Source: Parcubacteria group bacterium
GTDB taxonomy: Bacteria; Patescibacteriota; Minisyncoccia; Moranbacterales; UBA2206
Direction: 5' to 3'
Assembly: GCA_041675165.1 (NCBI GenBank)
Contig: JBAYUI010000001.1
Span: 6,901-70,900, forward strand
Length of the DNA: 64,000 nt
This document shows, piece after piece, positions 1 to 64,000 of the stretch. Numbering within the stretch: the first letter of the stretch is position 1; the number at the start of each line of letters is the position of its first letter. Both the position numbers and the translations under genes were made by a program. Under the pieces are notes generated by a model. That model had not been told where the DNA came from. It worked only from the letters and a program-made list of their open reading frames with translations, and did not search any database.

Positions 1-213
1 GTCATTTTCTTTCAGTGCTGCATAGGTCAGATCCTTATAGGCCGTGAGCGCGCTGCCTGAGAAAAAATCACTGGCAATCTGGAATTTTCTGGTCACGAAG
101 ATCTTTTCTCCGTTTATGTTTATGCAGAAATAGCCTCTTTCCGGCACGATTTTTTCGATGGTGCCACCCATCTCCTCGACTACCTTTTTAATGATCGGTG
201 GATTTTTAATCAT
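1..213 (-). CDS. Partial CDS (N-terminus only, runs off the window): possible second ATP-grasp-type enzyme
   Basis: ATG on the minus strand at 211-213. The translation MIKNPPIIKKVVEEMGGTIEKIVPERGYFCININGEKIFVTRKFQIAS... is open to the window edge. It sits 4 nt upstream, on the same strand, of the RimK-like gene. The family assignment is tentative. Confidence 0.3.
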   Translation of the reverse strand, partial: MIKNPPIIKKVVEEMGGTIEKIVPERGYFCININGEKIFVTRKFQIASDFFSGSALTAYKDLTYAALKEND

Positions 214-217
214 AGGT

Positions 218-1651
218 TTATTTGTTCACATCAATTAAGAATTTCTTCAAATTGTAACGGCCGATGATGGTGGGGTAGGTCAGATGCGAGCGGTCGACCA
301 AGGTGACTCTAGTGGTGAACAGCGTGTTATTGAGTTGAATAGAAATGTTGATCATTGGCCGATAGGTGAAGCCATGGGAAGAGCGGACGGGAATAGTGGA
401 GGCGATGTCGGGTACGTTTTTGAAGATGTCCCAACGTTGTTCCTTGGTCAGATTTTTGAGTTCATCATAAGGACGTTTCAGTTTCTCGAATTCTTCCACG
501 GTTGCTTCAAAGCCTAATTGTTTGGCTAACTCATCATCAATGGATGACCAGTCGGCTCCTGTGTCGATTTTGGCTTCCACCTCGACAAATTTTTCATCTT
601 TGCCGATCAGCTTCACTTTTTCCACGGTGCCTATAACTTTCTTGCCGGAAATTTCTTCCAGTTCCTCTTCGATTTCTCCGCCGAATAAGTCTTTGCCGAG
701 GCGGATGCCGCGTTCCAATGTTTTGATCTTCAGATCGGAAATTTTTTGCAGCCGTTTTTTGAGGCCCGCCAAATTGGCGATCTGGATGGAGAGTCCTGGG
801 CGGGCGTTGAGCTCCACAATCACCGGGCCACGTTCTTTATCAATAGCAATGTCCGCCCCTAAAAAGCCTAGGCCGGAAATCTCTTGGGCGCGTACGGCCA
901 TTTTCAAAATATCATTCCAATAAGGAATTTTTATTCCGGAGAGCAAAAGCCTGGTGTCTGGAGCATATTCCACCATAGTGCTTTTGCCTTGGACGGCACT
1001 GGTGGTGGTGCCGGTGGCCATATCGATGCCGACGCCGATAGCGCCTTGTTGCAAATTGGCTTTGCCGCCGGACAACTTGGTCGGCAGGCGGAGCATGGCC
1101 ATTACGGGTACTTTATTGAAAATGATGATGCGGATGTCGGGGATGCCTTTGAAAGAATAGGGTTTGAAAAGTTTCAAAAGTTGCAAACGTTCTTCAAAAA
1201 AAGCGATGTCAGGCGTGCCGGACAAAGAGTATGATCCGTCTAAAATATTTCGGATGTGATTTTTCAGATCGTCAACAGTGATGAGGGAGCGGTCCGCTTT
1301 GATCCAGGCGTCTTCACGATTTTTTTTCTTGCCATAGACCACGACGATACCTTCACCGCCAAACCCGCGATTGGGTTTCAGGGCAAAACTGCCGGGCAAT
1401 GTCTGCCAGTCAAAATTTTCCAACTCATCGATCGTTTTTATCTTAGTGATGAGATGCGGCACGGGCAGATCATTTTTAGCTAGCACTTTTTTGCTGAGTA
1501 ACTTGTTGTCGGCTAATTTTTTGGCGCGCGACAAATTGAAAGGCCGGATATATTCCAGATTCCGCGAATTCATCCCCAAGATCTGACGGCTGATCTTGCG
1601 ATAAGCATTAATTTTTCGGAAAAAATCAAACATAATTAAATCATAATGCAA
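218..1651 (-). CDS. RimK-like ATP-grasp ligase (alpha-L-glutamate ligase-related) fused to a C-terminal retropepsin-like domain (putative ATP-dependent zinc protease, DUF785-like)
   Basis: 477-aa ORF. The N-terminal two thirds shows ATP-grasp/RimK-like motifs (FALKPNRGFGGEGIVVV, GIDMATG, VIVELNARPGLSIQIANLAG). The C-terminal ~150 aa (KIDTGADWSSID...VRSSHGFTYRPMINISIQL..TTRVTLVDRSHLTYPTIIGRYNL) resembles the retropepsin-like domain usually associated with RimK. Confidence 0.65.
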   Translation of the reverse strand: MHYDLIMFDFFRKINAYRKISRQILGMNSRNLEYIRPFNLSRAKKLADNKLLSKKVLAKNDLPVPHLITKIKTIDELENFDWQTLPGSFALKPNRGFGGEGIVVVYGKKKNREDAWIKADRSLITVDDLKNHIRNILDGSYSLSGTPDIAFFEERLQLLKLFKPYSFKGIPDIRIIIFNKVPVMAMLRLPTKLSGGKANLQQGAIGVGIDMATGTTTSAVQGKSTMVEYAPDTRLLLSGIKIPYWNDILKMAVRAQEISGLGFLGADIAIDKERGPVIVELNARPGLSIQIANLAGLKKRLQKISDLKIKTLERGIRLGKDLFGGEIEEELEEISGKKVIGTVEKVKLIGKDEKFVEVEAKIDTGADWSSIDDELAKQLGFEATVEEFEKLKRPYDELKNLTKEQRWDIFKNVPDIASTIPVRSSHGFTYRPMINISIQLNNTLFTTRVTLVDRSHLTYPTIIGRYNLKKFLIDVNK

Positions 1652-1680
1652 ATGATGCGAATCTTATGCAAATACGCGAA

Positions 1681-2331
1681 TTAGAGGTGTTTTATAATTT
1701 CTTTGAAGCGCAGATATTCACTCAGGCGCAGCCCCGTCCATTTGCCGATAGCTACGTTGATGGGCACGGTAATAAGGATGAGCCAGGGCGCGCTGGCAAT
1801 GAGACGGATTAATGTTTCGGAACTGGCGATGAAAAAACCGATGATGGAAATGAACAGCGTTTCAGTGGCCAGCAAGATGGCCACGCGCGTGCCTTTTTCT
1901 ATTTGCACGGCCACAAATTTTTCGACGATAGTGATCATAATGAGAATAGGGAAAATGGACACCGCGGCCAGACCCGTGCGGTGTAGATCGCCGCCTAAGG
2001 TCAAAACGCCCAAAGTTAAAATGGCTACGGCCGTGAGCATAATAGCCACGCGTGGCAGATAGAGCAGGCGAAAAGGTTTCAAAATGAAACGCATCAGCAT
2101 CCCAGTCACAATGACTGAAATGAAAATGGTGATGCCATATTTCAAGCCATTGGTGGCGAGAAATGCGAAGGTCACGATGAGTGGGGTGTAGATGCCAAAG
2201 GCCTTCACGCCCACCACTTGGCGGAGGAGCGCGATGAAAGTGGCGATGATTGGAAGCATTAAAAGTAGAATAACTGTTTCAAAAGGCAAACCTTTTTGGA
2301 TGAAGAAAAGAATGATCGGGCTGATGTGCAT
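1681..2331 (-). CDS. Polytopic (about 7 TM) membrane protein, likely the partner of the RimK-like ligase
   Basis: 216-aa highly hydrophobic ORF, same strand and immediately upstream of the ATP-grasp gene (30-nt gap). Its position matches the conserved 7TM component of RimK-like/transglutaminase/7TM cassettes. No transglutaminase-like domain is present. Confidence 0.5.
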   Translation of the reverse strand: MHISPIILFFIQKGLPFETVILLLMLPIIATFIALLRQVVGVKAFGIYTPLIVTFAFLATNGLKYGITIFISVIVTGMLMRFILKPFRLLYLPRVAIMLTAVAILTLGVLTLGGDLHRTGLAAVSIFPILIMITIVEKFVAVQIEKGTRVAILLATETLFISIIGFFIASSETLIRLIASAPWLILITVPINVAIGKWTGLRLSEYLRFKEIIKHL

Positions 2332-2377
2332 AAAGTTAAGTTAAAAGTTAATAAAGTTAGAAAGTTTGTAAAGTTTA

Positions 2378-2866
2378 TTAGTAATGGAAAATATTCATTT
2401 TGCGACTATTGAGGTGACAGAGGGCAATGGCCAAGGCATCCGCCGTGTCATCCGGCTTGGGCAGGGTGGCAAGCTTCATAATATTTTTGGTCATTTCTTG
2501 GATTTGATTTTTGTCCGCCCGCCCGTAACCCGTCAGTGCCTGCTTGACTTGGAGCGGCGTGTAACCACACACCTTAACACCTTTTTCACGCAATGTCAAG
2601 AGAATCGCGCCTCGCGCTTGAGCCACTTGGATGACGGTTTTTTTGTTCTTGAAGAAAAAAAGTTCTTCAATGGCCGCTTCCTGCGGGGCATATTTATCAA
2701 TGATTTTTTTCAGGTCTTGCGAAATTTCCAAAATCCGCTCATCATCCGATTTCTCTTTCTCCGTGCTGATGTGGCCATAGGCCAGCGGGACAAATTCACA
2801 ATTCTTCTCCGTCACAATCGCCCAACCCGTCGTGGCCGTCCCGGGATCGATGCCGAGCACTTTCAT
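2378..2866 (-). CDS. ruvC: Crossover junction endodeoxyribonuclease RuvC
   Basis: MKVLGIDPGTATTGWAIV... is a classic RuvC N-terminus, with a conserved acidic core. The ORF track extends to 2902; the internal Met at 2866 fits the family better. Confidence 0.85.
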   Translation of the reverse strand: MKVLGIDPGTATTGWAIVTEKNCEFVPLAYGHISTEKEKSDDERILEISQDLKKIIDKYAPQEAAIEELFFFKNKKTVIQVAQARGAILLTLREKGVKVCGYTPLQVKQALTGYGRADKNQIQEMTKNIMKLATLPKPDDTADALAIALCHLNSRKMNIFHY

Positions 2867-2964
2867 GCTGTCATTATTTGGTTGGGTAATATTTTTTTTC
2901 ATGCGGTTCTATATACATTATACTCCGAAAGGATGAGTTTAGATAATTTTTTTCAAATAAGAAA

Positions 2965-3768
2965 TCATTTTTCCCAAGTGGTGGGCAGATCATATTTGCC
3001 TTCCAGGTTTTTCCAAGTCAGCTCCACTATTTCTTTTATAGCTAGGGCAAACTTGGGAGATTCGATGATAAGCGTTTCGACGCTTTCAATGAGGCAAATG
3101 CGCACAAATTGATTGTCGCAAGATTCGATGGAAACTTTGGCGCTATAGATTTCCGGCGGCAAAAATTTGGCTTGGATGGATTTCAGTCCATCACCAAAGA
3201 ATTTTTCAAAGGGTTTCAATTGAGGTGTGTCGACAGTTATGCCGCGAACACGCGTGTTGTGAGCTTCTTTGTATTCATTCCATTCCAGGAATACTTGCGT
3301 GACAGCCGGAGAAGCATCTTCGTTGGAGGTGAAAAATCCAACAATTTCTTTTCCATATAAATCTTTCTGTCTATATTTGTAGGCTTGGCGCAAGCCTTCA
3401 ACGCCTTCGAAATACAGGATACTGGGTTTGTTAGTAGTGTTCTTTTGATAGGAGCGTAACTCGGGCAAGATTTTTTTAGCGGCCGAAAGGCGATCTTCTT
3501 GCTCCTCAATGAACGTATCTGGAGTTTTGGCGATGTATAGCTTCTTTTCTTCTCCTGGGATATGCACGATAAGACCTTTTTTGACCAGTTCCTCGGCGAT
3601 AATATAGGCAGTAGGGCGCTTGATGCCGGATTTGATGGCAATTTGATAGGGAGTGGCAGATCCAAGCTGAAGCAGGGCCAAATAGACCAGAACTTCTTTT
3701 TCGGACAAGCCTAAATTTTTTAGCGGTTCAATGAGATGGTTCATAGGAAGAGGAAAGTGGTTATACAT
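2965..3768 (-). CDS. TrmB-family transcriptional regulator (paralog 1)
   Basis: N-terminal wHTH region LGLSEKEVLVYLALLQLGSATPYQIAIKSGIKRPTAYIIAEELVKKGLI is typical of TrmB-like regulators, with a C-terminal effector-type domain. It is divergent from the small-ORF cassette locus. Confidence 0.65.
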   Translation of the reverse strand: MYNHFPLPMNHLIEPLKNLGLSEKEVLVYLALLQLGSATPYQIAIKSGIKRPTAYIIAEELVKKGLIVHIPGEEKKLYIAKTPDTFIEEQEDRLSAAKKILPELRSYQKNTTNKPSILYFEGVEGLRQAYKYRQKDLYGKEIVGFFTSNEDASPAVTQVFLEWNEYKEAHNTRVRGITVDTPQLKPFEKFFGDGLKSIQAKFLPPEIYSAKVSIESCDNQFVRICLIESVETLIIESPKFALAIKEIVELTWKNLEGKYDLPTTWEK

Positions 3769-3794
3769 GGATTATAGCAAGAATAGATTGAATA

Positions 3795-3809
3795 GTCAAT
3801 AAAGTTGAC
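3795..3809. promoter_or_regulatory. Palindrome GTCAAtaaagTTGAC in the TrmB1/cassette divergent intergenic region; candidate operator
   Basis: A perfect 5-bp inverted repeat read from the sequence. Related (A)TTGTCAA...TTGACAAT palindromes lie upstream of the other two TrmB paralogs. Confidence 0.3.
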
Positions 3810-3901
3810 GAATAAATATGTATATTAGTAGATTGTGGCTAATAAAAAGCAATAAATGGATAAAATCAGGGTATGTTTAGATAATAAAGTAGACATAGAT
3901 A

Positions 3902-3930
3902 TTGACTAATTTCCCAAAACGCGCTATACT
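3902..3930 (+). promoter_or_regulatory. Sigma70-like promoter P1 (TTGACT-N17-gcgcTATACT) driving the small-ORF cassette array
   Basis: -35 TTGACT at 3902-3907, 17-nt spacer, -10 TATACT at 3925-3930. Architecture and GCGCTATACT box are near-identical to the promoter at 48569-48597. The downstream leader motif GATGAGTTACGAAAAAAAGA is also shared with locus 2. Confidence 0.55.
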
Positions 3931-4038
3931 GTGTAGTCAAGATGAGTTACGAAAAAAAGACAGTCATCCTGACAACAGTTCATTACAATTTATCACCCCG
4001 CACAATCAAGGGTTCAAAATTTGGAAAGGATAAGTGTT

Positions 4039-4209
4039 ATGAAAAGCGTAACAAAAGTAGATTGGAAAGATAAAAGATTCCACATAGGATGGAGAAGTGA
4101 GGCGGAGTGGTATGCGTATTGTATAAAAATGGGGAAATTGACGATTGATGATGAGAATCTTGATCGCTACCCCCTGCGTCGTGCACTACTATCTGTCAAA
4201 GGACGCTGA
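4039..4209 (+). CDS. Cassette A: small hypothetical protein (56 aa)
   Basis: ATG at 4039 preceded by the conserved GGAAAGGA RBS-bearing header. The track start at 4021 is a TTG inside the header. No recognisable domain. Confidence 0.4.
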   Translation: MKSVTKVDWKDKRFHIGWRSEAEWYAYCIKMGKLTIDDENLDRYPLRRALLSVKGR

Positions 4210-4291
4210 AAAAGCGACGGCGCTGAGTCATCAGCGTAGCAACAGAAGTGAGGCCAATGAGGGTATGCTCATCGCATCACAAATGACAATC

Positions 4292-4424
4292 GGGCAAGGA
4301 GATTTAAAAAATCTTTCTTGCCCTCTCAATTAAGATTTTGAAATAAATTCGAAGTCTTATAGGGAAAAGTTCTTTGTAAAATATTGCCCAAGCAAGGGCT
4401 CAAAATTTGGAAAGGAGAAAGGCC
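4292..4424 (+). repeat. Inter-cassette unit 1: hairpin GGGCAAGGAGAT-N7-ATCTTTCTTGCCC + TCTCAATTAAG + conserved spacer + CAAGGGCTCAAAATTTGGAAAGGAGA header
   Basis: A ~133-bp unit with homologous copies at 5223-5347 and 5903-6004. A degenerate copy lies at 4997-5080, and header-only copies at 3990-4038 and 4861-4882. Confidence 0.7.
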
Positions 4425-4853
4425 ATGAGAAATATTTTTATATTACTCAAAGATTTCGGTGGAATGCTTAGAGTTGTCAACGCATCTTATAAATCATTCA
4501 ACATCAAGCAGAACAATGGTTCGTTGATAGAAATGGAATGTTTAGAAAGCGATTGGGCAATAGAATGGCACGAGCAGTATAAAAGTCGTGAGCCTGGATA
4601 TAATTTTGGTACTGGATCTGAGCTAAGGGCAAAATTATTTCTTTTGCGAAGCATGAATAGCGAAATTCCCCATAATGGTGGATACAGTATGACAAAACTG
4701 TACACCGGCCCCTCAGTGAAGATTGTTATGAATGAAGTGGAATATAGACTGGAGAAAAATTCCTTTTCATTCTGTTATCTGGGTGGGGATACGTATTATG
4801 GGGGAACAAGCATTTTCCCTCTGGCTGAATATTTGAAAAAATATCTCAAATAA
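4425..4853 (+). CDS. Cassette B: hypothetical protein (142 aa)
   Basis: ATG at 4425 directly after the conserved header/RBS (GGAAAGGAGAAAGGCC). No recognisable domain. The track start at 4407 is a TTG inside the header. Confidence 0.45.
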   Translation: MRNIFILLKDFGGMLRVVNASYKSFNIKQNNGSLIEMECLESDWAIEWHEQYKSREPGYNFGTGSELRAKLFLLRSMNSEIPHNGGYSMTKLYTGPSVKIVMNEVEYRLEKNSFSFCYLGGDTYYGGTSIFPLAEYLKKYLK

Positions 4854-4882
4854 AACAGTCCCAAGGGTTACAGGGTAAGTTG

Positions 4883-4996
4883 ATGAAAATAACCTGTGAC
4901 TTTGTGGAAACATTTCACGACGGTAAGGTCAACGCCGATAATGACTATCATCCGACTGATTCACGACACGGATCAAGAAATTGGGAGAAAGACTAG
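4883..4996 (+). CDS. Cassette C: candidate 37-aa peptide behind a truncated header copy
   Basis: The truncated header CAAGGGTTACAGGGTAAGTTG is followed by ATG at 4883, ORF MKITCDFVETFHDGKVNADNDYHPTDSRHGSRNWEKD, stop at 4994-4996. Below the ORF-track size cutoff. Confidence 0.25.
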   Translation: MKITCDFVETFHDGKVNADNDYHPTDSRHGSRNWEKD

Positions 4997-5222
4997 AAAA
5001 CTAATCTTTCTCCTCTCAATTGGAATTTTAAAATTAATTTTTTGAAGTTTCATAGAGACGAAATTCTTTAAGATAGATTTTATTAGCGGGTATTTTTGTT
5101 CCACCAGGGGGGATAGATAGGGCTTTGGCTATAATCCAATGACAATTTCTGTTTTGTGGAACAGAAATACCTATTCTTGGTCCCCTGTCTATGATGACAA
5201 AGGAGGTGATAAATAAGTCTGC

Positions 5223-5347
5223 GGGCAAGAAGATCAACAAATCTTCTTGCCCTCTCAATTAAGGTTTTAAAATTATTCTGAAATCTTATAGGGAAGTGTT
5301 CTTTATAAAATATCGCCCGATCAATGGCTCAAAATTTGGAAAGGAGA
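5223..5347 (+). repeat. Inter-cassette unit 3: perfect hairpin GGGCAAGAAGAT-caacaa-ATCTTCTTGCCC + TCTCAATTAAG + spacer + header
   Basis: 12-bp perfect stem at 5223-5252, then sequence about 85% identical to unit 1 through the RBS. Confidence 0.7.
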
Positions 5348-5896
5348 ATGGCTATGCGTGACATGGAAACTCTTATTGCGTTGTCTAATGGCGGCTTGAA
5401 TTTCAAAATCGGAATGGTTGAATACCCCAAAGAAGTTGACCCATCTTTTCCGAAGATGTTTCTCTATCGAGAAACATCCTATGGCAGAGAAGGTGTGCTA
5501 TGCTGGGTTGCTACACCAGAAAATACTTGTTGCAAAGATAATGTGCTCAATATCGAGAGTCTTTCTTTTGTAAAAGTATGTGGAGAAGCATTAAAATGTA
5601 TTGGTACTTCTTTGATTGAAACAGAGAAGTTAGAGGCGAGGCTTCTTCAGGAAATTCCTTTTGGATCTGCTGCTGGGAGAGATAAGCAGGATCATGATGA
5701 ATATATGGAAATGATCCACGATGCTCTAAATGGATTCTGCCAGCAGGTTGAAAAAGTTTTCTGGGAGAATGTTTATAAGCTCTCTTGCGAGATGAATATT
5801 CAAGAATTGAATATGGTTAGGTGTCATCGTTGGATAAAGATTAAAATTGATAAAGAAATGCAGAATGGAAATCCTGCATTTCAGTGGTATTTGTAA
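5348..5896 (+). CDS. Cassette E: hypothetical Cys-containing protein (about 182 aa)
   Basis: ATG at 5348/5354 after GGAAAGGAGA. The track start at 5324 lies inside the conserved header, where a G>T change creates an ATG. No recognisable domain. Confidence 0.45.
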   Translation: MAMRDMETLIALSNGGLNFKIGMVEYPKEVDPSFPKMFLYRETSYGREGVLCWVATPENTCCKDNVLNIESLSFVKVCGEALKCIGTSLIETEKLEARLLQEIPFGSAAGRDKQDHDEYMEMIHDALNGFCQQVEKVFWENVYKLSCEMNIQELNMVRCHRWIKIKIDKEMQNGNPAFQWYL

Positions 5897-5902
5897 GTGT
5901 AT

Positions 5903-6004
5903 GGGCAAGGAGATGATTCAATCTTCTTGCCCCTTCAATCAAGATTGCAAAAATGTTTTGTGATTTTGTAGAAGAAAAATTGTTCTTTAAATCCAAAAGG
6001 AGAG
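5903..6004 (+). repeat. Inter-cassette unit 4: hairpin GGGCAAGGAGAT-gattca-ATCTTCTTGCCCC + TTCAATCAAG + shortened spacer
   Basis: Homologous to units 1 and 3 but lacks the CAAGGGCTCAAAATTTGG block. It ends in the RBS AAAAGGAGAGATGG. Confidence 0.6.
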
Positions 6005-6286
6005 ATGGATATGAAAAAGATAATCGGTGGATTCGTGTCTGTTATTATTGTGCCTATGTTCCTTGTTTTTTTATGCCAAATTTTTGTGTATGATATGGCG
6101 CTGGAAGCTGTCTGGCCATTTCAAAACAAGGAGTTGGGCGAGTATGTACAAACGCTCCTAGTCAGTAAGGGCATTCCAGTAATATATTTGTATATTGCTG
6201 GAAGAATAGCGGGCGTAGGTTTGCTCGCCATGCTGACAGCCAGCGTCCTTTCTTTCAGGAAAGGAAAAGAGTGCGGAAAAGCTTAA
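6005..6286 (+). CDS. Cassette F: small two-TM membrane protein (93 aa)
   Basis: Two hydrophobic helices, VSVIIVPMFLVFLCQIFV and IAGRIAGVGLLAMLTASVL. It is the last ORF of the array before a strong terminator. Confidence 0.45.
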   Translation: MDMKKIIGGFVSVIIVPMFLVFLCQIFVYDMALEAVWPFQNKELGEYVQTLLVSKGIPVIYLYIAGRIAGVGLLAMLTASVLSFRKGKECGKA

Positions 6287-6304
6287 AAACTTTTCTTGTT
6301 CAAC

Positions 6305-6342
6305 CCCGGCCGTGGAATATTTTTCCTCGGCCGGTTTTTGTT
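6305..6342 (+). terminator. Rho-independent terminator closing the cassette array
   Basis: CCGGCCG-tggaatatttttcct-CGGCCGG followed by TTTTTGTT. Confidence 0.6.
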
Positions 6343-6549
6343 ATCTTTACGAACTACCCGCCTCGACTCGCGGAGACGATCCGCTCGTCGACGCGAGGCG
6401 GGCGGATTAGTACGAATGTACGAATAAAAAAGTACGCGTCATTATTTGTGTAATATATAAATACAATGTGGGATTAATATTGACCGGTGAATATTCACCC
6501 CCTGATAGTGACCTCAGGGTTAAGTGGATGCGCGAATAAAACTTTTGCG

Positions 6550-6578
6550 TTGACTAGTGCTTCTTTTTTAGATAGTAT
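6550..6578 (+). promoter_or_regulatory. Candidate promoter TTGACT-N17-TAGTAT upstream of the DUF4325-like gene
   Basis: Read directly from the sequence. The ATG at 6593 follows with a short, AT-rich leader. Confidence 0.3.
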
Positions 6579-6592
6579 AAAGACTATAAAAT

Positions 6593-6874
6593 ATGCGTAT
6601 TGAAATTAAAAAATTTGGTGAAATTTTAATCTCTCGCCCGGCTGGTAGGGAGGCATACTTAGCAATGTCTGCTTATATTATCAAAGAATTTAACGAAGAT
6701 GAGGTTATTGAAATAGATTTTTCCGGAGTCAAAGTGTTAACTCCTGCCTGGGCGGATGAAGTGATAACGCCACTCGCGCAAAAATTCAAAAGTGTGAAAT
6801 TGCTCAATACGGAAAATTCCTCGGTGCAAGCTACGCTGAAAACTCTGCGGGAATATTCTGATTTGAAGATATAG
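6593..6874 (+). CDS. STAS-like small protein (DUF4325-like)
   Basis: 93 aa. The pattern MRIEIKKFGEILISRPAGREAY...EIDFSGVKVLTPAWADEV matches what I recall of the DUF4325 STAS-like family. Confidence 0.45.
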   Translation: MRIEIKKFGEILISRPAGREAYLAMSAYIIKEFNEDEVIEIDFSGVKVLTPAWADEVITPLAQKFKSVKLLNTENSSVQATLKTLREYSDLKI

Positions 6875-6882
6875 CAGACCTT

Positions 6883-6920
6883 AAAAACAGCGTAGCCTAG
6901 GCGCTATGCTGTTTTTGTTT
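6883..6920 (+). terminator. Rho-independent terminator
   Basis: Imperfect 15-bp stem AAAAACAGCGTAGCC/GGCGCTATGCTGTTTTT followed by a T-run. Confidence 0.5.
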
Positions 6921-6932
6921 AGCTGATATTCT

Positions 6933-6975
6933 TTCCTAAAGCCGAGCTTTAGGAAGATTAGCTTTAGGAAGATTA
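6933..6975. repeat. REP-like hairpin TTCCTAAAGC-cga-GCTTTAGGAA with a tandemly duplicated 3' arm (GCTTTAGGAAGATTA x2); also present at 35598-35622
   Basis: Exact 10-bp arms at both sites. Here it sits between convergent genes (the DUF4325-like gene on + and yebC on -). Confidence 0.5.
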
Positions 6976-7689
6976 TAAATTATCGAAAATCTCATCCACA
7001 TCATCCAGTTCGTCCAAAACTTCTAAGAGTTTTTCGTAAGCTTCTTTGGTGGCAGGATCGATTTCGGCGATGGTTTTGGGCAGATAGGACAGATTAGCCT
7101 CGGCGATTTTTTGGCCGGAGGCTTTCAACTTGTCTTGCACCTTTTGCAGCTCGGTCGGCTCGGTGAAGATAATGAATGCGCCTTCTTCGGTTTTCATATC
7201 TTTCGCACCAGCGTCGATGGCGACCATTTCTAGTTCTTCAAGATTGCTGTTTTCGTCAGTTTCGATGATGATGGCGCCGACTGGGTCAAAGTTCCACATG
7301 GATGAGCCGGCCTCGCCGAATTTGCCGCCGTTTTTGGTGAGAACGGTTTTCACTTCGCCGAGCGTGCGGTTTTTCTTGTCGGTGGTGGCTTTCACTAGCA
7401 TCATGACATTGCCTGGGCCTTTGGCTTCATAGATAACTTCTTCCATCTTGTCGCCTTTCAGTTCTCCGCTTCCGCGTTTCACCGCGCGATCAATGTTGGC
7501 CTTGGGCATGTTATAGGAAAGTGCTTTGTCGATGGCCGCGCGCAACTGAAAATTGGTGTCCGGATTGCCGCCGCCAGCTTGCGCCGCAATGACGATCGGT
7601 TTGGCGAGAACAGTGAAAATCTTGGCGCGCTTGGCGTCATTCACGCCCTTTCTTTGCTTGATTCCAGCCCAATGTGAGTGTCCTGACAT
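6973..7689 (-). CDS. yebC: YebC/PmpR-family DNA-binding regulatory protein
   Basis: MSGHSHWAGIKQRKG... is the canonical YebC N-terminus. The track ORF extends to 7767, but the internal Met at 7689 matches the family start. Confidence 0.85.
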   Translation of the reverse strand: MSGHSHWAGIKQRKGVNDAKRAKIFTVLAKPIVIAAQAGGGNPDTNFQLRAAIDKALSYNMPKANIDRAVKRGSGELKGDKMEEVIYEAKGPGNVMMLVKATTDKKNRTLGEVKTVLTKNGGKFGEAGSSMWNFDPVGAIIIETDENSNLEELEMVAIDAGAKDMKTEEGAFIIFTEPTELQKVQDKLKASGQKIAEANLSYLPKTIAEIDPATKEAYEKLLEVLDELDDVDEIFDNL

Positions 7690-7801
7690 AAAAGATATTG
7701 CTAAATGGTTAAATAGACATACTACTAACGGCCTATTCAGTCTAACAGTTAAAAAAGAGAAGTTCAAGGCGGATATGATCAGGCGGAAAGAAGGTTATTT
7801 T

Positions 7802-9871
7802 TCATATCACATTCAAAACCCGATTGATCCCGGAATTTATTTTCAACCAAAAAGTTTCGGCGAAAGTTATGACCCAATGTTTTTGGGGAATAGCAGAAGT
7901 GAAAGTGTAATAATTTCCATCATAAATAACTATTCTGGCACCGAGGACGTGGGGAGTGGCATTGTTTATAGCCGCGGGAATTTCAAGGGCGGAACTGAAA
8001 GTGGCCAGTTCGATCTGATAGTTTTGTTTTTTCTGCCAGGCCGGATCAAGGGAATATTTTCCCAAATCAGCCGCGGAAATTGTAGGTGCTGGTGTGAATA
8101 TGGCTGGTGGTGCGTCTTGCTTATTTTCGGCGGACGCAAGGCTCGCTCCTTCGGCAGTGGCCGGTTCGGACCATTCCCAATTGCTGCCTTCTTTTTTCTG
8201 GTAAAGTGTTTCTTCTTGGATTGACTTCTTCCCGTGGTCATATTGAATTTTTTGCACGGCCTTGCCAGATGGATCGCGCAGCTCAAGCTTGTCCTTGGCA
8301 TTGGTCAGGGTGAAAGCGCAAATGTCATGGCTTAATTTTTTAGTTTTGTCGGCCTTGATGAAGAAATCTTCGCGGATCGGATGGTTCACGAGATTGTCCC
8401 AGCCGGTGGCAACAGACCAGCCTTTCAAATTCATTTTCTTTTTGGAATTGTTTTGGATTTCAATCCATTCATTTTCAGTGTCACTGCCTTTCGGGTTGGG
8501 GGAGATTTTCATGATCCAGATTTTTGGTGCCACATATTTTTTCACCTCGACCGTGAAAGCATAAAGCGCGTCTTCACCGTTGCCGGTGATTTTGAGACTG
8601 GCGGCATAGTGGCCAGTTTTTTCATACTTATGCTTGGTTTTTTGCAGGTAACTTTTATGCCCGTCGCCGAAATCCCAAGTGAATTTTTGGGCATCGCGGC
8701 CGGCTTTGACTTCGAAATGGGCATAAATATTTTTGTACATCTCATCATCTTTTGAAATTTTTCCATGGAGGATCTTGTCGAATAGGTTTTCCTTTCCGGG
8801 TGTAGTGAGTGAAGTCCAGCGCCAAGCGGTGCCGTCGAAAGCGTAGGCATGACCAGATTTGGGTGAGGCATAGGCGCGGCTGTCTACTAGGGCTTTACTC
8901 GCGTCATACAAGAAAACCGTATCGCCTTTGGAATCGTTGTTGAGAGAAAATGTGCCATAGAAAACATCAAGATTGTCATTTTTGTCCAGACTGGAGATTT
9001 TTTTGCAGCTGCCTTTTTCGCCCTTGTCATTTTCTGTCTTATCCTTCAAACACCACTTCGAAAAATCAATCTCTTGTCCGCTGGAATTTTCAATTTCCAC
9101 AAATTCTTTTTCGCCCGCCGCAGTCAGGGGCGCGGGATAAATCTCGTTGATTTTTACCTGATCAACATAGTAAGATTTTTTAGAAGTGTCGCTGTCGGGG
9201 TCATTGTCAGGGTCTGTGTCGCCATCTCCGCTGGCGCAATCTTTTTCATCGGAATTTTTTTGGCCGGGAGTGCCGCCCAAGACGCAGCTTTCATGCCAAC
9301 CATTTTTTTCGAAATCATTCCGTTCGATGCTTTTCTTATCGGCGGGATTTTTGATTGCGTTTTTGTCAAAATATGCATTGGCTCCAAAACCTAAAAAATC
9401 TAGAACGTTTTCTTTTTTGTTTCCTGATGTGCTGATATAGACCGCGCCATCGGCCACGAGAGAATTTCCAACGGTTGAATAAGTTGCGTCAACAGCGGTA
9501 TCGGTGGTGTTATCGGCATAATCCTTGGAAGATATGAGGAAATAGCCTTTGGCAGGAACGGTTTCATGGATAAAGGTCAGGGTTTTGGAACTGTCGGAGT
9601 TGGCAGAATTTACGAGATGCAATTTCAAAGGCAAGGATTTTAGATTGATATCGGCATCGGTTGGATTGTAAATTTCCAGGAACTCTTCCGCGGCGGAGTT
9701 TCCTCTGGGTAAAACTTCAGAAAGTAATAAGTTATTCTGGACATCATCCGCTCGACATTCTTTTTCCCAATAAAAAACTGCCAACAGAAAAATCGGCAGT
9801 AAAACAAGGAGCCTAAAAACAAAAAACAAACCTTTATTTTTGTCCGCCTCTACGGCGGATAAAGTTCTCAC
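7802..9871 (-). CDS. Secreted/anchored protein with three lamin-tail (LTD) domains and a PKD domain
   Basis: N-terminal hydrophobic anchor. LTD-like segments (LLLSEVLPRGNSAAEEFLEIYNP, VKINEIYPAP..EKEFVEIEN, IWIMKISPNPKGSDTENEWIEIQN). PKD-like FTWDFGDGHKS...GHYAASLKITG. Confidence 0.65.
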   Translation of the reverse strand: MRTLSAVEADKNKGLFFVFRLLVLLPIFLLAVFYWEKECRADDVQNNLLLSEVLPRGNSAAEEFLEIYNPTDADINLKSLPLKLHLVNSANSDSSKTLTFIHETVPAKGYFLISSKDYADNTTDTAVDATYSTVGNSLVADGAVYISTSGNKKENVLDFLGFGANAYFDKNAIKNPADKKSIERNDFEKNGWHESCVLGGTPGQKNSDEKDCASGDGDTDPDNDPDSDTSKKSYYVDQVKINEIYPAPLTAAGEKEFVEIENSSGQEIDFSKWCLKDKTENDKGEKGSCKKISSLDKNDNLDVFYGTFSLNNDSKGDTVFLYDASKALVDSRAYASPKSGHAYAFDGTAWRWTSLTTPGKENLFDKILHGKISKDDEMYKNIYAHFEVKAGRDAQKFTWDFGDGHKSYLQKTKHKYEKTGHYAASLKITGNGEDALYAFTVEVKKYVAPKIWIMKISPNPKGSDTENEWIEIQNNSKKKMNLKGWSVATGWDNLVNHPIREDFFIKADKTKKLSHDICAFTLTNAKDKLELRDPSGKAVQKIQYDHGKKSIQEETLYQKKEGSNWEWSEPATAEGASLASAENKQDAPPAIFTPAPTISAADLGKYSLDPAWQKKQNYQIELATFSSALEIPAAINNATPHVLGARIVIYDGNYYTFTSAIPQKHWVITFAETFWLKINSGINRVLNVI

Positions 9872-9923
9872 CCGATTTTATTTTATAAAAAAGAAGCGGA
9901 CAAGATCCGTTTCAAAATTTTTT

Positions 9924-10520
9924 CTATGCCGCGTCACCATCATGGTGGATTTTTTTGCTGAGCATATCTGTAAACTCCACATCCTCGGTGTGTTCAAATT
10001 TCTTCTGCAGCTTCATGATCAGGTCCTTGACGGCATAGGGGTCGGGGATGTTTCTGAAGAGAAATTTTTCCGTTTCAGCGGCCGTCTGCACCTCGATGTT
10101 GCCATAATTGAGAAAGGTCGGAATGACACCTTTGACGTCGGTAGCGACGTCCTGGATCTTTTCCAGACGAAGCTCACTGGTCTGTCTGGCGAAGAGCCCC
10201 TTTTGTTCGATATTGACGATGCGTTGGCTGGTAATGATCCAGACGTCGAAATAATAATCGATCCAGATGATGAAAAAGGTGATCCAGATGAAGATGAAAA
10301 ATAAATTGCGTAAAAAGGCAAAAAGCATCTGGAAAGATGGGTCGCCAAAATTATTGTAAAAAACAGCAGTCAATCCATAGGAGCCGAAAAGCAAGACGAG
10401 CATGATGAGGATGATGAAAAATTGGCTCAGGATGTCGAACCAATGACGGTGCAAGACGAGCAGGATCTGTTCGTCCGAGCGTTGCCCATCAAAATGATAT
10501 TTGTTGAAAGAATTTTCCAT
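9924..10520 (-). CDS. Membrane protein with a bacterial PH (bPH_2, YdbS/YdbT-like) domain
   Basis: From the internal Met: MENSFNKYHFDGQRSDEQILLVLHRHW, then two TM helices, then ...IITSQRIVNIEQKGLFARQTSELRLEKIQDV. The first 82 codons of the track ORF look non-coding. Confidence 0.5.
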   Translation of the reverse strand: MENSFNKYHFDGQRSDEQILLVLHRHWFDILSQFFIILIMLVLLFGSYGLTAVFYNNFGDPSFQMLFAFLRNLFFIFIWITFFIIWIDYYFDVWIITSQRIVNIEQKGLFARQTSELRLEKIQDVATDVKGVIPTFLNYGNIEVQTAAETEKFLFRNIPDPYAVKDLIMKLQKKFEHTEDVEFTDMLSKKIHHDGDAA

Positions 10521-10525
10521 AATGT

Positions 10526-10750
10526 TTAGCCGATGAAAAATTGTGAAAATATAGCAGTCCATTTGACGGAGAAAAATAGCAGCATATTGGAAAAAAGGAG
10601 AAGAGCGGAGATTATGATGAAGAGTGGTAACAAAATCTTGTTCAAGCTGGCATTGATGGAATATTTGGCCAAGTGGTAGACGATAAAGGCGTACAGAAAA
10701 ACAAAGGTAAGGACGATGATGGCATAAAGAGTGAGGATGAGGTAGAACAT
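10526..10750 (-). CDS. Small hydrophobic protein (two TM), hypothetical
   Basis: 74-aa ORF, strongly hydrophobic, in a different frame from the 5' extension of the bPH gene. Confidence 0.25.
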   Translation of the reverse strand: MFYLILTLYAIIVLTFVFLYAFIVYHLAKYSINASLNKILLPLFIIISALLLFSNMLLFFSVKWTAIFSQFFIG

Positions 10751-10817
10751 AACGAGTAAATTTCAAATTCTAAATTACAAATTTCAAATAAATTTTAAAA
10801 TAAAAAATGTCAAATTT

Positions 10818-11825
10818 TTAAAACAAACTTCCTTCTTTTTTGTCGTATGCTATACCCAAATGGTTGTAGGCGGCTTCTGTGGCCATGCGTCCGCGCGGGG
10901 TGCGAGTGAGGAAACCGATCTGGATGAGGTAAGGTTCGTAGACATCCTCAATAGTTTTGATCTCTTCGGAAGTGGCCGCGGCAATCGTGCCGAGACCGAC
11001 TGGTCCGCCGCCGAATTTCTCAATGATAGTGGTGAGAATATGCTTGTCGGCCGGTTCGAGGCCCAGCGGGTCGACGTCGATCATTTCCAACGCTTCAAGG
11101 GCGACTGCTTCATTAATTATATCATGATTTTTTATCTGCGAAAAATCTCGGACACGTTTCAGCAGTCGATTGGCGACGCGTGGCGTGGCGCGCGCGCAAG
11201 TGGAAATTTTTTGGAGGCCCGAGTCATCGATGTTCACATCCAAGATACGTCCCGAGCGTTCCAGAATTTTTTTGATTTCGTCATTGGTGTAAAATTCCAA
11301 GCGATGGATGGCGCCGAAGCGGTTTCGGAGAGGATTGGAAAGAGAGCCAAGCTTGGTGGTCGCACCGATCAGGGTGAAATGTGGCAGATCCAATTGGATG
11401 GTGCGCGCCGAAGGGCCTTTGCCAATGATGATATCCAGTTTATAGTCTTCCATAGCCGGGTACAAAATTTCCTCAATAGATTTATTCAGGCGATGGATTT
11501 CGTCGATAAACAAAATATCTCCGTCCTGCAGGTTGGTGAGGATGGAACCGAAATCACCCACGCGCTCAATGGCCGGGCCGGAAGTGGTTTTGATATTAAC
11601 GTTGAGTTCTTTGGCGATGATGTTGGCCAAGGTGGTTTTGCCGAGACCCGCCGGGCCATACAAAAGCACGTGCTCAATCGCTTCTTTCCTGAATTTGGCC
11701 GCTTGGATCAGAATATCCAGGTTTTTTTTGACTTTTTCTTGGCCGACATATTCGCCGAAAGTTTGCGGACGAAGGGTGATGTCAAAAGAAGCGTCTTCGG
11801 GTTGTTCGATGGAAGTGGTGATCAT
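10818..11825 (-). CDS. ruvB: Holliday junction branch-migration helicase RuvB
   Basis: [16 protein letters not shown]...[18 protein letters not shown] (Walker A) and the conserved RuvB core and C-terminal winged helix. Confidence 0.9.
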
Positions 11826-11960
11826 AATAAGTTAAAAATGCAAAATTAAAAGCTAAAAACTGCAATTATCAGTTCAAAGTTTATTGAAAAATAAAGCTTT
11901 TAATTTTTAATTGCAACTTTACATTTTGCACTTTGAACTTTCAACTAATTATACCCCCTC

Positions 11961-11990
11961 TTGACAAAAAAACCAAGCTATGCTATGCTC
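11961..11990 (+). promoter_or_regulatory. Candidate promoter TTGACA-N18-TATGCT with a long structured leader before the lipoprotein gene
   Basis: Read from the sequence. The downstream 270 nt contains the stem GGGAAC...GTGTTCC + T6 and the palindrome CATGTTAACATG. Confidence 0.25.
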
Positions 11991-12263
11991 CAGAGTCATC
12001 CGATTTAGCCGATTTTTGGCTGGATAGATGGCTAGCAGTAAATTGCAGGCAATTGGTGACTTCTATCTTTTGTCATCAATATGGGAACTTTTTTCAAGAC
12101 ATGGGCGATTGGGTTTCGGCTCGGTCGTACCTCGATAGTGTTCCTTTTTTCGGGCTCCTAGTTCGAATTCTTGCCTGCAAATTAGTGTCTAGAAAGCATG
12201 TTAACATGATAACATTTTAGCATGTTAGCAAAGGGGAAAAGTTATTTAACAAAGGAGGTGTGT

Positions 12264-12785
12264 ATGAAGAGCTTGAGAGGCTTATTTTTTTTGTTTTTAT
12301 TATTTGCAATGTTTTTTTCCGGATGTGCGACTCAGGAAGCTGCAAACAACAAAACTGTAATCGGTGAAAAATGCCTTGTCGTGCTGGAAAAAGCGATGGA
12401 AGGATCGCCAAAATCAAAGGTCTATAACAAATCATCCAAAGAAGTGCGCCAGGCTGTTACGGATGTTCTTCGGAAGCAAGGCTTTTCTGATTTCAGAAAG
12501 GGTATCCTGCAAGACGAGATAATCACGGAGAAGCTGAAGGTCGAAAATCCGAATCCGGCCGATATCTCAGAGGATGTTTTGAAAGTATTGGCCGCGGAGC
12601 ATATCCAATTTGTTCAGGCCGGAAAGTTGGTGGTTGTGTCTTGTGATGTGTCTTTTTGCAAGATAGTCGGTTCGGCTTATCGCACGAACCAAGACTATCC
12701 CAAAACAGCGGGTAAAATCAGGGGGGATTTTTTCCAGAGACTTGATGCGGAATTGAATATGGAGTTGAGTGAAAACTCCAAATGA
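12264..12785 (+). CDS. Putative lipoprotein, hypothetical
   Basis: MKSLRGLFFLFLLFAMFFSGC... is a signal peptide with a lipobox-like Cys, after RBS AAAGGAGGTG. The track ORF begins 14 codons earlier. Confidence 0.45.
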   Translation: MKSLRGLFFLFLLFAMFFSGCATQEAANNKTVIGEKCLVVLEKAMEGSPKSKVYNKSSKEVRQAVTDVLRKQGFSDFRKGILQDEIITEKLKVENPNPADISEDVLKVLAAEHIQFVQAGKLVVVSCDVSFCKIVGSAYRTNQDYPKTAGKIRGDFFQRLDAELNMELSENSK

Positions 12786-12806
12786 AATTCAACTTCCGTC
12801 TTGCGC

Positions 12807-12845
12807 AAAAAAGGCAGTTCTATTAAATATAGGCTGCCTTTTTAT
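12807..12845 (+). terminator. Rho-independent terminator
   Basis: AAAAAGGCAG-ttctattaaatatagg-CTGCCTTTTT. Confidence 0.55.
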
Positions 12846-13068
12846 AATGACGGCTTTTACTTTTCTTTTTCCGCAAAAGAAAAAATAACAAAAGAAAACT
12901 CTCAGCTTGGCTCCGTGCGCCAATAAATTCTACGCTCGGCGGCTAAATTTATTAACTCTCTCTGAAAAGACCGACTATGAATAAATTCTTAACGCCGCCT
13001 CACTTGAATTTATAGTGGCGCACTACGCAAGGGCTGAATTGGAATACAAAATACAAAAAAAACACCTT

Positions 13069-13096
13069 AAAAGACTCGGCTTAAGCCGAGTCTTTT
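13069..13096 (-). terminator. Terminator hairpin downstream of the pilB-like gene
   Basis: Perfect AAAAGACTCGGC-ttaa-GCCGAGTCTTTT. The flanking A/T runs allow it to act on either strand. Confidence 0.55.
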
Positions 13097-13145
13097 AGAT
13101 TTCATGTGTAATCATGTGTAAATCAGTGAGAATCAGTGGTTCTGA

Positions 13146-16100
13146 CTAGATATCCGTCACTCGTTCCACTTCTTCCAAGCTCGTCTCGCCTTCCAAGACG
13201 CGCAATACACCGTCTTGGGCCATGGTGAGCATGCCGAGGGAGATGGCTTTTTCTTCCAGTTCGCTCGTGATAGCGCCGCGAGTGATGAGATCTTGGATTT
13301 CGCGAGGCAGACAGAAGACTTCGCTGACCGTCATCCGGCCTTTGTAGCCGATATGATTGCAAATTTCACAACCCTTGGGCTTGTAGATGAATTCAATTTT
13401 TTCCGGCAAGTCAACTCCGGCTTTCGGGGATATGCTTTTCAATGCTTGCTCCAGTTTAATTTTTTCTTCTGCAGTCGGTGTCACTTTTTCTTTGCAATCG
13501 CACAGGCGTCGCACTAGTCGTTGCGCGATGAAAGCGTTGACGGAAGTGGCGATGTCTGAAGAGGCAACACCCATATTTTCCATTCTGGCCACGGCTCCCG
13601 CGGCATTATTAGTGTGGATGGTGGACAAGACCAAATGTCCCGTCAGTGCGGCTTGCACCGCCACTTTGGCCGTTTCATCATCGCGGATTTCCCCGATCAT
13701 CATAATGTCCGGATTTTGACGCAGCAGTTGGCGAAGGGCTGTGGCGAAAGTGTAGCCGCCCGTGTCATTGACGGGAGTTTGCAGGATGCCGGGGATCTGA
13801 TATTCGATCGGATCTTCCACGGTGATAATCTTGATCTCCGGCTTGTTCAATCTTTCCAAGATGCTGTAGAGCGTGGTGGTTTTGCCGCTGCCGGTCGGGC
13901 CGGTGTTCAAAATGACACCATTGGGCTTTTCAATTTCGCGCAGGATCTTTTCCAGATTCTGGCGGCGGATGCCGAGTTTTTCCAGATCATACTCCAAAGA
14001 AGATTTGAAAAGGAGTCGCATCACGACAGTTTCTCCATAGCCTCCGAGGATGATGGAAACACGCACATCGATCGACTTTTCCGCAATTTCAGAAATAGCA
14101 TCGTCGAATTTTATGGTGAAGCGGCTGTCGATCACGCCTTGGCGGACTTCGGTCTTGACGCCGGAAAGATCTTTGATCATTCCGAGGAGCGCCGGGTATT
14201 CATTAAGAGGCAATGAAACGACATTTTGCAATATGCCGTCGATGCGGAACCTGATCTTGACGCTATCCGCTTCCGGTTCGATATGGATATCTCCGACGCC
14301 CAGCATTGCGGCGGCTGAGACAATGAGACCGTTCAATTCGGTCGTCTTGGCCGACCTTAAGATCTCTTCCAATTTCTTGAAGTCCCTGATGTCATCTTTT
14401 ATCTTTTGGAAGGAATTTTTCCTGATGATGATCATCCGGCCCAGAGTTTGCGCCATCAATTTTTCATAAATATTTTCCAAAAATTCTCCTTGTCCCGTAA
14501 CATGCTTCACTTCATCAATGGAAGTTATGCCCGCTACGGCTTTCAAAATGCCGTCTTGCAGCATCGTAATCATCCCTGACTCAAGGGAGGCCACTGCCAA
14601 TTCTGTTTCGCCGGCCATATCCAATATCAATTTTTCAATCTCGTCGTGGATGGTGAGGACTTCAAAAATACCGATGCGCCCCTTATAGCCGATGCCGTTG
14701 CATTTAGCACAGCCTTTCGGTCGATAGAGAACGTCTATTTTTTTCGGAATATCCACTTTGGCTTTGGGAGAAATTATGGACAAGACTTTTTTGATCGATT
14801 CGATCGATTCTTCTGCGGGAACGTAGGCCTCTTTGCACTCGCAAAGTTTGCGCACTAAGCGCTGTCCGATAATGGCATTGACGGAGGGGGAGATCAAAGT
14901 TGGCTTTATGCCGAGCTCGATCAGTCGCGGAACGGCTCCCATTGCGTTATTAGTGTGAAGAGAAGAAAGCACCAGATGTCCTGTAAGAGCTGAATTTACG
15001 GCGATATCGGCCGTTTCATCATCACGGATCTCTCCCACCAAAATGATGTCCGGATCTTGACGCACAATGGCTCTGAGTCCATTGGCGAAAGTGTAACCTT
15101 TGGATTTTTCTATCTGTGTCTGGGAAATTCCTATAAGTTCATATTCGATCGGATCTTCGATGGTGATGATCTTTTTATTGGGCGTGTTCAATTTGTTTAT
15201 GATGGCATAGAGCGTGGTGGTTTTTCCGCTGCCTGTCGGACCGGTGTTTAAAATCATGCCATTAGGAGAATCTATCTGTTTTTGAACGGTCTCGTAAGCC
15301 AATCCTTGCAAGCCAAGATCCTCAACGTTTACGCAAATGGAGTCCGGATCCAATAGTCTCATAACGATCGATTCCCCGAAATTTCCAGGAATGACAGAAA
15401 CCCGCAAATTGATCTTTTTTGTCGCTAGATTGATTTCAAACGTGCCATCTTGGGCAATGGCCCGTAGGTTGATCTTCATTCCTGACATAATTTTTATCCG
15501 AGAGAGGATGCCGGTGAAAACTTTGAGCGGCAGAAAAGCAACATCTTGCAATACGCCATCAATACGATAACGCAAGCGGATCTCTTTGTCCTGCGGCTCG
15601 ATGTGGACGTCTGAAGCGCCGAGCTTGTAGGCACCGGCCAGCATAATATCGAGAATTTTTGTAACGGGCAGTTCGGTGATGCGGTTCTTGAGGGTCAAAA
15701 GGTCCTTCATCTCCTTTTCGAATTCTCGCAGGTCTTCATCGCTCATATTCAGGCTCATCTTATCCAAAGCATCCACGAAAACGACCTGTTTGTATTTATC
15801 CCAGATACGTTTCATATTGGTCTTTGAAATCACAAAGAGCTTGATCTTCCAGCCTTGATCATTTTCCAATTTTTTCAAAAATTCACCCATGTCCGCGCGC
15901 GTCGGATCGGTGGCGGCGATGGTCGCCACTTTGCCCTTGTAGTGGATGAGCGCGATGCCCAATTTCCGAGAGTCGTCTTCGCTCAGGAGCCTGACATCAT
16001 CCTTGCTTATCGGAATGAGATTGGTGTCAGCATAAGGCAAGCCCAGTCCGGAGGCGTAGGCTGAGGCGATCTCTTCTTCTTCTCTTTCTCGGAAAGCAGT

Positions 16101-16175
16101 GATAACTTTTTTCGTCCGAGTTTCTTTCTTAAGCTGTTCTCTGTCCGGATTCTTATTCGGAATAACTTTAAGCAT
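13146..16175 (-). CDS. Tandem-fused double PilB/GspE-family secretion ATPase (type IV pilus/T2SS assembly ATPase, two complete ATPase modules in one 1009-aa chain)
   Basis: Two full copies of the catalytic core in one ORF. Walker A GPTGSGKTTTLY appears twice; Asp box IIT(V/I)EDPIEY twice; His box LTGHLVLS(T/S)(I/L)HTNNA twice. A tetracysteine motif follows each module, and there is an N-terminal T2SSE_N-like domain. Confidence 0.8.
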   Translation of the reverse strand: MLKVIPNKNPDREQLKKETRTKKVITAFREREEEEIASAYASGLGLPYADTNLIPISKDDVRLLSEDDSRKLGIALIHYKGKVATIAATDPTRADMGEFLKKLENDQGWKIKLFVISKTNMKRIWDKYKQVVFVDALDKMSLNMSDEDLREFEKEMKDLLTLKNRITELPVTKILDIMLAGAYKLGASDVHIEPQDKEIRLRYRIDGVLQDVAFLPLKVFTGILSRIKIMSGMKINLRAIAQDGTFEINLATKKINLRVSVIPGNFGESIVMRLLDPDSICVNVEDLGLQGLAYETVQKQIDSPNGMILNTGPTGSGKTTTLYAIINKLNTPNKKIITIEDPIEYELIGISQTQIEKSKGYTFANGLRAIVRQDPDIILVGEIRDDETADIAVNSALTGHLVLSSLHTNNAMGAVPRLIELGIKPTLISPSVNAIIGQRLVRKLCECKEAYVPAEESIESIKKVLSIISPKAKVDIPKKIDVLYRPKGCAKCNGIGYKGRIGIFEVLTIHDEIEKLILDMAGETELAVASLESGMITMLQDGILKAVAGITSIDEVKHVTGQGEFLENIYEKLMAQTLGRMIIIRKNSFQKIKDDIRDFKKLEEILRSAKTTELNGLIVSAAAMLGVGDIHIEPEADSVKIRFRIDGILQNVVSLPLNEYPALLGMIKDLSGVKTEVRQGVIDSRFTIKFDDAISEIAEKSIDVRVSIILGGYGETVVMRLLFKSSLEYDLEKLGIRRQNLEKILREIEKPNGVILNTGPTGSGKTTTLYSILERLNKPEIKIITVEDPIEYQIPGILQTPVNDTGGYTFATALRQLLRQNPDIMMIGEIRDDETAKVAVQAALTGHLVLSTIHTNNAAGAVARMENMGVASSDIATSVNAFIAQRLVRRLCDCKEKVTPTAEEKIKLEQALKSISPKAGVDLPEKIEFIYKPKGCEICNHIGYKGRMTVSEVFCLPREIQDLITRGAITSELEEKAISLGMLTMAQDGVLRVLEGETSLEEVERVTDI

Positions 16176-16282
16176 ATTTTTATTTTAAAAATTTATAGGA
16201 AAGGATGAAATTATAATTATATTTTATCACAGAAAGAGGGAATAAAAAAATAAAAATGAAACGGTGGATATTGGCATTTCAC

Positions 16283-16317
16283 AAAAAAACAAGGTTCTTG
16301 CAGAACCTTGTTTTTTT
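16283..16317 (-). terminator. Terminator hairpin downstream of the nrnA-like gene
   Basis: AAAAAAACAAGGTTCT-tgc-AGAACCTTGTTTTTTT. Confidence 0.5.
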
Positions 16318-16331
16318 GAAGAAAGCGCAGC

Positions 16332-17489
16332 TTAGTTTTTCTGTTCCGGAAAAATATCTTCCGCTAGGATGTTCTTTATCTTTTCCATCATCTTCAGGCC
16401 CACTTCGGCCGTGTCAGAGGAATCGATCCTGACCTGCAGGAAGTTGCGGATGATGTCGCCGTCGATCTGGAGACTTATCTTCTGGATGTTTTTCGTGTCG
16501 ACAGTCTTTATCAGGGCTACGGAAGTCTGGGGTGTATCATTGTAGACAAGCATAAAAATGCGTCCCTCGCCGTAATTCTCTTCCAATTTATCCAAAATGA
16601 GCGGCAGGTCACTGGGCGTGGCGCGGCTTTGCACAAAATCCTCTACGGTCAGTTCGGACCATACGATGTGAGCTTCTTTTTCCAGATTGATTTTGGCCAT
16701 CGCTCGGCCCCATAGCTTCAGGATCTGAAGCGGTTGAGTCTTATATAGCCAACGGATGATGGTTTGTTGATCGGCGCCACGGTTCATAAGAGCTGCAGCC
16801 AAGGAGAGAGCCTTCGGAGTGGTATTTTTTTTCTGGAAGCTTTCAGTCGCGCCGATAAGGCCGGTCATAAGGCAGGTGGCTATAGTTTCATCTATGAGAC
16901 TGTCATAGTAGGTTTCAAAAAAACTGGCGCATATTTCAGAAGAAGATGAAGCGGTGATGTCGACCAGATTGATCTGCCCGAAGTTATCATTGCCGCTGTG
17001 GTGGTCTATATTGACGACGGGCACTTCGAAGAACAAGTCGGTGTTGCCGGTATAAATTTTACCCAAGGTTTCCAAGTCGGAACTGTCGATGACGATGACT
17101 AGGTCATATTTGAATTTGGCGAGGATGAAAGAAAAGTCGCGCGGGTCGATGGCGCCTTTTTCGGGCGTGACCATAATATTGAAGCGGCCATCTTTTTCTT
17201 CTTGGCGGATCTGCATAATTTTGTTGCGGGTCGTGTCGAAAGACAGGACGAAATCGCGCGCGCCGGAAATTTCAGCCAATATTTTCGCGGGGCGCGGCAG
17301 AAAGTCGAATTTGGCTGACAGATGGTTGGAGAAAGCGATGGTCGGATTGATATGCTTATTCTCCAGAAAATAGTACAGTGCCCAAGCCGATCCGACGGCA
17401 TCAGCGCTGGGATTTTCCGGAATAAGGATAAGTATGTCCTTGGAGTTTTCCAGGAATTTCTTGAATTGTTCTTGTGAGGAAAGAGACAT
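16332..17489 (-). CDS. nrnA: DHH-family phosphoesterase, NrnA-like (oligoribonuclease/pAp phosphatase)
   Basis: DHH motif region VVNIDHHSGNDNFG, N-terminal DHH and C-terminal DHHA1-like halves (GGGH-like region ...TGLIGATESF...). Confidence 0.65.
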   Translation of the reverse strand: MSLSSQEQFKKFLENSKDILILIPENPSADAVGSAWALYYFLENKHINPTIAFSNHLSAKFDFLPRPAKILAEISGARDFVLSFDTTRNKIMQIRQEEKDGRFNIMVTPEKGAIDPRDFSFILAKFKYDLVIVIDSSDLETLGKIYTGNTDLFFEVPVVNIDHHSGNDNFGQINLVDITASSSSEICASFFETYYDSLIDETIATCLMTGLIGATESFQKKNTTPKALSLAAALMNRGADQQTIIRWLYKTQPLQILKLWGRAMAKINLEKEAHIVWSELTVEDFVQSRATPSDLPLILDKLEENYGEGRIFMLVYNDTPQTSVALIKTVDTKNIQKISLQIDGDIIRNFLQVRIDSSDTAEVGLKMMEKIKNILAEDIFPEQKN

Positions 17490-17605
17490 TGGACTTGAGG
17501 ATAATTATTCAAACTCAGCTTAAAATGCAACAGTCCTATAAGATAGCAGGCCCAAGGAAGGATGTCAAATATAGACAAAAAGAAATGAAATACTGAAGAA
17601 GATGA

Positions 17606-17783
17606 AATGAGTATTGTGCTGACGGGTAATCCCATCATTGGCAAGGAAGAGGAATTGACGCGTTTGGATGGAACTAAGGCTTGGGCATTAGTTACTAAGT
17701 TTCCTTGGATTGACGATGATAGCGGAGAAATAATTGGAATCATTGGTATCGTAAGAGATATTACGGACAGAAAGGAGCGATAA
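17606..17783 (+). pseudogene. Orphan PAS-domain C-terminal fragment, frameshifted in a T4 run
   Basis: Frame A from ATG 17606 gives MSIVLTGNPIIGKEEELTRLDGTKAWALVTKF, then stops. Frame B continues PWIDDDSGEIIGIIGIVRDITDRKER* (PAS-like tail). The two frames join across TTTT at 17699-17702. Confidence 0.3.
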
Positions 17784-17862
17784 AAAAATAAACGACAAAA
17801 AAGGTCTGTGGGAAAAATTTCCTGCAGAATTTTTATTTTTATAATTCAATAAAAAAAGAAAA

Positions 17863-18963
17863 TTATCCCGCCCAATAATTATTGACGAACAGGATGATGT
17901 CTAGAGCTAAAAATAAAATCGAAGAAAAAATCCAGACTTGTTGAAAAGTTTTGTTTTTGACTTTGGCTAGCAGAATGAAGACTGGGAAAAGCACCAAGCT
18001 ATAACGACCGATACTCATAAGGGTGCCGGAAGTGAGGGCCGCCAAAACCGTAAGAGACATAAAAACAGCGTAGAGTGGGGACAAATTTTTGTACGTCAAA
18101 AAAATCATCGTTAAGATAAGAAGCGTGAAAAAAATATCGATGCCCATATTCACGATTGAGGGATGAGAGAAAAGTGAGAAATGTTCCCAGTTGATGGAAA
18201 ACGATCTTCCCCAGGCGCTCTCGATGTTGAAAAACAAAAAAAGACTGTGGAATTTCAGATAGTCGTAAAAAATGAAAGCGAAACTGGCGAGTGGCGCTAG
18301 TGCGACGGGAATAATTTTAGTAGAAAACAGACTTTTCCAGCCATAATTTCTCCATGTTTCCCACAGGATCGGCAGCGCCAAAAAAACGCCATTGCTGTGC
18401 GTGAGGGCGCCAAGCAAGGCGAATACACCGGCCAAATAGAAATTCTTTTTGAAAGTGTAATAGAAAGTAGCGATGGTCAAGAAGAAGAAAAGTGCTTCAG
18501 TGTAGACAATGTTGAAAAAGAAGGCGGTGGGGAAAACCAGCATCAGGATAATAGGCAATTCTGGGTCGATGTCCGGATGGAATTCTTGCAGGAATTTGTA
18601 GAAAAAAGAGCAACCGGCCAGAAGGGCTGACATGCTGATGATCCAGCCGGCCAGCACATAATTGCCAAACAAGAGAGTGCCAAAAATTGTCATTAAAAAC
18701 GGATAGAGCGGGAAAAAAACGACATTGGAAAGCGTGTTGTCATTTTTCAAATAGTATCCGTTTTTTATGATATCGAGGTACCAATACGTGTCCCAATGGT
18801 TGTGCATATTAACGATATCCCAGCTTTGGGCGGTAGGAAAACTACTCGGCGTGATCCAAGTATAAGCCGTGTCGGGCTTAAGATTGAAACGGTTCAAGGC
18901 CACAAATCCGAAAAGATTCACCGCGACAAGCCAAAGTGTAACTAAAAGCAATATCCTTTTCAT
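17863..18963 (-). CDS. Polytopic membrane protein, GT-C-like glycosyltransferase fold (PIG-V/DUF2079-like); tentative
   Basis: 366 aa with about 10 TM helices, an N-terminal loop with aromatic and acidic residues, and no soluble domain. Confidence 0.35.
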   Translation of the reverse strand: MKRILLLVTLWLVAVNLFGFVALNRFNLKPDTAYTWITPSSFPTAQSWDIVNMHNHWDTYWYLDIIKNGYYLKNDNTLSNVVFFPLYPFLMTIFGTLLFGNYVLAGWIISMSALLAGCSFFYKFLQEFHPDIDPELPIILMLVFPTAFFFNIVYTEALFFFLTIATFYYTFKKNFYLAGVFALLGALTHSNGVFLALPILWETWRNYGWKSLFSTKIIPVALAPLASFAFIFYDYLKFHSLFLFFNIESAWGRSFSINWEHFSLFSHPSIVNMGIDIFFTLLILTMIFLTYKNLSPLYAVFMSLTVLAALTSGTLMSIGRYSLVLFPVFILLAKVKNKTFQQVWIFSSILFLALDIILFVNNYWAG

Positions 18964-19153
18964 TTTAATAGGGTTTAAGGTTTATACCGTTATAGTAATT
19001 TGGAAATAGAATTGTGACAAGTCAAAATCGAGTTTTTATATGGCTCTTGATTTTAAAAAAGATTTGTGTAATATTAGTATAGTTAATGAATGAGATGGTT
19101 TCCTTCGCGACTAGCGGGCTTCGCCCGCTGAAAGTCGCTTCGGCGAGACGAAG

Positions 19154-19228
19154 GCGGGTGTCGTATAGTGGCTATTATATCAGCCTTCCAAGCTGAGGAG
19201 GGGGGTTCGATTCCCCCTACCCGCTCCA
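19154..19228 (+). tRNA. tRNA-Gly (anticodon TCC)
   Basis: Manually folded. Acceptor GCGGGTG/TACCCGC (one G-T pair). Anticodon stem TCAGC/GCTGA with loop CTTCCAA. T-arm GGGGG-TTCGATT-CCCCC. Discriminator T and an encoded CCA. Confidence 0.8.
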
Positions 19229-19256
19229 TTAAAACAAACAAGCAAGCGGATTTTCT

Positions 19257-20282
19257 ATGATGAATTTTTTGCGCGGATTTTATTGTGAAAAAAAGCTTTG
19301 GTATGCAGCAGCCTTGATATTGGCGGCTGTTTTGTTTTTTAGCGGATTTTATGCGGGGAAAAGGCAGATGCAAAAAAATGACCAAAATGATGGTCAACTG
19401 CAAGATAAGGAAATCCGTCAGACGGGGTATAAATTTATCAGTCCTCTTTTGGAATGTGAAATCGGGGGATATCCTTTGTTGAAAAATTCAGAGCTGAAAA
19501 TAAAGGAAGCTGTTCAGGGCAGAATAATCGACAAGAATCCTGATGATTTCATCTCTTTGTATTTCAGGGATCTCAATAATGGCCCTTCTTTTGGAATAAG
19601 CGAACAGGAAAGTTTTTCTCCTGCCAGCCTTTTAAAAGTGCCCTTGATGATGGCGTATTATAAATATGCTGAAAATGAGCCTCAAATCCTAGATCGGAGC
19701 GTCAATTACGCGGGGTCTCCCCAGCAATTCCAACAAGCGATTGTTCCGGGAAAACATATTGAGATCGGGAAAAACTATACCATAGAAGAATTGATTGAGG
19801 CGATGATAAAATATAGCGACAACGAAGCCACTAATCTGCTTTTCCAGAACATCAGCCAGGACAAACTAAAAGTAGTTTTTGATGATCTGGGCATAGCTAT
19901 GCCGGATGTTTATGACCCGAACAATGCTATGCCTGTAAAAGACTATGCTTCTTTCTTCCGCATACTCTATAATGCCTCTTATTTGGATCGGGATATGTCA
20001 GAGCGCGCACTCGATCTTCTTTCGACCGTGGAATATAAGGACGGGCTTATCGCGGGCGTGCCCCCCGACGTGGCTATTTCTCATAAATTTGGAGAAAGAG
20101 AGTTGACAGACAAAAAAGGAGGAATAATAAATCAATTGCACGATTGTGGCATTGTCTATTATCCGGAGCATCCATATTTGCTCTGCATTATGACAAAAGG
20201 AAAAAACATCAATAATCTCTCAAGGAGCATTTCGAGCATTTCTAAAATAGTCTACGAAGAGGTCTCTTCAAGAAATAGATGA
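19257..20282 (+). CDS. Class A beta-lactamase-fold serine hydrolase (PenP-like), N-terminal membrane anchor
   Basis: SxxK (SLLK) and SDN (YSDNEATN) motifs are present. The KTG position is degenerate (HKFG), so probably not a canonical lactamase. Confidence 0.55.
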   Translation: MMNFLRGFYCEKKLWYAAALILAAVLFFSGFYAGKRQMQKNDQNDGQLQDKEIRQTGYKFISPLLECEIGGYPLLKNSELKIKEAVQGRIIDKNPDDFISLYFRDLNNGPSFGISEQESFSPASLLKVPLMMAYYKYAENEPQILDRSVNYAGSPQQFQQAIVPGKHIEIGKNYTIEELIEAMIKYSDNEATNLLFQNISQDKLKVVFDDLGIAMPDVYDPNNAMPVKDYASFFRILYNASYLDRDMSERALDLLSTVEYKDGLIAGVPPDVAISHKFGERELTDKKGGIINQLHDCGIVYYPEHPYLLCIMTKGKNINNLSRSISSISKIVYEEVSSRNR

Positions 20283-20625
20283 CCCGCTCGCCCTCCATTT
20301 TAAAAAGGGTATCTTTTTGGACCAAATATTGTCCGATTTTTTGTTTGAAAGCAGGCAGTATGGCGGGAGGACGCTTTGACAAGCTGTGGATAACTTATGG
20401 AAAGAATCACAAAAGACGGTCATTCAAGAAAAAAGAGAATTACTTTTTAACATAACGCAAAAGAGGAAATAATAGAAAAAAGATTGAATAAAAAAACGAA
20501 ACAGAATATGCTCGGAATAATAGGGGGGGGATTGAGTTTTTTAGCTTTATAAAAGCCTAAAAAATCAAAAAGGTCGAGAGCTGTCTGAACCACCCTCTTT
20601 TTTGCTTATCAAAAGCAAAATACTG

Positions 20626-20634
20626 TGGTATAAT
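20626..20634 (+). promoter_or_regulatory. Extended -10 element TGGTATAAT upstream of the giant gene
   Basis: Read from the sequence. The identical TGGTATAAT box also precedes ppsA (56518-56531). Confidence 0.35.
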
Positions 20635-20677
20635 CCATATGGAGTATGTGCTTGGGTGAGGTATCAAACTGTTTATT

Positions 20678-23600
20678 TTGGTATCTCTTTTCATTTTTAG
20701 AATGCTGCAAAACAAAAAAACAAAAAATAAGGAAAAAGAGGTTGAAAAACCGCTTAAAAAATCAATAAAAAAAGCTCTCATTGGAAAAAAGGGGTATTTT
20801 GCTGTCCAAAGAAGAAGGGGAGTGAAAAAAAATGATATTGCTAAAGCTAAAATAATTGAAAAAATAGAAGAATACGACCCTGAAATACTGAAAACGGTCA
20901 AATCTTGGAATTTTTCGGAAAAAAGAAAGGACGAGTTTTTCATAAGACAGACCCTTGAAGAATATGTTTCACTTGACCATACGGACAAGAAAGACTTGGG
21001 GAAAGCTTATTTTTGGAATTTATTCTTAGGAAAATTTGTTTTATCAATAAAACAAATTTTCAGACAAGTTTTTAAAGCGGGATTTAAGTTTTCTTATAGG
21101 GCAATATCCGTTTTGGCTATTGCTTTTTTGGTGTATGGAATTTCGCCGGCGGCTCTTTGCGCTCCCAAATCGGTCGCAATAACTACAAAGGCTGATTGGG
21201 ATCTGGGTCAGTTTTCCGGAGTGACTACACAGAATTCTGTCGATTCGATCCAGATGGAACCAAGTGGGACTTGGACAGCTCGAACTTGGGCATCACCAGA
21301 GGACACCATAGGCTTCGGGCATAGTTCTGTAATGGTGGGCGATTATCTCTATGTTTTCCGAGGTTATTCCGGAGATACTTTTTGGAGATATGATACTATC
21401 AAAAATACTTGGTCAACAATGGCGGGACTGCCACAACCGGCATTCTATGGGGCAGATATGACATATTTGGCCAGTACGGGAAAGATATATGCAATGTTCG
21501 GAGGCTATTCTCAAAAATTTTATAGCTATGATATAGATTCAAATTCTTGGACAAAACTGACTGATATGTTAGATACGCCATGGACAGGCGCGGCGATGGA
21601 AGGGAACGGAACGAGCATTTTTATTGTCAGGGGAAATGCCAGTACTGATTTTTGGGAATATGACACTGTTTCCAGTAGCTGGATAAATCGACCACCGATT
21701 ACGGCGGCTGTCGGAGCCGGGGCGGATATTGTGAATGGACAGGATGGAAATTTATATCTGGTCAGGGGATCTGGAACTCAAACTTTCTATCGGTATGATA
21801 TCGCTGGTCACAGATGGTACGCGACCGTGGCTCAACTCCCTTCGACTTGTGGCGCGGCGGCAAATGCAGCTTGCACTTTTGGAAACGAACAAAAAGGAGT
21901 CTATCGGAATGGAAAATTGTACTTTATGCGTTCTAATGGTACGCAAGATATGTTGCAATATGACATTTCTGGAAATGCTTGGACGGCTCTAACGACAGAT
22001 ATGACTCCTCAAGCGGTCAATTATGGTTCTTTGACTCTGAATACAAATGATAATTTAATATATGCCTTCAGAGCTAATGGCACGACTGATTTTTGGAAAT
22101 TCGATCCCGATGCGGCATCCGGACAAAAGTGGGTCGGACCAAAACAGGTGCAAACAACCGCAGGCGTCCTTTCTACTGTAGGCACAGGCAGTGATTTGGT
22201 TTGGAATCAGAATTATGGCGGAAATAACTACGTGTACGCTATCCAAGGCAGGGGAACGACGGGATTTTTTGTGTATAATGTAGCGAATAATTCTTGGACG
22301 ACCGGTACGGTACTTCCCATCTCTCCGAATAGTGATATGAAAGGAGCGATCAACCCGGCTAATGGAGCGCTTTATTATCCGCGTTCTGGATCGGCTAATA
22401 TCCTCATTTACAGCGGAGGCACTGCCGGTACTTGGGCCAATATGTCGCCGGCACCACCCATAGCACCGGCCGATGGAGCCAGTGTTGCTTTTCAAGGCAC
22501 CAATCTATATTATCGGCCCGGCAATGGAAGTCAGAATATTTATCGATACAATGGCACAAGTTGGTCAGCGGCAATCCCTATGGCAACTGTAGATAGCGGA
22601 ACGACCACGACTTATTATGCCAATACGGGAGGCAGAATGATTTCGGATGGAACTAATGTTTATGCAACACTGGGAGATGGTGAAACAACATTTTTGAAAT
22701 ATGACGGAAGTGCTTGGTTAACATTGTCCGCCACGCCATTCTCGCAATATTATGGGAGTGATATGACGTATGACAGCGTTAATTCAAAAATATATGCCTT
22801 AGCCGGATTATATAAGAATGAGACTTGGGAATATGACATAGCCACTGATGTTTGGAGAAGGTTGCCGAATAACCAGAAATATACTTTTGATAGGGGACCG
22901 TACAATGGTGCTTCGATCGAATATTCCGGCAATACCTCTTTATACGCAACTACAGGCCAAAGCCTTTCTGATATATGGAGTTATACCGTCTCAGCTACAA
23001 ATTTTCCAACTTCCGGAACTTACACTTATGCCAGTCAAATGATCGACCTCGGGCAAGTTTCCAGTGGTTCGGCATTCACTTTCAATGAGGAAAGGCCGGC
23101 CAATACTTCTACGAAGTACGAGCTGTGTACAAATGCGGACGGTGCGGCCTGTTCTTCTTGGCACAATGTAACGGACGGCGTGATCAGCGACCTAACCATT
23201 GGCAGGTATGTCTGGGTGAAAGTCACCTTATCTACGAGTGATGGGGCCAGCACTCCAACAGTGAATGATTATACCATTTCTTATGCTTCAAGCGATACCG
23301 TTCCTTCTTCGCCTACGACAATAGTGGCTAAATCTCAGCAAGTGGACGGGTCAGATATCGTAGCTGACACGGAATACGCATATGAGCACCCCTATTTTTC
23401 TTGGACAGCCGGAGCGGATAATGGCTCAGGAATAGATGGTTATTATGTCTATTGGGGAAAAAACAGCTCCGCGGATCCGGCAAGTGAAGGAAGTTACCAG
23501 GCAACTGGCCACTATACGGTCAACGAGGCGATGAATTATGATACTAGTCCGGTGCATCCCTACGGCACATATTATTTAATCGTGAAGGCTAAAGATAAGA

Positions 23601-26600
23601 ACGGGTTGGTATCAGACGCTTGGTCAGCTTTTACTTACAAATACAAAGGTGTTTCTCCGTCACAAGTATCGAGTAAAACATTACAAAGCGATTTCAATAA
23701 AGCGGGAGCCGACTTTGATGACGGGAAAATATCATACTCGGCTGTTGATGGATCAATGCGCCTGTCAAACACTTCCGGTTTTTGGAATCAGGCTCGATTA
23801 TCAGCTTCACCCTATTATACGCATATAGGGGGTCAGGCAGTGTTGGGGGGATGTAAGACGACTGGGCAATCCCAATTAAGTGGCAATCATTGCGTTTATA
23901 CATTTCAAGGAAACAATCAATTGGTTTTTATGCGGTATGAGATTGAAACGGATACATGGATAAATTCAACCGCTAATATAGCCGAGATAAAACCAGCCTT
24001 GTCAGCGGTTAATAATGGAGGAACGATGGTGGCTGGTCCGGAGGGTTATCTCTATGCGACCAAGGGTGTCACCACGCCAACTTTTTGGCGCTATGACATT
24101 GCTAACGCGGCATGGACACAAATTGATGATGCACCGAAAAATTTCGATTATGGTTCTGTCTTGACGTATGATGACAGTCGATATATCTATGCTATGCCAG
24201 GAAATGACGATGCGACATATCGATATGACACTTGTAACGGTCAAGATGGAAGTTGCAGTCCGCAATGGACCCAACTAACCAATGCCCAATTCGGGAACCC
24301 CAATACGGTTGACGGACAAAAGACCTACGAAGGAGCGGATGGTATTTATGACGGACGGAACAATATGTATGTGATGCAAGGCAACTATTATCCGTATATG
24401 GCTAAATATTCCATTGCTGACGACGAAGGGCGTGGAGAAGTGCATAATACTTGGACATCTCTTTCGGCCGCGCCCGTCGGTTTCTATAACGGAGGCAGTT
24501 TGTCTTTCGACGGGGATCATACAATCTATGCTTTAGCGGGAAATTCTCGTATGAAGTTTATGAAATATGACACCAACACCGACGCATGGTCATTCCTTCC
24601 GGACGCGCCTGCCACAATTTCATATGGAGCTTCTCTCGTTTTTCATAACGGCTATCTCTATGCCACTCGAGGGGGAACTTATACGACGTTCTATCGTTAT
24701 AATACGATTGATAACACGTGGGAGATTCCCAATCATAATTTTTTCGGCAATACGGATGTGACAGGGGCAGTTTATCTCCCTTATTCCAATGGAGCTTCAA
24801 TGGCGGATGACGGAGGCGGAAATATATATATATATAGAGGCGGATTCGATAATACTTTTGGACGATATAATTCTTCGACCGGTGTTTTTACCACCCTATC
24901 CAAGTTACCGATGGGTGCCGGCAACGGAGCGAATATTGTATATAATGGAACGGAGAATGCTATCTACTATGTTTCCGGCAATACCATAAGAACAAGACGG
25001 ACCGGGACGGATACGCAGAACCCATACTTTTTCAAATATGATATAACCAGTAATACTTGGTCACAAATAACCACCGATCGTCCTTTGGCTCAAATATGGC
25101 TGGGATCGTCAATGACCTATGACGGGTCTCAATATATCTATCTGACCCAGGGCAATGGTACATCCACTTGGTGGAAATATGATACGTTGGGGGCTGCCGG
25201 TTCAAGGTGGAGCGCTATGAGTACGGTGGGGAGTTGTTCGAGCGGTGACGGAAGTAAGATTTTGTATGTAAGTGGAACGATTTTCCGGACGCAAGGCGCA
25301 GGATCGACTACGAATTGTAAATTTTCTATTTCTAATGGAACGTGGTCAACATTGGGAGCCCTTTTCTTTGGTGCTAACTCCGGATCAAGTCTGGTAGATG
25401 GCAAGGACGGTTATATTTATTTGGCTCGCGGCGGCAATACTAATAGTTATTATCGTTATAACATTTCCCAAAGCGCTCCGGGGTCATGGGAAAATCTGAC
25501 CGGAGCCAATATTCCGGCTCAAGTGACTACGGGCGGTTGGGGAGTAAATTCTAACAATAGGAACTGGTTTACGTCCGGCGCGGGCGGAGGAATAACTTTT
25601 CCGGACGGATTGTATAGCTATATCGTCGGATCTAGTACGAATGCGACGGGTTTTATTAAGACCGGTACATATACTTCAGAACCGATTGATCTTACTCAGG
25701 CTTATAAATTTGCCAACTTGAGCGTCAGCTATATCTTGCCGATCAACACTGCGCTTGAAATCCAAACCAGAACTTCATCCAACGGGTCGACTTGGGGAGA
25801 TTGGACGGATGTTTCAGAAGATCATTCTTTGGGCGATTCTCATACTTTTTCCATAAATTCTTCCGTAAATGAATATATTCAGATAAGGATGATTTTCAGC
25901 TCTTCCGATCAAGTCTATTCTCCGCGCGTAGATGATTTTGCCATAAACTATTATCAAGATCTTTTCCCGCCTGACAATCCTACTGGTATTTCTGCTTACG
26001 ATACCAGTGTCAAAACCAATATTCTTTCTGACAATACTTGGCATAACTACACAGCTCCGTATTTCGAATGGCCGGTCGCTAACAGCGCGGGCGGAGCGGT
26101 TGACAATCAGGGCGGATCGGGCATCGCGGGCTATTATGTCTGTTTCGGGAATAATACTGATTGCGTGGATCCTTATGTGGACGGTAGTTTCCAGATGGGC
26201 AATAGTTTTGTCCCTACCGGTATGGTTTCCGGACAGGATTATCATTTGAGAATAAAGGCCGTGGATAATGCCGGTATGTTTTTGGGTACGAGTTTTGATG
26301 CCTTCACGTATCGATTCGATGATGTGGCTCCGACTAATCCCAGTGAGATTACAGCCGATCCGATAGGTTATTCTTCAGCAGACGCGTTTATTTTCACGTG
26401 GTCTAATGATGTCGGTGATGCTAATTCCGGCGTAGCCAAATTCCAATATCGCACAGGCGGAGATGCGGCAGACATATGGTATGATATTTCTGACCCATAT
26501 GCCGTATCGCAATCCGTCGCGCCATATCAGGCTAACAAGAACACTTTCTATTTGCGCGCGGTGGACAATGCCGGCAATGTTTCCGCTCCGATGACGATGG

Positions 26601-28462
26601 ATTATTTCTATTCCGGTGGAGCCGCTTCGCCGCCGCAAAATTTGGTTGTTTCGCCGGACACCGTGGACAATCAGACCAACAGCTTCACTTTCACTTGGGA
26701 CGTGCCTACTTCTTACGCGGGGGATGTGGACAAGTTGACCTATTTCTACTCGGTCAATTATCTGCCCACGCCTTTTAATACCATAGAAACTACAGCCAAA
26801 GCCGCCGGTCCGGGGCCGTTTGCGACCCAGTTCGGGAAAAATACTATGTATGTAGTGGCGATGAACGAAGGCGGCACCAAAACTAATCCAAACGATGTGG
26901 ATTGGGATCATCCAGCCTCGGTGGATTTTTATGCCAAGACGACCGCTCCTGGACCGCCGGTCAATATGCAAGTTTTCGACACTTCCGATCGCGAAGCGGA
27001 GGAATATAGCGTGGCGGTCAAATGGAGCGTGCCGCAAAGTTATGATAGTGGAAACTTTGCCGGCTACACGATCTATCGATCGCTCGATGGAACGAATTTT
27101 GTCGAAGCGGCCACGACGACCGGAACGGCGTATGTGGATACGGAATTGGAAAGCAAAGAATATTATTATTATGTCCGCTCTAGAGATAAGACTAATAATC
27201 TTTCCATCGCAACCTCGACACTTTTTTTGACGCCGACCGGGCGCTATACCACTCCGCCGACCATCGTGTCCAAGCCATCGGTTTCAGTGCAATCATTTGC
27301 AGCTTCTTTCGAGTGGTCGACTAACCGATTGGCCAGTTCTTTCGTCGAGTATGGCACGAAGATGTCATTGGGAAAGACGAACGGACAAGTGGACAGCCTG
27401 ACCGCGCACAAAGTCGATATCAATGGCTTGGAAGCGGCCACTAAATATTATTATCGCGTGAAATTTATCGATCCGGACGGGAATATCGGAACTTCTGAAA
27501 TCGGTAATTTTACCACCAATGATCCGCCGACCATTTCGGACGTTTTGGTAGATGGCATAGGATTGGACAGTGCGACTGTTTCTTGGTCGACCAATATGAG
27601 CGGCACTTGCACTTTAAAATATGGAGAAGGTGGCTTTTCAAATTCTATCGAGGAGTCGGGCAGTGGGACGACGCACATCCAGAAAATCACAGGACTTAAA
27701 AATGCTACGCCCTACGCGTATCAGGTGGATTGTGTAGACGCGGATGATAATACATTTGATAGCGATCAATATACTTTCAATACCCTTGAACAGCCGCGGG
27801 TGGAAAATCTGACCGTGCAGAACAAGGAGAATGTCGATATCCCGACCATCGAGTTGAATTATACGACCACCCATCCGACGACTACCTTGGTCAAATTCAA
27901 GGGTCCGGATGAAACGGCTTATCATAACTATCTATTGTCGGATTACGCGACTGATCATAAAGCGACGATCGAAGCGTTGGATCCGGCCATTGAATATGAA
28001 GTGGTTGCGACGGGCATTGATGAAAACGGAGTGGAGGCGGCCAATATGACGGCCAAGGTGACCACCCTGACCGATAGTCGCCCGCCCGCCATAACAGCTA
28101 ATCGCGCAATCGGACGAGTGATCGGGCTCGGAAAAGATGCTAGGGCTAATTTGTATGTTAAGATAGAAACAGATGAACTCACAAAAGTAAAAGTGCTTTT
28201 CGGCAAAGGAACGATTATGGGCAACTTTGAGCAGAGCACGCCGGAAGATCCTTCCAATACATATCATCTAATCACTATCCCCGTCGATCCGGGACAGGTG
28301 TATAGCTATGTCATTGAAGCGGTGGATATGGCGGACAATAAAACTGTTTCCAATCCGGCCACGGTTGTGGTTGAAGGCGCCAAGCAGAATGCGACCGAAA
28401 TCGTGATAAATACGTTCAGCGATAAGTTTGGTTGGATAACTAAGTTATGGATAAAACAATAG
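20678..28462 (+). CDS. Giant (2594 aa) cell-surface protein: basic N-terminal tail, single TM anchor, multiple Kelch-type beta-propeller repeat blocks, beta-sandwich inserts and several C-terminal fibronectin-III-like domains
   Basis: An uninterrupted 7.8-kb ORF. Dozens of repeats of the form (Y/F)x(F/Y)RGxxxxxF(W/Y)xYDxxxNxW (Kelch/galactose-oxidase type). FN3-like units carry WS(T/A)N...YYYRV motifs. The TM segment AISVLAIAFLVYGISPAALCA is at about residue 140. Confidence 0.8.
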   Translation: MVSLFIFRMLQNKKTKNKEKEVEKPLKKSIKKALIGKKGYFAVQRRRGVKKNDIAKAKIIEKIEEYDPEILKTVKSWNFSEKRKDEFFIRQTLEEYVSLDHTDKKDLGKAYFWNLFLGKFVLSIKQIFRQVFKAGFKFSYRAISVLAIAFLVYGISPAALCAPKSVAITTKADWDLGQFSGVTTQNSVDSIQMEPSGTWTARTWASPEDTIGFGHSSVMVGDYLYVFRGYSGDTFWRYDTIKNTWSTMAGLPQPAFYGADMTYLASTGKIYAMFGGYSQKFYSYDIDSNSWTKLTDMLDTPWTGAAMEGNGTSIFIVRGNASTDFWEYDTVSSSWINRPPITAAVGAGADIVNGQDGNLYLVRGSGTQTFYRYDIAGHRWYATVAQLPSTCGAAANAACTFGNEQKGVYRNGKLYFMRSNGTQDMLQYDISGNAWTALTTDMTPQAVNYGSLTLNTNDNLIYAFRANGTTDFWKFDPDAASGQKWVGPKQVQTTAGVLSTVGTGSDLVWNQNYGGNNYVYAIQGRGTTGFFVYNVANNSWTTGTVLPISPNSDMKGAINPANGALYYPRSGSANILIYSGGTAGTWANMSPAPPIAPADGASVAFQGTNLYYRPGNGSQNIYRYNGTSWSAAIPMATVDSGTTTTYYANTGGRMISDGTNVYATLGDGETTFLKYDGSAWLTLSATPFSQYYGSDMTYDSVNSKIYALAGLYKNETWEYDIATDVWRRLPNNQKYTFDRGPYNGASIEYSGNTSLYATTGQSLSDIWSYTVSATNFPTSGTYTYASQMIDLGQVSSGSAFTFNEERPANTSTKYELCTNADGAACSSWHNVTDGVISDLTIGRYVWVKVTLSTSDGASTPTVNDYTISYASSDTVPSSPTTIVAKSQQVDGSDIVADTEYAYEHPYFSWTAGADNGSGIDGYYVYWGKNSSADPASEGSYQATGHYTVNEAMNYDTSPVHPYGTYYLIVKAKDKNGLVSDAWSAFTYKYKGVSPSQVSSKTLQSDFNKAGADFDDGKISYSAVDGSMRLSNTSGFWNQARLSASPYYTHIGGQAVLGGCKTTGQSQLSGNHCVYTFQGNNQLVFMRYEIETDTWINSTANIAEIKPALSAVNNGGTMVAGPEGYLYATKGVTTPTFWRYDIANAAWTQIDDAPKNFDYGSVLTYDDSRYIYAMPGNDDATYRYDTCNGQDGSCSPQWTQLTNAQFGNPNTVDGQKTYEGADGIYDGRNNMYVMQGNYYPYMAKYSIADDEGRGEVHNTWTSLSAAPVGFYNGGSLSFDGDHTIYALAGNSRMKFMKYDTNTDAWSFLPDAPATISYGASLVFHNGYLYATRGGTYTTFYRYNTIDNTWEIPNHNFFGNTDVTGAVYLPYSNGASMADDGGGNIYIYRGGFDNTFGRYNSSTGVFTTLSKLPMGAGNGANIVYNGTENAIYYVSGNTIRTRRTGTDTQNPYFFKYDITSNTWSQITTDRPLAQIWLGSSMTYDGSQYIYLTQGNGTSTWWKYDTLGAAGSRWSAMSTVGSCSSGDGSKILYVSGTIFRTQGAGSTTNCKFSISNGTWSTLGALFFGANSGSSLVDGKDGYIYLARGGNTNSYYRYNISQSAPGSWENLTGANIPAQVTTGGWGVNSNNRNWFTSGAGGGITFPDGLYSYIVGSSTNATGFIKTGTYTSEPIDLTQAYKFANLSVSYILPINTALEIQTRTSSNGSTWGDWTDVSEDHSLGDSHTFSINSSVNEYIQIRMIFSSSDQVYSPRVDDFAINYYQDLFPPDNPTGISAYDTSVKTNILSDNTWHNYTAPYFEWPVANSAGGAVDNQGGSGIAGYYVCFGNNTDCVDPYVDGSFQMGNSFVPTGMVSGQDYHLRIKAVDNAGMFLGTSFDAFTYRFDDVAPTNPSEITADPIGYSSADAFIFTWSNDVGDANSGVAKFQYRTGGDAADIWYDISDPYAVSQSVAPYQANKNTFYLRAVDNAGNVSAPMTMDYFYSGGAASPPQNLVVSPDTVDNQTNSFTFTWDVPTSYAGDVDKLTYFYSVNYLPTPFNTIETTAKAAGPGPFATQFGKNTMYVVAMNEGGTKTNPNDVDWDHPASVDFYAKTTAPGPPVNMQVFDTSDREAEEYSVAVKWSVPQSYDSGNFAGYTIYRSLDGTNFVEAATTTGTAYVDTELESKEYYYYVRSRDKTNNLSIATSTLFLTPTGRYTTPPTIVSKPSVSVQSFAASFEWSTNRLASSFVEYGTKMSLGKTNGQVDSLTAHKVDINGLEAATKYYYRVKFIDPDGNIGTSEIGNFTTNDPPTISDVLVDGIGLDSATVSWSTNMSGTCTLKYGEGGFSNSIEESGSGTTHIQKITGLKNATPYAYQVDCVDADDNTFDSDQYTFNTLEQPRVENLTVQNKENVDIPTIELNYTTTHPTTTLVKFKGPDETAYHNYLLSDYATDHKATIEALDPAIEYEVVATGIDENGVEAANMTAKVTTLTDSRPPAITANRAIGRVIGLGKDARANLYVKIETDELTKVKVLFGKGTIMGNFEQSTPEDPSNTYHLITIPVDPGQVYSYVIEAVDMADNKTVSNPATVVVEGAKQNATEIVINTFSDKFGWITKLWIKQ

Positions 28463-29295
28463 ATCAAATAGACGAGAAGGAGAAAAGAATATTAAAGATG
28501 AATGAAGCTCCCAGTCAGAGTGCTAAAGGAAAAAAAACTTCCGAGTTTTTTCCTGAGTTTGAACATCATTCTCAAAAAGATATTGTAGTCGGTGTCAAGG
28601 ACATTGAGAAAACTTTTGTCTTGGGCACTAATAAGGTGGATATTTTGAAAGGGGTCAACTTCGAAATAAAAAGAGGGGAATTTGTGATGCTAATGGGTCC
28701 TTCCGGTTGCGGAAAATCGACTTTGCTCCACATCGTTTATGGATTGGAAGCTCCGACCAATGGGACGATCTTTGTTGAAGATGAAGATATCTGGGCGCAC
28801 AGCAAGAATTGGCGAGCTTATTTCCGCAATCAATACATCGGTTTTATCCCGCAACAAGCCTTTTGGATAAAGTCGCTTTCAGTCATTGAAAATGTGGCGG
28901 TGCCGGGATTCATCGGCGGTCGGGGTTATCGCGAATCCATCGAAAGAGCGTATAAGACCTTGGAAATTGTCGGAATGAAAGACTGGGCACATTATCGGCC
29001 GTTTGACTTGTCCGGAGGACAGCAGCAGAAAGTAGCTTTTGCCCGTTCACTCCTTCTTAATCCTAAATTCATCATCGCGGATGAACCGACGGGGAACCTT
29101 GACCAGAAATCCGGCGTACAGCTGATGGACCTCATTAAAGAGTTCAACGAATCATTGAATATCACTGTCCTTATGGTGACGCATAATCCTGATCAGATCA
29201 GTTATGCATCGAGAATAGTCAGGATGGTGGACGGAAAAATATTATCAGACACGACTGATAAAGAACAAATTAATATAATCAAAAATGAAGCTTAA
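28447..29295 (+). CDS. ABC transporter ATP-binding protein (MacB/LolD/FtsE-like)
   Basis: Walker A GPSGCGKSTLL, signature LSGGQQQKVAFARSL, Walker B IIADEPTGNLD. The start overlaps the giant gene by 16 nt. Confidence 0.85.
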   Translation: MDKTIDQIDEKEKRILKMNEAPSQSAKGKKTSEFFPEFEHHSQKDIVVGVKDIEKTFVLGTNKVDILKGVNFEIKRGEFVMLMGPSGCGKSTLLHIVYGLEAPTNGTIFVEDEDIWAHSKNWRAYFRNQYIGFIPQQAFWIKSLSVIENVAVPGFIGGRGYRESIERAYKTLEIVGMKDWAHYRPFDLSGGQQQKVAFARSLLLNPKFIIADEPTGNLDQKSGVQLMDLIKEFNESLNITVLMVTHNPDQISYASRIVRMVDGKILSDTTDKEQINIIKNEA

Positions 29296-30613
29296 CTTTT
29301 TTTTAAGAAAGAAAGATGTTTCCTTGGAAAGCGAAGAGGATTATGAAAAGAAACATCATAAAGCCTCCAATCGGCCGAAGGAAACTTGGAAAGAGAAACA
29401 TACGGGTATCAGTTTTTCGATGATTTCCTATATCAGTTGGAAGAACTTGAAGGTCGGGCGGGCCAGATCCATCCTGACTATCGGTGGGGTGGCTTTAGGC
29501 ATCGGGATAATCACTTTCCTTTTGAGCATCGGATTCGGTATGCAGCAAATGATCGTCTCGGAAGTCACCAAAGATAATCCGATAGATGTCATAGATATAA
29601 ATAATGGCAATCTGGACAATTTCGTTTCTTTGAACGAGGATGTGGTCGGCAAGATAAAAAATATTGACGGAGTGAAAAAGATCGAGAGGCGGGTGAATAC
29701 GGGAGGCAAGATAATCCTAGGCGAATCTCAGACGGATGTGATCATTTATGGAGCGACAGTCGAATATCTGGATATGCTTAGGGTCAAATATCAGGATAAC
29801 GGAGGAAATTTTTCCAACGATGGGGATTCGGCTCTGATTTCAGACAGGCTGGCTAATCTTTTGGGCTTTGGCAATCCATATGAGGCTATCGGCAAAAAAA
29901 TCGTATATAATATCGCGTTGTCCAAGGACGTGAGTTCTAAGTTGGATACGGAGAAAGTGACTGAGAATAATGAAATAACCATCTCTGGTATCGTCAATAA
30001 ATCTGACAATACCTATATATATTTGCCATCCAAAATGTTAGAAGATAAATTCGGAGTAGATAGCGCCCAAGAGGGGAAGGTGGTCGTCTCCGATATGACC
30101 AAATTTGACAATGTGAAACAGCAGCTGGAACAAATGGGTTTCGTGACCAGCAGTATCGCGGAACTCATCGCCGGTATTAACAGTTTTTTCAGCACCGTGC
30201 GGATCTTCCTAGTGATTTTCGGGGTGATCATTATGTCGATTTCAGCGATGGGAATGCTTAATACTTTGAGTGTTTCTCTTTTGCAGCGGACCAAAGAAGT
30301 CGGAATTATGAAAGCTTTGGGCACGAAGCGGTTCGATGTTTTCAAAATGTTCATCTTGGAATCGATCATTATCAGTTTTGTCGGAGGCGTTTTGGGATTT
30401 TTCGGGGGCTATGGATTGGCACTTTTTGTGAATAAACTCTTGATAATTTTGGGCAAGAGGATGGGGACAGACCTAGGCTATTTCGTCTATGTCCCGACCG
30501 GTTTCATCTTGGCCATTGCCGGTTTCGTCCTGTTCCTGGGAATCATTACTGGGGTTATGCCGGCATTTCGCGCGTCCAAGATCCATGCCTTGGAGGCCCT
30601 TCGCTACGAATAG
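29285..30613 (+). CDS. ABC transporter permease, FtsX/MacB family (periplasmic core domain plus FtsX 4-TM domain)
   Basis: N-terminal TM with LKVGRARSILTIGGVALGIGIITFL, a large periplasmic domain, and a C-terminal FtsX-like 3-TM bundle ending in RASKIHALEALRYE. It overlaps the ATPase gene, indicating an operon. Confidence 0.7.
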   Translation: MKLNFFLRKKDVSLESEEDYEKKHHKASNRPKETWKEKHTGISFSMISYISWKNLKVGRARSILTIGGVALGIGIITFLLSIGFGMQQMIVSEVTKDNPIDVIDINNGNLDNFVSLNEDVVGKIKNIDGVKKIERRVNTGGKIILGESQTDVIIYGATVEYLDMLRVKYQDNGGNFSNDGDSALISDRLANLLGFGNPYEAIGKKIVYNIALSKDVSSKLDTEKVTENNEITISGIVNKSDNTYIYLPSKMLEDKFGVDSAQEGKVVVSDMTKFDNVKQQLEQMGFVTSSIAELIAGINSFFSTVRIFLVIFGVIIMSISAMGMLNTLSVSLLQRTKEVGIMKALGTKRFDVFKMFILESIIISFVGGVLGFFGGYGLALFVNKLLIILGKRMGTDLGYFVYVPTGFILAIAGFVLFLGIITGVMPAFRASKIHALEALRYE

Positions 30614-30645
30614 TTCTTAAGCAGTTAATAATTATTTTTTCAAAT

Positions 30646-31215
30646 ATGTTGTTCTTAAACGGATTTTTTCCAATGACCCATAAATTTTCCTATGCAGATC
30701 TGCCACAGACGGATGCATTTTTTTTGACAGTGGCCATCTTGGCAGTAATCGTCCCGCCATTCCTGATCTTTTTCTTGGCACCTGCCACGCGGCGAATCAA
30801 GAGTTTTTTTTATTGGATGACTATCTCACCGATTGCGAAATTAAGAAGCGTCAGAAAATATGATAATGATAGGTTTGAAGAATATGAGGAAGCAGAAGCT
30901 GAGGTGTTCAAAGCTAACCCGGGAAACTTTTTGACGCTGTACAGCGGATTGAATATGATACTAAGTCTAGTGGCAGAAAAAGCTATGCGGAAAAAGATCG
31001 AAGAAGGCACCAGCCATGAAGAGATTGTCAAGATGTTATTGAAAACGGGAGTTTTAACACCTGTTGGCGCTAAAAAATTAAGGTTCATAAGATGGGTGGA
31101 AGGTGTGGTGGTTTCCGGCGGAACTGGACTGATTTCGCGAAAGACGATGGAGCTGGCCATCGCGGTACTCTGGAAGACGCAAAAGGAGCTTAATAATTGG
31201 ATTTCCAATAATTAA
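30646..31215 (+). CDS. Hypothetical protein with an N-terminal TM segment
   Basis: 189-aa ORF with no recognisable motifs. Confidence 0.35.
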   Translation: MLFLNGFFPMTHKFSYADLPQTDAFFLTVAILAVIVPPFLIFFLAPATRRIKSFFYWMTISPIAKLRSVRKYDNDRFEEYEEAEAEVFKANPGNFLTLYSGLNMILSLVAEKAMRKKIEEGTSHEEIVKMLLKTGVLTPVGAKKLRFIRWVEGVVVSGGTGLISRKTMELAIAVLWKTQKELNNWISNN

Positions 31216-31374
31216 TCTTGGATAAAACTTAATTCAAAGATTATGAAAGATAAATTATTCTGCCTAGGCATCTCGGCTTTATCAGCTGCTTTGGTCTACG
31301 GCATCTATCTTTTGATAATAGCTTTGCGGGATAAGTTTTTTTGACCTGTTTTGAGGGTGTGCTAAAGTGGATTT

Positions 31375-31881
31375 ATGCAAAAAGAGCTTATTACAACAAC
31401 ATCGGCGCAGACCCAAGAGGCGGGGCGCTTGCTGGCCAAGGAATTTCAAGGGGGAGAAGTTATTTGTTTGTCCGGCGAACTGGGGGCGGGCAAAACGACC
31501 TTCACTCAAGGGCTTCTGGGGGGCTTGGGCCTCGAAGGTCCTTTCACCAGCCCGACTTTTTTGGTGATGAAAGAATACGAGATAAAATATCCAATATCCA
31601 ATATCCAATATCCAATAAAATACCAAAATGTCTATCATATAGATGCCTATCGGGTGGGAACGGAAGATATTTTAGCGCTCGGTTGGGAGGAGATGGTTGC
31701 CAATCCTGAAAATATTATTATAATAGAGTGGGCGGAGCGGGTAAAAGAAATTATTCCGAATAATGCTATTTGGATAAACTTTGAGTGGCTGGATGAAAAT
31801 AGGCGGAAAATAACACTGTCTAATGATCAATGTTCAATGATCAATTCTCAATCAATAATCAATACTTTAATGTTCAATTGA
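31375..31881 (+). CDS. tsaE: tRNA threonylcarbamoyladenosine biosynthesis protein TsaE, carrying an in-frame oligo-repeat insertion
   Basis: P-loop VICLSGELGAGKTTFTQGLLGGLGL and SPTF motif. (ATATCCA)n at 31587-31616 encodes YPISNIQYPI inside the gene. The 3' end runs into a repeat palindrome. Confidence 0.7.
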   Translation: MQKELITTTSAQTQEAGRLLAKEFQGGEVICLSGELGAGKTTFTQGLLGGLGLEGPFTSPTFLVMKEYEIKYPISNIQYPIKYQNVYHIDAYRVGTEDILALGWEEMVANPENIIIIEWAERVKEIIPNNAIWINFEWLDENRRKITLSNDQCSMINSQSIINTLMFN

Positions 31882-31960
31882 ATATTATGATATTGAAAAT
31901 TTATTGAATATTGATTATTGATAATTGAATATTAAAAAACTAACTTTACAATAAAAGTTT

Positions 31961-32728
31961 ATGAAAAAAACATTGGGTGTATGCTTGGTAGTTGGTCTGG
32001 TGATAATTTTCAGCGCTTGTTCCCAAAAAGAAGAGGCTAACAAAACTCCGAATCCCGTGACTGATCCGGGCGGGTATGATAAGAGTATGCTGAACACTAA
32101 GGACAAAGCGGCGCAGGACGTGTCGGCAGCGACCGACCAAGAGAATGGCCGATTAAATGATACGCTAAATAATAATGACAATGCTATGAATGCAAGCGAA
32201 AATGGCTCTGGCGACAACTCGGAGCTAGTGAAAAAATATAACACGGCGATCATGAAAACCAGTCTGGGTGATATCGAATTGAAGCTGGATGCATCTAATG
32301 CGCCGGTGACTGTGGGCAATTTTTTGAAACTGGCCAGTTCGGGATTCTATGATGGTACCAAATTTCACCGAGTTATCAAGGATTTTATGATCCAAGGCGG
32401 TGACCCGTTGAGCAAAGATGATTCACAAAAAGCGAGTTGGGGAACAGGTGACCCGGGATATAAATTTAACGACGAACTTACTGGCAAAGAAACTTACACT
32501 CAGGGCACGCTGGCTATGGCCAATTCCGGCCCGAACACCAATGGTTCTCAATTTTTCATCGTGACCGCCAGTCCAAGTTATCCATTGCCGCCAAGCTATA
32601 CGGTCTTCGGTCATGTGACTAGCGGTTTGGATGTAGCCCTCAAGATTCAAGATGTTCAGACTGATCCTTCCAATAATCAACCGCTCGAAAATGTGACCAT
32701 TAACAGTATACAAGTGCTGGAAAAATAG
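31961..32728 (+). CDS. ppiB: Cyclophilin-type peptidyl-prolyl cis-trans isomerase, lipoprotein
   Basis: Signal peptide plus Cys (VIIFSAC). Cyclophilin core HRVIKDFMIQGGDP...GTLAMANSGPNTNGSQFFIV. Confidence 0.85.
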   Translation: MKKTLGVCLVVGLVIIFSACSQKEEANKTPNPVTDPGGYDKSMLNTKDKAAQDVSAATDQENGRLNDTLNNNDNAMNASENGSGDNSELVKKYNTAIMKTSLGDIELKLDASNAPVTVGNFLKLASSGFYDGTKFHRVIKDFMIQGGDPLSKDDSQKASWGTGDPGYKFNDELTGKETYTQGTLAMANSGPNTNGSQFFIVTASPSYPLPPSYTVFGHVTSGLDVALKIQDVQTDPSNNQPLENVTINSIQVLEK

Positions 32729-32826
32729 GAAAAAATTTTCAAAAAACAGCTCCGACGTTATATCGGAGCTGTTTTTTTTAGTTTGTTTGTAATATACTTG
32801 AGAGAGACTAAAAATAGACCAAAAAT

Positions 32827-35592
32827 ATGGAAAACAAAGCGAAAAAACTCATTCTTATTGATGGCAATGCCATTATTCACCGGGCTTATCATGCTTTGCC
32901 GCCGCTCATGACCAAGTCAGGCGAGCTGGTGAATGCGGTGTATGGTTTCACTTCCACGATGCTCTCGGTGATCGAAAAGTTCCAACCGGACTATATTATT
33001 GCCACTTTTGACTTGGCTGGACCGACTTTCCGGCATAAAGAATTCGCGGAATACAAGGCGCATCGCGTCAAAGCCGATCAGGAATTGTATGACCAGATTC
33101 CGCGCGTCAAAGAAGTGGTGCGGGCCATGGGCATTCCGATTTTGGAACTGGCCGGGTTTGAGGCGGATGATGTCATCGGGACACTGTCGCGCTTGGCTGA
33201 CTCGTCTAGAGAAAATCTCGAGACGATGATTGTGACGGGAGACTTGGACACTTTGCAGTTGGTGAGTGATAAGACGAGTGTGTACACGATGCGCCGAGGT
33301 CTGACTGATTCGGTGTTGTATGGCAAAGACGAAATTATGGCCCGCTATGGCCTAGTGCCGTCTCAACTCATCGATTATAAGGGTTTGCGTGGTGATCCGT
33401 CGGATAACATTCCGGGCGTGAAAGGCATCGGGGAAAAGACGGCCACGGAACTTTTGAAAAAATATGTCACCTTGGAAGGGGTGTATCAAAATATTGCGGA
33501 AATCAAGGGTGCGGTCAAGGATAAATTGGAGCGCGATAAGATGCAAGCAATCCAAAGCAAGCAATTGGCGACCATCGTGAGAAGCGTGCCGGTGGAGTTG
33601 GATTTATCGGCTGCCAAGACACATGAGTTTGATCGCGCGCAGTTGGTGAAGCTTTTTCAAGAGCTGACTTTTTTTTCGCTGATAAAACGGATCCCTGGAA
33701 ATAATAATGCAAATACGCGAATGTATGCGAATGACGCGAATATGCCAGTAGTAGATGATGTGAATGTGTCTGAAGGCGTCAACGATTTTAAATATGAATA
33801 TATTGCAGCGGATAAGGCTGAAGAATTTTTCCAGATGCTTGCTGAACAGAAAGAAGTGGCGTTCTGTTTGAAATCGCACGGTGGGAAAGGTTGGGAGAAA
33901 GAAATTTCGAGCGTGGCTTTTTCTTGGAAAACAGGCCGGGCTGTTTGTATCGCCTTCGGCGAGTTAAAAGGTAAAAAAGAAAAGTTTCCGCTAGAGGCGG
34001 ATCAGCCTTTGGCTGAAAAAGTTAAGAATATTTTTGAAAATAAGGATATCCAAAAAATCGGGTATGATTTGAAAAGTTCCATTGAAACTTTGGGAAAGTA
34101 TGGCATCGGATTGGCAGGTGGATTGTATGATGTGATGGTGGCGGCCTATGTCCTGGATCCTGGCGCTAAGACTGAGCTTGAGCGCTTGGTCCTCAAGGAA
34201 TTGGGCGAAGAGATTGCGCCGGAGGCCAAAAAGGGGCAGCTCGGACTCATGATCGAATCGCCGGAGGAAACATCAGGGGAAGTCTGTCGTGCGGCAGATT
34301 ATGTCTTTAAGCTTAAGCATAATTATGCAGGGAAAATTGCGGCCATCAGCGCGGAGCAAAATCCGACCCATAATTTGCAGACAGTTTTTTCAGATATTGA
34401 AATGCCGCTGGTGAAAATTTTGGCGGAGATGGAAGTGACTGGGGTGCGCTTGAACACAATTATATTCAAAGGCATTTCGGAAAAAATCACCGCTCGGATC
34501 GCTAGCTTGGAAAAAAGCATCTATGATGCTGCGGGCATGCAGTTCAATATCAACTCGCCCAAACAATTAGCCGAAGTGCTTTTTTCTACGATGAAGCTGC
34601 CGACTGTTGACATCAAAAAAGGCAAGACCGGCTATTCCACTGCTTCGTCCGAATTGCAAAAACTGAAAAGCGAGCATAAGATCATTGAGAAGATCGAAGA
34701 ATATCGGGAAATTTTCAAATTGAAAACGACTTACCTTGACGCCTTGCCGCTCTTGGTCGACCAGAATTCACGCATCCATTCGGCCTTCAATCAAACAGTC
34801 ACTGCCACGGGACGTCTGAGTTCCAGTGAACCCAATCTGCAAAACATTCCCATCAGAACTGATCTGGGGCAACTCTTGCGAGTGGCTTTCGAAGCGGAGA
34901 AAGGTTGGAAGTTGGTGGCGGCTGACTATTCACAGATCGATCTGCGGGTGGTGGCGCATGCTTCGCTCGACAAAAAAATGATCGAACTGTTTTGGGCCGG
35001 TGAAGACATCCACACAGCTACGGCGGCGGAAATCAATCAGGTGACCAAAAGCCAAGTGACGCAGAAAATGAGAAGTTCTGCCAAGGCTTTGAATTTCGGA
35101 ATCATTTACGGTATGAGTGTCTTCGGTTTTTCCGCCTCCGCCGGCATCGATCGTGATGAAGCTAAAAAATTCATCGATGCCTATTTTGCCAAGTTCACCG
35201 GTGTGGCCAATTATATGCGCACCACCAAAGAAGAAGCCAAAACCAAGGGTTACGTGGAAACGGAAATGGGCCGCCGCCGCTATGTCCCCGAAATCAACGC
35301 TCCCAATTTCCAAGTGGCCCAAGCGGGCGAGCGCATGGCCATTAATATGCCGATCCAAGGCATGTCGGCCGATATCGTGAAGCTGGCGATGATCAAGGTC
35401 TATGAGGCATATGAAAACAATCCTGACGTCAGAATGATCTTGCAAGTGCACGATGAAATCATTCTGGAAGTGAAAGAAGATTTGGCGGAAGAAGTGGGCA
35501 AGCGTGTGAAAGAAATTATGGAACAAGTTTACAAACTCAAAGTGCCATTGGTGGTGGATGTGAAGGTGGGGGATAATTGGGGAGAAGTGTAA
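32827..35592 (+). CDS. polA: DNA polymerase I
   Basis: 5'-3' exonuclease N-terminus (LILIDGNAIIHRAYHA), 3'-5' exonuclease-like middle, and polymerase motifs (RRxxKxxNFGxxYG-like KALNFGIIYGMS, QVHDEI). Confidence 0.9.
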   Translation: MENKAKKLILIDGNAIIHRAYHALPPLMTKSGELVNAVYGFTSTMLSVIEKFQPDYIIATFDLAGPTFRHKEFAEYKAHRVKADQELYDQIPRVKEVVRAMGIPILELAGFEADDVIGTLSRLADSSRENLETMIVTGDLDTLQLVSDKTSVYTMRRGLTDSVLYGKDEIMARYGLVPSQLIDYKGLRGDPSDNIPGVKGIGEKTATELLKKYVTLEGVYQNIAEIKGAVKDKLERDKMQAIQSKQLATIVRSVPVELDLSAAKTHEFDRAQLVKLFQELTFFSLIKRIPGNNNANTRMYANDANMPVVDDVNVSEGVNDFKYEYIAADKAEEFFQMLAEQKEVAFCLKSHGGKGWEKEISSVAFSWKTGRAVCIAFGELKGKKEKFPLEADQPLAEKVKNIFENKDIQKIGYDLKSSIETLGKYGIGLAGGLYDVMVAAYVLDPGAKTELERLVLKELGEEIAPEAKKGQLGLMIESPEETSGEVCRAADYVFKLKHNYAGKIAAISAEQNPTHNLQTVFSDIEMPLVKILAEMEVTGVRLNTIIFKGISEKITARIASLEKSIYDAAGMQFNINSPKQLAEVLFSTMKLPTVDIKKGKTGYSTASSELQKLKSEHKIIEKIEEYREIFKLKTTYLDALPLLVDQNSRIHSAFNQTVTATGRLSSSEPNLQNIPIRTDLGQLLRVAFEAEKGWKLVAADYSQIDLRVVAHASLDKKMIELFWAGEDIHTATAAEINQVTKSQVTQKMRSSAKALNFGIIYGMSVFGFSASAGIDRDEAKKFIDAYFAKFTGVANYMRTTKEEAKTKGYVETEMGRRRYVPEINAPNFQVAQAGERMAINMPIQGMSADIVKLAMIKVYEAYENNPDVRMILQVHDEIILEVKEDLAEEVGKRVKEIMEQVYKLKVPLVVDVKVGDNWGEV

Positions 35593-35597
35593 TCTTC

Positions 35598-35622
35598 TTT
35601 CCTAAAGCTCGGCTTTAGGAAA
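35598..35622. terminator. Second copy of the REP-like hairpin TTTCCTAAAGC-tcg-GCTTTAGGAAA; terminator after polA
   Basis: Same 10-bp arms as at 6933-6955. A second hairpin (35628-35658, with a G-U pair on the minus strand) serves the convergent minus-strand gene. Confidence 0.5.
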
Positions 35623-35666
35623 AATAAAACCCCAACGGAAACGCGATCCGTCGGGGGCAGGTTATG

Positions 35667-36017
35667 CTATCTAGGATATAACTCCTTGATTCTATCAGCT
35701 CCTTTATAGATTATATAAGGGATAGCTCCTCTATCGATTTCAAGCTCTTTGCTTAAAATATTATAAATAGCTATTTTATGCTCTTTTGTTTTTCCATTGG
35801 AGTAAAAATGGAAAGTTATACCTTCGTAAGTAATACTTATGAAAGTTATCCACTGGGGAAATTTCATGGATATGTTATTAATGCAGTGGTAGCAGTAGCA
35901 GATGATGTCTCCATGATCGGGAAAATTTTTGCTATAAGTACCCTTGGGTTCTCTGATTAACGATTTGCACTCAAAGCAGGTTTGGCCAATAATTTTTTTT
36001 GGTGAAATTTTTTCCAT
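35667..36017 (-). CDS. Small Cys-rich hypothetical protein (CxxC...CxCxxC)
   Basis: From the internal Met: MEKISPKKIIGQTCFECKSL...GDIICYCYHCINN... Possibly a zinc-binding module. The track ORF extends 19 codons upstream. Confidence 0.35.
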   Translation of the reverse strand: MEKISPKKIIGQTCFECKSLIREPKGTYSKNFPDHGDIICYCYHCINNISMKFPQWITFISITYEGITFHFYSNGKTKEHKIAIYNILSKELEIDRGAIPYIIYKGADRIKELYPR

Positions 36018-36089
36018 AGTTATTCTCCCTTGCGTTGTTGGTTGAGAGCTAGTTGTGAATAGGATAGTATTCAATATTTATTGCATCAT

Positions 36090-36179
36090 TCAATTAATAT
36101 TGCCTTCTGGAATTATTTTGTAAAATCCAGGCAAGAATTCTTCCAAAGCAAAATCTTTGATAATTTCAGGTACTTTCAT
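36090..36179 (-). CDS. Candidate 29-aa peptide divergent from TrmB paralog 3
   Basis: MKVPEIIKDFALEEFLPGFYKIIPEGNIN, preceded by GAGAGG 7 nt upstream of the ATG. The longer track ORF (36090..36350) looks non-coding upstream of this Met. Confidence 0.2.
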   Translation of the reverse strand: MKVPEIIKDFALEEFLPGFYKIIPEGNIN

Positions 36180-36267
36180 TTTAGCCTCTCTTGTTAGTTT
36201 TAGTGTGTGCTCGCAGCCTCTTTTTTTAAAAAACAAGTAATAAGATAGTGTATGACATAGGAGAAAT

Positions 36268-36300
36268 ATTGTCAATAATTGTTCAACAAATGTTGACAAT
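36268..36300. promoter_or_regulatory. Inverted repeat ATTGTCAA-N17-TTGACAAT (with nested TTGTTcaACAA) upstream of TrmB paralog 3; candidate operator
   Basis: 8-bp perfect arms read from the sequence, 13 nt before the TrmB3 start. Confidence 0.35.
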
Positions 36301-36312
36301 ATATTAACAACA

Positions 36313-37113
36313 GTGTACGATAGGCATATGTTAGCCAGTAACACTCTCAAAAAATTGGGTCTAAATGAGAAAGAAACGCGAGTCTATCTGGCGCTACTTC
36401 GGCATGGACAAGCTAAACCGGCGGAACTGGCGAAACTCACTAAACTTAATCGGGCAACGCTTTATCATACTGCCAAAAGCTTGGTTTCATCCGGAATTAT
36501 TGCTGAAGACTTGAGTGGCAAGGCTTTGCAATATGTGATTTTGCCGATTGATAATATGAAAAATATTCTAGAATCAGACAAGAGAGAATTAAAAGAAAAA
36601 GAGAAGCTGGTCAAGCAGGCAGTGGGAGAATTGCAGATGATCAGTTCAGAAAAATCATATCCGGTGCCCAAAATTAGATTCATAGAAGAAAATGATTTGG
36701 AAAAATTCTTGTTCGATAATTTAGTGAAATGGCAAAAAGAGGTTATTGCATCTGATGGACACTGGTGGGGCTTTCAGGATCATACTTTTGTGGAAAATTA
36801 TCCTGCTTGGATTGAGAAGAGTTGGAAAACTAAAGAAAGCCAACGTGGAAACTATTCGCCGCAAATATTTACTAATGATTCAAAGACCGAGCGGAAATTG
36901 AAAGGAAAATATCAGCCGAAGCGGCAGGTGAAATTTTTAGCGGATACTAATTTCACGGCTACAACCTGGGTTTGTGGGGATTATCTAGTAATGATTTATA
37001 CTCGCCAGGTCCCATATTATATTATTGAAATTCACGATGAGATGATGGCGCTCAATATGCGCGAGATTTTTAGGAGGTTGTGGAGAAATCCGGTTGGACA
37101 AAAAGTTGATTAG
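36313..37113 (+). CDS. TrmB-family transcriptional regulator (paralog 3)
   Basis: LGLNEKETRVYLALLRHGQAKPAELAKLTKLNRATLYHTAKSLVSSGII wHTH, similar to paralogs 1 and 2. Confidence 0.6.
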   Translation: MYDRHMLASNTLKKLGLNEKETRVYLALLRHGQAKPAELAKLTKLNRATLYHTAKSLVSSGIIAEDLSGKALQYVILPIDNMKNILESDKRELKEKEKLVKQAVGELQMISSEKSYPVPKIRFIEENDLEKFLFDNLVKWQKEVIASDGHWWGFQDHTFVENYPAWIEKSWKTKESQRGNYSPQIFTNDSKTERKLKGKYQPKRQVKFLADTNFTATTWVCGDYLVMIYTRQVPYYIIEIHDEMMALNMREIFRRLWRNPVGQKVD

Positions 37114-37234
37114 TTGAAATATAGATTAACAACTTGTATAATTCTCATGTAATAGGCAAAGGCATGGACGGGCTTAAATCGTAAAAACATGCTTTATATA
37201 AAGCAAAATCTAATGTAATAGTCATGTAATAATT

Positions 37235-38683
37235 ATGAATAATATAGAAAAGGAAGCTTTAATATGGCTTGAAAAAAGCCTTAAACCATTTCCTCAAGAA
37301 TTGAATGAAATCGATTGGAAATGCCAGCTTTCGACAAAAACCGATCGACTCGCTCAGCACATTTCAGCCTTCTCAAACTATAACGGCGGCGGATTTTTGG
37401 TTTTCGGAATTGACAATGATGGTGATATTTTAGGAATCAATAATAGTGATTGCGATGAGATACTAAAGAAATTAGGAAACATTGCGCGTCAAAATCTTTT
37501 GCCGCCAGTTGTAATTGATCATGCTGTCGCTAATTATCAAGGAAAGGATTTGTTATTTGTTAGAATAAATGAAGCACAGGAAAAGCCAATTCATTTGAGA
37601 AATGGGTCGATATACGATTCGTATATTCGCTCAGCAGGGCAAACAAGAAGAATGGAAAAGATGGAAGTGGCGGCTTTGATTTCACAATCACAAGGGCTAC
37701 AATTTGAGGACGGTATCTCCGCTACAGGCTTATCTGCAGAAGAAGTTTTAAAGAAAATTGATTTCACTTCGTATTTTGATTTAGCGGTGCGACCTATGCC
37801 GGATGGAAATGAGGCTATCCTTGAAAATCTTATCTTCGAAAAATTAGTCAGAAAAAATGGAGATCTTTTTGATATTACAAATTTGGGCGCCATCTTGTTT
37901 GCAAAAAATATTGAAGAATTTGAAAACCTAAAAAGAAAAGCCGTTCGTGTGATTATTTACGAAGAAAAAGACAGGCTAAAAACAGTTAAAGAGCTGGAAG
38001 GAAGGAGGGGTTACGCGTCTGGCTTTGAATCACTCATAGAATATGTTGAAAATTTATTACCAGCGAATGAAGTTATCAAGACTGCGCTGCGTCAAGATGT
38101 TAAAATGTATCCAGAAGTTGCTATTCGTGAACTTATTGCCAATGCTTTGATACATCAAGATTTTAATATGACGGGCACTGGTCCGATGATTGAGATTTTT
38201 TCTGACAGAATAGAGATTACAAATCCAGGTCAGCCGCTTATTGACACCCTACGCCTTTTAGACTCTCCTCCGCAATCTCGCAATGAAAAACTAGCAGGTA
38301 TTATGCGAAGATTTAAGGTTTGCGAGGAAAGAGGAAGTGGTATTGATAAGATTGTATATCTAACAGAAATATACCAGCTGCCAGCACCAGATTTTATAAA
38401 AAGTGAAAATCATTTTAGGGCAATTCTTTTCGCACATAAGGCGTTATCAAATATGAATAAAAAGGATAAAGTTAGAGCTTGTTATTTGCATTGCTGTTTG
38501 AAACATGTAGCAGGAGATAAAATGAATAATACCTCGCTGAGAGAAAGATTTCAGATAGCGGAGGCCAACTATCCGATCGCTTCAAATATTATAAGTGACA
38601 CGATTGATTCGGGATTAATCAAACCCTATGATCCTAGTAATAAATCTAAACGGTATATGGCATACGTTCCTTTCTGGGCTTAG
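37235..38683 (+). CDS. Schlafen/AlbA_2 DNA-binding domain plus HATPase_c_4 (RecG-C-like ATPase) putative regulator
   Basis: N-terminal AlbA_2-like region (HISAFSNYNGGGFLVFGIDNDGDILGI). C-terminal region VAIRELIANALIHQDF...IEIFSDRIEITNPGQPL is typical of HATPase_c_4. Confidence 0.55.
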   Translation: MNNIEKEALIWLEKSLKPFPQELNEIDWKCQLSTKTDRLAQHISAFSNYNGGGFLVFGIDNDGDILGINNSDCDEILKKLGNIARQNLLPPVVIDHAVANYQGKDLLFVRINEAQEKPIHLRNGSIYDSYIRSAGQTRRMEKMEVAALISQSQGLQFEDGISATGLSAEEVLKKIDFTSYFDLAVRPMPDGNEAILENLIFEKLVRKNGDLFDITNLGAILFAKNIEEFENLKRKAVRVIIYEEKDRLKTVKELEGRRGYASGFESLIEYVENLLPANEVIKTALRQDVKMYPEVAIRELIANALIHQDFNMTGTGPMIEIFSDRIEITNPGQPLIDTLRLLDSPPQSRNEKLAGIMRRFKVCEERGSGIDKIVYLTEIYQLPAPDFIKSENHFRAILFAHKALSNMNKKDKVRACYLHCCLKHVAGDKMNNTSLRERFQIAEANYPIASNIISDTIDSGLIKPYDPSNKSKRYMAYVPFWA

Positions 38684-38722
38684 TTTTAAGTTAATATAAT
38701 AAAATAGATAAGCAGTAATCTT

Positions 38723-39631
38723 ATGCCAGAACTTCCAGAAGTCCAAACCGTAGTGAATGATCTGAATGAAAAAATCAGAGGCGACAAAGTCGTTTCTTTT
38801 TGGAGTGAGTGGCCGAAGGCGATCAAAAATAAAAAACTTAAAGATTTCCAAAAAGAAATAATTGGGCGGAAAGTTTTGGGCGTAAGGAGGGTTGGGAAGA
38901 ATATTTTTATAGATTTAAACGGTGATAAGACGCTGTATATACATTTGAAGATGACAGGACATCTTTTGGTGAAATTTCAAAATCCAAATGACAAATTACA
39001 AATAAAATCCAAAATCAAAAATCTAAAAAATACAAAACCGGATTATTTCAGTGACAGGGTTAATCAATATATCAGGCATAAATGGACATTAAAAGATAAA
39101 AAAGGCAAATTAAAGACCATTGAGTTTTCGGATATGCGCAAATTTGCCAAGATTGTGTTGGATGATACGGAGAAAATAAAAAACTTAAAAGAAATAAAGG
39201 CCTTGGGAGTGGATGCGCTCAGTGCGGAGTTCACTTTCCAGAAATTTCAAGAAATACTTTCCAAAAAACCGAAAGGGCAGATTGGGATAATTCTTTTGGA
39301 TCAAAATTTGATCGCCGGCATCGGCAACATCTACCGCAGTGAGATCCTGTTTGAAGCGGGCATTTTGCCGGATAGGCCAATTGAAAAAATTACACTACCG
39401 GAACGCAAGAAGCTTTATGCTGCCATCGGTAAAATCCTCAAAAAAGCGGTGAAATTGCGGGGCACTTCTGATTCGGATTATCGTGATACTTCTGGCGCGC
39501 CCGGAGGATTCCAAAAAGTGCTCAAAGTCTATCGCAAGGAAAAGCAAAAATGTCAAAAATGTGGTACAATGGTGCAAAGAAAAACTTTGGGGCAAAGAAG
39601 TGTTTTCTTTTGTCCTGAATGTCAAAAATAA
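38723..39631 (+). CDS. mutM: Formamidopyrimidine-DNA glycosylase
   Basis: MPELPEVQTVVNDL N-terminus (catalytic Pro2, Glu3), H2TH region, and C-terminal zinc finger CQKCG...CPECQ. Confidence 0.85.
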   Translation: MPELPEVQTVVNDLNEKIRGDKVVSFWSEWPKAIKNKKLKDFQKEIIGRKVLGVRRVGKNIFIDLNGDKTLYIHLKMTGHLLVKFQNPNDKLQIKSKIKNLKNTKPDYFSDRVNQYIRHKWTLKDKKGKLKTIEFSDMRKFAKIVLDDTEKIKNLKEIKALGVDALSAEFTFQKFQEILSKKPKGQIGIILLDQNLIAGIGNIYRSEILFEAGILPDRPIEKITLPERKKLYAAIGKILKKAVKLRGTSDSDYRDTSGAPGGFQKVLKVYRKEKQKCQKCGTMVQRKTLGQRSVFFCPECQK

Positions 39632-39804
39632 TTTTTTCAATAAGGTGTGTCATCCCGCAGCCAATTCCAAAAAAGCTTTGAGGTTATATTTGGATTGATG
39701 TGCGTGGTCGCCTGCGGCTTAGATATTTTTAAATAACTAGTTTTATTGGCGAATTGGTGCGGGATGCTCATTTTTGTTCCTGCTCGCTTCGCTCACAGAC
39801 AAAA

Positions 39805-40974
39805 ATGGCAAACAGTAAAAAAATAATCAGTGCAGTCATTATCCTGGCTCTGGTCGGGGGCGGGATATATTTCATAAAAAAGTCAAAAACTAGCAATGTC
39901 AAACAGATCGATCTGAACAAAAAAACCGCGCAGAATTCCGGCCCGGCCAATACCGGACCGGTCAGCCCCATTTCCGGCCTGAGCTGTGACAATTGGAATA
40001 AACGTCCGATTGCGGTGATGCAACCGGCTGATCCGACGGCGCGTCCCGCCGCTGGTTTTTCCGACGCGGATATGGTTTTTGAAATGCCGGTCTTCACCAA
40101 TTCGAACACGCGCCTGATGGGAGTGTACCTCTGCAATCTTCCCAATGAAGTCGGCTCGATTAGGAGCGGCCGCCATGATTACATTCCGCTGGCCAAGGGA
40201 CTGGACGCAGTGTACATCCACTGGGGATATTCCATTTTTGCCGAGAGCCTGCTCAAACAAAAAATTATTGATAACATCAATTGTTTAACGACTTCTTATT
40301 GTGCTCGCTGGCCGAAGACCGGCGTGATGCAGCTGGAGGATACGGGACACATTACCAAAGACAAGATTGAACAAGCTATGAAGGATTACAATTATCACAC
40401 TGATGATAAATTTGCAGGGTATCCTCATCAGGATGAAGCCGGAATCGATCAGCGTCCGAACGGCGGGGGCTTGCGCTTGGCTTACCCGGGGAAATATGGC
40501 GTTAATTTTGATTACGACAAAGAATCAAATACGTATCCGCGCACCTGGGACGGCACGCCAGATATTGACAAAAACAATGGCAAACGTGTGGCGCCGAAAA
40601 ACATCGCTGTGCTTTATGCGGCTGATGCTCAGATAAAATTGGCGGATGAGCAGAACTATATCAACAGCGGACTCATGGATCCATGGTCGCTGGTGCCGAA
40701 AGAAGATCAGGCGGGGATTGATTATAACGGCGTGGGGCGCTACAACAATTTGCAACTCGGCGATCCATGGTTCGATACGACCGACAGTGGTGATGCCTAT
40801 TACTATTTCAACGGCCAACAAGTCAAGGGCACCTGGAAAAAAGATAAGAGCAGTCTGGACAGTAAACTTTTCTTCTATGATGAAAGCGGGGCGGAAATCA
40901 AATTCGTACCGGGTCAGATCTGGGTGGATGTGATGGAGCCGGGCCAGGGCATGAAATGGACACCCGCTAGCTAA
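39805..40974 (+). CDS. DUF3048-domain protein (YerB-like), membrane-anchored
   Basis: TM anchor IISAVIILALVGGGIYFI, then RPIAVMQPADPTARPAAGFSDADMVFEMPV...TRLMGVY, typical of the DUF3048 N-terminus. The internal Met at 39805 is preferred over the track start. Confidence 0.55.
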   Translation: MANSKKIISAVIILALVGGGIYFIKKSKTSNVKQIDLNKKTAQNSGPANTGPVSPISGLSCDNWNKRPIAVMQPADPTARPAAGFSDADMVFEMPVFTNSNTRLMGVYLCNLPNEVGSIRSGRHDYIPLAKGLDAVYIHWGYSIFAESLLKQKIIDNINCLTTSYCARWPKTGVMQLEDTGHITKDKIEQAMKDYNYHTDDKFAGYPHQDEAGIDQRPNGGGLRLAYPGKYGVNFDYDKESNTYPRTWDGTPDIDKNNGKRVAPKNIAVLYAADAQIKLADEQNYINSGLMDPWSLVPKEDQAGIDYNGVGRYNNLQLGDPWFDTTDSGDAYYYFNGQQVKGTWKKDKSSLDSKLFFYDESGAEIKFVPGQIWVDVMEPGQGMKWTPAS

Positions 40975-41037
40975 AGCTAGAATGTTCAATACTCAATATC
41001 CAATAATCAATAGAACAGAAGTTGGTGATTTTAAAAT

Positions 41038-42018
41038 ATGATACTATTTTTATACGGCGAGGATGCATTTTCTTCTAAACGCAAGGTCGCTGAAATAAAA
41101 CAAAAATATCTCAATTCTGATAAGTCCGGTTCCGGCTTATCAGTTTTTGATTGTGACCACGCCTCCGTAGCAGATAAAGTTAATGTAAAAAATATAGTCA
41201 GCGTGATCAATACGCCTAATCTCTTGGCGCCTAAAAGACTGCTAATTATTAAGGATTTTGTTTCAGCGACACTGGCCGAGGAGCAAAAAGAATTATTGAC
41301 TTTTCTCAAGAAAAAAGACCGAAATTTAGGCGAAGACAGTGATGTGGTCGTAGTTTTTTGGGAAGGAAGTCAGCCGAAAAAATCCGGGGCGTTGTATAAA
41401 TTTTTGGAGAAAAATGCCAAGAGCCAACATTTTGAAAAATTAAGCGGCGTGAAGTTGCAACAATGGGTCTTGAAAAATTTAGTGAACGTTGATCCGACAG
41501 CCAAAATTTCCAAGTCTGCCTTGGAGAAATTGATCGCCTATTGCGGCGAGGATAATTTTATTTTGTTTTCCGAGATGCAAAAATTGGCCAGCTATGCGAA
41601 CGGTCAGATGATTGAAGAGAAAGACGTGGAAAAATTAGTGCGAGCTAAAATAGATGGTAATATATTCGCCATGGTAGACGCGATTGGCGCTAATAACAAA
41701 AAACAGGCGCTCGGAATGCTACACAAACACCTGGAAAAAGGCGATGATCCTTTCTATATCCTCTCCATGTTTTTCTATCAATTCCGCAATATGTTGAAAG
41801 TGGCTGATCTTAAGGAGCAAGGGATGCCAGAACATGAAATCGCGCGTGCGACTAAGTTGCATCCGTTCGTGGTGAAAAAAAGCCTCTCGCAAGTTTCCCG
41901 GTTGCCTCTTGCAAAATTAAAAACCATCTATCAAAAGTTGGGCGAACTGGATACAGAGGTGAAGACTGGGAAAATCGAAATTAAGTTGGGGTTGGACAAG
42001 TTTGTGGTGGAGTTGTGA
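41038..42018 (+). CDS. holA: DNA polymerase III delta subunit
   Basis: MILFLYGEDAFSSKRKVAEIKQKY delta-type N-terminus, about 326 aa, alpha-helical C-terminal domain. Confidence 0.7.
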   Translation: MILFLYGEDAFSSKRKVAEIKQKYLNSDKSGSGLSVFDCDHASVADKVNVKNIVSVINTPNLLAPKRLLIIKDFVSATLAEEQKELLTFLKKKDRNLGEDSDVVVVFWEGSQPKKSGALYKFLEKNAKSQHFEKLSGVKLQQWVLKNLVNVDPTAKISKSALEKLIAYCGEDNFILFSEMQKLASYANGQMIEEKDVEKLVRAKIDGNIFAMVDAIGANNKKQALGMLHKHLEKGDDPFYILSMFFYQFRNMLKVADLKEQGMPEHEIARATKLHPFVVKKSLSQVSRLPLAKLKTIYQKLGELDTEVKTGKIEIKLGLDKFVVEL

Positions 42019-42038
42019 TTTCTTAATGAGATATAATC

Positions 42039-42803
42039 ATGATCAAAAGACAAATTATAGTAGATAATTTGAATATTCAATTTTATCAAAGTGACTGTAT
42101 TGGCAAAGAAAAATTGGTGATATTATTGCATGGCTGGAATTCTCGGGCAAAACATTTAAAAATCATCTTCCAAGAGATGGATAATTTTATCGCCCTGGAT
42201 CTTCCCGGTTTTGGAGAAAGCGATTTGCCGCCTGTTGTTTGGGGGGTAGCTGAATATGCTAATTTTTTGCGAAGATTTCTTGAGAAGCTGGAAATTGAAA
42301 AACCTATTCTAGCTGGACATTCTTTTGGGGGCAGTGTCATTTTGAAGTATCTAGCCAATGGTGGCAGAGCAGAAAAGATTATCCTAGTTTCTCCTTCCGG
42401 CATAAGGAAAAGAGGAATGAAGATATGGTTCTATAAGATTGTGGCCAAAATAGCAAAAAGCATATTGAGTCTTCCCGGCGCATCCTTTTTTAGGGATAAA
42501 ATCAGAATAAAAGCGTATAAGATGATAGATTCAGAGGATTATATCGAAGCTGGAGCGTTGACCGAAAGTTATAAAAAAATTATTCGGGAAGATTTGAGCG
42601 AAGATATGAAGAAGATCCAAATCAAAACTATTTTAATCTGGGGCGAAAAGGATGTTGCGACTCCGCTTGCTCAGGGCGAACTTATGCAGAAGTTTATCAA
42701 AAATTCTAAATTGTATATCATCAAAACAGCTGGCCACTTTTCTTTTGTTGATCAGCCGGAGGAATTTAAGAAAATATTTTTAAGAGAAATCAATGCTGAT
42801 TAG
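42039..42803 (+). CDS. Alpha/beta-fold hydrolase
   Basis: HGWNS oxyanion-region motif, nucleophile elbow GHSFGG, and a C-terminal His region (TAGHF). Confidence 0.7.
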   Translation: MIKRQIIVDNLNIQFYQSDCIGKEKLVILLHGWNSRAKHLKIIFQEMDNFIALDLPGFGESDLPPVVWGVAEYANFLRRFLEKLEIEKPILAGHSFGGSVILKYLANGGRAEKIILVSPSGIRKRGMKIWFYKIVAKIAKSILSLPGASFFRDKIRIKAYKMIDSEDYIEAGALTESYKKIIREDLSEDMKKIQIKTILIWGEKDVATPLAQGELMQKFIKNSKLYIIKTAGHFSFVDQPEEFKKIFLREINAD

Positions 42804-44166
42804 AAATTTGATCTATATCTTGCAACTAAATCTTTATGATATAGGGAGCTTCTTGAAATTTGCCTATACACATCCGGCGTGGTGGCGGTTGGAAAAGAGA
42901 GCAACTATTACTTGGACAAAAAAGGCTAAGTTGGTCTATGTCGTTACAATATTTTTTCTTATAGCAATCATAGGCTGCGCTTATTTCCAACTGGGCTTCT
43001 CCGGCTTAGGTGTCATATTTTTTGAAATTATCATGTTACCTGCCATTATTAGTTTTGCAACTGTGAGCGTTTATCCGATAGACAAATATCTGAAAGGGAG
43101 ACTGGTTAAAAAAGCCAAACTGATTTTGCGGCGATATGTCCAGGGCGTTACGGTCATTGGCATTACCGGCAGTTATGGCAAAACTTCGACGCGAGAAATT
43201 CTCGCTAGCATCCTGGGTGAAAAATTTCGCGTGTTTAAATTAGAAGAGAACATTAACACAGACATCGGGATTGCTGATTATATCGTGAAAAATCCTGACT
43301 TTTTAGAGAGTAAGGAAGTATTCATCGTGGAAATGGGAGCGTATAAAAAAGGGGATATCAAGGATCTTTGCGACTTGGTCAGTCCTGATTATTCTATTTT
43401 GACGGGCATCAACGAATCGCATTTGGAGCGATTCGGCAGTTTGGAAAATACTATCCAAGCTAAGTTCGAATTGCCACTGGCAACAAAAAAAATGGCAGTT
43501 TTAAATTTTAAGGATGAGAATGTAAAAAATAATTTTTCAAAATTTGATTTAAAAAACTCAGTCGGCGTGACTGATGAAGCGGCGCAAGAAATCAAAATCC
43601 TGGATAATTTTCTTGGTCTTGAATTCAAGCTGAATGATAGAATCTTCAAAACAAAACTTTTGGCAGGGCATAATATTCCCCTCATTCTTCTGTGTTTGGA
43701 AATAGCCGGTGCATTAGGGATGGATTCTGAGGCTATGGCAAAAGGTGTGGAAAAAATCTCATATATTCCCCATAGGTTAGAGCCGATCTATAATGATAAG
43801 ACGGATGTTTGGGTGATCGATGACAGTTATAACGGGAATTTCAATGGAATCATCAGTGGCTTGGAAGTGCTTGGCCGCGCGCGCGGCCGACGGATCGTTC
43901 TGACGCCCGGCCTCGTCGAGCTGGGCAAAAAAACGGAAAAAGTGCATAATAATATCGGTCAGTTATATGCGGATCAGGGGGTAGATTTAGTACTGCTGAT
44001 CAAAAATAAAGCTACCAAATATATTGTTTCCGGATTGAAGGAAAGGGGCTTTGAAAACTATAAGATATTTGATTCGTCCAATCAAGCCCATGCAGCCCTG
44101 CCTGAAATCATTCAGCGCGGCGATACGATCATTTTTCAAAATGATCTGCCAGATAATTATTTTTAA
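42793..44166 (+). CDS. murF: Mur ligase, MurF-like, with an N-terminal membrane region
   Basis: GITGSYGKTSTREIL P-loop and DDSYNGN C-terminal-domain motif. Adjacent to ddl. Confidence 0.7.
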   Translation: MLIRNLIYILQLNLYDIGSFLKFAYTHPAWWRLEKRATITWTKKAKLVYVVTIFFLIAIIGCAYFQLGFSGLGVIFFEIIMLPAIISFATVSVYPIDKYLKGRLVKKAKLILRRYVQGVTVIGITGSYGKTSTREILASILGEKFRVFKLEENINTDIGIADYIVKNPDFLESKEVFIVEMGAYKKGDIKDLCDLVSPDYSILTGINESHLERFGSLENTIQAKFELPLATKKMAVLNFKDENVKNNFSKFDLKNSVGVTDEAAQEIKILDNFLGLEFKLNDRIFKTKLLAGHNIPLILLCLEIAGALGMDSEAMAKGVEKISYIPHRLEPIYNDKTDVWVIDDSYNGNFNGIISGLEVLGRARGRRIVLTPGLVELGKKTEKVHNNIGQLYADQGVDLVLLIKNKATKYIVSGLKERGFENYKIFDSSNQAHAALPEIIQRGDTIIFQNDLPDNYF

Positions 44167-44175
44167 TAAACTATT

Positions 44176-45342
44176 ATGAACATTGGGGTATTTTTTGGCG
44201 GGAAAAGTCCGGAACATGACGTCTCGATCATTACGGGTCAACTTATCATTTCGGAATTGAAAAAGATGGGGAGATTGTTCACTCCGGTATATCTAGGGAA
44301 AAACGGGGAGTGGTATATCGGAGAAGAGCTGGATGACTTGAAATTTTTTATGGATAAACAGCGGGAGCAGAAATTGCCAAGCCTGGATAACTATTCGCTC
44401 AGCCTTAAGGAATCTAAAAGACGATTGGTTTTTGAAAAGAAAGGGCTGTTGTCTAAAAAAGTTATCATTGATCTGGCTTTTCCATGTTTTCATGGTTCGA
44501 ACGGTGAAGACGGCACGATACAGGGACTTTTTGAAATGTTTAATGTGCCCTATGTCGGTTGCGACGTAGCTTCCTCGGCCGTAGCTTTTGATAAGGTACT
44601 CACTAAGCTCTTGTATCAAAGCCTAAACATCCCGACAGCCAAGTTTATCCATTTTAGCGGTCAAGATTGGATGGGTAAAAAGGAGGAAATTATTTCAGAA
44701 ATAAAGAGGCATCTGCGCTTCCCGCTTTTTGTGAAACCGCCTAAACTTGGATCATCCATCGGCATCACGCGAGCTAAAGACGAGAATGAGCTGGAATCTG
44801 GCATTGAGTTGGCACTGCATTATGGAGAAAAAGTTCTCGTGGAGGAGGGAGTGGAAAATTTGGCGGACATCACTTGTTGTGTCATTGGAAATGATGAATT
44901 GACAGCTTCGCTCGTCCAAGAGTCAATTTTTGACAGTGACCTTTTCAATTTCGAAGAAAAATATTTGAAAGACGGCGGGGCACAGACGGGGAGCGCTAAA
45001 GACCGAATAATAATTCCTGCGCGATTGGATGAAAAAACTACGACAAATGTGCAGGCAATGGCTAAACAGATTTACAAAAGTATCGGCTCTAGTGGCATTG
45101 CCCGCGTGGATTTCCTTTTTGATAAGCAGGCAGATAAATTATATGCTAATGAGATTAATCCACTGCCCGGCAACATCTATTTCCATCTATGGGAGGAGAG
45201 CGGATTAGGATTGGATGAGCTCTTGGAAAAACTTTTGCAATTTGCGATTGAACGTCACACAGCCAAGAACAAAATAACTTACACTTTCAAGACAGACCTG
45301 ATGGACTTTGCGAATTCGGTGAAGTTAAAAATGAAAAAATAA
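44176..45342 (+). CDS. ddl: D-alanine--D-alanine ligase
   Basis: MNIGVFFGGKSPEHDVSIITG N-terminus and ATP-grasp core (GEDGTIQGLFE, ...ARVDFLF...ANEINPLPG). Confidence 0.85.
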   Translation: MNIGVFFGGKSPEHDVSIITGQLIISELKKMGRLFTPVYLGKNGEWYIGEELDDLKFFMDKQREQKLPSLDNYSLSLKESKRRLVFEKKGLLSKKVIIDLAFPCFHGSNGEDGTIQGLFEMFNVPYVGCDVASSAVAFDKVLTKLLYQSLNIPTAKFIHFSGQDWMGKKEEIISEIKRHLRFPLFVKPPKLGSSIGITRAKDENELESGIELALHYGEKVLVEEGVENLADITCCVIGNDELTASLVQESIFDSDLFNFEEKYLKDGGAQTGSAKDRIIIPARLDEKTTTNVQAMAKQIYKSIGSSGIARVDFLFDKQADKLYANEINPLPGNIYFHLWEESGLGLDELLEKLLQFAIERHTAKNKITYTFKTDLMDFANSVKLKMKK

Positions 45343-45404
45343 TAATGTTTTCTGTAACAAAAAAACCACTCCGATGTACATCGGAGTGGTTTTCATTTGC
45401 AAGA

Positions 45405-45677
45405 TTATTTCTTCAGCGCGGCAGCTTTCACGGTTTTGTTCAGGCGGGATTTCATGCGGGCAGCGGTATTTTTGTGTAGGACATTCTTTTGAGCGGCTTT
45501 GTCCAAGGCTTTCATCGATTTCTTCAGATATTCCTGAGCTTTGGCAACATCGTTTTTGGCCAGAGATTCCTTGGTCGCTTTTATCGCGCTCTTGAAAGAT
45601 CCTTTAATCTTACGGTTCTTCTCCGTCTTTCTTTCGGTGACCCGCATATATTTCTTAGCGGCTTCTTTGATCGGCAT
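45405..45677 (-). CDS. rpsT: 30S ribosomal protein S20
   Basis: MPIKEAAKKYMRVTERKTEKNRKIK...; basic and helical, about 90 aa, S20-like. The internal Met is preferred over the track start. Confidence 0.8.
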   Translation of the reverse strand: MPIKEAAKKYMRVTERKTEKNRKIKGSFKSAIKATKESLAKNDVAKAQEYLKKSMKALDKAAQKNVLHKNTAARMKSRLNKTVKAAALKK

Positions 45678-45934
45678 GTTCGTTTTACTCAAGTTAAAAA
45701 TGCAAAATTAAAAATGCAAAATTGAACTCGAAAAATTAAATTTTAAAATAGTAAAAAGTAAATCCCAGCACCATGACTTAGAAAGTAAAGGTTTCTAAGA
45801 TATTCCACGAATTGCATATCAGAAAGACAATTGTAACCAGCTTGGAAATGGTGCGGGATAAAGGTTTTTACTTATCATTTGTATCATAAGCTGGGATTTT
45901 TGGCAAGTCTTGGTTTAAATGATAGAATTGAAAC

Positions 45935-46507
45935 ATGATTGCCAAACTAACGGGAAAAATTGAATATCTGAAAAGCACCTACGCTGTCATTGATGTGCAC
46001 GGCGTGGGATATAAGGTGCATCTCAGCGCCTACACTTTTGGAAAAGTGGCTGGCACGGCCGAAATCAGCCTGTTCATCCACACTTATGTGCGCGAAGACA
46101 CTTTGGCGCTCTATGGTTTTTTAGTGCCGGAAGAATTGGAAATGTTCGAGCTTTTGATTTCCATTTCCGGCATCGGTCCGAAAGCTGGCATGAGTATTCT
46201 TTCCATTGCTACGCCAAAAACGATCAAGACCGCCATCTTGAACGAAGACCCGTCCATTCTGACCAAAGTTTCCGGCATCGGCAAAAAAACCGCCGAGCGG
46301 GTGATCTTGGAATTGCAAAACAAGGTAGCTGATTTGAGTGTGGGCGACAAAGAAGAAGCAGTGACGGACGTGGATTCGATTGAAGCCTTAATGACCATGG
46401 GCTATTCCAACGCCGAAGCCCGCGACGCCTTGAAAAGCGTGCCGGCGGATGTGAAAGATGTCGGGCAAAGGATCAAGACGGCGCTCAAGAATTTGGGGAG
46501 AAGGTAG
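45935..46507 (+). CDS. ruvA: Holliday junction DNA helicase RuvA
   Basis: MIAKLTGKIEYLKSTYAVIDVHGVGYKV OB-fold N-terminus and tandem HhH motifs (ISGIGPK, VSGIGKKTAERV). Confidence 0.85.
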   Translation: MIAKLTGKIEYLKSTYAVIDVHGVGYKVHLSAYTFGKVAGTAEISLFIHTYVREDTLALYGFLVPEELEMFELLISISGIGPKAGMSILSIATPKTIKTAILNEDPSILTKVSGIGKKTAERVILELQNKVADLSVGDKEEAVTDVDSIEALMTMGYSNAEARDALKSVPADVKDVGQRIKTALKNLGRR

Positions 46508-46634
46508 GATGATAATTAAATAACTTGTAAGGTTTCATTAAAAAATTCTTTTTCGTGGAGAATTTTTTTGTTATGGCGGATAGACTGTTCAAAACTTTTA
46601 TTGTATGATTAAGGTATAAAATAAAAAAATAAAA

Positions 46635-47504
46635 ATGAAAAAAATCCCGATCTATTTAAAACTAGCAGTCGTTTTTGTCCTTGTGATATTGTCAGCCGCG
46701 GCTATTAAGGGCGGCAATGGATCTTTTGACTTTTCCCAGATAATCGCCTACGTGATTTTGATCATCGCGGTTTTCAGCTTTGGGTTGTTTATGATGTTTT
46801 CCTTGGAGAATCGCAAAGAAAGGATTAACTCCATCAAAGATTCACTGCGCAAGCAAGACGCTCATTTGCTCAACATCTACCAGTTTTCCAAATTTTTCGC
46901 GCCGAGCGTGACGGAAAAAATAATCAATCACATCGACAGCTATTTGATAACCCAGATCGATTATCGGATCGAGGATACCGATAGGTCGAGCGAGAGCCTG
47001 GCCGATTTTTTTGATTTAGCGAGACAGATCAAGGCTTCCACCGAAGAGCAGCGGGCGGTGAAAATGAGGATCATGAATAACTTGGAAGAGATCAGTTTGA
47101 TCTTGAAAGAAGTTTCTTTCAAGGCGACTGACCGGATGAGCGGTTATGAATGGATAAGTCTTCTGGCGCTGTTCTTCGTGATCGTCTTTGGGCTGTTCTA
47201 TGAGAATACTAATTCACTGGTGTGCATTTTCATCATTTCCATCATCGCCACGGCTCTGGCTCTTTTGCTGTTCATCCTGAGAGAACTGGACAGATTACAT
47301 TGGCAAGAACAATATTGGGTCTGGAATCCATTGGTGAATCTGTTCAAGGAGTTAGGTCTGGTGCCATATTTTCCGGAAATAATTTTCAAAACAAACCGAG
47401 TGGCCATCAAAAAGATCCGCGGCCTGACCAAAGCCCGGATCGCCATCTACAAATATCCCTACCCGAATTTCAAAGGTAAGAAGATTAAGATTGTGAAGGT
47501 GTAG
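46635..47504 (+). CDS. Hypothetical membrane protein
   Basis: 289 aa, N-terminal and C-terminal TM pairs with a helical middle; no recognisable motifs. Confidence 0.4.
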   Translation: MKKIPIYLKLAVVFVLVILSAAAIKGGNGSFDFSQIIAYVILIIAVFSFGLFMMFSLENRKERINSIKDSLRKQDAHLLNIYQFSKFFAPSVTEKIINHIDSYLITQIDYRIEDTDRSSESLADFFDLARQIKASTEEQRAVKMRIMNNLEEISLILKEVSFKATDRMSGYEWISLLALFFVIVFGLFYENTNSLVCIFIISIIATALALLLFILRELDRLHWQEQYWVWNPLVNLFKELGLVPYFPEIIFKTNRVAIKKIRGLTKARIAIYKYPYPNFKGKKIKIVKV

Positions 47505-47534
47505 GAATGAAATGTAAAAAGAAATTTTAAAAAT

Positions 47535-47559
47535 ACGACCGTGGTGGTCGTGTTTTTTT
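47535..47559. terminator. Bidirectional terminator hairpin ACGACC-gtggt-GGTCGT + T7
   Basis: Lies between convergent genes (the hypothetical membrane gene on + and TrmB2 on -). Confidence 0.5.
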
Positions 47560-48346
47560 ATCCCCACGGGTTTTCGGCTTTCTTGGCAAAAGTGAAAATG
47601 GTTTCGAAGAGGGTGTCGATGAGGCGAAAGAGGGCGGGGTGTCGGATGGTGATGGTGAGCGCCACATCAGGGAAGAGAAAAGAAATTTTGTTATTATACA
47701 ATACGACCAGACCCTTGATCGGCAAATTGGCTTCTGGGAGGGTGCGGATGTTCCACATCCGGTCACTGAGAATGCGATAGTTCTCAGGTGTGATGGATTT
47801 TTTGATATCAAACAAGATTTCTTCAGTGAAAATGGCCTTGGTCAGGATTTTCCTTTCCGCAACTTGGGTGAAGAAGAAATCCCAATATTTATTATCTAGC
47901 AGTTTCAATTCCGCTTCGGCCCCTTTTTTATCTTCAATAACTTTGAAAGTTGAGCCGACCGGCATGTGGATCACTTCGTCATATATTTTTTTGAAAGCGG
48001 CGTTGGATTCCATGATTTCGATCTGGGGCATTTCGCTTTCGGCATCATGCATTGATTCCAATTGGGGGAGTAGGGTTTTGAAATCCCCGACGCTTTGTTG
48101 CAATCTTTCGGCCAATTCAGCGGGGGCAATCGGGGAGATGAGTAATTTCTTACCTTTTTTCGTTTCCGTCAGGACTTTTTTCTTTAGGAGGCTTTTAATG
48201 TGAAAATAGGCCACGGTGCGCCCAATTCCGGCCTTTTCAGCGATTTCCGCAATGCCGGACTTTCCCAGCTTTAGGCACGCGGTATAAATCTCCGATTCCG
48301 CCTCAGAAAAAGCGAAGTTTTTCAGGATGTCGTTGATTTTTTCCAT
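47558..48346 (-). CDS. TrmB-family transcriptional regulator (paralog 2)
   Basis: From the internal Met: MEKINDILKNFAFSEAESEIYTACLKLGKSGIAEIAEKAGIGRTVAYFHIKSLLKKKVL wHTH. Divergent from cassette locus 2. Confidence 0.6.
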   Translation of the reverse strand: MEKINDILKNFAFSEAESEIYTACLKLGKSGIAEIAEKAGIGRTVAYFHIKSLLKKKVLTETKKGKKLLISPIAPAELAERLQQSVGDFKTLLPQLESMHDAESEMPQIEIMESNAAFKKIYDEVIHMPVGSTFKVIEDKKGAEAELKLLDNKYWDFFFTQVAERKILTKAIFTEEILFDIKKSITPENYRILSDRMWNIRTLPEANLPIKGLVVLYNNKISFLFPDVALTITIRHPALFRLIDTLFETIFTFAKKAENPWG

Positions 48347-48568
48347 AAGGTTATATGTTTTGTCATTCCTGCGCAGGCAGGAATCTAGTCGCAAATTATT
48401 AAGTTTCTACATTGGATCCCCGCATGCGCAAGGATGACAGGGAAGATATTAACTCCATCTTAGCACCTTTTCCGTATATTGTCAACAAAATTATTCATCA
48501 AAATATAATAAAATAATGCTTAAAATAAAGGATAATAATATAATATACCAATGATTTGACTATAATTA

Positions 48569-48597
48569 TTGACGTTTGCTTGAAATTGCGCTATACT
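48569..48597 (+). promoter_or_regulatory. Sigma70-like promoter P2 (TTGACG-N17-gcgcTATACT), paralogous to P1
   Basis: -35 at 48569-48574, -10 at 48592-48597. The downstream leader GATGAGAAACGAAAAAAACA matches the P1 leader. Confidence 0.55.
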
Positions 48598-48702
48598 ACG
48601 TTGTTACGATGAGAAACGAAAAAAACATCGCAACACAGTACATCGAAATCACCTCACAAAATTCGCTCAATATTGAGCAAAATATTTCACAAGGAGAAAG
48701 TT

Positions 48703-48927
48703 ATGATAGTTTTTATACTAACCTCGAACAAGCCATGCAAGAGTATTGAGGGAGTTTATCTTAAAGAGAGCACTGCAATTGCTGAGGATAATAGAGTATG
48801 TCCAGGATGGCAGGAGCGGGAAAGGGCAGAAATGAAAAAAAGGGAAGGCAAAAATATTTCCGAAATAGGATATTATATGTATTCACCTGAAATAAGTATC
48901 TATGAAAGAGAGGTGATTGAAAAATAG
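48703..48927 (+). CDS. Cassette G: small hypothetical protein (74 aa)
   Basis: ATG after RBS CAAGGAGAAAG. The stop codon overlaps the GGGCAACGAGAG...CGTTGCCTCTCTCATTGAG boundary hairpin, which is homologous to the locus 1 hairpins. Confidence 0.4.
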   Translation: MIVFILTSNKPCKSIEGVYLKESTAIAEDNRVCPGWQERERAEMKKREGKNISEIGYYMYSPEISIYEREVIEK

Positions 48928-49060
48928 GGCAACGAGAGAACAACAATTCATCGTTGCCTCTCTCATTGAGATCATTTGTGAAATGGTTTCATAGGGGAAA
49001 AGTACGTTGAAAATTGAATAGCCTGATAATGGGCGAAATATTATATCAAGGAGAAAGATC

Positions 49061-49456
49061 ATGGAGATAGTATTCGATATGGAGTTTATCAAGAGTGAAG
49101 CTGACAAGATGAAAAAAAGAAGCCTAGCTGTTGACAAACAAATCCTAAAAAGATCGAAAGCAAAAATCAGGCCATCTGTAATTAAATCTTTAGAAACGCA
49201 GGGTTTTGATGAGAAAATGCATATAGTTTCTGACCGCATATTGGAGATTTTTGCAGAAGATTGCAAGCACAGAGATAGCTGTATCGGTTGTAATGAAAAA
49301 GCAAGTGAAGTGGTAGCCGTCATGCTGAGAGATTTTATTCCTGATGATGGTAACCCTCCTAGGTTTTCGCGCTGTTGCAGTTTATCAGAGCTTTATAATG
49401 TGATAGTAGGTATGAATGTTGATAGATTCATATGGATTCCTTTTCGTAACTGGTGA
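49061..49456 (+). CDS. Cassette H: hypothetical Cys-containing protein (131 aa)
   Basis: Preceded by a spacer homologous to the locus 1 inter-cassette spacer (TCATAGGGGAAAAGT..TTGAAAATTG vs CTTATAGGGAAAAGTTCTTTGTAAAATATTG) and RBS CAAGGAGAAAG. Confidence 0.45.
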   Translation: MEIVFDMEFIKSEADKMKKRSLAVDKQILKRSKAKIRPSVIKSLETQGFDEKMHIVSDRILEIFAEDCKHRDSCIGCNEKASEVVAVMLRDFIPDDGNPPRFSRCCSLSELYNVIVGMNVDRFIWIPFRNW

Positions 49457-49463
49457 GTACTTA

Positions 49464-49500
49464 CCCCAGATAACAATTCGTTATCTGGGGTTTTTGTTTT
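49464..49500 (+). terminator. Rho-independent terminator closing cassette locus 2
   Basis: CCCCAGATAAC-aattc-GTTATCTGGGG + TTTTTGTTTT. Confidence 0.65.
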
Positions 49501-49548
49501 AGGTGATATAAAATAGACTACTTGTCCCTTTTATTATATGATTGAGCT

Positions 49549-50784
49549 ATGCTAGATAACCCGGAAAAATTCATTCGAGATAATTCGCCGGACGGCGGTT
49601 TTTTGCAGTCATCCGAGTGGAGGAAGTTTCAGGAGAAGGTGGGGAGGAAAACTCATGCCATTACCGGCGAGAGTTTTAATGCGTCTATTGTGAGTCATAA
49701 GCTTCCATTAGTTGGAACTTATTTTTATGTGCCAAGAGGGCCGGTGATGGAAATATCCAATATCCAATATCCAATATCCAATAAAATCCCAAATTCAAAA
49801 TCCCAAATTCAAGACGGAGTAGTTGAAATGATAAAATTAGCGGAGAAAGAAAATGCAGGATGGATTAGGATCGACCCAGCATCAGAAGATGTTTTGGAAA
49901 TGATTAAAGGTATTGTAGGGACAGACCTTGTGTCTGTCCTGGATGAGCAGGTACATCGTTCTGGGCGGACACAAGGTCCGCCCCTACGGAAATATAAAAT
50001 TACTAAGGCGCCGCATAATGTGCAGCCGAGAGAGGTTTTTATTATTGATATTACGAAAACTGAAGAAGAGCTTTTGGCGGAGATGAAATCTAAGACAAGA
50101 TATAATGTTAGGCTGGCGGAGAAGAAGGGAGTTAGTGTGAAGGCAATAACCAATAATCAAGAAACAAGGAACAAACAAATTTCAAATGACAAAATCCAAA
50201 TTTCAAATAAAATCCCAAATCCAAATGAACAAAATACGGAAAAATATATTGCGGAATTTTTAAGACTAGTGAAGATTACGGCGAGGCGGGATGGAATCAC
50301 TTCTCATCCGGAAAGCTATTATCGCCAGATGCTAGAAATCATTCCTAGTGATATTTTAAAACTATACGTAGCAGAATACGAAGGCAAGGTGATTGCAGCC
50401 AATCTAGTGTTGTTTTATGGTGAGACTTGCACGTATATGCACGGGGCGTCGGATGATGAATATCGAAATGTCATGGCGCCGTATTTGCTGCAGTGGCAGC
50501 AGATCAAGGATGCTAAGAAGGCAGGGTGCAAGAGGTATGATTTTGGAGGCGTCAGCGTTCAACCCCTCCGCACATTATTCACAACCCCTCCGTCCCAATT
50601 ACGGGACACCTCCCCTGAGTACAGGGGAGGGGGCAATTCGTGGAGTGGGATTACGCGGTTCAAGACCGGATTTTCGCCGAAGACGGCGTCGACTATTTTT
50701 CCCGGTAGTTATGATATAATTATAAACCCAAGGATGTATTGGTTATATAGAGGAATCCAGAAAGTTAAGAGTCTTATGAAATAA
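49549..50784 (+). CDS. FemAB-family peptidoglycan interpeptide-bridge aminoacyltransferase, with three in-frame low-complexity/repeat insertions
   Basis: FemAB/FemX-like blocks: DGGFLQSSEW, TRYNVRLAEKKGV, LYVAEYEGKVIAANLVLFYGETCTYMHGASDDEY, YDFGG...ITRFKTGF. Inserts: ISNIQYPISNKIPNSKSQIQ at 49753-49815, NKQISNDKIQISNKIPNPNEQ at about 50160-50235, and a GC-rich hairpin-bearing insert at 50560-50640. Confidence 0.65.
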   Translation: MLDNPEKFIRDNSPDGGFLQSSEWRKFQEKVGRKTHAITGESFNASIVSHKLPLVGTYFYVPRGPVMEISNIQYPISNKIPNSKSQIQDGVVEMIKLAEKENAGWIRIDPASEDVLEMIKGIVGTDLVSVLDEQVHRSGRTQGPPLRKYKITKAPHNVQPREVFIIDITKTEEELLAEMKSKTRYNVRLAEKKGVSVKAITNNQETRNKQISNDKIQISNKIPNPNEQNTEKYIAEFLRLVKITARRDGITSHPESYYRQMLEIIPSDILKLYVAEYEGKVIAANLVLFYGETCTYMHGASDDEYRNVMAPYLLQWQQIKDAKKAGCKRYDFGGVSVQPLRTLFTTPPSQLRDTSPEYRGGGNSWSGITRFKTGFSPKTASTIFPGSYDIIINPRMYWLYRGIQKVKSLMK

Positions 50785-50792
50785 GAGGAAAT

Positions 50793-52118
50793 ATGAAGAA
50801 ATTCATCCCGCAAAAATTGAAAAACTATTATCACTTGTTGCAAGCTATTTTGGCTAATGTTTGGTATGGCTTTCCCTCGCGGCATATCAAAATTATTGGA
50901 GTGACTGGGACGAATGGCAAGACGACCACGACGCAAATGATCGGACGCATTTTGGAAGAGGCGGGACATTGCACCGCGGTAGCATCGACCATCAATTTCA
51001 AGATTGGTCAAAAAGAGTGGGTGAACAAAACTAAATTTACGACACTCTCTAGCTTCGCAGTACAAAAATTCATTAGGCAAGCGGTGGACGCCAAATGCGA
51101 ATATGCCGTTTTGGAAACTTCTTCGCACGCTCTTGATCAAAATCGGGTGTGGGGCGTTGCGTATGACACAGCGGTCATGACCAATGTGACGCGGGAACAT
51201 TTGGACTATCACAAAAACATGGAGCAATACCGCATTGCGAAACTGAAACTTTTCGCGCGCATCAAAAAGGCGGTGGTGAATTTCGACATGGAAGACGCGG
51301 AGGATTATCTGGACGCGCCAGCCTCAAAAAAATATGCCTTTACCACCAAGGCTGAAGCGGAAATCGAAAATGAGGATGATGACAGGGACAAAATAAAACT
51401 TATAAAGGCGATGGATGTCGAATTGGAAATCAATCAGTCGCGTTTCAAGGTAGGAGGGGTGCAATTTGAACTGAAAATGCCCGGGCTTTTCAATGTGGAG
51501 AATGCTTTAGCGGCCATTTGTGTGGGTGTGTCAGTCGGCGTGCCTTTGGAAAAAATGAGCGTGGCTCTCGCTAAAATGACGGGCGTGCCGGGACGTATGG
51601 AACATATCCAAAACGACCGCGGTATCAATATCATCGTCGACTACGCCGTGACGCCGGACAGTTTGGAAAAACTCTACACGTTAATTTCTCAAATTAAGCA
51701 CGGCCCGAAGCGCACAATGGAACTCAGCGAGGCGGTGATTTCTAATAAGGTTATCGCCGTGTTCGGTTCGTGCGGCGACCGTGACCGCGGCAAGCGGCCG
51801 CTGATGGGAGCGATTGTTGATAAAAATTCTGACTATGCCATCGTCACCAATGAAGATCCATACACCGAAGATCCGCAACAAATTATTGACGAAGTGGCGG
51901 CGGGCATCATTGAGAAAAAAGAGAATGAAAATTTTTGGAAGATTATGGATCGGCGTGCGGCGATCCGCAAGGCTTTGCAGCTGGCTGCGTCGGGCGATGT
52001 CATCGTGGTCACCGGCAAAGGGGCGGAAGAAACGATGATGGTTGGGGACAAACAAATTCCGTGGAATGATAAGAAAGTGATTTTGGAGGAATTGTCCGAA
52101 CCACTGATTCGCACGTGA
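50793..52118 (+). CDS. murE: UDP-N-acetylmuramoyl-tripeptide synthetase, MurE-like
   Basis: IIGVTGTNGKTTTTQMIGRIL P-loop, Mur ligase middle domain, and DYAVTPDS (DYAHTP-like) C-terminal motif. Confidence 0.75.
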   Translation: MKKFIPQKLKNYYHLLQAILANVWYGFPSRHIKIIGVTGTNGKTTTTQMIGRILEEAGHCTAVASTINFKIGQKEWVNKTKFTTLSSFAVQKFIRQAVDAKCEYAVLETSSHALDQNRVWGVAYDTAVMTNVTREHLDYHKNMEQYRIAKLKLFARIKKAVVNFDMEDAEDYLDAPASKKYAFTTKAEAEIENEDDDRDKIKLIKAMDVELEINQSRFKVGGVQFELKMPGLFNVENALAAICVGVSVGVPLEKMSVALAKMTGVPGRMEHIQNDRGINIIVDYAVTPDSLEKLYTLISQIKHGPKRTMELSEAVISNKVIAVFGSCGDRDRGKRPLMGAIVDKNSDYAIVTNEDPYTEDPQQIIDEVAAGIIEKKENENFWKIMDRRAAIRKALQLAASGDVIVVTGKGAEETMMVGDKQIPWNDKKVILEELSEPLIRT

Positions 52119-52145
52119 GCTCACTGATTACACTGATAAAAAAAC

Positions 52146-52180
52146 AGGAACGGGTTTGTTATCCGTTCCTTTTGATTTTT
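52146..52180. terminator. Bidirectional terminator AGGAACGG-gtttgttat-CCGTTCCT + TTTGATTTTTG
   Basis: Lies between convergent murE (+) and the DUF212 gene (-). Confidence 0.5.
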
Positions 52181-52193
52181 GAAAAAAATATTT

Positions 52194-52634
52194 TTACCCT
52201 AACACTTTCGCCAAAACTAAAGTCAGAATGAACCCATAAATCCCGCCGATGATGACTTCACTGACGCGGTGACCCATGCGTTCTTTGAGGCGCGGGAATT
52301 GGTCATCGCTGATATTCAACTGGCGGATGAGCATATTTAAGTAGCGGCCTTGATCGCCCATGTAGACTCGCAGACGGGCGGCGTCGTCGATGACGATGAT
52401 GGCCAGAGCCACCGCCACGCAAAAAGCGCCACTGGCCATGCCTTCATAGTAGCCGACCGAAGTGACAAGTGAGACGATGAAACCGGTGTGGGCCGAGGGC
52501 ATGTGGCCGTGAGTCATGGCGTAGCGCCAATCCCAGCCGTGTTTGGTGCAAAAAACCACGAATTTTGTCATTTGCACGACAAAACCGACGAAGATCGGGA
52601 TAAGGAAGATGTAATAAGGTGAGATATCGAACAT
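52194..52634 (-). CDS. Divergent PAP2-family membrane protein (DUF212)
   Basis: HGHMPSAHTGFIVSLVTSVG and GGIYGFILTLV motifs typical of the DUF212 acid-phosphatase-related family. Confidence 0.65.
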   Translation of the reverse strand: MFDISPYYIFLIPIFVGFVVQMTKFVVFCTKHGWDWRYAMTHGHMPSAHTGFIVSLVTSVGYYEGMASGAFCVAVALAIIVIDDAARLRVYMGDQGRYLNMLIRQLNISDDQFPRLKERMGHRVSEVIIGGIYGFILTLVLAKVLG

Positions 52635-52759
52635 AGTTGTTTGTATTAATTTTTACCTTTCAATTAAATTATAACACATTTTAGGCAGTTTTACATACGG
52701 GTAGAAAGTTGTTAGAATAGAGACGTAATTAATCAAGCTAATAAATAAAACTAAAAAAT

Positions 52760-53305
52760 ATGGGAATAATTCTCTTGATCATTCTAGTGGTCATCGTCTT
52801 GGCGGTCGTTGGGATGTATAACGGTTTGGTGCGATCAAAAAATCGCGTCGATGAAGCGTGGAGCGACATCGATGTGCAGCTGAAACGTCGGCATGATCTG
52901 ATTCCGAATCTGATTGCCACAGTGAAGGGTTACGCGGCGCACGAAAAAGAAGTGTTTGAAAAAGTGACGGCGGCAAGAACAGCGGCCATTTCGGCCGGTT
53001 CGACCGGGGACAAGGTGCAAGCGGAGAATATGTTGTCCGGTGCCTTGAAGTCTTTGTTCGCAGTGGCCGAAAGCTATCCTGATCTGAAAGCTAATCAAAA
53101 CTTTTTGGAATTGCAACGAGAGCTGACTGATACGGAAGACAAAATTATGGCTTCCCGAAGATTTTACAATGGCAATGTCCGCGACTTCAACACTAAATTG
53201 CAAGTCTTCCCGACCAATCTGATGGCCTCAACATTGGGCTTCACCGCGCGGGAATTTTTCGAAGCGGCGGAAGGAGAGAAGGAGAATGTGAAAGTGGAAT
53301 TCTAG
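52760..53305 (+). CDS. lemA: LemA-family protein
   Basis: N-terminal TM plus GLVRSKNRVDEAWSDIDVQLKRRHDLIPNL, a conserved LemA block. Confidence 0.8.
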   Translation: MGIILLIILVVIVLAVVGMYNGLVRSKNRVDEAWSDIDVQLKRRHDLIPNLIATVKGYAAHEKEVFEKVTAARTAAISAGSTGDKVQAENMLSGALKSLFAVAESYPDLKANQNFLELQRELTDTEDKIMASRRFYNGNVRDFNTKLQVFPTNLMASTLGFTAREFFEAAEGEKENVKVEF

Positions 53306-53433
53306 TTTAATAAAATTTCAAAATCCAAAATCCAAATGCCAAATCAAATCCAAAATTCAAATGACAAAACCTTTGGATTTTGGGCTTTGAGCTTTATTTG
53401 ACATTTGATATTTCGATTTTGGATTTCAATGAA

Positions 53434-54327
53434 ATGACCCTATATACTCAATCCGATAAAAACGTCCGTCTCACTTGGGCCTACATCACCGGCTTTTTGG
53501 TTTTTGTGATGGCCGTCGGCTATGTTTTTGCCGGAGCGATGGGCAACAGTGTGATCTTGTATATCGCCGTGGCATTTTCTATTATCATGAGCTTTGCCTC
53601 CTATTGGTGGAGCGATAAGATAGTTCTTTCAATGTCTAAGGCCAAACTGATTGATCACGCAGCCAATCCTGAAATTTATCACTTAGTAGAAAATTTGTGC
53701 ATCACGGCCGGCTTGCCGGTGCCTAAAATATATATTATTGAAGACAGCTCGCCGAACGCTTTCGCGACGGGCAGGGATCCCGAACATGGCGTAGTGTGTC
53801 TTACGACGGGGATAATCGCTAAACTGGAAAAAATAGAACTGGAAGGAGTTATCGCGCATGAATTGTCGCACATCGGGAACCGCGACATCTTGCTTTCCAC
53901 AGTTGTCGTGGTTCTGGTGGGATTTGTGACACTCTTGGCTGATTGGTTCCGCAACTGGGCATTTTTCGGCGGGCGAGGGCGGAGTGATGATAATGAAAAT
54001 GGACAATTGCGTTTGATCCTCATTGTCATGGCGGTCATTCTTTCTGTCCTGGCACCGATTGCGGCCCTTATGATGCAGATGGCTATCTCGCGTAAGCGCG
54101 AATTCTTAGCGGATGCCAATGGAGCGCTGCTCACGCGTTATCCGGAAGGCTTGGCGCGAGCTCTTGAAAAAATATCAGCCGATCCGGCACCCCTCAAAGA
54201 AGCTAATCGCGCCACCGCCCACCTGTTTATCAGCAATCCTTTCCGTGGCAAGAATGTATCGAAACTTTTCATGACCCATCCACCGATTGAGGAGCGGGTA
54301 AAGATCTTGCGGAAAATGTCGATCTGA
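53434..54327 (+). CDS. htpX: HtpX-like M48 zinc metalloprotease
   Basis: HEXXH motif HELSHIGNRD, 4-TM topology, C-terminal FMTHPPIEERV. The start is set at MTLYTQ because the track extension overlaps the intergenic palindrome. Confidence 0.8.
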   Translation: MTLYTQSDKNVRLTWAYITGFLVFVMAVGYVFAGAMGNSVILYIAVAFSIIMSFASYWWSDKIVLSMSKAKLIDHAANPEIYHLVENLCITAGLPVPKIYIIEDSSPNAFATGRDPEHGVVCLTTGIIAKLEKIELEGVIAHELSHIGNRDILLSTVVVVLVGFVTLLADWFRNWAFFGGRGRSDDNENGQLRLILIVMAVILSVLAPIAALMMQMAISRKREFLADANGALLTRYPEGLARALEKISADPAPLKEANRATAHLFISNPFRGKNVSKLFMTHPPIEERVKILRKMSI

Positions 54328-54464
54328 TCGCGGCGCATATTTTTCCAAATAGTAGGATGGATATAGGAGGAACTTAGGGGATAATAATAGCTAAGAAGTG
54401 ATATATATGCTAGACTAAGGATAGAGAAAAAATAAAATCACTTAAAATAGAACGGAGGTGTAAT

Positions 54465-54848
54465 ATGGAAGAACAAAAAAATCAGGAACAAAACCAAGCG
54501 TCAAATCCAGCTTCAGTAGCGGGTGCGCCAGAAAGCAGTGACGCGGAAAAGAACAAATTGATGGCGATTGTGGGATATATTTTGCCTATTCTTTTCTTTG
54601 TCCCCCTCATCAATGAGGCATCGAAGAACAGTCCTTTCGCCAAGTTCCACGCCAATCAACAATTAGTCCTTCTTATTGCCGCCATAGTTGTGGATATTGT
54701 CGGCAGCATCATCCCGCTTATCGGTTGGTTCATAATCTTGCCGCTCGGTACTGTAGCTATCGTAGTGTTGGCAATTCTCGGAATTGTTAGCGCCTCTAAA
54801 GGTGAAACAAAACCTTTGCCAATGATCGGTGGATTCAAAATCATCTAG
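54465..54848 (+). CDS. DUF4870-like small membrane protein with an N-terminal low-complexity tail
   Basis: KNKLMAIVGYILPILFFVPL...FHANQ(Q)L, typical of DUF4870. RBS GGAGGTG. Confidence 0.45.
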   Translation: MEEQKNQEQNQASNPASVAGAPESSDAEKNKLMAIVGYILPILFFVPLINEASKNSPFAKFHANQQLVLLIAAIVVDIVGSIIPLIGWFIILPLGTVAIVVLAILGIVSASKGETKPLPMIGGFKII

Positions 54849-54870
54849 TTGCAAGTTTCCTTATCTGAAA

Positions 54871-54900
54871 ACAGCCCTGTTGTAAGCGGGGCTGTTTTTG
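54871..54900 (+). terminator. Rho-independent terminator
   Basis: ACAGCCC-tgttgtaagcg-GGGCTGT + TTTTG. Confidence 0.5.
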
Positions 54901-54959
54901 TTTCGCTCGGATGTGATATAATAGGACTGAACGAATATAAAAAATTTAGAAAATAATAT

Positions 54960-56444
54960 TTGAATATGATGAAAAGAACAAAAATTGTTGCAACTATCGG
55001 TCCGGCCACGGCTTCTAAGGAAAAAATAAGGCAATTAATCGAAGCCGGTATGAATGTGGCGAGGATCAATTTTTCCCATGGCGACCATACTTCAAACGGT
55101 TTGATCATAAGCCATATAAAACAGATACGGCAAGAGATGGGCGTGCCGGTCGGCATTATGGCGGACCTGCAAGGGCCGAGGATCCGGACGGTGGTCGGGG
55201 CGGACGTAGAAATAGAAAAAGGAAAACGTGTCATAGTTGTCGATGGACTGAATAGTGATCAGATCATAAATCCGCGATTTTTGGTGGCCAAACAGATATC
55301 GGAGTCTGAATTGAAAAAATGTCAGGTGATAGGTCTGGATTGGAAAGGTATTACGGCTGACATTGAGATGGGTAATGAGATCCTGATCGAAGACGGACTG
55401 ATGAAGGTCATTGTAGTGGAGAAATACAAAGACTATCTGGTGGCGCGCGTGAAAGATGGCGGCATCGTCAAGAATCATAAAGGCGTTAACATTCCGGATG
55501 CTAAGCTGAATGTCGGCGTGGTGACGGAAAAAGATGAGTGTGATCTGAAATTTGCCTTGCAACAGGATGTAGATTTCATCGCCTTGTCTTTCGTCAGCAA
55601 CGCGGAGGAGATTTTGGAAGTGAAAGAAAAAATAAAAAAAATCTTGGGCTCGTCGGCGCATCCACCCTTGATTGTTTCCAAAATCGAAAGGAAAGAAGCT
55701 ATTAAGAATATCCTGGAGATTATCCGCGCCACGGATATCATTATGGTGGCGCGCGGAGATCTGGGTATTGAAATGGAAGAAAGCCGCGTGGTCATCTATC
55801 AAAAAGAGATTACGGCCAGATGTCTGCGCTCTGCTACGCCGGTTATTGTAGCCACGCAGATGCTCAATTCGATGATTGAAAATCCGCGTCCGACGCGGGC
55901 AGAAGTGAGTGATGTTTCGAACGCGGTCATCGATCATACTGATTCAGTGATGCTTTCCGGTGAAACGGCCAACGGTAAATATCCGATCGAGTCCGTCAAA
56001 ATAATGAAAGAAATCATTATGAACACGGAAAAATCACCTTTCGATTTTCTGGTGCATGGGTTTTTGAAAGATGAGGAATCTTCGGTTTCGGCCGCCATTG
56101 CCCACAGTGCCCACGAGCTTTCCAAAGACACACACGCGGTGGCTATCGTGGCAGCCAGTGTGAGTGGTTTTACGGCGCGGATGATTACGCGTCATCGGCC
56201 GAATAATTCAGTCTTTGTCATCACGAACAATATCAAGACCCATCATCAGCTGAGCTTGGTGTGGGGTGTGGAAAGTTTCGTCCTGCCAGAATGCAAGGAT
56301 TTGGATGAATTGATCGATCGCTCGGTAGAGGCTTTGGAAAAAAATAAAAAAGTTAAATCCAAAGATAAATTAATTATGGTGGCCGGCCGCCCAGGGATCG
56401 CCAAGGAGCATATGAGCCTGATAAAAGTGGAAGAAGTTAAATGA
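54960..56444 (+). CDS. pyk: Pyruvate kinase
   Basis: TKIVATIGPA...MNVARINFSHGDH and MVARGDLGIE motifs; about 490 aa. Confidence 0.9.
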   Translation: MNMMKRTKIVATIGPATASKEKIRQLIEAGMNVARINFSHGDHTSNGLIISHIKQIRQEMGVPVGIMADLQGPRIRTVVGADVEIEKGKRVIVVDGLNSDQIINPRFLVAKQISESELKKCQVIGLDWKGITADIEMGNEILIEDGLMKVIVVEKYKDYLVARVKDGGIVKNHKGVNIPDAKLNVGVVTEKDECDLKFALQQDVDFIALSFVSNAEEILEVKEKIKKILGSSAHPPLIVSKIERKEAIKNILEIIRATDIIMVARGDLGIEMEESRVVIYQKEITARCLRSATPVIVATQMLNSMIENPRPTRAEVSDVSNAVIDHTDSVMLSGETANGKYPIESVKIMKEIIMNTEKSPFDFLVHGFLKDEESSVSAAIAHSAHELSKDTHAVAIVAASVSGFTARMITRHRPNNSVFVITNNIKTHHQLSLVWGVESFVLPECKDLDELIDRSVEALEKNKKVKSKDKLIMVAGRPGIAKEHMSLIKVEEVK

Positions 56445-56470
56445 TAGCTTTGGAAAAATGGATATGTACG

Positions 56471-56514
56471 GTAAGGCCGGGGCATTGTCTTGGCCTTACT
56501 GCTTTTTATTTTGT
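56471..56514 (+). terminator. Rho-independent terminator after pyk
   Basis: GTAAGGCC-ggggcattgtctt-GGCCTTAC + tgcTTTTTATTTTG. Confidence 0.55.
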
Positions 56515-56627
56515 ATTTTTGTGGTATAATAAGAAAACAAAATACAAGGTTAACATTTTAGCATTTTAACATATAAATTTTTTAAATAAATAAAAAATAA
56601 AAATATAATAAAAAATAAATAAAAAAT

Positions 56628-59090
56628 ATGGCTATCGTCAAAAAAATAAAAAGCCGGAAGAACCAATTCATACTCTGGTTCAACGAAACAGGAATCAAGG
56701 ACATCGAACTGGTGGGCGGCAAGAATGCTTCACTTGGTGAGATGTATTCCAATTTGCGAAAAAAAGGCATTCGGGTGCCGGACGGGTTTGCCGTGACGAG
56801 CAAGGCTTATCGCTATTTCATCGCGGAAAACGGGCTGGATGCCAAGATCCAAAAAATTCTAAAAGGCTTGGATACGGGCAATATGGCCAACTTGGCCAAG
56901 CGCGGTTATCAGATCCGGGAAGCTATTCTTTTGGCTCAATTTCCCAATGATCTGCGGAATGAAATCGTGGAAAATTATGCCAAACTTTCCCGTGAATATA
57001 TCCGGCATAAAGATTTCCGGATTACTTGGGAAAAAGATGATCATACCAATCATTTCGCCGGCGGCGTGGACACGGCGGTGCGATCCAGCGCGACAGCGGA
57101 AGATTTAGTGGACGCTTCTTTTGCCGGACAGCAGGAGTCATATTTGAATGTCATTGGCGAATATCAGTTGCTCGAATCTATCAAGAAATGTTTTTCTTCA
57201 CTTTTCACTGACCGCGCGATATCATATCGTGTAGACAAGGGCTTCGACCATTTTGCCATCGCTCTTTCAGTGGGGGTGCAGAAAATGGTACGTTCAGATG
57301 AAGCGGCCAGTGGCGTGATGTTCACGATCGACACTGAATCCGGTTTTCAAGATGCCGTCGTGATCAACAGTTCTTGGGGCTTGGGGGAGAATATTGTAAA
57401 AGGCAAGGTTACGCCGGATGAATTTATCGTGCACAAACCGACCTTGAAAGCCGGTTTCGAATCGATAATAGAAAGAAAGATGGGCAGCAAGGCGAACAAG
57501 CTGATTTACAGCGTAGGCGGAAATTCTTCCACGCAGAATGTGAGCGTGCCATCGGAAGATCGCAAGAAATTCTCTCTTACCGATAGTGAAATAATCGATC
57601 TGGCCAAGTGGGGGATGCAGATCGAAGAGCATTACAAAAAACCGATGGATATCGAGTGGGCGAAAGACGGTCGTACCAAGGAGCTTTTTATCGTGCAGGC
57701 CAGACCGGAAACCGTACAATCGCAAAAAGATGTGCAAGTATTGGAAGAATATGTCCTGAAGAATAAAGGGAAAGGAAAAATATTGACTAGTGGATCAGCA
57801 GTGGGGAACAAGATCGGCAGCGGCAAGGCGAATGTCATCAAAAATGTGGCCAAGATCGCTCAGTTCAAAAAAGGTGAAGTGTTGGTGACTGAAATGACCG
57901 ATCCGGATTGGGAGCCGATTATGAAGATTGCTAGCGCGATTGTGACCAATTCCGGCGGGAGGACTTCTCATGCGGCCATAGTGAGCCGAGAACTCGGCAT
58001 TCCCTGTGTAGTGGGCGCGGGCAATGCCACGCGAGTCATTAGGGACGGCCAAGCCGTGACTGTCAGTTGCGCGGAAGGGGAAGCGGGCGTGGTCTATGAT
58101 GGCCTGTTGGATTTTGCGATCAAAACGACCAATCTCAAGGTGCTCAAAAAGACCAAAACAAAAATAATGTTGAACGTCGGCAATCCCGAACAGGCTTTCG
58201 ATTTGTCCTTCATTCCCAATGATGGCGTGGGCTTGGCGCGGGAAGAGTTCATCATTACGGAATATATCAAGATCCATCCGATGGCGCTCAAACATTACGC
58301 GAAAATAACCGACAAGGAAGTGAGGAAAAAGATTGATGATCTGACCGTGGGATATCCCGACAAAGAAGAGTTTTTCGTTTCCAAGCTGGCGGAAGGTATC
58401 GGTCGGATCGGGGCGGCCTTCTATCCGAAAGACGTAATCGTGAGGCTTTCCGATTTCAAGACGAACGAATATTCCACCTTGATCGGCGGCAAAGATTTTG
58501 AACCGAAAGAAGAGAATCCGATGATCGGCTGGCGCGGAGCTTCGCGCTATTACGATCCTGATTATATGGAAGGATTCGAGCTGGAATGCAAGGCTTTCAA
58601 AAAGGTGCGAGAAGTGATGGGGCTTAAGAACGTGAAGATTATGGTGCCATTCTGCCGTACGATCAAAGAAGGGGAGGCGGTTCTGGCTCAGATGAAACGT
58701 CATGGATTGGAGCGTGGTAAGAACGGCTTAGAAGTGTATGTGATGTGTGAGATTCCGGCCAATGTCATCTTGGCGAATGAATTTTCCGCCATCTTCGATG
58801 GATTTTCCATCGGATCGAACGACCTCACCCAGCTCACACTGGGAGTGGATCGCGATAGTGCCAAAGTGGCGCATGTCTACGACGAGAGGAATGAAGCAGT
58901 GAAAGAACTCATCCGCCAAGTGATCCACAAGGCGCACAAATGTAATCGTAAAGTTGGCATCTGCGGCCAAGCCCCTTCTGATTTTCTCGATTTTGCCACG
59001 TTTTTGGTGGAGGAGGGCATTGATTCCATCTCCCTTAACCCCGATACGGTCATTAAGACTTCCATCGCCATTGCAAAGATTGAGAAATAG
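56628..59090 (+). CDS. ppsA: Phosphoenolpyruvate synthase (pyruvate, water dikinase)
   Basis: ATP-grasp N-terminus (GGKNASLGEM), phosphohistidine domain (GGRTSHAAIVSRELGIPCVVG), and PEP-utilising C-terminal TIM-barrel motifs (GSNDLTQ). Confidence 0.9.
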   Translation: MAIVKKIKSRKNQFILWFNETGIKDIELVGGKNASLGEMYSNLRKKGIRVPDGFAVTSKAYRYFIAENGLDAKIQKILKGLDTGNMANLAKRGYQIREAILLAQFPNDLRNEIVENYAKLSREYIRHKDFRITWEKDDHTNHFAGGVDTAVRSSATAEDLVDASFAGQQESYLNVIGEYQLLESIKKCFSSLFTDRAISYRVDKGFDHFAIALSVGVQKMVRSDEAASGVMFTIDTESGFQDAVVINSSWGLGENIVKGKVTPDEFIVHKPTLKAGFESIIERKMGSKANKLIYSVGGNSSTQNVSVPSEDRKKFSLTDSEIIDLAKWGMQIEEHYKKPMDIEWAKDGRTKELFIVQARPETVQSQKDVQVLEEYVLKNKGKGKILTSGSAVGNKIGSGKANVIKNVAKIAQFKKGEVLVTEMTDPDWEPIMKIASAIVTNSGGRTSHAAIVSRELGIPCVVGAGNATRVIRDGQAVTVSCAEGEAGVVYDGLLDFAIKTTNLKVLKKTKTKIMLNVGNPEQAFDLSFIPNDGVGLAREEFIITEYIKIHPMALKHYAKITDKEVRKKIDDLTVGYPDKEEFFVSKLAEGIGRIGAAFYPKDVIVRLSDFKTNEYSTLIGGKDFEPKEENPMIGWRGASRYYDPDYMEGFELECKAFKKVREVMGLKNVKIMVPFCRTIKEGEAVLAQMKRHGLERGKNGLEVYVMCEIPANVILANEFSAIFDGFSIGSNDLTQLTLGVDRDSAKVAHVYDERNEAVKELIRQVIHKAHKCNRKVGICGQAPSDFLDFATFLVEEGIDSISLNPDTVIKTSIAIAKIEK

Positions 59091-59176
59091 AAAAATACTG
59101 TAGAGACGCGATTTATCGCGTCTTGAGGGGGACGCAAGCCAGAGGTTGAAATTATTTTCATTTATTGCTAGGATAT

Positions 59177-59204
59177 AAAGCGAGGCTGAATCAGGCCTCG
59201 CTTT
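59177..59204 (+). terminator. Perfect 10-bp hairpin AAAGCGAGGC-tgaatcag-GCCTCGCTTT between ppsA and tRNA-Ser
   Basis: Read from the sequence. It could terminate ppsA or be part of the tRNA precursor. Confidence 0.4.
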
Positions 59205-59218
59205 AAGTATAAAAATAC

Positions 59219-59304
59219 GGAGAGTTCGCATAGTTGGTCTAGTGCGCACGCTTGGAAAGCGTGTGTGTCGCAAGGCACCGAGGGTTCGAATCCCTCACTC
59301 TCCG
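59219..59304 (+). tRNA. tRNA-Ser (anticodon GGA), class II long variable arm
   Basis: Acceptor GGAGAGT/ACTCTCC. Anticodon stem CACGC/GCGTG with loop TTGGAAA. Long variable arm. T-arm GAGGG-TTCGAAT-CCCTC. Discriminator G. Confidence 0.8.
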
Positions 59305-59306
59305 CC

Positions 59307-59540
59307 TTTGCTCGCCGTAGCGAGCTACGGTCGTGTGTCGCCATAGCTTTAGCGACGGCACACGGACAAAGTCCGCAAGTAGCTTGTGAAGGCGAGTTTC
59401 GTCCGCATAAAAAAGACAAGGTCCGCTGAAGTTCGCGAAGGCGAAATTCGCCTGCGGTCGCGGACTTCGATCGCATACGGCCATATTTTTGGCGACGGTG
59501 CACTAGGAAAAGCCGCTCTTATGCGGTTTGTTTTTTTATG
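59307..59540 (+). ncRNA. Candidate structured GC-rich RNA or element downstream of tRNA-Ser; family unknown
   Basis: About 230 nt, much more GC-rich than the surroundings. Many local hairpins (CCGTAG-cgag-CTACGG; GGCGAAATTCGCC), a tandem imperfect ~45-nt direct repeat (GACAARGTCCGC...GAAGGCGA...), and 5'/3' complementarity (GTGTGTCGCC...GGCGACGGTGCAC). It ends with a weak stem plus T7 at 59518-59538. No coding frame is plausible. Confidence 0.25.
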
Positions 59541-59572
59541 GTATAATAATCTCATAAGAAGTAAAAAAAAAT

Positions 59573-59782
59573 ATGTCTGATATAAAAGAAGACAGCCTGA
59601 AAGTAATTGAAAAACATTTCGGTCAAAAAATTTCAGAATTGTACAAGGCTAATTTTGAGGATAAAGAGGACAAGGTAGTCTTGATAATGATGCGAGAACT
59701 CCTGTTGGATTATCTGGGGGAAGAGCAGGCCCAAAAAGAGCTATTGGAAATAAATAATTCATCCAATCAAAATGAAAAATAA
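59573..59782 (+). CDS. Small acidic hypothetical protein (69 aa)
   Basis: ORF only. Its stop overlaps the start of the next gene (ATGAAAAATAA). Confidence 0.3.
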   Translation: MSDIKEDSLKVIEKHFGQKISELYKANFEDKEDKVVLIMMRELLLDYLGEEQAQKELLEINNSSNQNEK

Positions 59783-60593
59783 TATAATCGTCAAAATGCT
59801 TCTGGCTGTAATTTTTTTTGTCATCACTATTGAGTATATCTTGGGTGATCCGATGTCTTTGCTCAGTGCGACCATTTATCTGGCGGCTCCATTGGTCTAT
59901 ATGGCAAGCAGTTTTTATGTTGCTCGGCTCTATGGGCATGGCAATAAGACCGGAGAAGCATTATTCTTCGTCTTTCTGGGTGCTTCCTTTTGGTTTTTGG
60001 GCGAGGTGATTTGGTATATATTGAAGTTTTTTATGCACGCGGAGCCATTTCCTTCCATAGCGGACGTCTTTTTCCTCTTGGCCTATCCGTTGTTCTTCGT
60101 GGCTATCTACAAGGGATTAGGACACGTGAAAGATGATTGGAAGAAGATAAAAAAATCGACCATTATCTTCAATGTCATACTGGCGATATTTTTGACAGGT
60201 GTTGTTTCGTATTGGGGGATCTATAGCGCCTATGATCCGGAACTTGGAATTTCAGAAAATATATTCGCTATGAGTTATGGAGTGGGCGATCTGTTCCTTG
60301 TTTTCGGGCTGCTGTGGGCCGTTTCTCTGGTGAGCATTTATGGGAAAGGAAAATTGGGCAGATTCTGGAATATTATGACGGGTGGCGTGCTACTATATCT
60401 GGTCGCGGACATATTGTTCGCTATGTTCCAAAGTGAATATCTGGGCGGCTTCCAATTATACGGTTATATCGACATCATCTGGATGGCCAGTTATTTCGTT
60501 CTGGCCTATGGCTTATTGGAAAACGCGCTCGTAGTCAATGCGATCCAAGAAAAGATGGAAAAAAGCCCACTAGCGGCCGAAAATTTGAAATAA
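59772..60593 (+). CDS. Hypothetical polytopic membrane protein
   Basis: 273 aa, about 7 predicted TM helices, no soluble domain. Confidence 0.4.
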   Translation: MKNNIIVKMLLAVIFFVITIEYILGDPMSLLSATIYLAAPLVYMASSFYVARLYGHGNKTGEALFFVFLGASFWFLGEVIWYILKFFMHAEPFPSIADVFFLLAYPLFFVAIYKGLGHVKDDWKKIKKSTIIFNVILAIFLTGVVSYWGIYSAYDPELGISENIFAMSYGVGDLFLVFGLLWAVSLVSIYGKGKLGRFWNIMTGGVLLYLVADILFAMFQSEYLGGFQLYGYIDIIWMASYFVLAYGLLENALVVNAIQEKMEKSPLAAENLK

Positions 60594-60611
60594 GCATAAA
60601 ATATTTTCAGC

Positions 60612-60845
60612 ATGGAAAAAATCGTGAAAGAAGGTGTTTCTAGAAGAGTAAAAATTTTTTTGGGTATGGAAGAGTTGAAAGTTTTTGTTTTCTTCTTGAA
60701 CATCTTGATCTTAAGCTGGCCTTTCGTGACTTATGCGGGTAATCGGACCGTGCATTTTCCTTTCGTTTATTTTTTTTCAGTGTGGTTAGCACTGATATTT
60801 TTTCTTCTTATTTCTCACTTGGGGAACGATAAGCCTAAAGATTAA
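60612..60845 (+). CDS. Small membrane protein, hypothetical
   Basis: 77-aa ORF with two hydrophobic helices, 6 nt before the next gene. Confidence 0.25.
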   Translation: MEKIVKEGVSRRVKIFLGMEELKVFVFFLNILILSWPFVTYAGNRTVHFPFVYFFSVWLALIFFLLISHLGNDKPKD

Positions 60846-60850
60846 AAATT

Positions 60851-63016
60851 ATGATCAGCCCAGCAGTTGTAATCGAAGCTACGACTATATATTTAATCGT
60901 TTTGTTCCTAGTGGCTTATTTTGTCGAAATCAAATTTGGAAAGGGAAAAAACTTGGCTGATAATCCCGTCATCTACACCCTAGCTCTGGCCATCTATTGT
61001 ACGGCGTGGACATTTTATGGAAATGTGGGTTTGGCTACTACGACTGGTTATTTATTTTTGGGCGTGTATCTTGGACCATCATTGCTCTTCCTTTTTTCCT
61101 GGGCGATGATCCGCCAGATGGTCAGGATAAGAAATGAATATAATGTCACTAGCATTGCTGATTTCATCTCGACTCGTTACGGAAAATCATCTGTCGTGGC
61201 CGCTCTAGTTTCGCTGATCGCTCTGGTCGGCATCATTCCCTATCTATCGTTGCAGCTCAAGGCTATTTTCAGCTCATATTCTTTCATAACCACAGGAAGG
61301 GACGTGGTTACCGGCAATGGTTGGATCGATTTGTTCGTCCTTCTATTCATAATTATTTTCACTATCATATTCGGTCTGCGCCGATTGGATCAATCGGAGA
61401 AACATCCAGGGATGGTTATGATCATTGCTATCCAGTCGATTGTCAAAATAATTGCTTTTCTGGCTGTGGGCATATTTGTGACTTATTTTATGCATCACGG
61501 TTTTCGAGAAATTTTTTCCAAAATGGCAAGTTCTCCTGATATTTCTGCTACGCAGATAGCCGGCCAGCCATCCTTTTCTCTTTTTTTCGCTTACATAACA
61601 TTGTCTTTTTTCGCGATTTTTCTTCTGCCGCGGCAATTCCATATGACCGTGGTGGAGAATACCGATGAAAAACATATCCGCACGGCAGCATGGCTTTTGC
61701 CTTTGTATTTTATCTGTATTTCAATCTTTGTCATTCCGATCGCTATGGTGGGAATAATTGAAGGAAACGATAAGAATCTGGCTGATTTTTTCATTTTGCT
61801 TTTACCGCTCCACGCCGGAAAATTATGGCTATCCCTCCTAGTGTTTATTGGAGGATTTTCAGCGGCTATCAGTATGATTATGATTTCAGCTATGACGATA
61901 ACCACGATGACAGCCAATCATTTGGTGTTGCCTTTTTTTGAAAAAATGAAAATATCAGGATCTTTACGGAAAAATTTATTGCCATTGCGCTGGACAATTG
62001 TTACATTATTGATGATTGTGGCGTATATTTTTGAAGTTAAAATCGGATCATCATATGTCTTGGTCAAGATAGGGATGATTTCTTTCGCCGCTGTTTTGCA
62101 ATTCGCTCCCGTGTTCATTGGTGCTTTGTTTTGGAGAAAAGGCAATCGGGCGGGAGCCATAATGGGGATGATAGCCGGTTTTTTGCTTTGGATATATACT
62201 TCTCTTTTACCGGCGTTCATAAGGAGCGGCTGGATAAGCGAATCGCTATTGACACAAGGACCTTTTAATATCGGATATCTGCGCCCGGAAAACCTTTTTG
62301 GGGTAACGGGCCTTGACCCGTTGTTTCTGGTGATTCTTTTCAGTATGGTTTTCAATGTCGGGTTCTATGTCTTGGGTTCATTGATTTTCGGCCAAAATGA
62401 AGAAGAAAGCAGAGTGGCGGAAAAATTTTATGGCAATGCAGGAAGAAAGTTTTCTGTTGGCGGTGGTTTTCCATTACAAGGCGCATCCATTGAATTAGAC
62501 AAGAAAAGAAGGATCATTAGAATAATTCTGGGTAAATATTTGGATGATTCCGCGGCGGAGGCGACTTGTAAGTTGTGCATAAGAAAGGCGGATTTGGATG
62601 GCAAGGAAAAAATTACCATCAACGAATTGGTCCATCTGAACAGCATAGTCGAAAAAACCATAGCCAGTTTTATCGGGGCGTCTTCGGCCAAGGAAATCCT
62701 TGTGAATAACAGTTTGTTTACCGAAGAAGAGACGGAGAGCTTGAGTGGAGCTTATATCAAAATGGCGACCGATTTGAAGCTTACGCCCAAGGAGCTGAGT
62801 GAAAAAATAAATTATTTTGAAGAGCGAGGTAATCTCTTGGATAAGCAGAAAGAAGAGCTGGAGATGATGGTCAGGAAAAGAACGGAAGAGCTGGAGGAAA
62901 AAAATGCCGAATTGGAAAAGTTTAACGCTCTGTCCGTAGGAAGAGAATTGAAGATGGCTGAGTTGAAAGATAAGATACGCAAGTTGGAGCACGATACCGA
63001 GAAGGGCGCCGCTTAA
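60851..63016 (+). CDS. Sodium:solute-symporter (SSS)-like multi-TM domain protein with a C-terminal coiled-coil (signal-transduction-type architecture)
   Basis: N-terminal ~500 aa with about 13 TM helices and SSS-like motifs (YTLALAIYCTAWTFYGNVG). The C-terminal ~130 aa is heptad-rich (KQKEELEMMVRKRTEELEEKNAELEKFNALSVGRELKMAELKDKIRKLE). No kinase domain is present. Confidence 0.55.
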   Translation: MISPAVVIEATTIYLIVLFLVAYFVEIKFGKGKNLADNPVIYTLALAIYCTAWTFYGNVGLATTTGYLFLGVYLGPSLLFLFSWAMIRQMVRIRNEYNVTSIADFISTRYGKSSVVAALVSLIALVGIIPYLSLQLKAIFSSYSFITTGRDVVTGNGWIDLFVLLFIIIFTIIFGLRRLDQSEKHPGMVMIIAIQSIVKIIAFLAVGIFVTYFMHHGFREIFSKMASSPDISATQIAGQPSFSLFFAYITLSFFAIFLLPRQFHMTVVENTDEKHIRTAAWLLPLYFICISIFVIPIAMVGIIEGNDKNLADFFILLLPLHAGKLWLSLLVFIGGFSAAISMIMISAMTITTMTANHLVLPFFEKMKISGSLRKNLLPLRWTIVTLLMIVAYIFEVKIGSSYVLVKIGMISFAAVLQFAPVFIGALFWRKGNRAGAIMGMIAGFLLWIYTSLLPAFIRSGWISESLLTQGPFNIGYLRPENLFGVTGLDPLFLVILFSMVFNVGFYVLGSLIFGQNEEESRVAEKFYGNAGRKFSVGGGFPLQGASIELDKKRRIIRIILGKYLDDSAAEATCKLCIRKADLDGKEKITINELVHLNSIVEKTIASFIGASSAKEILVNNSLFTEEETESLSGAYIKMATDLKLTPKELSEKINYFEERGNLLDKQKEELEMMVRKRTEELEEKNAELEKFNALSVGRELKMAELKDKIRKLEHDTEKGAA

Positions 63017-63031
63017 AAGAGTCGTTATATT

Positions 63032-64000
63032 ATGAAAATATCCGCTAAAATATTTATTGTTATCGGTTTGGGTTCAGCCCTCATTTTGGTCGTGGTCGGA
63101 TTCCAATCATACAACTACAACAGGGATGTTTTAGAAAAGAATACGATCAGTGATTATGAGCGAGATGCTGTGGGCGATATGGAAGCGCTCGACCAAGTAT
63201 TGAGCGAGCAATACCGAAATATTAAATTGACAGCGACTAGGATAAAAGTAAGGACTTTTTTGAGCGGTCAGAACAGCGAAGAAGATAGAACTGTTCTCGG
63301 AAAGGGATTGAATGACAATATGGCCATCTACTCGGGGTTAAATATCATTGATATTCTTGATACGGCCGGAAAAATAGTGGCTTCTTCTTCTGGAGAGCGG
63401 ATCGGTGGCACAGTTTCCGATAAGGGAGAAATTTTTGGTAATCTGTTCGAGAGGACTCTGAGTGGCCAAAATGGGTATTCTGACGTTGTCTTATCCCATA
63501 ATTCTTCCAACAGGATGGAGATATATTTTATGTCCCCAGTGTTTTCCCAAGACGGTCAGGAAATCATCGGCGTGGCGGCCGGAAGCGTCGATTGGGGAGC
63601 GTCTATGAAAAGCTTGGACAATATCAATGGTTCGGTCGTCCGTCTTTATAACAAGACAGGGGAGCTGATCGGTTCCAAAGATTGGCGGGATGAGATGGCT
63701 TTTTCTCTTGAAGATAGGGATAAGTCGGTCCTAGGGGAAGCCCTCAAAGACGATCCCCGATCCGGAGTGATGGCTGATATATTGAATAATTCGGAGGCGC
63801 TTACCTCCATCGCTAAAGAAAGGGGCGTGGAAGATTACGCGGGCAATGATTGGGTCTTAGTGGCGCAGATTCCGTCAACGGTCGCATTTTCCGGTGCTGT
63901 CAAAAGCGCCATCTTCCTCTTGGTTTTGCTGGTGCCTGTCATAATAATATTAGGCATAATAATAGCTGTCATTATTGATCGTTTTATCGGTATGCCGCTG
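63032..64000 (+). CDS. Partial CDS (continues past the window): membrane-anchored Cache-like extracytoplasmic sensor domain protein
   Basis: ATG at 63032, open to the window end (323 codons). There is an N-terminal TM helix, a ~280-aa periplasmic-type domain, and a second TM helix at the end (AIFLLVLLVPVIIILGIIIAVII). Confidence 0.5.
   Translation, partial: MKISAKIFIVIGLGSALILVVVGFQSYNYNRDVLEKNTISDYERDAVGDMEALDQVLSEQYRNIKLTATRIKVRTFLSGQNSEEDRTVLGKGLNDNMAIYSGLNIIDILDTAGKIVASSSGERIGGTVSDKGEIFGNLFERTLSGQNGYSDVVLSHNSSNRMEIYFMSPVFSQDGQEIIGVAAGSVDWGASMKSLDNINGSVVRLYNKTGELIGSKDWRDEMAFSLEDRDKSVLGEALKDDPRSGVMADILNNSEALTSIAKERGVEDYAGNDWVLVAQIPSTVAFSGAVKSAIFLLVLLVPVIIILGIIIAVIIDRFIGMPL

Follow-up and report, generated by a model that had tools for sequence, protein, structure and literature searches.

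Does a single gene in this stretch of DNA encode a fused double motor of the PilB/GspE family and, if so, how did the fusion arise, what ring would it build and what would that ring drive? The window, 64,000 nucleotides of a contig from a Parcubacteria group bacterium, contains an open reading frame of 1009 amino acids (Table 1), the product of which is identical to a protein (P0001) annotated as 'GspE/PulE family protein [Parcubacteria group bacterium]'. The original prediction gave no strand; the frame lies on the minus strand. The Pfam T2SSE family (PF00437) matches the protein in two stretches, with 746.7 bits against a cutoff of 24.9, the best covering residues 170–557. The NCBIfam models TIGR02533 (896.5 bits, cutoff 630) and TIGR02538 (862.2 bits, cutoff 676) also match, with scores that are totals over the two modules, and TfpB, at 716.7 bits, stays under its cutoff of 850. 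Module 1 (M1) and module 2 (M2) align over 429 residues with 47% identity (E 6e-140), a likeness far above chance level. The single-chain tandem duplication proposed in the original prediction is confirmed by these results; of its "two complete modules", the two N2D-CTD units are present, but the second lacks an N1 domain, so the chain does not amount to two whole proteins.

A probable N1 domain, of the GSPII/MshEN type, occurs once per chain. The Pfam match to it is weak (PF05157, MshEN/GSPII, residues 44–128, 20.3 bits against a cutoff of 23.1), but in the AF2 model residues 12–138 form a folded alpha/beta domain with pLDDT values of 64–86. It is the least conserved part of the protein, with a mean identity of 46% across the family. 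Both modules contain a Walker A motif, an Asp box reading I(T/V)EDPIEY, a Walker B motif, a His box and four cysteines, with the catalytic residues intact in each, as had been claimed. GEIRD is found at 381 and 828 and TGHLVLS at 399 and 846; in the Walker B motif of M2, Asn821 takes the place of an aspartate. The cysteines are arranged as CxC...CxxC in both modules, the first pair being one residue short of the usual CxxC, and the tetracysteine subdomain of either module is a predicted Zn site. The individual domains of the full-length AF2 model are good (mean pLDDT 78, pTM 0.44), and Foldseek superimposed one module, M1 or M2, onto 5tsh, 5oiu and 5it5 with TM values, normalised to the target, of 0.87–0.91 and rmsd values of 3.0–3.6 Å. 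In the comparison with PilB, PilT and GspE that had been proposed as a check, PDB sequences of PilB/GspE matched with E-values of 1e-107 to 1e-92, versus 1e-31 for PilT; no tandem chain was present among the 20 PDB sequence matches at E <= 1e-20. PilT and PilU are short proteins (about 350 amino acids) of N2D and CTD without a Zn subdomain. The tetracysteine subdomain in both modules, the closer PDB matches to PilB/GspE and the nesting of both modules in the CPR PilB clade argue against a retraction ATPase of this kind.

Table 1. Features of the ATPase gene and its surroundings, in window coordinates.
Feature	Position	Strand	Residues	Remarks
RuvC	2378-2902			
YebC	6973-7767			
LTD/PKD surface protein	7802-9871			
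bPH-domain protein	9924-10766			After RuvB
RuvB	10818..11825	minus		Downstream neighbour
Bidirectional terminator-like hairpin	13067..13098	.		Strong, 13-14 bp stem; 48 nt past ATPase stop
Whole ORF, PilB/GspE-type ATPase	13146..16175	minus	1009 aa + stop	N1-(N2D-CTD)-linker-(N2D-CTD); ATG start
Module 2 CTD	13149..13946	minus	~744-1009	
Module 2 Walker A	13878-13901	minus	759-766	GPTGSGKT
Module 2 CTD motifs			783-792; 821-832; 845-856; 892/894/936/939	Asp box; Walker B; His box; Cys
Module 2 N2D	13947..14345	minus	~611-743	RxRxDG: R642, R644, D646
Inter-module junction	14346..14495	minus	561-610	In frame, no stop
Module 1 CTD	14496..15287	minus	~297-560	
Module 1 Walker A	15219-15242	minus	312-319	GPTGSGKT
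Module 1 CTD motifs			336-345; 374-385; 398-409; 445/447/489/492	Asp box; Walker B; His box; Cys
Module 1 N2D	15288..15665	minus	~171-296	RxRxDG arginine motif: R202, R204, D206
N1 domain, GSPII/MshEN-like	15762..16142	minus	~12-138	From Pfam, AF2 fold and conservation
Promoter-like TGTGATAAAATATAAT/TATAAT	16210..16231	minus		TG-extended -10, no -35; inferred by eye
Hairpin + T-run	16283..16315	minus		Directly 3' of upstream DHH gene stop; inferred from sequence
DHH-family phosphoesterase	16332..17489	minus	385 aa	Upstream neighbour; weak NrnA similarity

The fusion is common to many uncultured Moranbacteria/Parcubacteria. More than 120 full-length homologue clusters, of about 1005–1020 amino acids and with 53–100% identity, were found in NCBI, JGI, ENA and Logan; 119 of these are doubles with 66–100% identity, and clustering at the 50% level gave 14 double clusters at 38–52% identity. 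Nineteen motif positions are kept in M1 and M2 alike in at least 118 of the 119 homologues, the tetracysteine of both modules is invariant across the 119, and both modules are under purifying selection. An assembly artefact, which the original prediction had named as a refuting condition, is rejected because the same architecture recurs in clusters from independent samples with selection evident on both halves. The junction is indeed in frame and without a stop, but it is not at 14650–14700 as had been thought: that segment encodes residues ~492–509, in the Zn motif of M1. It contains a conserved linker helix, G-x-G-E-F-L-E-x-I-Y-E-K-L-M (residues 563–577); residues 573–579 form a low-confidence hinge in AF2, and past the hinge are strand and helix elements mirroring residues 142–170 ahead of the M1 N2D. 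The idea that the linker helix derives from the final helix of N1 received no support from hhalign. That a sequencing or assembly error joined adjacent genes, or that M2 is translated separately from a start codon within the linker, which has an SD-like AAGGAG and, 6 nt further on, a TTG in frame (Leu566), can be discounted almost entirely, given the uninterrupted architecture across independent projects and assemblers, the linker being kept as protein sequence, an M2 without an N1 domain of its own, and a comparison covering loci L001 and L004 (the search pattern was unmatched in L002 and L006), in which the SD-like motif is not kept at nucleotide level in L001 and the codon equivalent to the TTG is TTA, a non-start, in L004.

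The surroundings of the gene are conserved as well. In synteny checks on more than 20 loci, the order PolA <- TsaE / DHH -> ATPase -> RuvB -> bPH -> YebC -> RuvC recurs, with a syntenic DHH neighbour in L001, L002, L004, L006, L007, L011, L086 and L089. In many other CPR lineages the same TsaE/DHH-RuvB slot holds a single-module PilB instead of a double (P0135 in L086; also L007, L009, L011, L025, L029 and L059). These singles have one module in about 550–566 amino acids rather than two, and are 41–50% identical to M1, the N1 domain included. In a distance-based (NJ) phylogeny with 15 other CPR PilBs and 56 non-CPR sequences, the singles and all the double modules fall into one clade of 63 with 99.5% bootstrap. 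PilC directly follows each of the three CPR PilBs of the other class that were examined, and a pilin-like gene is also present in one; in contrast, PilC, PilM, PilT and pilin genes, some of which the original prediction had suggested looking for nearby, were found neither in the 64-kb window nor in any syntenic locus examined. We define here a 'Ruv-locus' PilB, a CPR class distinct from the CPR PilBs with adjacent PilC; the ATPase described here is the Moranbacteria ortholog of this orphan paralog. The gene itself appears to be monocistronic, judging from its promoter-like and terminator-like signals. The TG-extended -10 element is about 35–55 nt upstream of the ATPase ATG, and the hairpin and T-run after the DHH gene suggest that the ATPase is transcribed alone.

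The double would have arisen by in-frame head-to-tail duplication of an N2D-CTD unit. The linker motif is kept down to about 40% identity, and this shared motif indicates a single origin for the main family of doubles; M2 monophyly in this family has an NJ bootstrap of only 54%, and its M1s intermingle with singles. In two other doubles, P0130 and P0132, the linkers are unrelated and shorter and the M2 signature is absent; in each, the two modules are sisters (100% bootstrap for P0130, and likewise for P0132). The fusion appears to have arisen independently at least two more times in the Ruv-locus gene, which brings the count to three events or more, with the triple on top of these, although gene conversion could produce the same picture as independent duplications. 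The triple, a three-module ortholog at the syntenic locus represented by one sequence on one contig, has a chimeric middle module, M2-like in its N-terminal part and M1-like in its C-terminal part, and would be the product of unequal crossing-over within a double. Such recurrent fusion of the Ruv-locus gene suggests selection rather than accident. Three 'singles' within the M1/M2 clades (P0157, P0165 and P0209) come from contigs of 1.9–3.5 kb; truncation of a double is the probable explanation, for P0157 and P0209 at least. Among the matches listed from the GTDB sample, long spans from Planctomycetes and Omnitrophota that could pass for non-CPR fused doubles were adjacent genes or N-terminal extensions. 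In the open-access literature we found no relevant publication on a tandem, fused or duplicated PilB, GspE or T2SSE, nor one that singles out the Ruv-locus class, which is weak evidence that neither has been described.

Covalent linkage was expected to let the halves diverge, and to a limited extent they have. There are 18 fixed module-specific differences, versus 110 positions that are conserved and identical between the modules, and CTD-core entropy over the 119 doubles is 0.44 for one module and 0.49 for the other. Functional divergence appears modest, with M2 evolving slightly faster: in 92% of homologues M1 is the module with the higher identity, and the entropy of the Zn subdomain is 0.99 in M2 versus 0.61 in M1. 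This asymmetry would suit an M2 that is a regulatory pseudo-ATPase, with three working M1 sites alternating with three non-catalytic M2 sites, for which the F1 alpha subunits offer a model. The fixed change from Asp374 in M1 to Asn821 in M2, beside Walker B, points the same way, as do losses from M2 in distant doubles, where four representatives lack the first N2D arginine and one lacks the Zn site, and the existence of a non-CPR double, P0136, one of whose modules has an inactivated Walker A. We nevertheless consider such a division improbable. In the 1009-residue protein and 118 relatives, the Walker A Lys and Thr, Asp box, Walker B Glu, both His, RxR and the four Cys of M2 are all conserved; the distant doubles retain the M2 Walker A Lys, Walker B Glu and His box; and the degenerate module of P0136 is M1, not M2.

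The motors of the PilB family are rings of six modules, and one pseudo-hexameric ring would accordingly take three double or two triple chains. In a ring of doubles, M1 and M2 would alternate, all six ATP sites would be competent and there would be no more than three N1 domains; we consider this three-chain ring the likeliest assembly. The module counts seen, 2 and 3, both divide six, a point that leans on the one triple sequence from one contig, and among the PDB structures of the PilB/GspE family are hexamers in the C3 'ocococ' state as well as in the C2 'ccocco' state. The AF2 models, with pTM values of 0.44 for the full-length chain and 0.40 for a CTD1-linker-N2D2 construct (pLDDT 61, from an alignment of just 16 sequences), favour no particular arrangement of the modules, be it planar or stacked.

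The alternative geometry is a stacked double ring, in which six chains would make an M1 hexamer and a coaxial M2 hexamer, 12 modules in all. Stacking is the usual arrangement in natural tandem P-loop ring ATPases: KaiC, ClpB/Hsp104, p97 and the T7SS protein EccC place their modules in separate coaxial rings and, like the double, have two or three P-loop modules per polypeptide through internal duplication, but they belong to other ATPase clades. A two-ring machine would also need all motifs kept in both modules, the junction of about 50 residues with its hinge is long enough for either geometry, and AF2 does not favour planar packing. However, in PilB, PilT and GspE rings the N2D packs on the CTD of the neighbour and both ring faces are in use, and we know of no precedent for stacking in this family for that reason; moreover, the three-module ortholog would need three stacked rings, and there is only one N1 domain per chain. 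We regard stacking, with one ring on the platform and the other in a regulatory or power-adding role, as unlikely. The three-chain ring, which corresponds to the trimer of dimers of the original prediction, is plausible and remains our preferred assembly.

In the cell, the ring of double chains would act on a platform of the PilC type, the gene for which would lie in another part of the genome, to assemble a type IV filament, either a pilus or a DNA-uptake pseudopilus; we infer this role solely from family membership. The originally proposed link to type IV pili is weakened by the apparently monocistronic gene, by the lack of pilus genes in the window and in the syntenic loci examined, and by its orphan class. 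Possibly, though this is doubtful, Ruv-locus ATPases, single or double, do not serve a pilus at all and act in DNA uptake or processing or in another CPR-specific translocation; a ComGA-like competence motor would be the DNA-linked variant. Such a non-pilus role would fit either ring geometry. The slot among RuvA/B/C, PolA, Fpg and the DHH phosphoesterase, conserved in many CPR lineages and devoid of adjacent pilus genes, argues for this, as do the existence of a separate PilB class adjoining PilC and the NCBIfam ComGA match (466 bits against a cutoff of 300, the two modules added up). In Southlakia epibionticum, a GspE-PilC-PilM locus that contains RecA/RecX lies directly next to bPH-RuvB, and the scores of an orphan GspE-like gene are GD/ES/ES. 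Three GspE-like genes are present in that organism and the orthology of none to the Ruv-locus class could be established, so a link through its Tn-seq data was set aside; a search with L015, a locus titled 'Saccharibacteria', gave Zambryskibacteria/Parcubacteria names, which makes such titles doubtful. Against a non-pilus role, the reduced genomes of CPR can keep gene order without functional linkage, and the ATPase has promoter-like and terminator signals of its own; nor is the alternative a sharp one, as competence pili need PilC and pilins too.

Taken together, we put at slightly better than even the chances that this is a double motor of the orphan Ruv-locus class, repeatedly fused, that forms a three-chain ring and drives a type IV filament through PilC. 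A more far-reaching combination, of a three-double or two-triple ring with hard-wired order and non-equivalent alternating sites and a CPR-specific role other than that of the operon-encoded type IV pili, seems rather unlikely. If true, the rotary cycle would run on permanently non-equivalent sites, C3-like in the double and C2-like in the triple; the CPR-specific role might be, to name one, the uptake of DNA that supplies recombination and nucleotide salvage, and the recurrent fusion would be a sign that a fixed stoichiometry and asymmetry are selected for in ultra-small cells.

The coordination of sites in PilB/GspE motors, by two-fold or three-fold cycles, is still argued from homohexamer structures, in which engineering is needed before one subunit can be mutated by itself. 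A covalent dimer and a covalent trimer, both natural and from the same locus, would fix subunit order and make ring positions mutable one by one, as has been done artificially with ClpX. The presence of two PilB-like classes in CPR, one followed by PilC and the other a widespread orphan next to ruvB, also matters for what counts of 'type IV pilus' genes in episymbiotic bacteria are taken to mean.

The solved structures of the family, for example Geobacter PilB (5TSG, 5TSH, 6OLJ), Thermus PilF (5IT5, 5OIU) and Vibrio EpsE/GspE (1P9R, 4KSR, 4PHT), share with the modules of the double the N2D and CTD fold, Walker A, Asp box, Walker B, His box and tetracysteine Zn subdomain and, with its chain as a whole, probably the N1/GSPII-type N-terminal domain. 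They are single-module subunits of homohexamers with CxxC as first cysteine pair, whereas the double has two modules and one N1 domain per chain, a CxC pair and a gene that is not beside pilC, pilM or pilins. The proposed assembly of six modules as three pairs or two triplets has an analogy in the sliding clamps, with two domains in each of three chains in PCNA and three domains in each of two chains in the bacterial beta clamp, although these are not ATPases. F1 alpha3beta3, Pex1/Pex6 and Rpt1-6 are alternating heterohexamers, and ClpX subunits have been covalently linked by engineering. The closest parallel for two diverged PilB-type extension ATPases in one filament system is Acinetobacter baylyi, in which PilB and TfpB are cooperating extension motors (PMC8213720; the word 'heterohexamer' is absent from its text). 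There, the two are separate proteins from separate genes, whereas in the double a covalent link sets both the 1:1 ratio and the order of the modules.

The 1009-residue ATPase carries two PilB/GspE modules in a single open reading frame, as originally predicted; the frame lies on the minus strand, which that prediction did not give. In a Pfam profile search T2SSE is matched twice (746.7 bits), and the MshEN/GSPII-type amino-terminal domain (N1) gives a single weak match at residues 44–128. The chain scores above the cutoffs of the NCBIfam GspE and PilB equivalogs, each score being the sum of the two modules. Both modules, M1 and M2 in chain order, contain the Walker A, Asp box, GEIRD and His box motifs and four cysteines, the first pair of which is CxC, not CxxC. 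Aligned with each other, they are 47% identical across 429 residues (E 6e-140). M2 starts at the linker that precedes its N2D domain, which gives the chain the layout N1-[N2D-CTD]-linker-[N2D-CTD]. The junction is in frame and free of stop codons, as had been noted, but its earlier placement at 14650–14700 corresponds to residues ~492–509, inside M1.

In the full-length AlphaFold2 model, calculated from a 57-sequence family alignment (mean pLDDT 78, pTM 0.44), the individual domains are predicted confidently, but their mutual arrangement is not. The linker is modelled as a helix (563–577) with a low-confidence hinge at 573–579, after which the chain forms a strand and two helices, mirroring residues 142–170 ahead of the N2D domain of M1. 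A model of CTD1-linker-N2D2, built from 16 sequences only, is poor (pLDDT 61, pTM 0.40) and gives no information on packing within a chain. A single module matches Geobacter PilB, Thermus PilF and Vibrio GspE with TM-scores of 0.87–0.91 (Foldseek), and none of 20 PDB sequence hits at E ≤ 1e-20 is a tandem chain.

An identical protein has been deposited publicly under the name 'GspE/PulE family protein [Parcubacteria group bacterium]', and another 118 clusters of 1004–1055 residues match the double end to end at 66–93% identity, many of them named Moranbacteria or Moraniibacteriota. As these clusters come from NCBI, JGI, ENA and Logan assemblies, the alternative raised with the original prediction, an assembly error joining two adjacent genes, can be dismissed. 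An exhaustive search of 50%-identity representatives adds 13 double clusters from the candidate phyla radiation (CPR) at 40–52% identity, those bearing names being Parcubacteria or Paceibacterota, and one non-CPR double at 38%. Nineteen motif positions (RxRxD, Walker A G/K/T, Asp box E/D/E, Walker B G/E plus R/D, two His and four Cys) are kept in at least 118 of 119 close homologs, in M1 and M2 alike. Across these 119 sequences the CTD cores are almost equally conserved (entropy 0.44 versus 0.49 for M1 and M2), and at 110 aligned positions the two modules have the same conserved residue; 18 others are fixed yet module-specific, for example D374/N821, P263/L710 and E420/N867. Identity is higher for M1 than for M2 in 92% of homologs, M2 evolving slightly faster. 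In the most divergent doubles both modules retain the Walker A lysine, Asp box, Walker B glutamate and His box; M2 has lost the first N2D arginine in four distant representatives and the zinc site in one. The double is thereby shown to be a selectively maintained chain with two PilB-type modules, both competent as judged by their motifs, and one predicted N1 domain.

The gene has an upstream neighbour encoding a DHH-family protein, weakly similar to NrnA (38.5 bits against a cutoff of 350), which accompanies the ATPase in many lineages, not all. RuvB is the downstream neighbour, and the genes beyond it encode a bPH-domain protein, a surface protein with LTD and PKD domains, YebC and RuvC; farther along the window are PolA, Fpg and RuvA. 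The double gene looks monocistronic, because a hairpin with a T-run follows the DHH gene, a −10-like element precedes the ATG and a terminator is predicted downstream. The order PolA <- (PPIase) <- TsaE, DHH -> double -> RuvB -> bPH -> LTD/PKD -> YebC -> RuvC is found again around homologs, on contigs as long as 683 kb, and around the distant double P0125. In several related genomes the LTD/PKD protein keeps its place 3' of RuvB and bPH. Long contigs that carry the double include Ga0453684_0000042 (683 kb, P0096), one of 656 kb (P0111) and one of 486 kb (P0026). No pilus genes were found within the 64-kb window, so the proposed link to type IV pili is favoured by the family match but not by the nearby genes, and is weaker than first assumed.

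Elsewhere in the window, the 2594-residue product is probably a surface protein, and the frame antisense to ruvB is almost certainly a spurious shadow ORF. The ATP-grasp gene adjoins a 7TM protein of the 'inactive transglutaminase-associated' type, a pair that also closes the syntenic block in three other loci (L002, L004 and L089).

Coordinates of features in the window and of related loci
Feature	Position	Strand	Remarks
Sugar-transfer-type ATP-grasp fused to Zn-protease-like domain	218-2331	-	
TrmB-like regulators, three scattered paralogs, ~266-278 aa	2965-3768; 36313-37113; 47558-48394	-; +; -	
LTD/PKD protein, 689 aa	7802-9871	-	three Lamin-tail domains, one PKD
RuvB	10818-11825	-	
329-aa ORF	10860-11849	+	antisense to ruvB; no family match
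Predicted terminator	13067-13098		strong, bidirectional
Double PilB/GspE ATPase	13146..16175	-	1009 aa, ATG start
Inter-module junction	14346-14495	-	residues 561-610
Walker A GPTGSGKT	residues 312 and 759		
GEIRD	residues 381 and 828		
His box	residues 399 and 846		
-10-like element	upstream of the double's ATG		TG-extended; read by eye
Hairpin and T-run	after DHH gene, 5' of double		
DHH-family phosphoesterase	16332-17489	-	
Giant ORF, 2594 aa	20678-28462	+	Kelch/beta-propeller, fibronectin-III, purple-acid-phosphatase-N-like Ig domains
MacB-type ABC ATPase and FtsX-like permease	28447-30613		after giant ORF
P0003 triple, 1460 aa	L001:10001-14383		three complete modules
P0132 double	L087:3226-6213		
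P0130 double	L088:8001-10985		
P0136, non-CPR	L091:8001-11144; L092:3275-6418		two independent assemblies
CPR PilB followed by PilC, outside Ruv-locus clade	L080:9920-12927; L046:9857-15588; L041:9857-12753		

The slot beside RuvB also holds single-module ATPases. The nearest single-module relative, P0135 (565 residues), occupies it in the order DHH -> PilB -> RuvB, and further examples are found in GTDB records titled Paceibacterota, Giovannonibacteria, Doudnabacteria, Minisyncoccia, Nealsonbacteria, Wildermuthbacteria, Staskawiczbacteria and 'Saccharibacteria'. The last label, 'uncultured Candidatus Saccharibacteria' in the TPA MAG records L010, L015, L021, L022 and L031, looks unreliable, since the L015 ATPase has its nearest named homologs in Zambryskibacteria/Parcubacteria. 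Among the matches listed in a sample of GTDB genomes, the fused double occurs at the Moraniibacteriota locus only. A neighbour-joining tree of 134 modules unites in one clade (99.5% bootstrap) all 41 modules of doubles and triples, all 19 slot-resident singles and the three nearest representatives, leaving outside 15 other CPR PilBs and 56 non-CPR sequences. PilC (T2SSF) directly follows PilB in all three CPR loci examined outside this clade, one of which (L046) has an additional pilin-like N_methyl gene. It follows from the clade and the PilC adjacency together that CPR have two distinct PilB classes, one linked to PilC and the other, the Ruv-locus class, an orphan; by its position in the tree, the window's double is a member of the latter.

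Within this class, a linker motif, G-x-x-[YF]-[ILV]-E-x-[ILM]-Y, is common to the main family of doubles down to ~40% identity, which argues for one old fusion; monophyly of its M2 modules has a bootstrap of 54% only. P0130 and P0132, both still adjoined by RuvB, look like fusions independent of the main family. Their linkers are shorter and unrelated, the M2 signature is absent, and in each protein the two modules group as sisters with 100% bootstrap. P0130 is an exact head-to-tail repeat (120–554 / 555–994) with 55% identity over the module core; in P0132 the identity is 73% over the core and 67% when the whole BLAST-aligned repeat is counted. Either these fusions are indeed independent, or gene conversion has made their halves alike.

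The triple, P0003, known from one JGI contig only, has Walker A intact in all three modules. It shares the neighbours of the double (RuvB, bPH, LTD/PKD, TsaE and DHH), with RuvB-bPH-LTD/PKD upstream of the ATPase, not downstream. The linker and N2D domain of its middle module are M2-like (50–78% identity to M3 versus 8–38% to M1), and the part past the His box is M1-like (up to 85% to M1), the pattern expected if unequal crossing-over had joined M2 to M1 of a double. The orphan paralog class, the apparently recurrent fusion in that gene and the recombinant triple all go beyond the original prediction. In P0136, from outside CPR, a pair of PilC/GspF cytoplasmic repeats is fused to two T2SSE modules, the first without the Walker A lysine (GPTGSGTTT) and the second intact; the gene lies directly 3' of an ECF sigma/anti-sigma pair, and the singles closest to P0136 are deltaproteobacterial.

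Because PilB/GspE ATPases work as rings of six modules, each N2D packed against a neighbouring CTD, three double chains would most likely close one ring with M1 and M2 alternating, and two triple chains would likewise do so. The module numbers seen, two and three, are both divisors of six, and the PDB contains C3 'ocococ' (PilT4) and C2 'ccocco' (PilB) states. The trimer-of-dimers first proposed is plausible; the chief alternative would be two stacked rings, an arrangement known from KaiC, ClpB and p97. A three-chain single ring would bear three N1 domains only, and therefore have an altered stoichiometry with whatever binds N1. The closest analogy is provided by sliding clamps: PCNA, with two domains in each of three chains, resembles the proposed ring of doubles, and the beta clamp, with three domains in each of two chains, that of triples. 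The double may serve a pilus, a competence pseudopilus or something else, and its partner genes would lie elsewhere in the genome.

In the open-access full-text literature we found no account of PilB/GspE/T2SSE in tandem, fused or duplicated form, whether for CPR or more widely. For TM7x, PilB1 and PilB2 have been described, both of them encoded together with pilC/M/N/O. The Tn-seq table of S. epibionticum (PMC10633639 Table S1), the only CPR bacterium known to have been analysed in this way, lists three GspE-like genes. Two of them may be connected to the Ruv-locus class: SEML1_0527 is an orphan GspE/PulE gene of 540 residues, scored GD/ES/ES, and SEML1_0758 heads a GspE-PilC-PilM locus (0758-0768) with RecX/RecA that abuts a PH-domain (bPH) gene and ruvB (PMC10633639). 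A precedent for two diverged extension motors is offered by Acinetobacter PilB and TfpB, although there they are separate proteins (PMC8213720), whereas in the double the two modules share one chain.

Follow-up and report, generated by a model that had tools for sequence, protein, structure and literature searches.

Why should a 7.8-kb gene for a giant surface protein be followed, almost without a gap, by the genes of an ABC ATPase and a permease? The question arises from the window analysed here, a 64-kb stretch of DNA from a Parcubacteria/Moranbacteria-type genome of the Patescibacteria, in which a first-pass annotation made from the sequence had proposed that the giant and a MacB/FtsX-type ABC transporter form a dedicated partnership. 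Patescibacteria account for much of the diversity of bacteria; they are mostly ultrasmall episymbionts and almost entirely uncultured. Their envelope and host interface are an open question on which this locus bears. We found no literature on a giant/ATPase/permease system, and our results suggest that the gene triad encodes a machine of the envelope that is driven by ATP and has not been described before, and that the giant is no isolated adhesin.

Architecture of the giant protein

The giant gene occupies an intact open reading frame, 20678..28462 on the + strand, the longest in the window. Read from the TTG at 20678 it gives 2,594 aa, the length in the first-pass annotation; the frame stands, but 2,586 aa is the better length, since the product from the ATG at 20702 is identical to the deposited protein P0001 (from a 'Parcubacteria group bacterium' MAG). 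This ATG is the probable start, placing the gene at 20702..28462 (+). A consensus scan finds a candidate sigma-70-like promoter ahead of it (TTATCA-17-TATAAT with an upstream TG, 20606..20634, +) and a terminator-like hairpin (20317-20336) that closes the gene upstream, although such matches are no evidence of function.

The protein starts with a Lys/Arg-rich cytoplasmic tail (residues 1 to ~129, 20702..21088, +; 34 K+R vs 17 D+E), close to the basic tail of ~135 aa described at first reading. A single TM anchor follows (residues ~130-154, 21089..21163, +), supported by hydropathy and by the N-termini of homologues; as had been claimed, it is the only hydrophobic segment that hydropathy detects in the window protein. 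The segment ends ...PAALCA-PKS. Relatives have ALSA-P at this junction where the window has ALCAP; because the Cys is not conserved there is no lipobox, and to judge from the Pro at +1 the signal anchor is probably left uncleaved. The tail is variable in sequence and length among relatives (conservation only 0.12-0.21), and tail and anchor are both clade-specific: a tail of 50-301 aa is present in 28 loci with a small permease and absent from 16 with a big one, and Microgenomates-type members have an ordinary signal peptide instead. Whether signal anchor or signal peptide, the N-terminus is of Sec type in all clades, and the giant protein therefore needs no ABC system for its translocation.

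Beyond the anchor comes a duplicated supermodule, then seven FN3-like domains and a conserved C-terminal helix. Each supermodule copy contains two Kelch propellers, a beta-sandwich and an FN3 domain. In copy A, about 12 Kelch blades form two six-bladed propellers (residues ~190-760, 21269..22981, +; Pfam, blade motif count, AlphaFold2 and Foldseek). They are followed by a jelly-roll-like beta-sandwich (residues ~772-862, 23015..23287, +), seen as six long strands at positions 613-703 of the AlphaFold2 model and matching no Pfam family above its threshold, and by an FN3-like domain (residues ~874-981, 23321..23644, +; Pfam fn3 at residues 899-968 and the AlphaFold2 model) that bears the family motif GSG(I/V)xGY(Y/W)V(Y/C). 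Copy B has about 12 more blades (residues ~1040-1640, 23819..25621, +), recognized by homology to A, Kelch_6 matches and blade motifs, and then a second beta-sandwich and a second FN3-like domain (residues ~1650-1875, 25649..26326, +) that align with the matching parts of A. The two modules share 26% identity over 846 aa (E 2e-38), and the second propeller pair is presumably six-bladed like the first.

The Kelch-type blocks and beta-sandwich inserts of the first reading are borne out by Pfam, AlphaFold2 and Foldseek; the repeats are Kelch propellers and not some unrelated fold. Pfam reports Kelch_6 (E 1.4e-27), Kelch_2 (E 5e-19) and Kelch_1 (E 4.5e-15), and beyond Kelch also fn3, Pur_ac_phosph_N and FN3_DSCAM. 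The AlphaFold2 model of residues 160-1000 (pLDDT 84, pTM 0.70) has ~12 blades, then the sandwich, then FN3. Single propellers from it, which represent the first pair, match the six-bladed Kelch domains 5yy8 and 8pju in Foldseek at TM 0.79-0.80.

Residues 1880 to ~2560 (26339..28381, +) fold into seven FN3-like beta-sandwich domains according to AlphaFold2, Pfam and Foldseek, where 'at least four' had been counted before; they form a tandem array of the fibronectin type III kind, in which the modules are seven-stranded sandwiches of ~90-100 residues. In Foldseek they match FN3/Ig arrays, including the FN3 arrays of titin, cytokine receptors and fibronectin. The model of residues 1880-2586 has a pLDDT of 85 and a pTM of 0.38, the latter implying flexible inter-domain geometry. 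At the very end AlphaFold2 places a helix (residues ~2564-2584, ATEIVINTFSDKFGWITKLW, 28391..28453, +; pLDDT 56-65). Its motif xE(I/V)V...FG(W/F)(L/I) recurs in 67/67 full-length homologues, deeper relatives retain a hydrophobic/basic terminal helix, and we regard it as a candidate docking or interfacial element. The moderate amphipathicity of the helix (muH 0.31 vs 0.20 in shuffled sequences) and its modest model confidence count against the mechanism proposed below.

The transporter genes and conservation of the triad

The ATPase gene (28447..29295, +; 282 aa; PF00005, E 1e-32) encodes a LolD/MacB/FtsE-like protein with an N-terminal extension of ~45 aa, whose best NCBIfam match is LolD (TIGR02211, 208 bits against a cutoff of 308). 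All 71 orthologues match simple patterns for Walker A, Q-loop and H-loop, and 70 of the 71 match that for Walker B; in the alignment Walker B reads ADEPTGNLD and the signature motif is LSGGQ, LSSGQ or LSAGQ. The permease gene (29285..30613, +; 442 aa) is of the MacB/FtsX type assigned at first pass, with PF12704 (MacB_PCD) matched over profile positions 1-206/207 and PF02687 (FtsX) over 2-119/120. Hydropathy marks segments at residues 62-80, 307-325, 355-388 and 407-425, and the layout is a cytoplasmic N-terminus, TM1 (62-80), a MacB-type extracytoplasmic domain (~81-306) and the FtsX domain with TM2-4 (307-425). Its closest solved relative is Bacillus subtilis YtrF (9o9x, E 2.5e-26), followed by 5xu1 and MacB. 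By their nucleotide-binding motifs and their TM/domain layout, the two proteins belong to the type VII ABC superfamily (MacB/FtsX/LolC fold).

The three genes are tightly packed, and the overlaps noted at first pass are real: the giant gene runs 16 nt into the ATPase gene, which overlaps the permease gene by 11 nt, although the first overlap would give way to a gap of 36 nt if the ATPase started at 28499. The upstream start is favoured, since the alignments of two homologues (L010 and L022) begin at ATPase residues 2-3. A scan found no intrinsic-terminator-like site near either junction, so the disrupting terminator that might have broken up the operon did not appear, and the three genes may be translationally coupled, as had been suggested.

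Upstream of the giant gene lies one whose product has a membrane anchor and resembles PBP-A and the class A beta-lactamases (19257..20282, +; PF13354, E 5e-38; SLLK and SDN motifs), with Tll2115 PBP-A as its best PDB match. Such a gene directly adjoins the operon in ~13 loci from several lineages, in shuffled positions, and is near only about one fifth of loci; it is facultative. Downstream, 32 nt after the permease gene, a 189-aa membrane protein (30646..31215, +) is encoded that matches nothing in Pfam and has a homologue only in the closest locus (L004); its gene is probably co-transcribed with the triad, and in the loci compared it is not conserved with the other three. Mur ligase, Ddl and FemAB genes are also present in the window, which indicates that the organism makes peptidoglycan.

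The giant protein has length-conserved orthologues of ~2,370-2,930 aa that align end to end at 29-80% identity, in Moranbacteria and Microgenomates, in WS6 and in further Patescibacteria. Relatives turned up in 271 species genomes in a pattern scan. The GSG(I/V)xGY(Y/W)V(Y/C) motif served as a search pattern; together with the FG(W/F) helix at the C-terminus and the triad of genes it makes a practical marker for the family. Identity is 33-60% between lineages as distant as Moranbacteria and Microgenomates and 29-33% (first supermodule) in the deepest relatives. An alignment of 16 sequences covering both main clades has 52% mean column identity, with conservation from end to end, and this together with the fixed length is more in keeping with a constrained part of a machine than with an adhesin that evolves fast. 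The protein may be 'adhesin-like', as the first-pass annotation had it, and by these alignments it is a strongly conserved, fixed-length orthologous family of deep Patescibacteria lineages, no idiosyncratic adhesin. The gene takes up close to 1% of a ~1 Mb genome; keeping length and identity at such cost and over such distances implies a function close to the core of the biology of these organisms.

In every related locus with enough downstream DNA (>70 loci) the order is giant, ATPase, permease, with intergenic gaps mostly of -31 to +40 nt. These loci come from Moranbacteria and other Parcubacteria, from several Microgenomates orders, from WS6 and from deeper relatives at 29-33% identity. The dedicated partnership, for which a survey of related genomes had been proposed beforehand, is thus found wherever it can be assessed. 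Clustering of all ORFs within 10 kb at 78 loci revealed no neighbour conserved with the triad: flanking genes are fully reshuffled between lineages, and the triad, overlapping or near-touching, is invariant. As a negative control, the one non-orthologous Kelch/TIG giant with readable downstream genes had no ABC pair. These comparisons give good support to the view that the three genes form a unit.

Pairwise identities of the giant correlate with those of the permease (r=0.91) and of the ATPase (r=0.87). Correlated divergence and a kept operon order, under vertical inheritance, are also expected from a looser functional link. Small permeases (400-462 aa) accompany giants that have a TM anchor of their own, and signal-peptide-only giants come with permeases bearing an extra 210-380-aa extracytoplasmic insert, a complementarity that rests on two or three lineages and has an exception in P0279, where a short signal peptide goes with a 412-aa permease.

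Possible roles of the triad

We propose, and give an even chance to, the reading that the triad is a new 'mechanotransmission' system of the type VII ABC class, in which the giant is the extracytoplasmic partner. The three genes would then encode a single conserved envelope machine of the Patescibacteria (CPR). Sec would export the giant protein by its own N-terminal signal, which in the window clade would remain as an uncleaved anchor behind the basic cytoplasmic tail, and four six-bladed Kelch propellers, two beta-sandwiches and nine FN3-like spacers would be displayed outside the cell. ATPase and permease would form a type VII (MacB/FtsX-fold) ABC complex that does not transport the giant across the membrane and would instead hold or engage it from outside; the likeliest points of contact would be the terminal helix and the C-terminal FN3 domains next to the membrane. 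ATP hydrolysis in the cytoplasm could in this way alter the conformation or anchoring of the giant, for which FtsEX with EnvC, PcsB or RipC and YbbAP with TesA are precedents. The working end would be the head of propellers and sandwiches, which would bind a ligand either on a host cell or on the wall of the cell itself. The physical contact between giant and permease, the direction of force or signal, and the ligand are parts of this scheme that we infer. Type VII ABC systems do work via dedicated extracytoplasmic partners (PMC12646458, PMC7668044). Counting against mechanotransmission, Pfam finds in the giant protein no coiled coil or hydrolase domain of the kind found in FtsEX partners.

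As a candidate for an energised surface machine of Patescibacteria, the triad is concrete and open to testing. An extended version of our proposal, which we consider unlikely, would make it a widely conserved, lineage-typical CPR organelle whose ABC motor mechanically actuates a ~2,500-residue propeller/FN3 surface arm, extending, retracting or switching it to seize or probe hosts or, with the PBP-like enzyme, to breach or cross walls. If true, no extracellular 'limb' powered by an ABC motor would have been known before it, and the study of the episymbiotic lifestyle would gain a conserved molecular handle.

A possible objection is that the ABC complex acts as Lol and YbbAP do, pulling a hydrophobic element of the giant from the outer leaflet so that the protein is released or handed over to the wall or surface layer. 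The element would be the C-terminal helix or, in the window clade, the N-terminal anchor, and the event would be one of deployment or maturation with no reversible actuation. LolCDE and YbbAP, both of type VII, extract hydrophobic moieties from the membrane (PMC12646458), and it is the LolD and LolCE models against which our ATPase and permease score best. The hydrophobic/basic C-terminal helix is universally conserved, and Microgenomates-type giants lose their N-terminal signal and so need some other membrane association. We nevertheless doubt this explanation: the scores lie far under the Lol equivalog cutoffs, the unconserved Cys leaves no lipobox, no conserved LolA-like acceptor gene is nearby, the amphipathicity of the helix is no more than moderate, and in the window clade the N-terminal anchor seems meant to stay, given its conserved Ala-Pro junction. 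MacB-family pumps export antibiotics, peptides and glycolipids, and the NCBIfam matches include DevA, bacteriocin and darobactin exporters and MacB. Could the pair then simply export a small molecule, peptide or lipid, as ordinary MacB-type transporters do, with a giant that uses or receives the product, or is protected by it, and with no mechanical coupling? The closest solved relative, YtrF, does come from a transporter of unknown substrate that is linked to cell-wall thickness (PMC8060467). However, the operon has no conserved neighbour that would serve biosynthesis or encode a precursor, and there is no membrane-fusion adaptor; neither the strict one-to-one linkage with a 7.8-kb gene over deep divergence nor the anchor/insert complementarity is easily explained by a shared substrate alone, making simple export distinctly unlikely.

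We think it very unlikely that the giant is a surface-layer or wall-scaffold protein for whose insertion the ABC complex and the PBP-A-like enzyme remodel the wall, serving the cell's own envelope or division without host contact. The recurrence of the PBP-A-like gene beside the operon in several lineages and the capacity for peptidoglycan synthesis would suit such a role, as would the control of wall hydrolases by FtsEX-type systems (PMC7668044, PMC10694151). Four fifths or so of the loci lack a PBP-like gene nearby, though, and the transporter falls under the FtsE and FtsX equivalog thresholds. The strong conservation of the giant family is also unlike that of S-layer proteins, which as a rule is poor. 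Finally, the adjacency might be inherited gene order without a functional link, since all loci come from one superphylum and shared ancestry alone can keep order; with flanks fully reshuffled between lineages around an invariant triad, we find this hardly credible.

Comparison with known systems

The mechanotransmission reading invites comparison with FtsEX (partners EnvC, PcsB, CwlO, RipC), which likewise has a separate ATPase, a 4-TM permease with a large extracytoplasmic domain, and linked genes. A dedicated extracytoplasmic partner, with no substrate moved across the membrane, would be a further likeness, judging by the genes and our proposal. The triad differs in that its permease domain is of the full MacB_PCD type and its partner is a 2,586-aa propeller/FN3 protein. 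It is not FtsEX proper: the ATPase scores 167.6 bits with TIGR02673 (cutoff 264.85), and FtsX models give 24-38 bits against cutoffs of 225-255. Nor does the giant resemble an FtsEX-type partner, as Pfam detects no LytM, CHAP, NlpC/P60 or amidase-activating domain, and in the modelled regions (160-1000 and 1880-2586) the terminal helix is the one element that is not beta.

YbbAP-TesA and LolCDE-LolA share with the triad the ABC class, the best profile scores (LolD/LolCE) and the logic of a cognate extracytoplasmic protein, but the triad has neither a lipobox nor a LolA- or TesA-like partner. LolCDE itself was rejected on the TIGR02211 score given above, on TIGR02212 (73 bits vs 362) and on the junction, ALCAP in the window and ALSAP in relatives. 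Patescibacteria are generally regarded as lacking an outer membrane. MacAB-TolC and the Gram-positive MacB-like pumps (Spr0693-0695; B. subtilis YtrEF) have the same permease fold, whereas the triad ATPase is not fused to its permease and a giant partner gene is present instead. Among the ORFs within 10 kb at 78 loci, no gene for an HlyD-family adaptor or an outer-membrane channel is conserved with the triad, which speaks against a tripartite pump, and the MacB equivalog PRK10535 gives 176 and 71 bits against a cutoff of 966.

The LapA/LapBCE system and RTX adhesins also combine the gene of a giant repetitive surface protein with an ABC transporter. Type I secretion, however, uses an HlyB-type exporter, an adaptor, TolC and a C-terminal secretion signal; the triad has an N-terminal Sec signal and a MacB/FtsX-type ABC pair, and Pfam reports no RTX domain in the giant.

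For the supermodule, the best overall Foldseek match is BT4663 (PDB 4a2m), a Bacteroides hybrid two-component sensor. Its ectodomain, like those of ROS1/Sevenless and LRP6, has tandem propellers followed by membrane-proximal Ig/FN3 domains, ROS1 combining propellers with FN3 'legs'; these matches are at the level of fold only (TM 0.38-0.42, ~10% identity). The propellers of these ectodomains are seven-bladed (BT4663, by published descriptions) or of the YWTD type, whereas the giant has six-bladed Kelch propellers and no kinase or signalling domain. The Aureispira grappling hook protein GhpA, a fragment of which is among the Foldseek matches to the FN3 array, similarly uses very long extracellular beta-sandwich arrays to reach another cell. 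It has no sequence relationship to the giant, whose family is far more conserved, and we know of no ABC partner for GhpA. To the short list of partners of type VII ABC systems (EnvC, LolA, MacA-TolC, TesA), the triad adds a very different one.

Operon layout and domain architecture

The giant gene lies in an uninterrupted ORF (20678..28462, +) whose first in-frame start, a TTG, gives 2594 aa; the ATG at 20702 gives a 2586-aa product identical to P0001, a hypothetical protein deposited for a MAG of a 'Parcubacteria group bacterium'. The first-pass annotation had described a giant gene whose stop overlaps the start of an ABC ATPase gene, itself overlapping a permease gene, with no terminator visible between the three. 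This layout holds: the ATPase ORF (28447..29295, +) starts 16 nt ahead of the giant-gene stop and the permease ORF (29285..30613, +) starts 11 nt ahead of the ATPase stop, and a consensus scan found no terminator-like sites near either junction of this triad. Were the ATPase to start at 28499 instead, the giant gene would be followed by a 36-nt gap rather than an overlap; we favor the overlapping start because alignments to the homologs at two other loci, L010 and L022, already begin at ATPase residues 2-3. Upstream, a promoter-like site (20606-20634) and a terminator-like hairpin after the preceding gene (20317-20336) are consensus matches only.

The N-terminus of the giant protein is a Lys/Arg-rich tail of ~129 residues (34 K+R versus 17 D+E) followed by one hydrophobic segment. 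Pfam detected Kelch_6, Kelch_2 and Kelch_1 (E 1e-27 to 5e-15), fn3, Pur_ac_phosph_N (an FN3-like fold) and FN3_DSCAM, and a sequence search against the PDB gave zero matches. The AlphaFold2 model of residues 160-1000, built on an alignment of 17 orthologs (pLDDT 84.3, pTM 0.70), places ~12 four-stranded blades before a six-stranded beta-sandwich and an FN3 domain. Foldseek matched this entire piece best to tandem-propeller ectodomains (the Bacteroides HTCS sensor BT4663, LRP6 and ROS1), and the individual propellers to six-bladed Kelch domains (TM 0.79-0.80). Residues 990-1890 are homologous to 160-1000 over their full extent (26% identity over 846 aa, E 2e-38); the protein is therefore built on an ancient tandem duplication, each copy of the supermodule comprising two propellers plus a sandwich plus an FN3 domain. 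Residues 1880-2586 were modeled as seven FN3-like sandwiches of flexible geometry (pLDDT 85, pTM 0.38) ending in a 21-residue helix, and their structural matches are FN3/Ig arrays. Pfam, hydropathy, AlphaFold2 and Foldseek thus bear out the basic tail, single TM anchor, Kelch blades and beta-sandwich inserts read earlier from the sequence, and the earlier count of at least four C-terminal FN3-like modules was conservative.

The motif xE(I/V)V...FG(W/F)(L/I) of the extreme C-terminal helix is kept in 67/67 aligned members, and deeper relatives retain a hydrophobic/basic helix at this position. We considered a strongly amphipathic helix serving as an in-plane membrane anchor and set the idea aside as having only moderate support; amphipathicity is moderate (muH 0.31 versus 0.20 shuffled) and significant in 15% of sequences.

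Pfam identifies ABC_tran in the ATPase and MacB_PCD plus FtsX in the permease. Walker A, Q-loop, signature (LSGGQ, LSSGQ or LSAGQ), Walker B (ADEPTGNLD) and H-loop are kept in essentially all ATPase orthologs, and the enzyme is presumably active. The best NCBIfam scores, to LolD, DarD, MacB, DevA and FtsE for the ATPase and to LolCE, MacB and FtsX for the permease, all fall far under the curated cutoffs; judged by sequence, this transporter is a distinct subfamily of the type VII (MacB/FtsX/LolC-fold) class. Among solved structures the permease is closest to Bacillus subtilis YtrF (9o9x, E 2.5e-26) and then to a pneumococcal MacB-like permease, MacB, LolC and LolF; a link between YtrBCDEF and cell-wall thickness has been described (PMC8060467). 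Clustering of neighboring ORFs from the retrieved loci found no membrane-fusion adaptor gene with the operon.

Conservation and linkage of the triad

Close homologs of the giant protein all come from Moranbacteria/Parcubacteria MAGs; the protein search returned >120 full-length relatives (2370-2670 aa, 34-80% identity, 93-100% coverage), and an alignment of 16 sequences is collinear throughout with a mean column identity of 52%. Scanning one genome per GTDB species with a sequence pattern turned up a relative in 271 genomes. We retrieved 79 loci, among them Moranbacteria, other Parcubacteria, WS6, Woese-, Shapiro-, Levy-, Roizman- and Collierbacteria (Microgenomates), and some MAGs whose automatic labels are evidently wrong. 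In an alignment of 67 sequences, ectodomain conservation is uniform along the length (0.42-0.65), and low conservation is confined to the cytoplasmic tail (0.12-0.21). An exhaustive, profile-free search with the first supermodule yielded 165 50%-identity clusters at E<1e-30, which combine orthologs with other large proteins that have Kelch or sandwich-FN3 modules in common with them.

We surveyed all retrieved loci by tblastn and ORF calling. In every locus whose contig runs on past the giant gene, the ATPase and then the permease follow directly downstream; the giant gene was found in 78 loci, the ATPase in 71 and the permease in 70, and the loci without ATPase or permease all stop at or just past the giant gene. 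Gaps within the triad are mostly -31 to +40 nt. The same order appears in the gene tables of independent assemblies and in two much deeper relatives, loci L084 and L085 (29-33% identity over the first supermodule). The ABC pair is absent beside a non-orthologous 4208-aa TIG/PKD/Kelch giant of another lineage. The dedicated pairing of giant protein and MacB-type ABC transporter proposed in the first-pass annotation therefore recurs in every readable related locus, and we regard the partnership as solid. The triad is, moreover, no local peculiarity but a CPR system of deep conservation.

In a mirror-tree comparison, giant protein, permease and ATPase have strongly correlated pairwise identities (r 0.87-0.93), which at the sequence level shows co-inheritance of the triad; as evidence for contact this is weak, since vertical inheritance carries the three genes together.

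Clade variation and neighboring genes

Systems with small permeases (400-462 aa), including that of the window, have giant proteins whose basic tail (50-301 residues) leads into a TM segment followed by a conserved Ala-Pro junction; the anchor is probably uncleaved because Pro occupies +1 after the segment. In systems with large permeases (649-865 aa) the giant protein has only a short, apparently cleavable signal peptide, and the permease has a 210-380-residue insert in its extracytoplasmic domain and an additional N-terminal hydrophobic segment. No Pfam family matches this insert, and comparison with the giant protein found no similarity. Such complementarity would be expected of a permease that keeps the giant protein at the membrane; the pattern comes from few independent lineages, and P0279, a deposited homolog of the giant protein, is an exception. 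Large permeases of the Microgenomates/WS6 type occur at L038 (17923-20034), L043 (18316-20913) and ~30 other loci, and the insert in their MacB periplasmic domain has conserved W..C...LGYT.R.EG...WG..Y motifs.

Clustering of all neighboring ORFs found no further universally conserved gene; each candidate for a fourth gene is restricted to some loci. A 189-aa gene downstream of the permease is common to the window and its closest locus only. In 18 Microgenomates-type loci (including L038, L039, L045, L048, L057, L060, L064, L067, L070, L072-L074, L078 and L079) the permease gene is followed directly, often with overlap, by one for a TM-anchored rhodanese-domain protein of ~200 aa, which the window's clade lacks at this position. 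In one subclade a single-TM ORF of 130-170 aa, whose ectodomain is FN3-like by eye and without Pfam match, separates the giant and ATPase genes (L043 17110-17517, L050, L051, L053, L054, L058, L065 and L066). In the deep relative L084, a 1008-aa ORF (2-3028) stops 3 nt short of the giant gene.

A membrane-anchored PBP-A/class A beta-lactamase-like gene (19257-20282, +), with SxxK as SLLK, SDN, and Tll2115 as best PDB match, precedes the triad in the window. Such genes lie directly beside the triad in ~13 loci of several deep lineages, in differing positions and orientations and in one locus between the ATPase and permease genes, which suggests a facultative fourth component linked to peptidoglycan. 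Examples are L014 (18270-19319), L085 (1222-2205), L050, L059, L061, L082, L039, L076, L072, L057 and L078.

The triad's other neighbors in the window are of the kind usual in small CPR genomes and include TsaE, cyclophilin, PolA, RuvB, Mur ligases, Ddl, FemAB, a PilB-like ATPase, TrmB regulators and tRNA-Gly. TrmB-family regulators (window 2965-3768, -, and 36313-37113, +; L001 400-1176; L002 4034-4783) lie within a few kb of the triad in 11 loci, which may simply be local synteny. A 1009-aa protein (13146-16175, -) combines an MshEN domain with two stretches of T2SSE (PilB-like) ATPase and resembles a tandem fusion of secretion or pilus ATPases; its relatives near the giant gene elsewhere are single-domain and ~592 aa. 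A 689-aa protein (7802-9871, -) with three lamin-tail domains and a PKD domain is probably another surface protein. A fusion of an ATP-grasp (sugar-transfer associated) protein with a putative Zn-protease domain (218-2331, -) adjoins a 7TM_transglut membrane protein, which we take to be a known gene pairing.

Possible mechanism and relation to known systems

It is characteristic of type VII ABC systems to work on or via extracytoplasmic partners, as in FtsEX-EnvC, LolCDE-LolA, MacAB-TolC and YbbAP-TesA (PMC12646458, PMC7668044). Given this habit and the giant protein's own Sec signal, the most likely reading of mechanism and biological role that we infer is a dedicated mechanotransmitter, a proposal about as apt to prove right as wrong. 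Cytoplasmic ATP hydrolysis would move the outer domain of the permease, this movement would alter the giant protein's conformation or anchoring, and the propeller and sandwich head of that protein would bind a ligand on the wall or host.

Somewhat unlikely is that the transporter extracts the terminal helix or the anchor, in the manner of Lol or YbbAP, as a deployment step. That it is an ordinary exporter, whose product is merely used together with the giant protein, we consider unlikely. A wall or S-layer scaffold tied to peptidoglycan remodeling would accord with the PBP-A-like genes adjoining the operon, yet strikes us as quite improbable. Pure inherited adjacency of the three genes is very improbable, because the flanking genes have been reshuffled while the triad stays fixed.

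In the literature we searched, covering Kelch, FtsX and propeller/FN3 proteins of CPR/Patescibacteria, Omnitrophota giant genes (a preprint) and YtrEF, we found neither the family nor the pairing described. The partnership bears on a major open area. A type I secretion adhesin does not fit, the ABC class being wrong and the giant protein having an N-terminal Sec signal; nor does a lipoprotein or Lol substrate, as the Cys that follows the TM segment lacks conservation and Lol scores are far under cutoff. The transporter has the fold-defining features of the type VII ABC class and belongs there; it lacks, where we tested for them, the features that define FtsEX, LolCDE and MacAB, and is none of these. 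Its giant protein is unlike any described type VII partner.

Follow-up and report, generated by a model that had tools for sequence, protein, structure and literature searches.

Locus 2 of the DNA analysed here, a 64-kb stretch of a Parcubacteria chromosome that we refer to as the window, probably (we put the likelihood at about 60 %) belongs to a type of operon found widely among Parcubacteria, in which conserved elements would serve both as RNA punctuation and as homology for recombination. At the level of sequence, the evidence comprises homology of the parts between the two loci of the window, covariation of the RNA type, restriction of the elements to these arrays, and replacement of cargo genes with boundaries that fall in the scaffold. 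The original prediction had described locus 2 as a copy of a scaffold (promoter, leader, boundary hairpin and spacer) filled with different small genes; all the parts that it named were recovered in place or a few bases off, and the comparative data support its scaffold and cargo-exchange interpretation and extend it. The divergently encoded TrmB-family regulator is part of the module and is itself swappable. The features of locus 2 are as follows.

47558..48346, minus strand: R2, TrmB-family winged helix-turn-helix regulator, 262 aa (Pfam PF01978, E=5.5e-9, above cut-off)
48348..48446, no strand assigned: MITE-like insertion of ~99 bp with inverted ends TGTCATTCC...GGATGACA, in the R2 5'UTR, missing in the related locus L065
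48457..48485, minus strand: R2 promoter, TTGACA-N17-TAAGAT with TG extension (10/12 in the consensus scan; conserved in orthologous loci)
48569..48597, plus strand: P2, sigma-70-type promoter, TTGACG-N17-TATACT (10/12 matches in the consensus scan)
48603..48634, plus strand: leader 5' stem-loop, GTTACGATG, A-rich loop AGAAACGAAAAAAA, CATCGCAAC (covariation, leader model)
48635..48655, plus strand: single-stranded box ACAGTACATCGAAAT and ATCACCTC, conserved in leaders, in degenerate form after HP2 in spacers
48665..48697, plus strand: small hairpin GCTCAATATTGAGC, A/U-rich tract and ribosome-binding site (RBS) AAGGAGA (48691-97), read from the sequence
48703..48927, plus strand: ORF G, 74 aa, cargo cassette 1, an orphan without Pfam match (singleton cluster)
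48927..48959, plus strand: HP1, 12-bp hairpin directly 3' of the ORF G stop (fold z=-4.3)
48959..48998, plus strand: HP2, outer stem UCUCU/GGGGA, internal loop, 11-bp inner stem and 3-nt loop (RNAalifold, fold)
48999..49060, plus strand: box AAAGTACGTTGAAAAT, small hairpin GCCT..GGGC and RBS AAGGAGA (49048-54), from alignment to locus 1 spacers
49061..49456, plus strand: ORF H, 131 aa, CxxC...CC motif, cargo cassette 2, without Pfam match
49463..49500, plus strand: intrinsic terminator, 12-bp GC-rich stem and T-run (scan, fold)

Locus 1, with which it was compared, is organised as follows; s1 to s4 denote its intercistronic elements.

2965..3768, minus strand: R1, TrmB-family regulator (Pfam PF01978, E=1.3e-15, above cut-off), promoter at 3799-3771
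3902..3930, plus strand: P1 promoter, TTGACT-N17-TATACT (promoter scan)
3936..4038, plus strand: leader, with stem-loop 3936-3973, box, ATCACCCC, small hairpin and RBS (alignment, leader model)
4039..6286, plus strand: array of ORFs A-E (ORF list), without Pfam matches
4039-4209, plus strand: ORF A
4293..4383, plus strand: s1 (HP1, HP2 and box; spacer model 86.6 bits, fold z=-5.6)
4425-4853, plus strand: ORF B
4883-4996, plus strand: ORF C
4983..5077, plus strand: s2 (63.9 bits), followed by an ORF-less remnant at 5078-5222
5224..5312, plus strand: s3 (77.9 bits)
5354-5896, plus strand: ORF D
5904..5994, plus strand: s4 (72.2 bits)
6011-6286, plus strand: ORF E
6306..6342, plus strand: intrinsic terminator (fold z=-5.2), then UUUUUGUU

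The regulators R1 and R2 both carry an N-terminal TrmB-type winged helix-turn-helix (PF01978) and share 30 % identity over the N-terminal 122 aa in BLASTP. R1 has 270 homologues and R2 has 63 in Parcubacteria (43-80 % identity), and the divergent orientation of R2 relative to its array is kept in all orthologous loci. The C-terminal 180 aa of R1 and R2, the region in which archaeal TrmB has a sugar-binding effector domain, gave no match in Pfam, and a profile of R2 orthologues retrieved no relative at E<=0.01 from the PDB sequences. Small ORFs also lie opposite a third TrmB gene of the window. The genes flanking the two loci include those for TrmB, RuvC, a 7TM protein, DUF4325, YebC, a bestrophin-like protein, FemAB and MurE. 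The ~99-bp MITE-like insertion upstream of R2 is outside the scaffold; L065 lacks it though homology is otherwise continuous, and similar elements occupy the same relative position in L041 and L063.

The claim that P2 and its leader are near-copies of P1 and its leader is borne out by local alignment (z=9.5, a score equalled by none of 500 dinucleotide shuffles). The segment 48569-48661 of locus 2 matches 3902-4005 of locus 1, sharing 31 of 38 bases from the -10 region onwards, and the 38-nt pattern GCGCTATACT..GT.GT.A.GATGAG..ACGAAAAAAA occurs exactly twice in the window (3921-3958 and 48588-48625), with none expected from 100 shuffles. P2 has its -35 hexamer TTGACG at 48569-48574 and its -10 hexamer TATACT at 48592-97; the promoter previously written as N17-GCGCTATACT is real, except that GCGC had been counted twice, a trivial error; the 17-nt spacer itself ends in GCGC. 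A P2-type promoter is found ~125-145 nt from the regulator start in ~20 orthologous loci. Downstream, the stem-loop of the leader, which includes the previously noted GATGAGAAACGAAAAAAACA, covaries: in alignment A7, 76 % of the cells are paired, against 28-44 % in slid registers, with 17 double-change cells, stem changes of the UA/CG and AU/UA/CG types and a loop that varies from ~6 to 22 nt. The leader covariance model scores 64.6 bits in locus 2 (48598-48661) and 48.9 bits in locus 1 (3931-4005). A symmetric DNA operator co-evolving with a dimeric regulator could mimic such covariation; the sole arguments against that reading of the stem are its few G.U pairs and the variable length of the loop.

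The stem-loop is followed by a box with the consensus AGTWC..TT.AAAAT / ATCACCTC, and an AGTWC..AAAAT box also follows HP2 in the spacers. The ATCACCTC-containing box at 48635-48655 resembles the 16S rRNA 3' end. Beyond it, the segment 48665-48697 is homologous to the 3' part of the spacer between ORFs G and H (z=7.1), and equivalent small hairpins, with different stems, occur in L041, L042, L060 and L061. Several other roles for the leader were considered and rejected. The ATG-started small ORFs inside GATGAG (3942-4073 and 48609-48749) do not qualify as leader peptides because orthologous leaders do not conserve the ATG (they have GATAAG or GCTAAG) and the two peptides show no relationship. 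Pairing of the leader ATCACCTC with the ORF-end GAGGTGAT, which in ORF G lies at 48910-17, just upstream of the stop codon, was suggested by their co-occurrence (Fisher p ~0.001), but first-cassette position acts as a confounder, and compensatory changes between the two motifs were not seen; the ORF-end motif GGAGGTGAT, the complement of the leader ATCACCTC, stays outside the punctuation and exchange model. Sequestration of the ORF's own RBS by ATCACCTC acting as an anti-Shine-Dalgarno sequence was set aside, its complementarity to AAGGAGA being weak.

The likeness of the two loci extends to the intercistronic spacers. The G-H spacer can be aligned end to end with locus 1 spacers, over ~148 nt, at z=9.8 for s1 and z=7.5 for s3, neither score being reached in 500 shuffles. 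Plain pairwise alignment of the G-H spacer with the shorter and more diverged s2 and s4 was insignificant (z=1.0 and -0.3), and nevertheless all five spacers are scored by the covariance model, the G-H spacer with 71.2 bits at 48931-49016. The elements s1 and s3 are 86 % identical over 113 nt, and the conserved core measures 73-96 nt within spacers of ~90-140 nt. Similarity limited to generic -35/-10 and Shine-Dalgarno consensus would have undermined the predicted relationship; instead, identity is extended in both leader and spacer. The ORF G stop codon lies at the boundary hairpin, as proposed, with TAG at 48925-27 abutting or overlapping the first G of the hairpin at 48927-48959. What had been read as one boundary hairpin with TCTCAATTAAG is present, but as two adjacent RNA hairpins, HP1 and HP2, with TCTCAATTAAG forming the 5' strand of HP2.

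The genes set between these elements turn over between relatives. The 50 element-associated ORFs fall into 42 BLASTP families, 39 of which are singletons, and the receiver-like and H-like families are found in both first and later array positions. ORFs G and H have, as anticipated, no significant BLASTP similarity to ORFs A-E, and BLASTP found no hidden paralogy among cargo ORFs A-H. ORF H has one homologue (53 % identity) among 1.84 billion representative proteins and a weak one in locus L035; its AlphaFold model (pLDDT 54) is unreliable and too poor for a fold search. When 30 cargo proteins were compared with Pfam, only a radical SAM/SPASM enzyme of L035 passed the cut-off, through its Radical_SAM domain alone, and a few matches, including a weak one to the receiver domain, stayed below threshold. 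ORFs A, B and E are missing from all related loci fetched, while C and D are present in other arrays.

Comparison with close relatives locates the boundaries of this turnover. At the nucleotide level, R2 is 88 % and the promoter with the leader 91 % identical between the window and L065; homology is then lost at 48663-48953 (RBS region, ORF G and HP1) and returns at 48954 to run through ORF H. An unrelated 132-aa ORF takes the place of ORF G in L065, a clean swap between leader and HP1. Locus 1 and L070 share a RuvC/7TM flank at 80.3 % and a leader at 82.5 % identity, whereas the block at 4860-5988 (ORF C, s2, remnant, s3, ORF D and s4) is 92.6 % identical and the syntenic regulator of L070 has just 31 % protein identity to that of the window. 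In L070 the regulator and the first and last cassettes have been replaced and the internal cassette block kept. In L067, ORF C and s2 recur in the array of a different TrmB paralogue. In these alignments, the conserved elements delimit insertions, deletions and replacements of orphan genes between close relatives (window versus L065 and L070). The left breakpoints vary, falling after ATCACCTC in L065 and at the ATG in L041 and L042, a pattern that fits homologous exchange without amounting to proof of it. The system had been called possibly mobile or recombining; recombination agrees with the clean, scaffold-bounded cassette replacements in close relatives, and mobility is to be understood as homologous exchange via conserved flanks, neither an integrase nor a transposase being present in the scaffold loci.

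These comparisons also bear on ordinary paralogy, by which an ancestral regulator and its operon were duplicated and the shared regulatory signals, such as operators and RBS contexts, conserved while the ORFs diverged or decayed in place, with no exchange. R1 and R2 are indeed paralogues (30 % identity), both regulator orthologue families are widespread, and the third TrmB gene of the window could be added to the same series. However, the cargo ORFs are of different lengths and diverge in sequence right from their start codons, next to non-coding DNA that is 80-90 % identical; divergence in place would also have to accommodate an internal block at 92.6 % identity between genomes that have a housekeeping flank at 80.3 % and regulators at 31 %, and the ORF C and ORF D cassettes sit in other arrays with different neighbours. 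We therefore consider this explanation unlikely.

The two hairpins of the spacer bear the marks of structures in RNA. HP1 was found in 24 of the 24 elements examined; it has 8-17 predicted pairs, mostly 10-14, in stems that vary and include 19 G.U pairs. It is predicted to be stable (dG -17 to -21 kcal/mol) and is devoid of a U-tract, unlike the terminators at the array ends. For HP2, RNAalifold yields 14 pairs, 10-11 of them with compensatory changes. On alignment A6, which provides the strongest covariation figures but was fitted to the model (an independent MAFFT alignment, A4, shows the same trend), 95.8 % of HP2 cells are paired, against 82 % in shuffles (reached by 0 of 500) and 45-60 % in slid registers, with 47 double-change cells. 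About 21 % of the paired cells are G.U or U.G on the ORF-sense strand, and on the opposite strand these become A.C mismatches. The covariation together with the G.U pairs points to a function in the sense transcript rather than in a DNA recombination site.

This argues against an integron-like system, in which HP1 and HP2 would be attC-like sites for a site-specific recombinase, folding in single-stranded DNA as attC does in the bottom strand, and promoterless cassettes would line up behind one promoter. The likeness to integrons (attC, IntI, Pc), especially to sedentary chromosomal ones with near-identical attC sites, is real: orphan cassettes in one orientation behind a single promoter, a conserved structured repeat after each ORF, high cargo turnover between strains, and an outer stem, unpaired internal loop and inner stem in HP2 that resemble the R/L-box layout of attC. 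But no integrase or recombinase is annotated beside any of the ~12 loci with gene tables, the RYYYAAC/GTTRRRY core sites (R box) are absent, the outer stem of HP2 being CUCUC/GGAGA, and the many G.U pairs sit on the sense strand, on which the structure is selected. Moreover, conservation is not confined to a short crossover core but covers the spacer in full, together with the 5'UTR and RBS of the gene that follows, and the breakpoints have no one fixed position. Taken together, these features make site-specific recombination of this kind very improbable.

A parallel in function is offered by the promoter-early stem-loop (PeSL) cassettes in the hyperplastic regions of T4-type phages (Arbiol et al. 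2010, PMC2839356; Comeau et al. 2014, PMC4122927). There, too, short conserved stem-loop regulatory sequences flank small orphan genes, mark the boundaries of insertion, deletion and replacement between close relatives, and are thought to mediate modular shuffling via homologous recombination, an analogy that fits the present arrays. It could be taken further if HP1 terminated transcription and a promoter in HP2 or the box restarted it, making each ORF its own transcription unit; the stable hairpin right behind each stop codon and the A/T-rich box downstream, similar to ..TTTGTAAAAT, might be read in this way. A PeSL, however, combines a terminator with a sigma-70 promoter, its units being separately transcribed, whereas here neither an internal promoter nor a U-tract terminator is detectable: HP1 has no U-tract, and in the promoter scan no -35/-10 pair recurs among s1-s4 and the G-H spacer. 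No consistent site resembling a promoter or a terminator separates the ORFs, canonical terminators occur at the array ends only, P1 or P2 is the sole strong promoter of its array, all ORFs and elements are on the plus strand, and the box is also located 3' of P1 and P2 in the leaders, where a second promoter would not be needed. The structures here covary like RNA elements within one inferred transcript, the arrays sit on a bacterial chromosome of the candidate phyla radiation (CPR) instead of in a phage, and they come with a TrmB-type regulator of their own. Separate transcription of each gene is accordingly hard to credit.

The punctuation of a single mRNA, as in the reading that we prefer, has a precedent. 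The intercistronic sites of phage T7 are conserved internal-loop hairpins between cistrons, and the cleaved upstream product keeps a protective 3' hairpin. They serve RNase III in processing the polycistronic mRNAs of the phage, early as well as late (Dunn and Studier). HP2 is likewise conserved and irregular: it covaries, has an internal loop and lies between the cistrons of the presumed single mRNA, where it would have a role in processing. The T7 sites differ in that here two adjacent hairpins are combined with a single-stranded box that is also found in the primary leader, and they have no sequence similarity to the elements described here.

The elements are specific to their context. The leader model has exactly two matches in the 64 kb window and the spacer model five, all on the plus strand and all inside the two arrays. 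In other Parcubacteria, the covariance models added ~24 leaders and ~30 spacers, spread over about 25 loci; all of them are in the sense orientation relative to small ORFs that lack Pfam matches and diverge from TrmB-family genes, and the cargo is nearly all different, so that the scaffold, for which at least two copies with different cargo had been proposed, is far more widely distributed. A search of 264 kb of unrelated viral DNA with the spacer model gave nothing at E<=0.01. Spacer k-mers in viral contigs were dismissed as well: one scan returned 33 single matches, judged to be at chance level from their number alone, and another returned 27, also as expected by chance, with no model match at any of the 27 loci. 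The leader pattern had no match in species-representative genome contigs, either because the pattern is too strict or because this genome is not represented. At the gathering threshold, Rfam 15 recognises only two tRNAs in the window and neither the leader nor the spacer elements, permissive scans of both loci gave chance-level matches only, and a literature search on Parcubacteria or Patescibacteria with RNA motif, TrmB or cassette found nothing relevant. The 5' leader and the intercistronic double hairpin, defined here by comparative sequence analysis, appear to be two new conserved structured RNA motifs, absent from Rfam 15.

REP/BIME and Neisseria Correia elements are co-transcribed intergenic palindromic repeats that can stabilise the upstream mRNA or be processed by RNase III; they are found genome-wide in both orientations and spread by transposition (through RAYT, or with terminal inverted repeats and target-site duplication). 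The present elements share with them the position of palindromic repeats between genes of operons, but are limited to one operon type, orientation and register (5 copies in the 64 kb searched). That they are selfish miniature repeats (MITE-, REP- or Correia-like) inserted between genes and merely tolerated is the least credible explanation, for although they are palindrome-rich, intergenic and ~90-140 nt long, s1 and s3 are 86 % identical and true MITE-like insertions do occur in these loci, the copies are confined to TrmB-associated arrays in a fixed stop-codon-to-RBS register, have no element-spanning terminal inverted repeats or target duplications, show covariation indicative of selection for structure, and provide the RBS context of the next gene.

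For the operon design favoured here, in which punctuation and recombination homology are combined, we envisage the following. A TrmB-family regulator gene is divergent from a strong sigma-70 promoter, whose transcript would begin with the conserved stem-loop and the single-stranded box, continue through up to five small genes (at least one), most of them orphans and all equipped with a strong AAGGAGA RBS, and end at the intrinsic terminator that closes the array. Between the genes, the series of HP1 (closing the upstream gene), HP2 and a further copy of the box would punctuate, in sense RNA, what we infer to be a single polycistronic mRNA. HP1 may act as the 3' stabiliser of the upstream cistron, and HP2, with its internal loop, as a processing or protein-binding site; processing at HP2 would leave a 5' stem-loop and box on the downstream cistron, mimicking the 5' end of the primary transcript. 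Because the same conserved sequences stand on either side of every cassette, whether in one array, in the paralogous arrays of a genome or in different genomes, the elements would constitute portable homology, through which ordinary homologous recombination, the presumed mechanism of exchange, could swap, insert or remove cargo ORFs, the regulator even included, with the expression signals undisturbed.

Extending this from the locus to the group, we suggest, tentatively and at less than even odds, that Parcubacteria, and perhaps the wider CPR, may possess an integrase-independent gene-cassette system in which RNA punctuation elements double as expression organisers and standardised recombination adaptors. 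If so, paralogous arrays, and different genomes, could exchange small accessory genes and TrmB-type regulators. In function this would be an "integron without an integrase" for ultra-small symbiotic bacteria, with cargo that may include factors for host interaction or defence. CPR bacteria have tiny genomes rich in unannotated small genes, whose regulation and exchange are little understood. The combination of a TrmB-type regulator, the leader and a punctuated array provides a genomic signature that marks hotspots of orphan-gene turnover, covariance models for leader and spacer now exist, and the comparative evidence is direct, both cargo and regulator being swapped at scaffold boundaries. Should the dual role of the elements prove true, streamlined genomes would be able to keep a flexible accessory gene pool with no dedicated mobile-element machinery, and the elements would offer a handle on the fast-evolving genes that are likeliest to take part in interactions with hosts or phages.

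The two loci have the same layout: a promoter and leader divergent from a TrmB-family regulator gene precede small ORFs separated by spacers, and a terminator closes the array.

Features of the two loci and copies of the shared elements in the window (leader copies from the leader model, spacer copies from the covariance model)
2965-3768, minus: R1, regulator of locus 1
3902-3930, plus: promoter P1, followed by the leader
3931-4005, plus: leader copy
4039-6286, plus: ORFs A to E, with four spacers between them
4293-4383, 4983-5077, 5224-5312 and 5904-5994, plus: spacer copies
6306-6342, plus: terminator, end of the locus 1 array
47558-48346, minus: R2, TrmB-family regulator of locus 2
48485-48457, minus: promoter of R2
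48569-48597, plus: P2, divergent promoter, TTGACG-N17-TATACT
48598-48661, plus: leader copy, in the ~100-nt leader between P2 and ORF G
48703-48927, plus: ORF G, 74 aa
48931-49016, plus: spacer copy, in the 133-nt spacer between ORFs G and H
49061-49456, plus: ORF H, 131 aa
49463-49500, plus: canonical intrinsic terminator, end of the locus 2 array

The original prediction held that P2 and its leader are near-copies of P1 and its leader, that the G-H spacer matches a locus 1 spacer, and that ORFs G and H are unrelated to the locus 1 ORFs. All of this was borne out. The promoter-plus-leader alignment reached z=9.5, above all 500 dinucleotide shuffles, and a 38-nt stretch from the -10 element into the leader, identical at 31 of 38 positions, occurs in these two places only (0 chance matches expected). 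The G-H spacer aligns end to end with spacer 1 of locus 1 (~148 nt; z=9.8, above 500/500 shuffles) and with spacer 3 (z=7.5, above all 500 dinucleotide shuffles); its pairwise alignment with the shorter spacers 2 and 4 was not significant, and the covariance model scores all five spacers, these two included, at 64-87 bits. Predicted folds of the hairpins are much more stable than those of shuffled sequences (z=-4 to -5), and none of ORFs A to H has a Pfam match or significant similarity to another. Given these alignments, covariance scores and folds, the likeness is real and extends beyond generic promoter and RBS consensus. The regulators, 30% identical across the N-terminal 122 aa, are distant paralogues. 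The sequence of ORF H is that of NCBI WC022_00250, encoded on an 82.6-kb contig of a Parcubacteria group bacterium MAG. As the one cargo protein searched against large protein collections, it is nearly an orphan there; its predicted structure model is unreliable.

For comparison, we used homologues of R2 (n=63, 43-80% identity) and R1 (n=270), ~30 loci fetched around them, and ~35 related loci examined altogether. In almost all loci fetched, a shared sigma-70 promoter lies ~125-145 nt from the regulator start. A stem-loop opens the transcript, and its two arms covary (GTTACGATG/CATCGCAAC, GTTAAGCT/AGCTTAAC, GTCATGA/TCATGAC, GTTGAGGT/ACCTCAGC) around a loop of ~6 to 22 nt. In the plain MAFFT alignment A7, this 9-pair stem is 76% paired, compared with 28-44% in slid registers, and its 17 double-change cells were matched by 0/500 shuffles. 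A single-stranded box, (A)AGTWCNTTNAAAAT, stands 3' of the stem-loop and in many cases precedes ATCACCTC; a small hairpin, which varies, and AAGGAGA-N6-7-ATG come next. In the locus 2 leader, ATCACCTC (48648-48655) resembles the 3' end of 16S rRNA and is the exact complement of a perfect Shine-Dalgarno-like GGAGGTGAT that lies 5-15 nt 5' of the first spacer hairpin in the window (48910-48917, 5202-5210) and in L035, L038, L042, L060, L061, L065 and L066. GGAGGTGAT overlaps the final codons or the stop of the cargo ORF, which is mostly the first one, in three frames, and the two motifs showed no covariation.

The spacers share a common architecture across the genomes compared. The first hairpin, HP1, stands directly 3' of the stop codon; its highly diverse stems (GGCAAGAAAG.., GGAGGAGC.., GGGCGAGG.., GGGAATCAAAA..) have 8-17 predicted pairs in 24/24 elements (10-14 in most), with 19 G.U pairs overall. 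In the second, HP2, an internal loop separates an outer 5-bp stem (CUCUC/GGAGA) from an inner stem of 9-11 bp; the same AGTTCTTTAAAAT box as in the leader comes next, then the RBS of the following ORF. From a MAFFT alignment, RNAalifold derives 14 pairs for HP2, and compensatory changes occur at 11 of these. In 24 non-redundant copies, 95.8% of HP2 cells pair (82% in shuffles, 45-60% in slid registers) and 47 double-change cells were matched by 0/500 shuffles; these figures come from alignment A6, which was fitted to the model, whereas A4 and A7 are plain MAFFT alignments. On the ORF-sense strand, about one fifth of the HP2 pairs are of the G.U or U.G type; they would be mismatches on the other strand, which points to a function in the mRNA. 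Rfam 15 holds nothing comparable to the leader or spacer elements, and literature searches found no description of them.

The 64-kb window contains exactly five hits of the spacer model and exactly two of the leader model, all on the plus strand. Beyond the window, the two models detect ~30 further spacers and 24 further leaders in related loci, all sense to small Pfam-less ORFs divergent from TrmB genes, and on some contigs several paralogous TrmB loci carry them (L063, L066, L067). Unrelated viral contigs that share a 17-mer with the element (264 kb) served as a negative control and gave no match at E<=0.01. Selfish repeats of the REP or MITE type are an improbable explanation of copies that, across the 64 kb and the related loci examined, are confined to TrmB arrays and to one orientation.

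Among 50 ORFs starting just 3' of a leader or spacer, BLASTP distinguished 42 families. Of these, 39 are singletons and three recur: a CheY-receiver-like family (6 members), that of ORF H (3) and that of ORF D (2). Both the receiver-like and the H family have members in the first and in later cassette positions. Among related loci, three comparisons are decisive for cargo turnover. In L065, R2 (88%) and the promoter and leader (91% nucleotide identity) are conserved, homology is absent from 48663-48953 (small hairpin, RBS, ORF G, GAGGTGAT, HP1), where a 132-aa ORF takes the place of ORF G, to which it is unrelated, and HP1 differs as well; homology restarts at 48954 to continue through HP2, box, ORF H (52% aa identity), terminator and next gene. 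L041 and L042 keep the 5'UTR of the window up to the ATG, and their first ORFs are unrelated. In L070, RuvC (88% protein identity) and its flank (80.3% nucleotide identity) are retained, the syntenic TrmB regulator (L070 1109-1891 versus window 2965-3768) shares only 31% identity with R1, and from the promoter after it onward the sequences are homologous again (leader 82.5% identical); the regulator gene beside RuvC has been exchanged between these close relatives. ORFs A, B and E are missing from L070, and the 1129-bp block 4860-5988 (ORF C, spacer 2, an ORF-less remnant at 5078-5222, spacer 3, ORF D, spacer 4) is 92.6% identical, above the 80.3% of the housekeeping flank. ORF C with spacer 2 also occurs in the array of a different TrmB paralogue in L067. 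At the R1 orthologue loci L066, L067 and L068, only regulator, leader and spacers align with the window, and none of ORFs A, B, D and E does.

Sharp replacements, and a cassette block that has diverged less than its flank, speak against simple paralogy followed by divergence in place. The arrays resemble those of integrons in some respects without their defining features; an integron-like site-specific mechanism is disfavoured by the varying breakpoints, by the sense-strand G.U pairs and by the absence of a recombinase gene from the surroundings of both window loci and from the gene tables of ~12 related loci.

Several further features of these regions deserve mention. The stop of ORF A (56 aa; 4039-4333 region) lies 82 nt 5' of HP1, which differs from the other cassettes, and an overlapping ORF in another frame (4145-4333) reaches into HP1, suggesting that the first cassette of locus 1 may be frameshifted or decaying. 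The remnant that separates spacers 2 and 3 (5078-5222) contains an inverted repeat of its own (GTTCCAC...GTGGAAC) and ends in ATGATGACAAAGGAGGTGATAAATAA; it has the look of a decayed cassette or of a non-coding element so far unrecognised. In L035 (1713-3251, minus; a Moranbacteria MAG), a Cys-rich 127-aa homologue of ORF H is followed by an HP1/HP2 spacer, a radical SAM/SPASM enzyme and a 211-aa protein that is, judging by its sequence, a putative methyltransferase; such neighbours may mean that the H family belongs to a peptide-modification setting. In the region 35620-37113, a third regulator resembling TrmB (36313-37113, plus) faces two small divergent ORFs (~36178-36089 and 36016-35667, minus) closed by an intrinsic terminator; the leader stem-loop and HP1/HP2 spacer are absent there, and neither model matches. 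The R2 5'UTR contains a ~99-bp MITE-like element (48348-48446) with inverted ends TGTCATTCC...GGATGACA and two internal hairpins, which is absent from the close relative L065; similar elements occur in the same position, immediately 5' of TrmB start codons, once in L041 and twice in L063. A 43-nt low-complexity repeat, AAATATCCAATATCC..., occurs at 31585-31627 and 49751-49793 (98% identical, 18 kb apart), the second copy inside a FemAB-like ORF (49549-50784) just downstream of locus 2.

A promoter scan of both arrays found no recurrent promoter-like sites between ORFs, HP1 lacks a U-tract, and proper terminators stand only at the array ends of both loci, which fits one polycistronic transcript. 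The likeness to T4 PeSL shuffling is partial; a terminator-promoter of the PeSL type is argued against by the lack of internal promoters and U-tracts. The arrays also resemble T7 intercistronic processing sites in some respects, without matching all the defining features of these, of PeSLs or of integron arrays. We infer that the elements punctuate a single polycistronic mRNA, in which HP1 could act as a 3' stabiliser and HP2 as a processing or binding site; cleavage would leave each downstream cistron with a 5' stem-loop and box, like the primary transcript.

Collectively, the comparisons show two loci built from homologous parts, which are structures of RNA type, conserved and peculiar to a TrmB-linked operon class, and cargo genes, and even a regulator, replaced with boundaries inside the scaffold. 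The original reading, one scaffold with different cargo in a modular, possibly mobile or recombining system, is supported by the homologous parts and by cargo replacement in relatives. Because the elements repeat, they may also serve as adaptors for homologous recombination.
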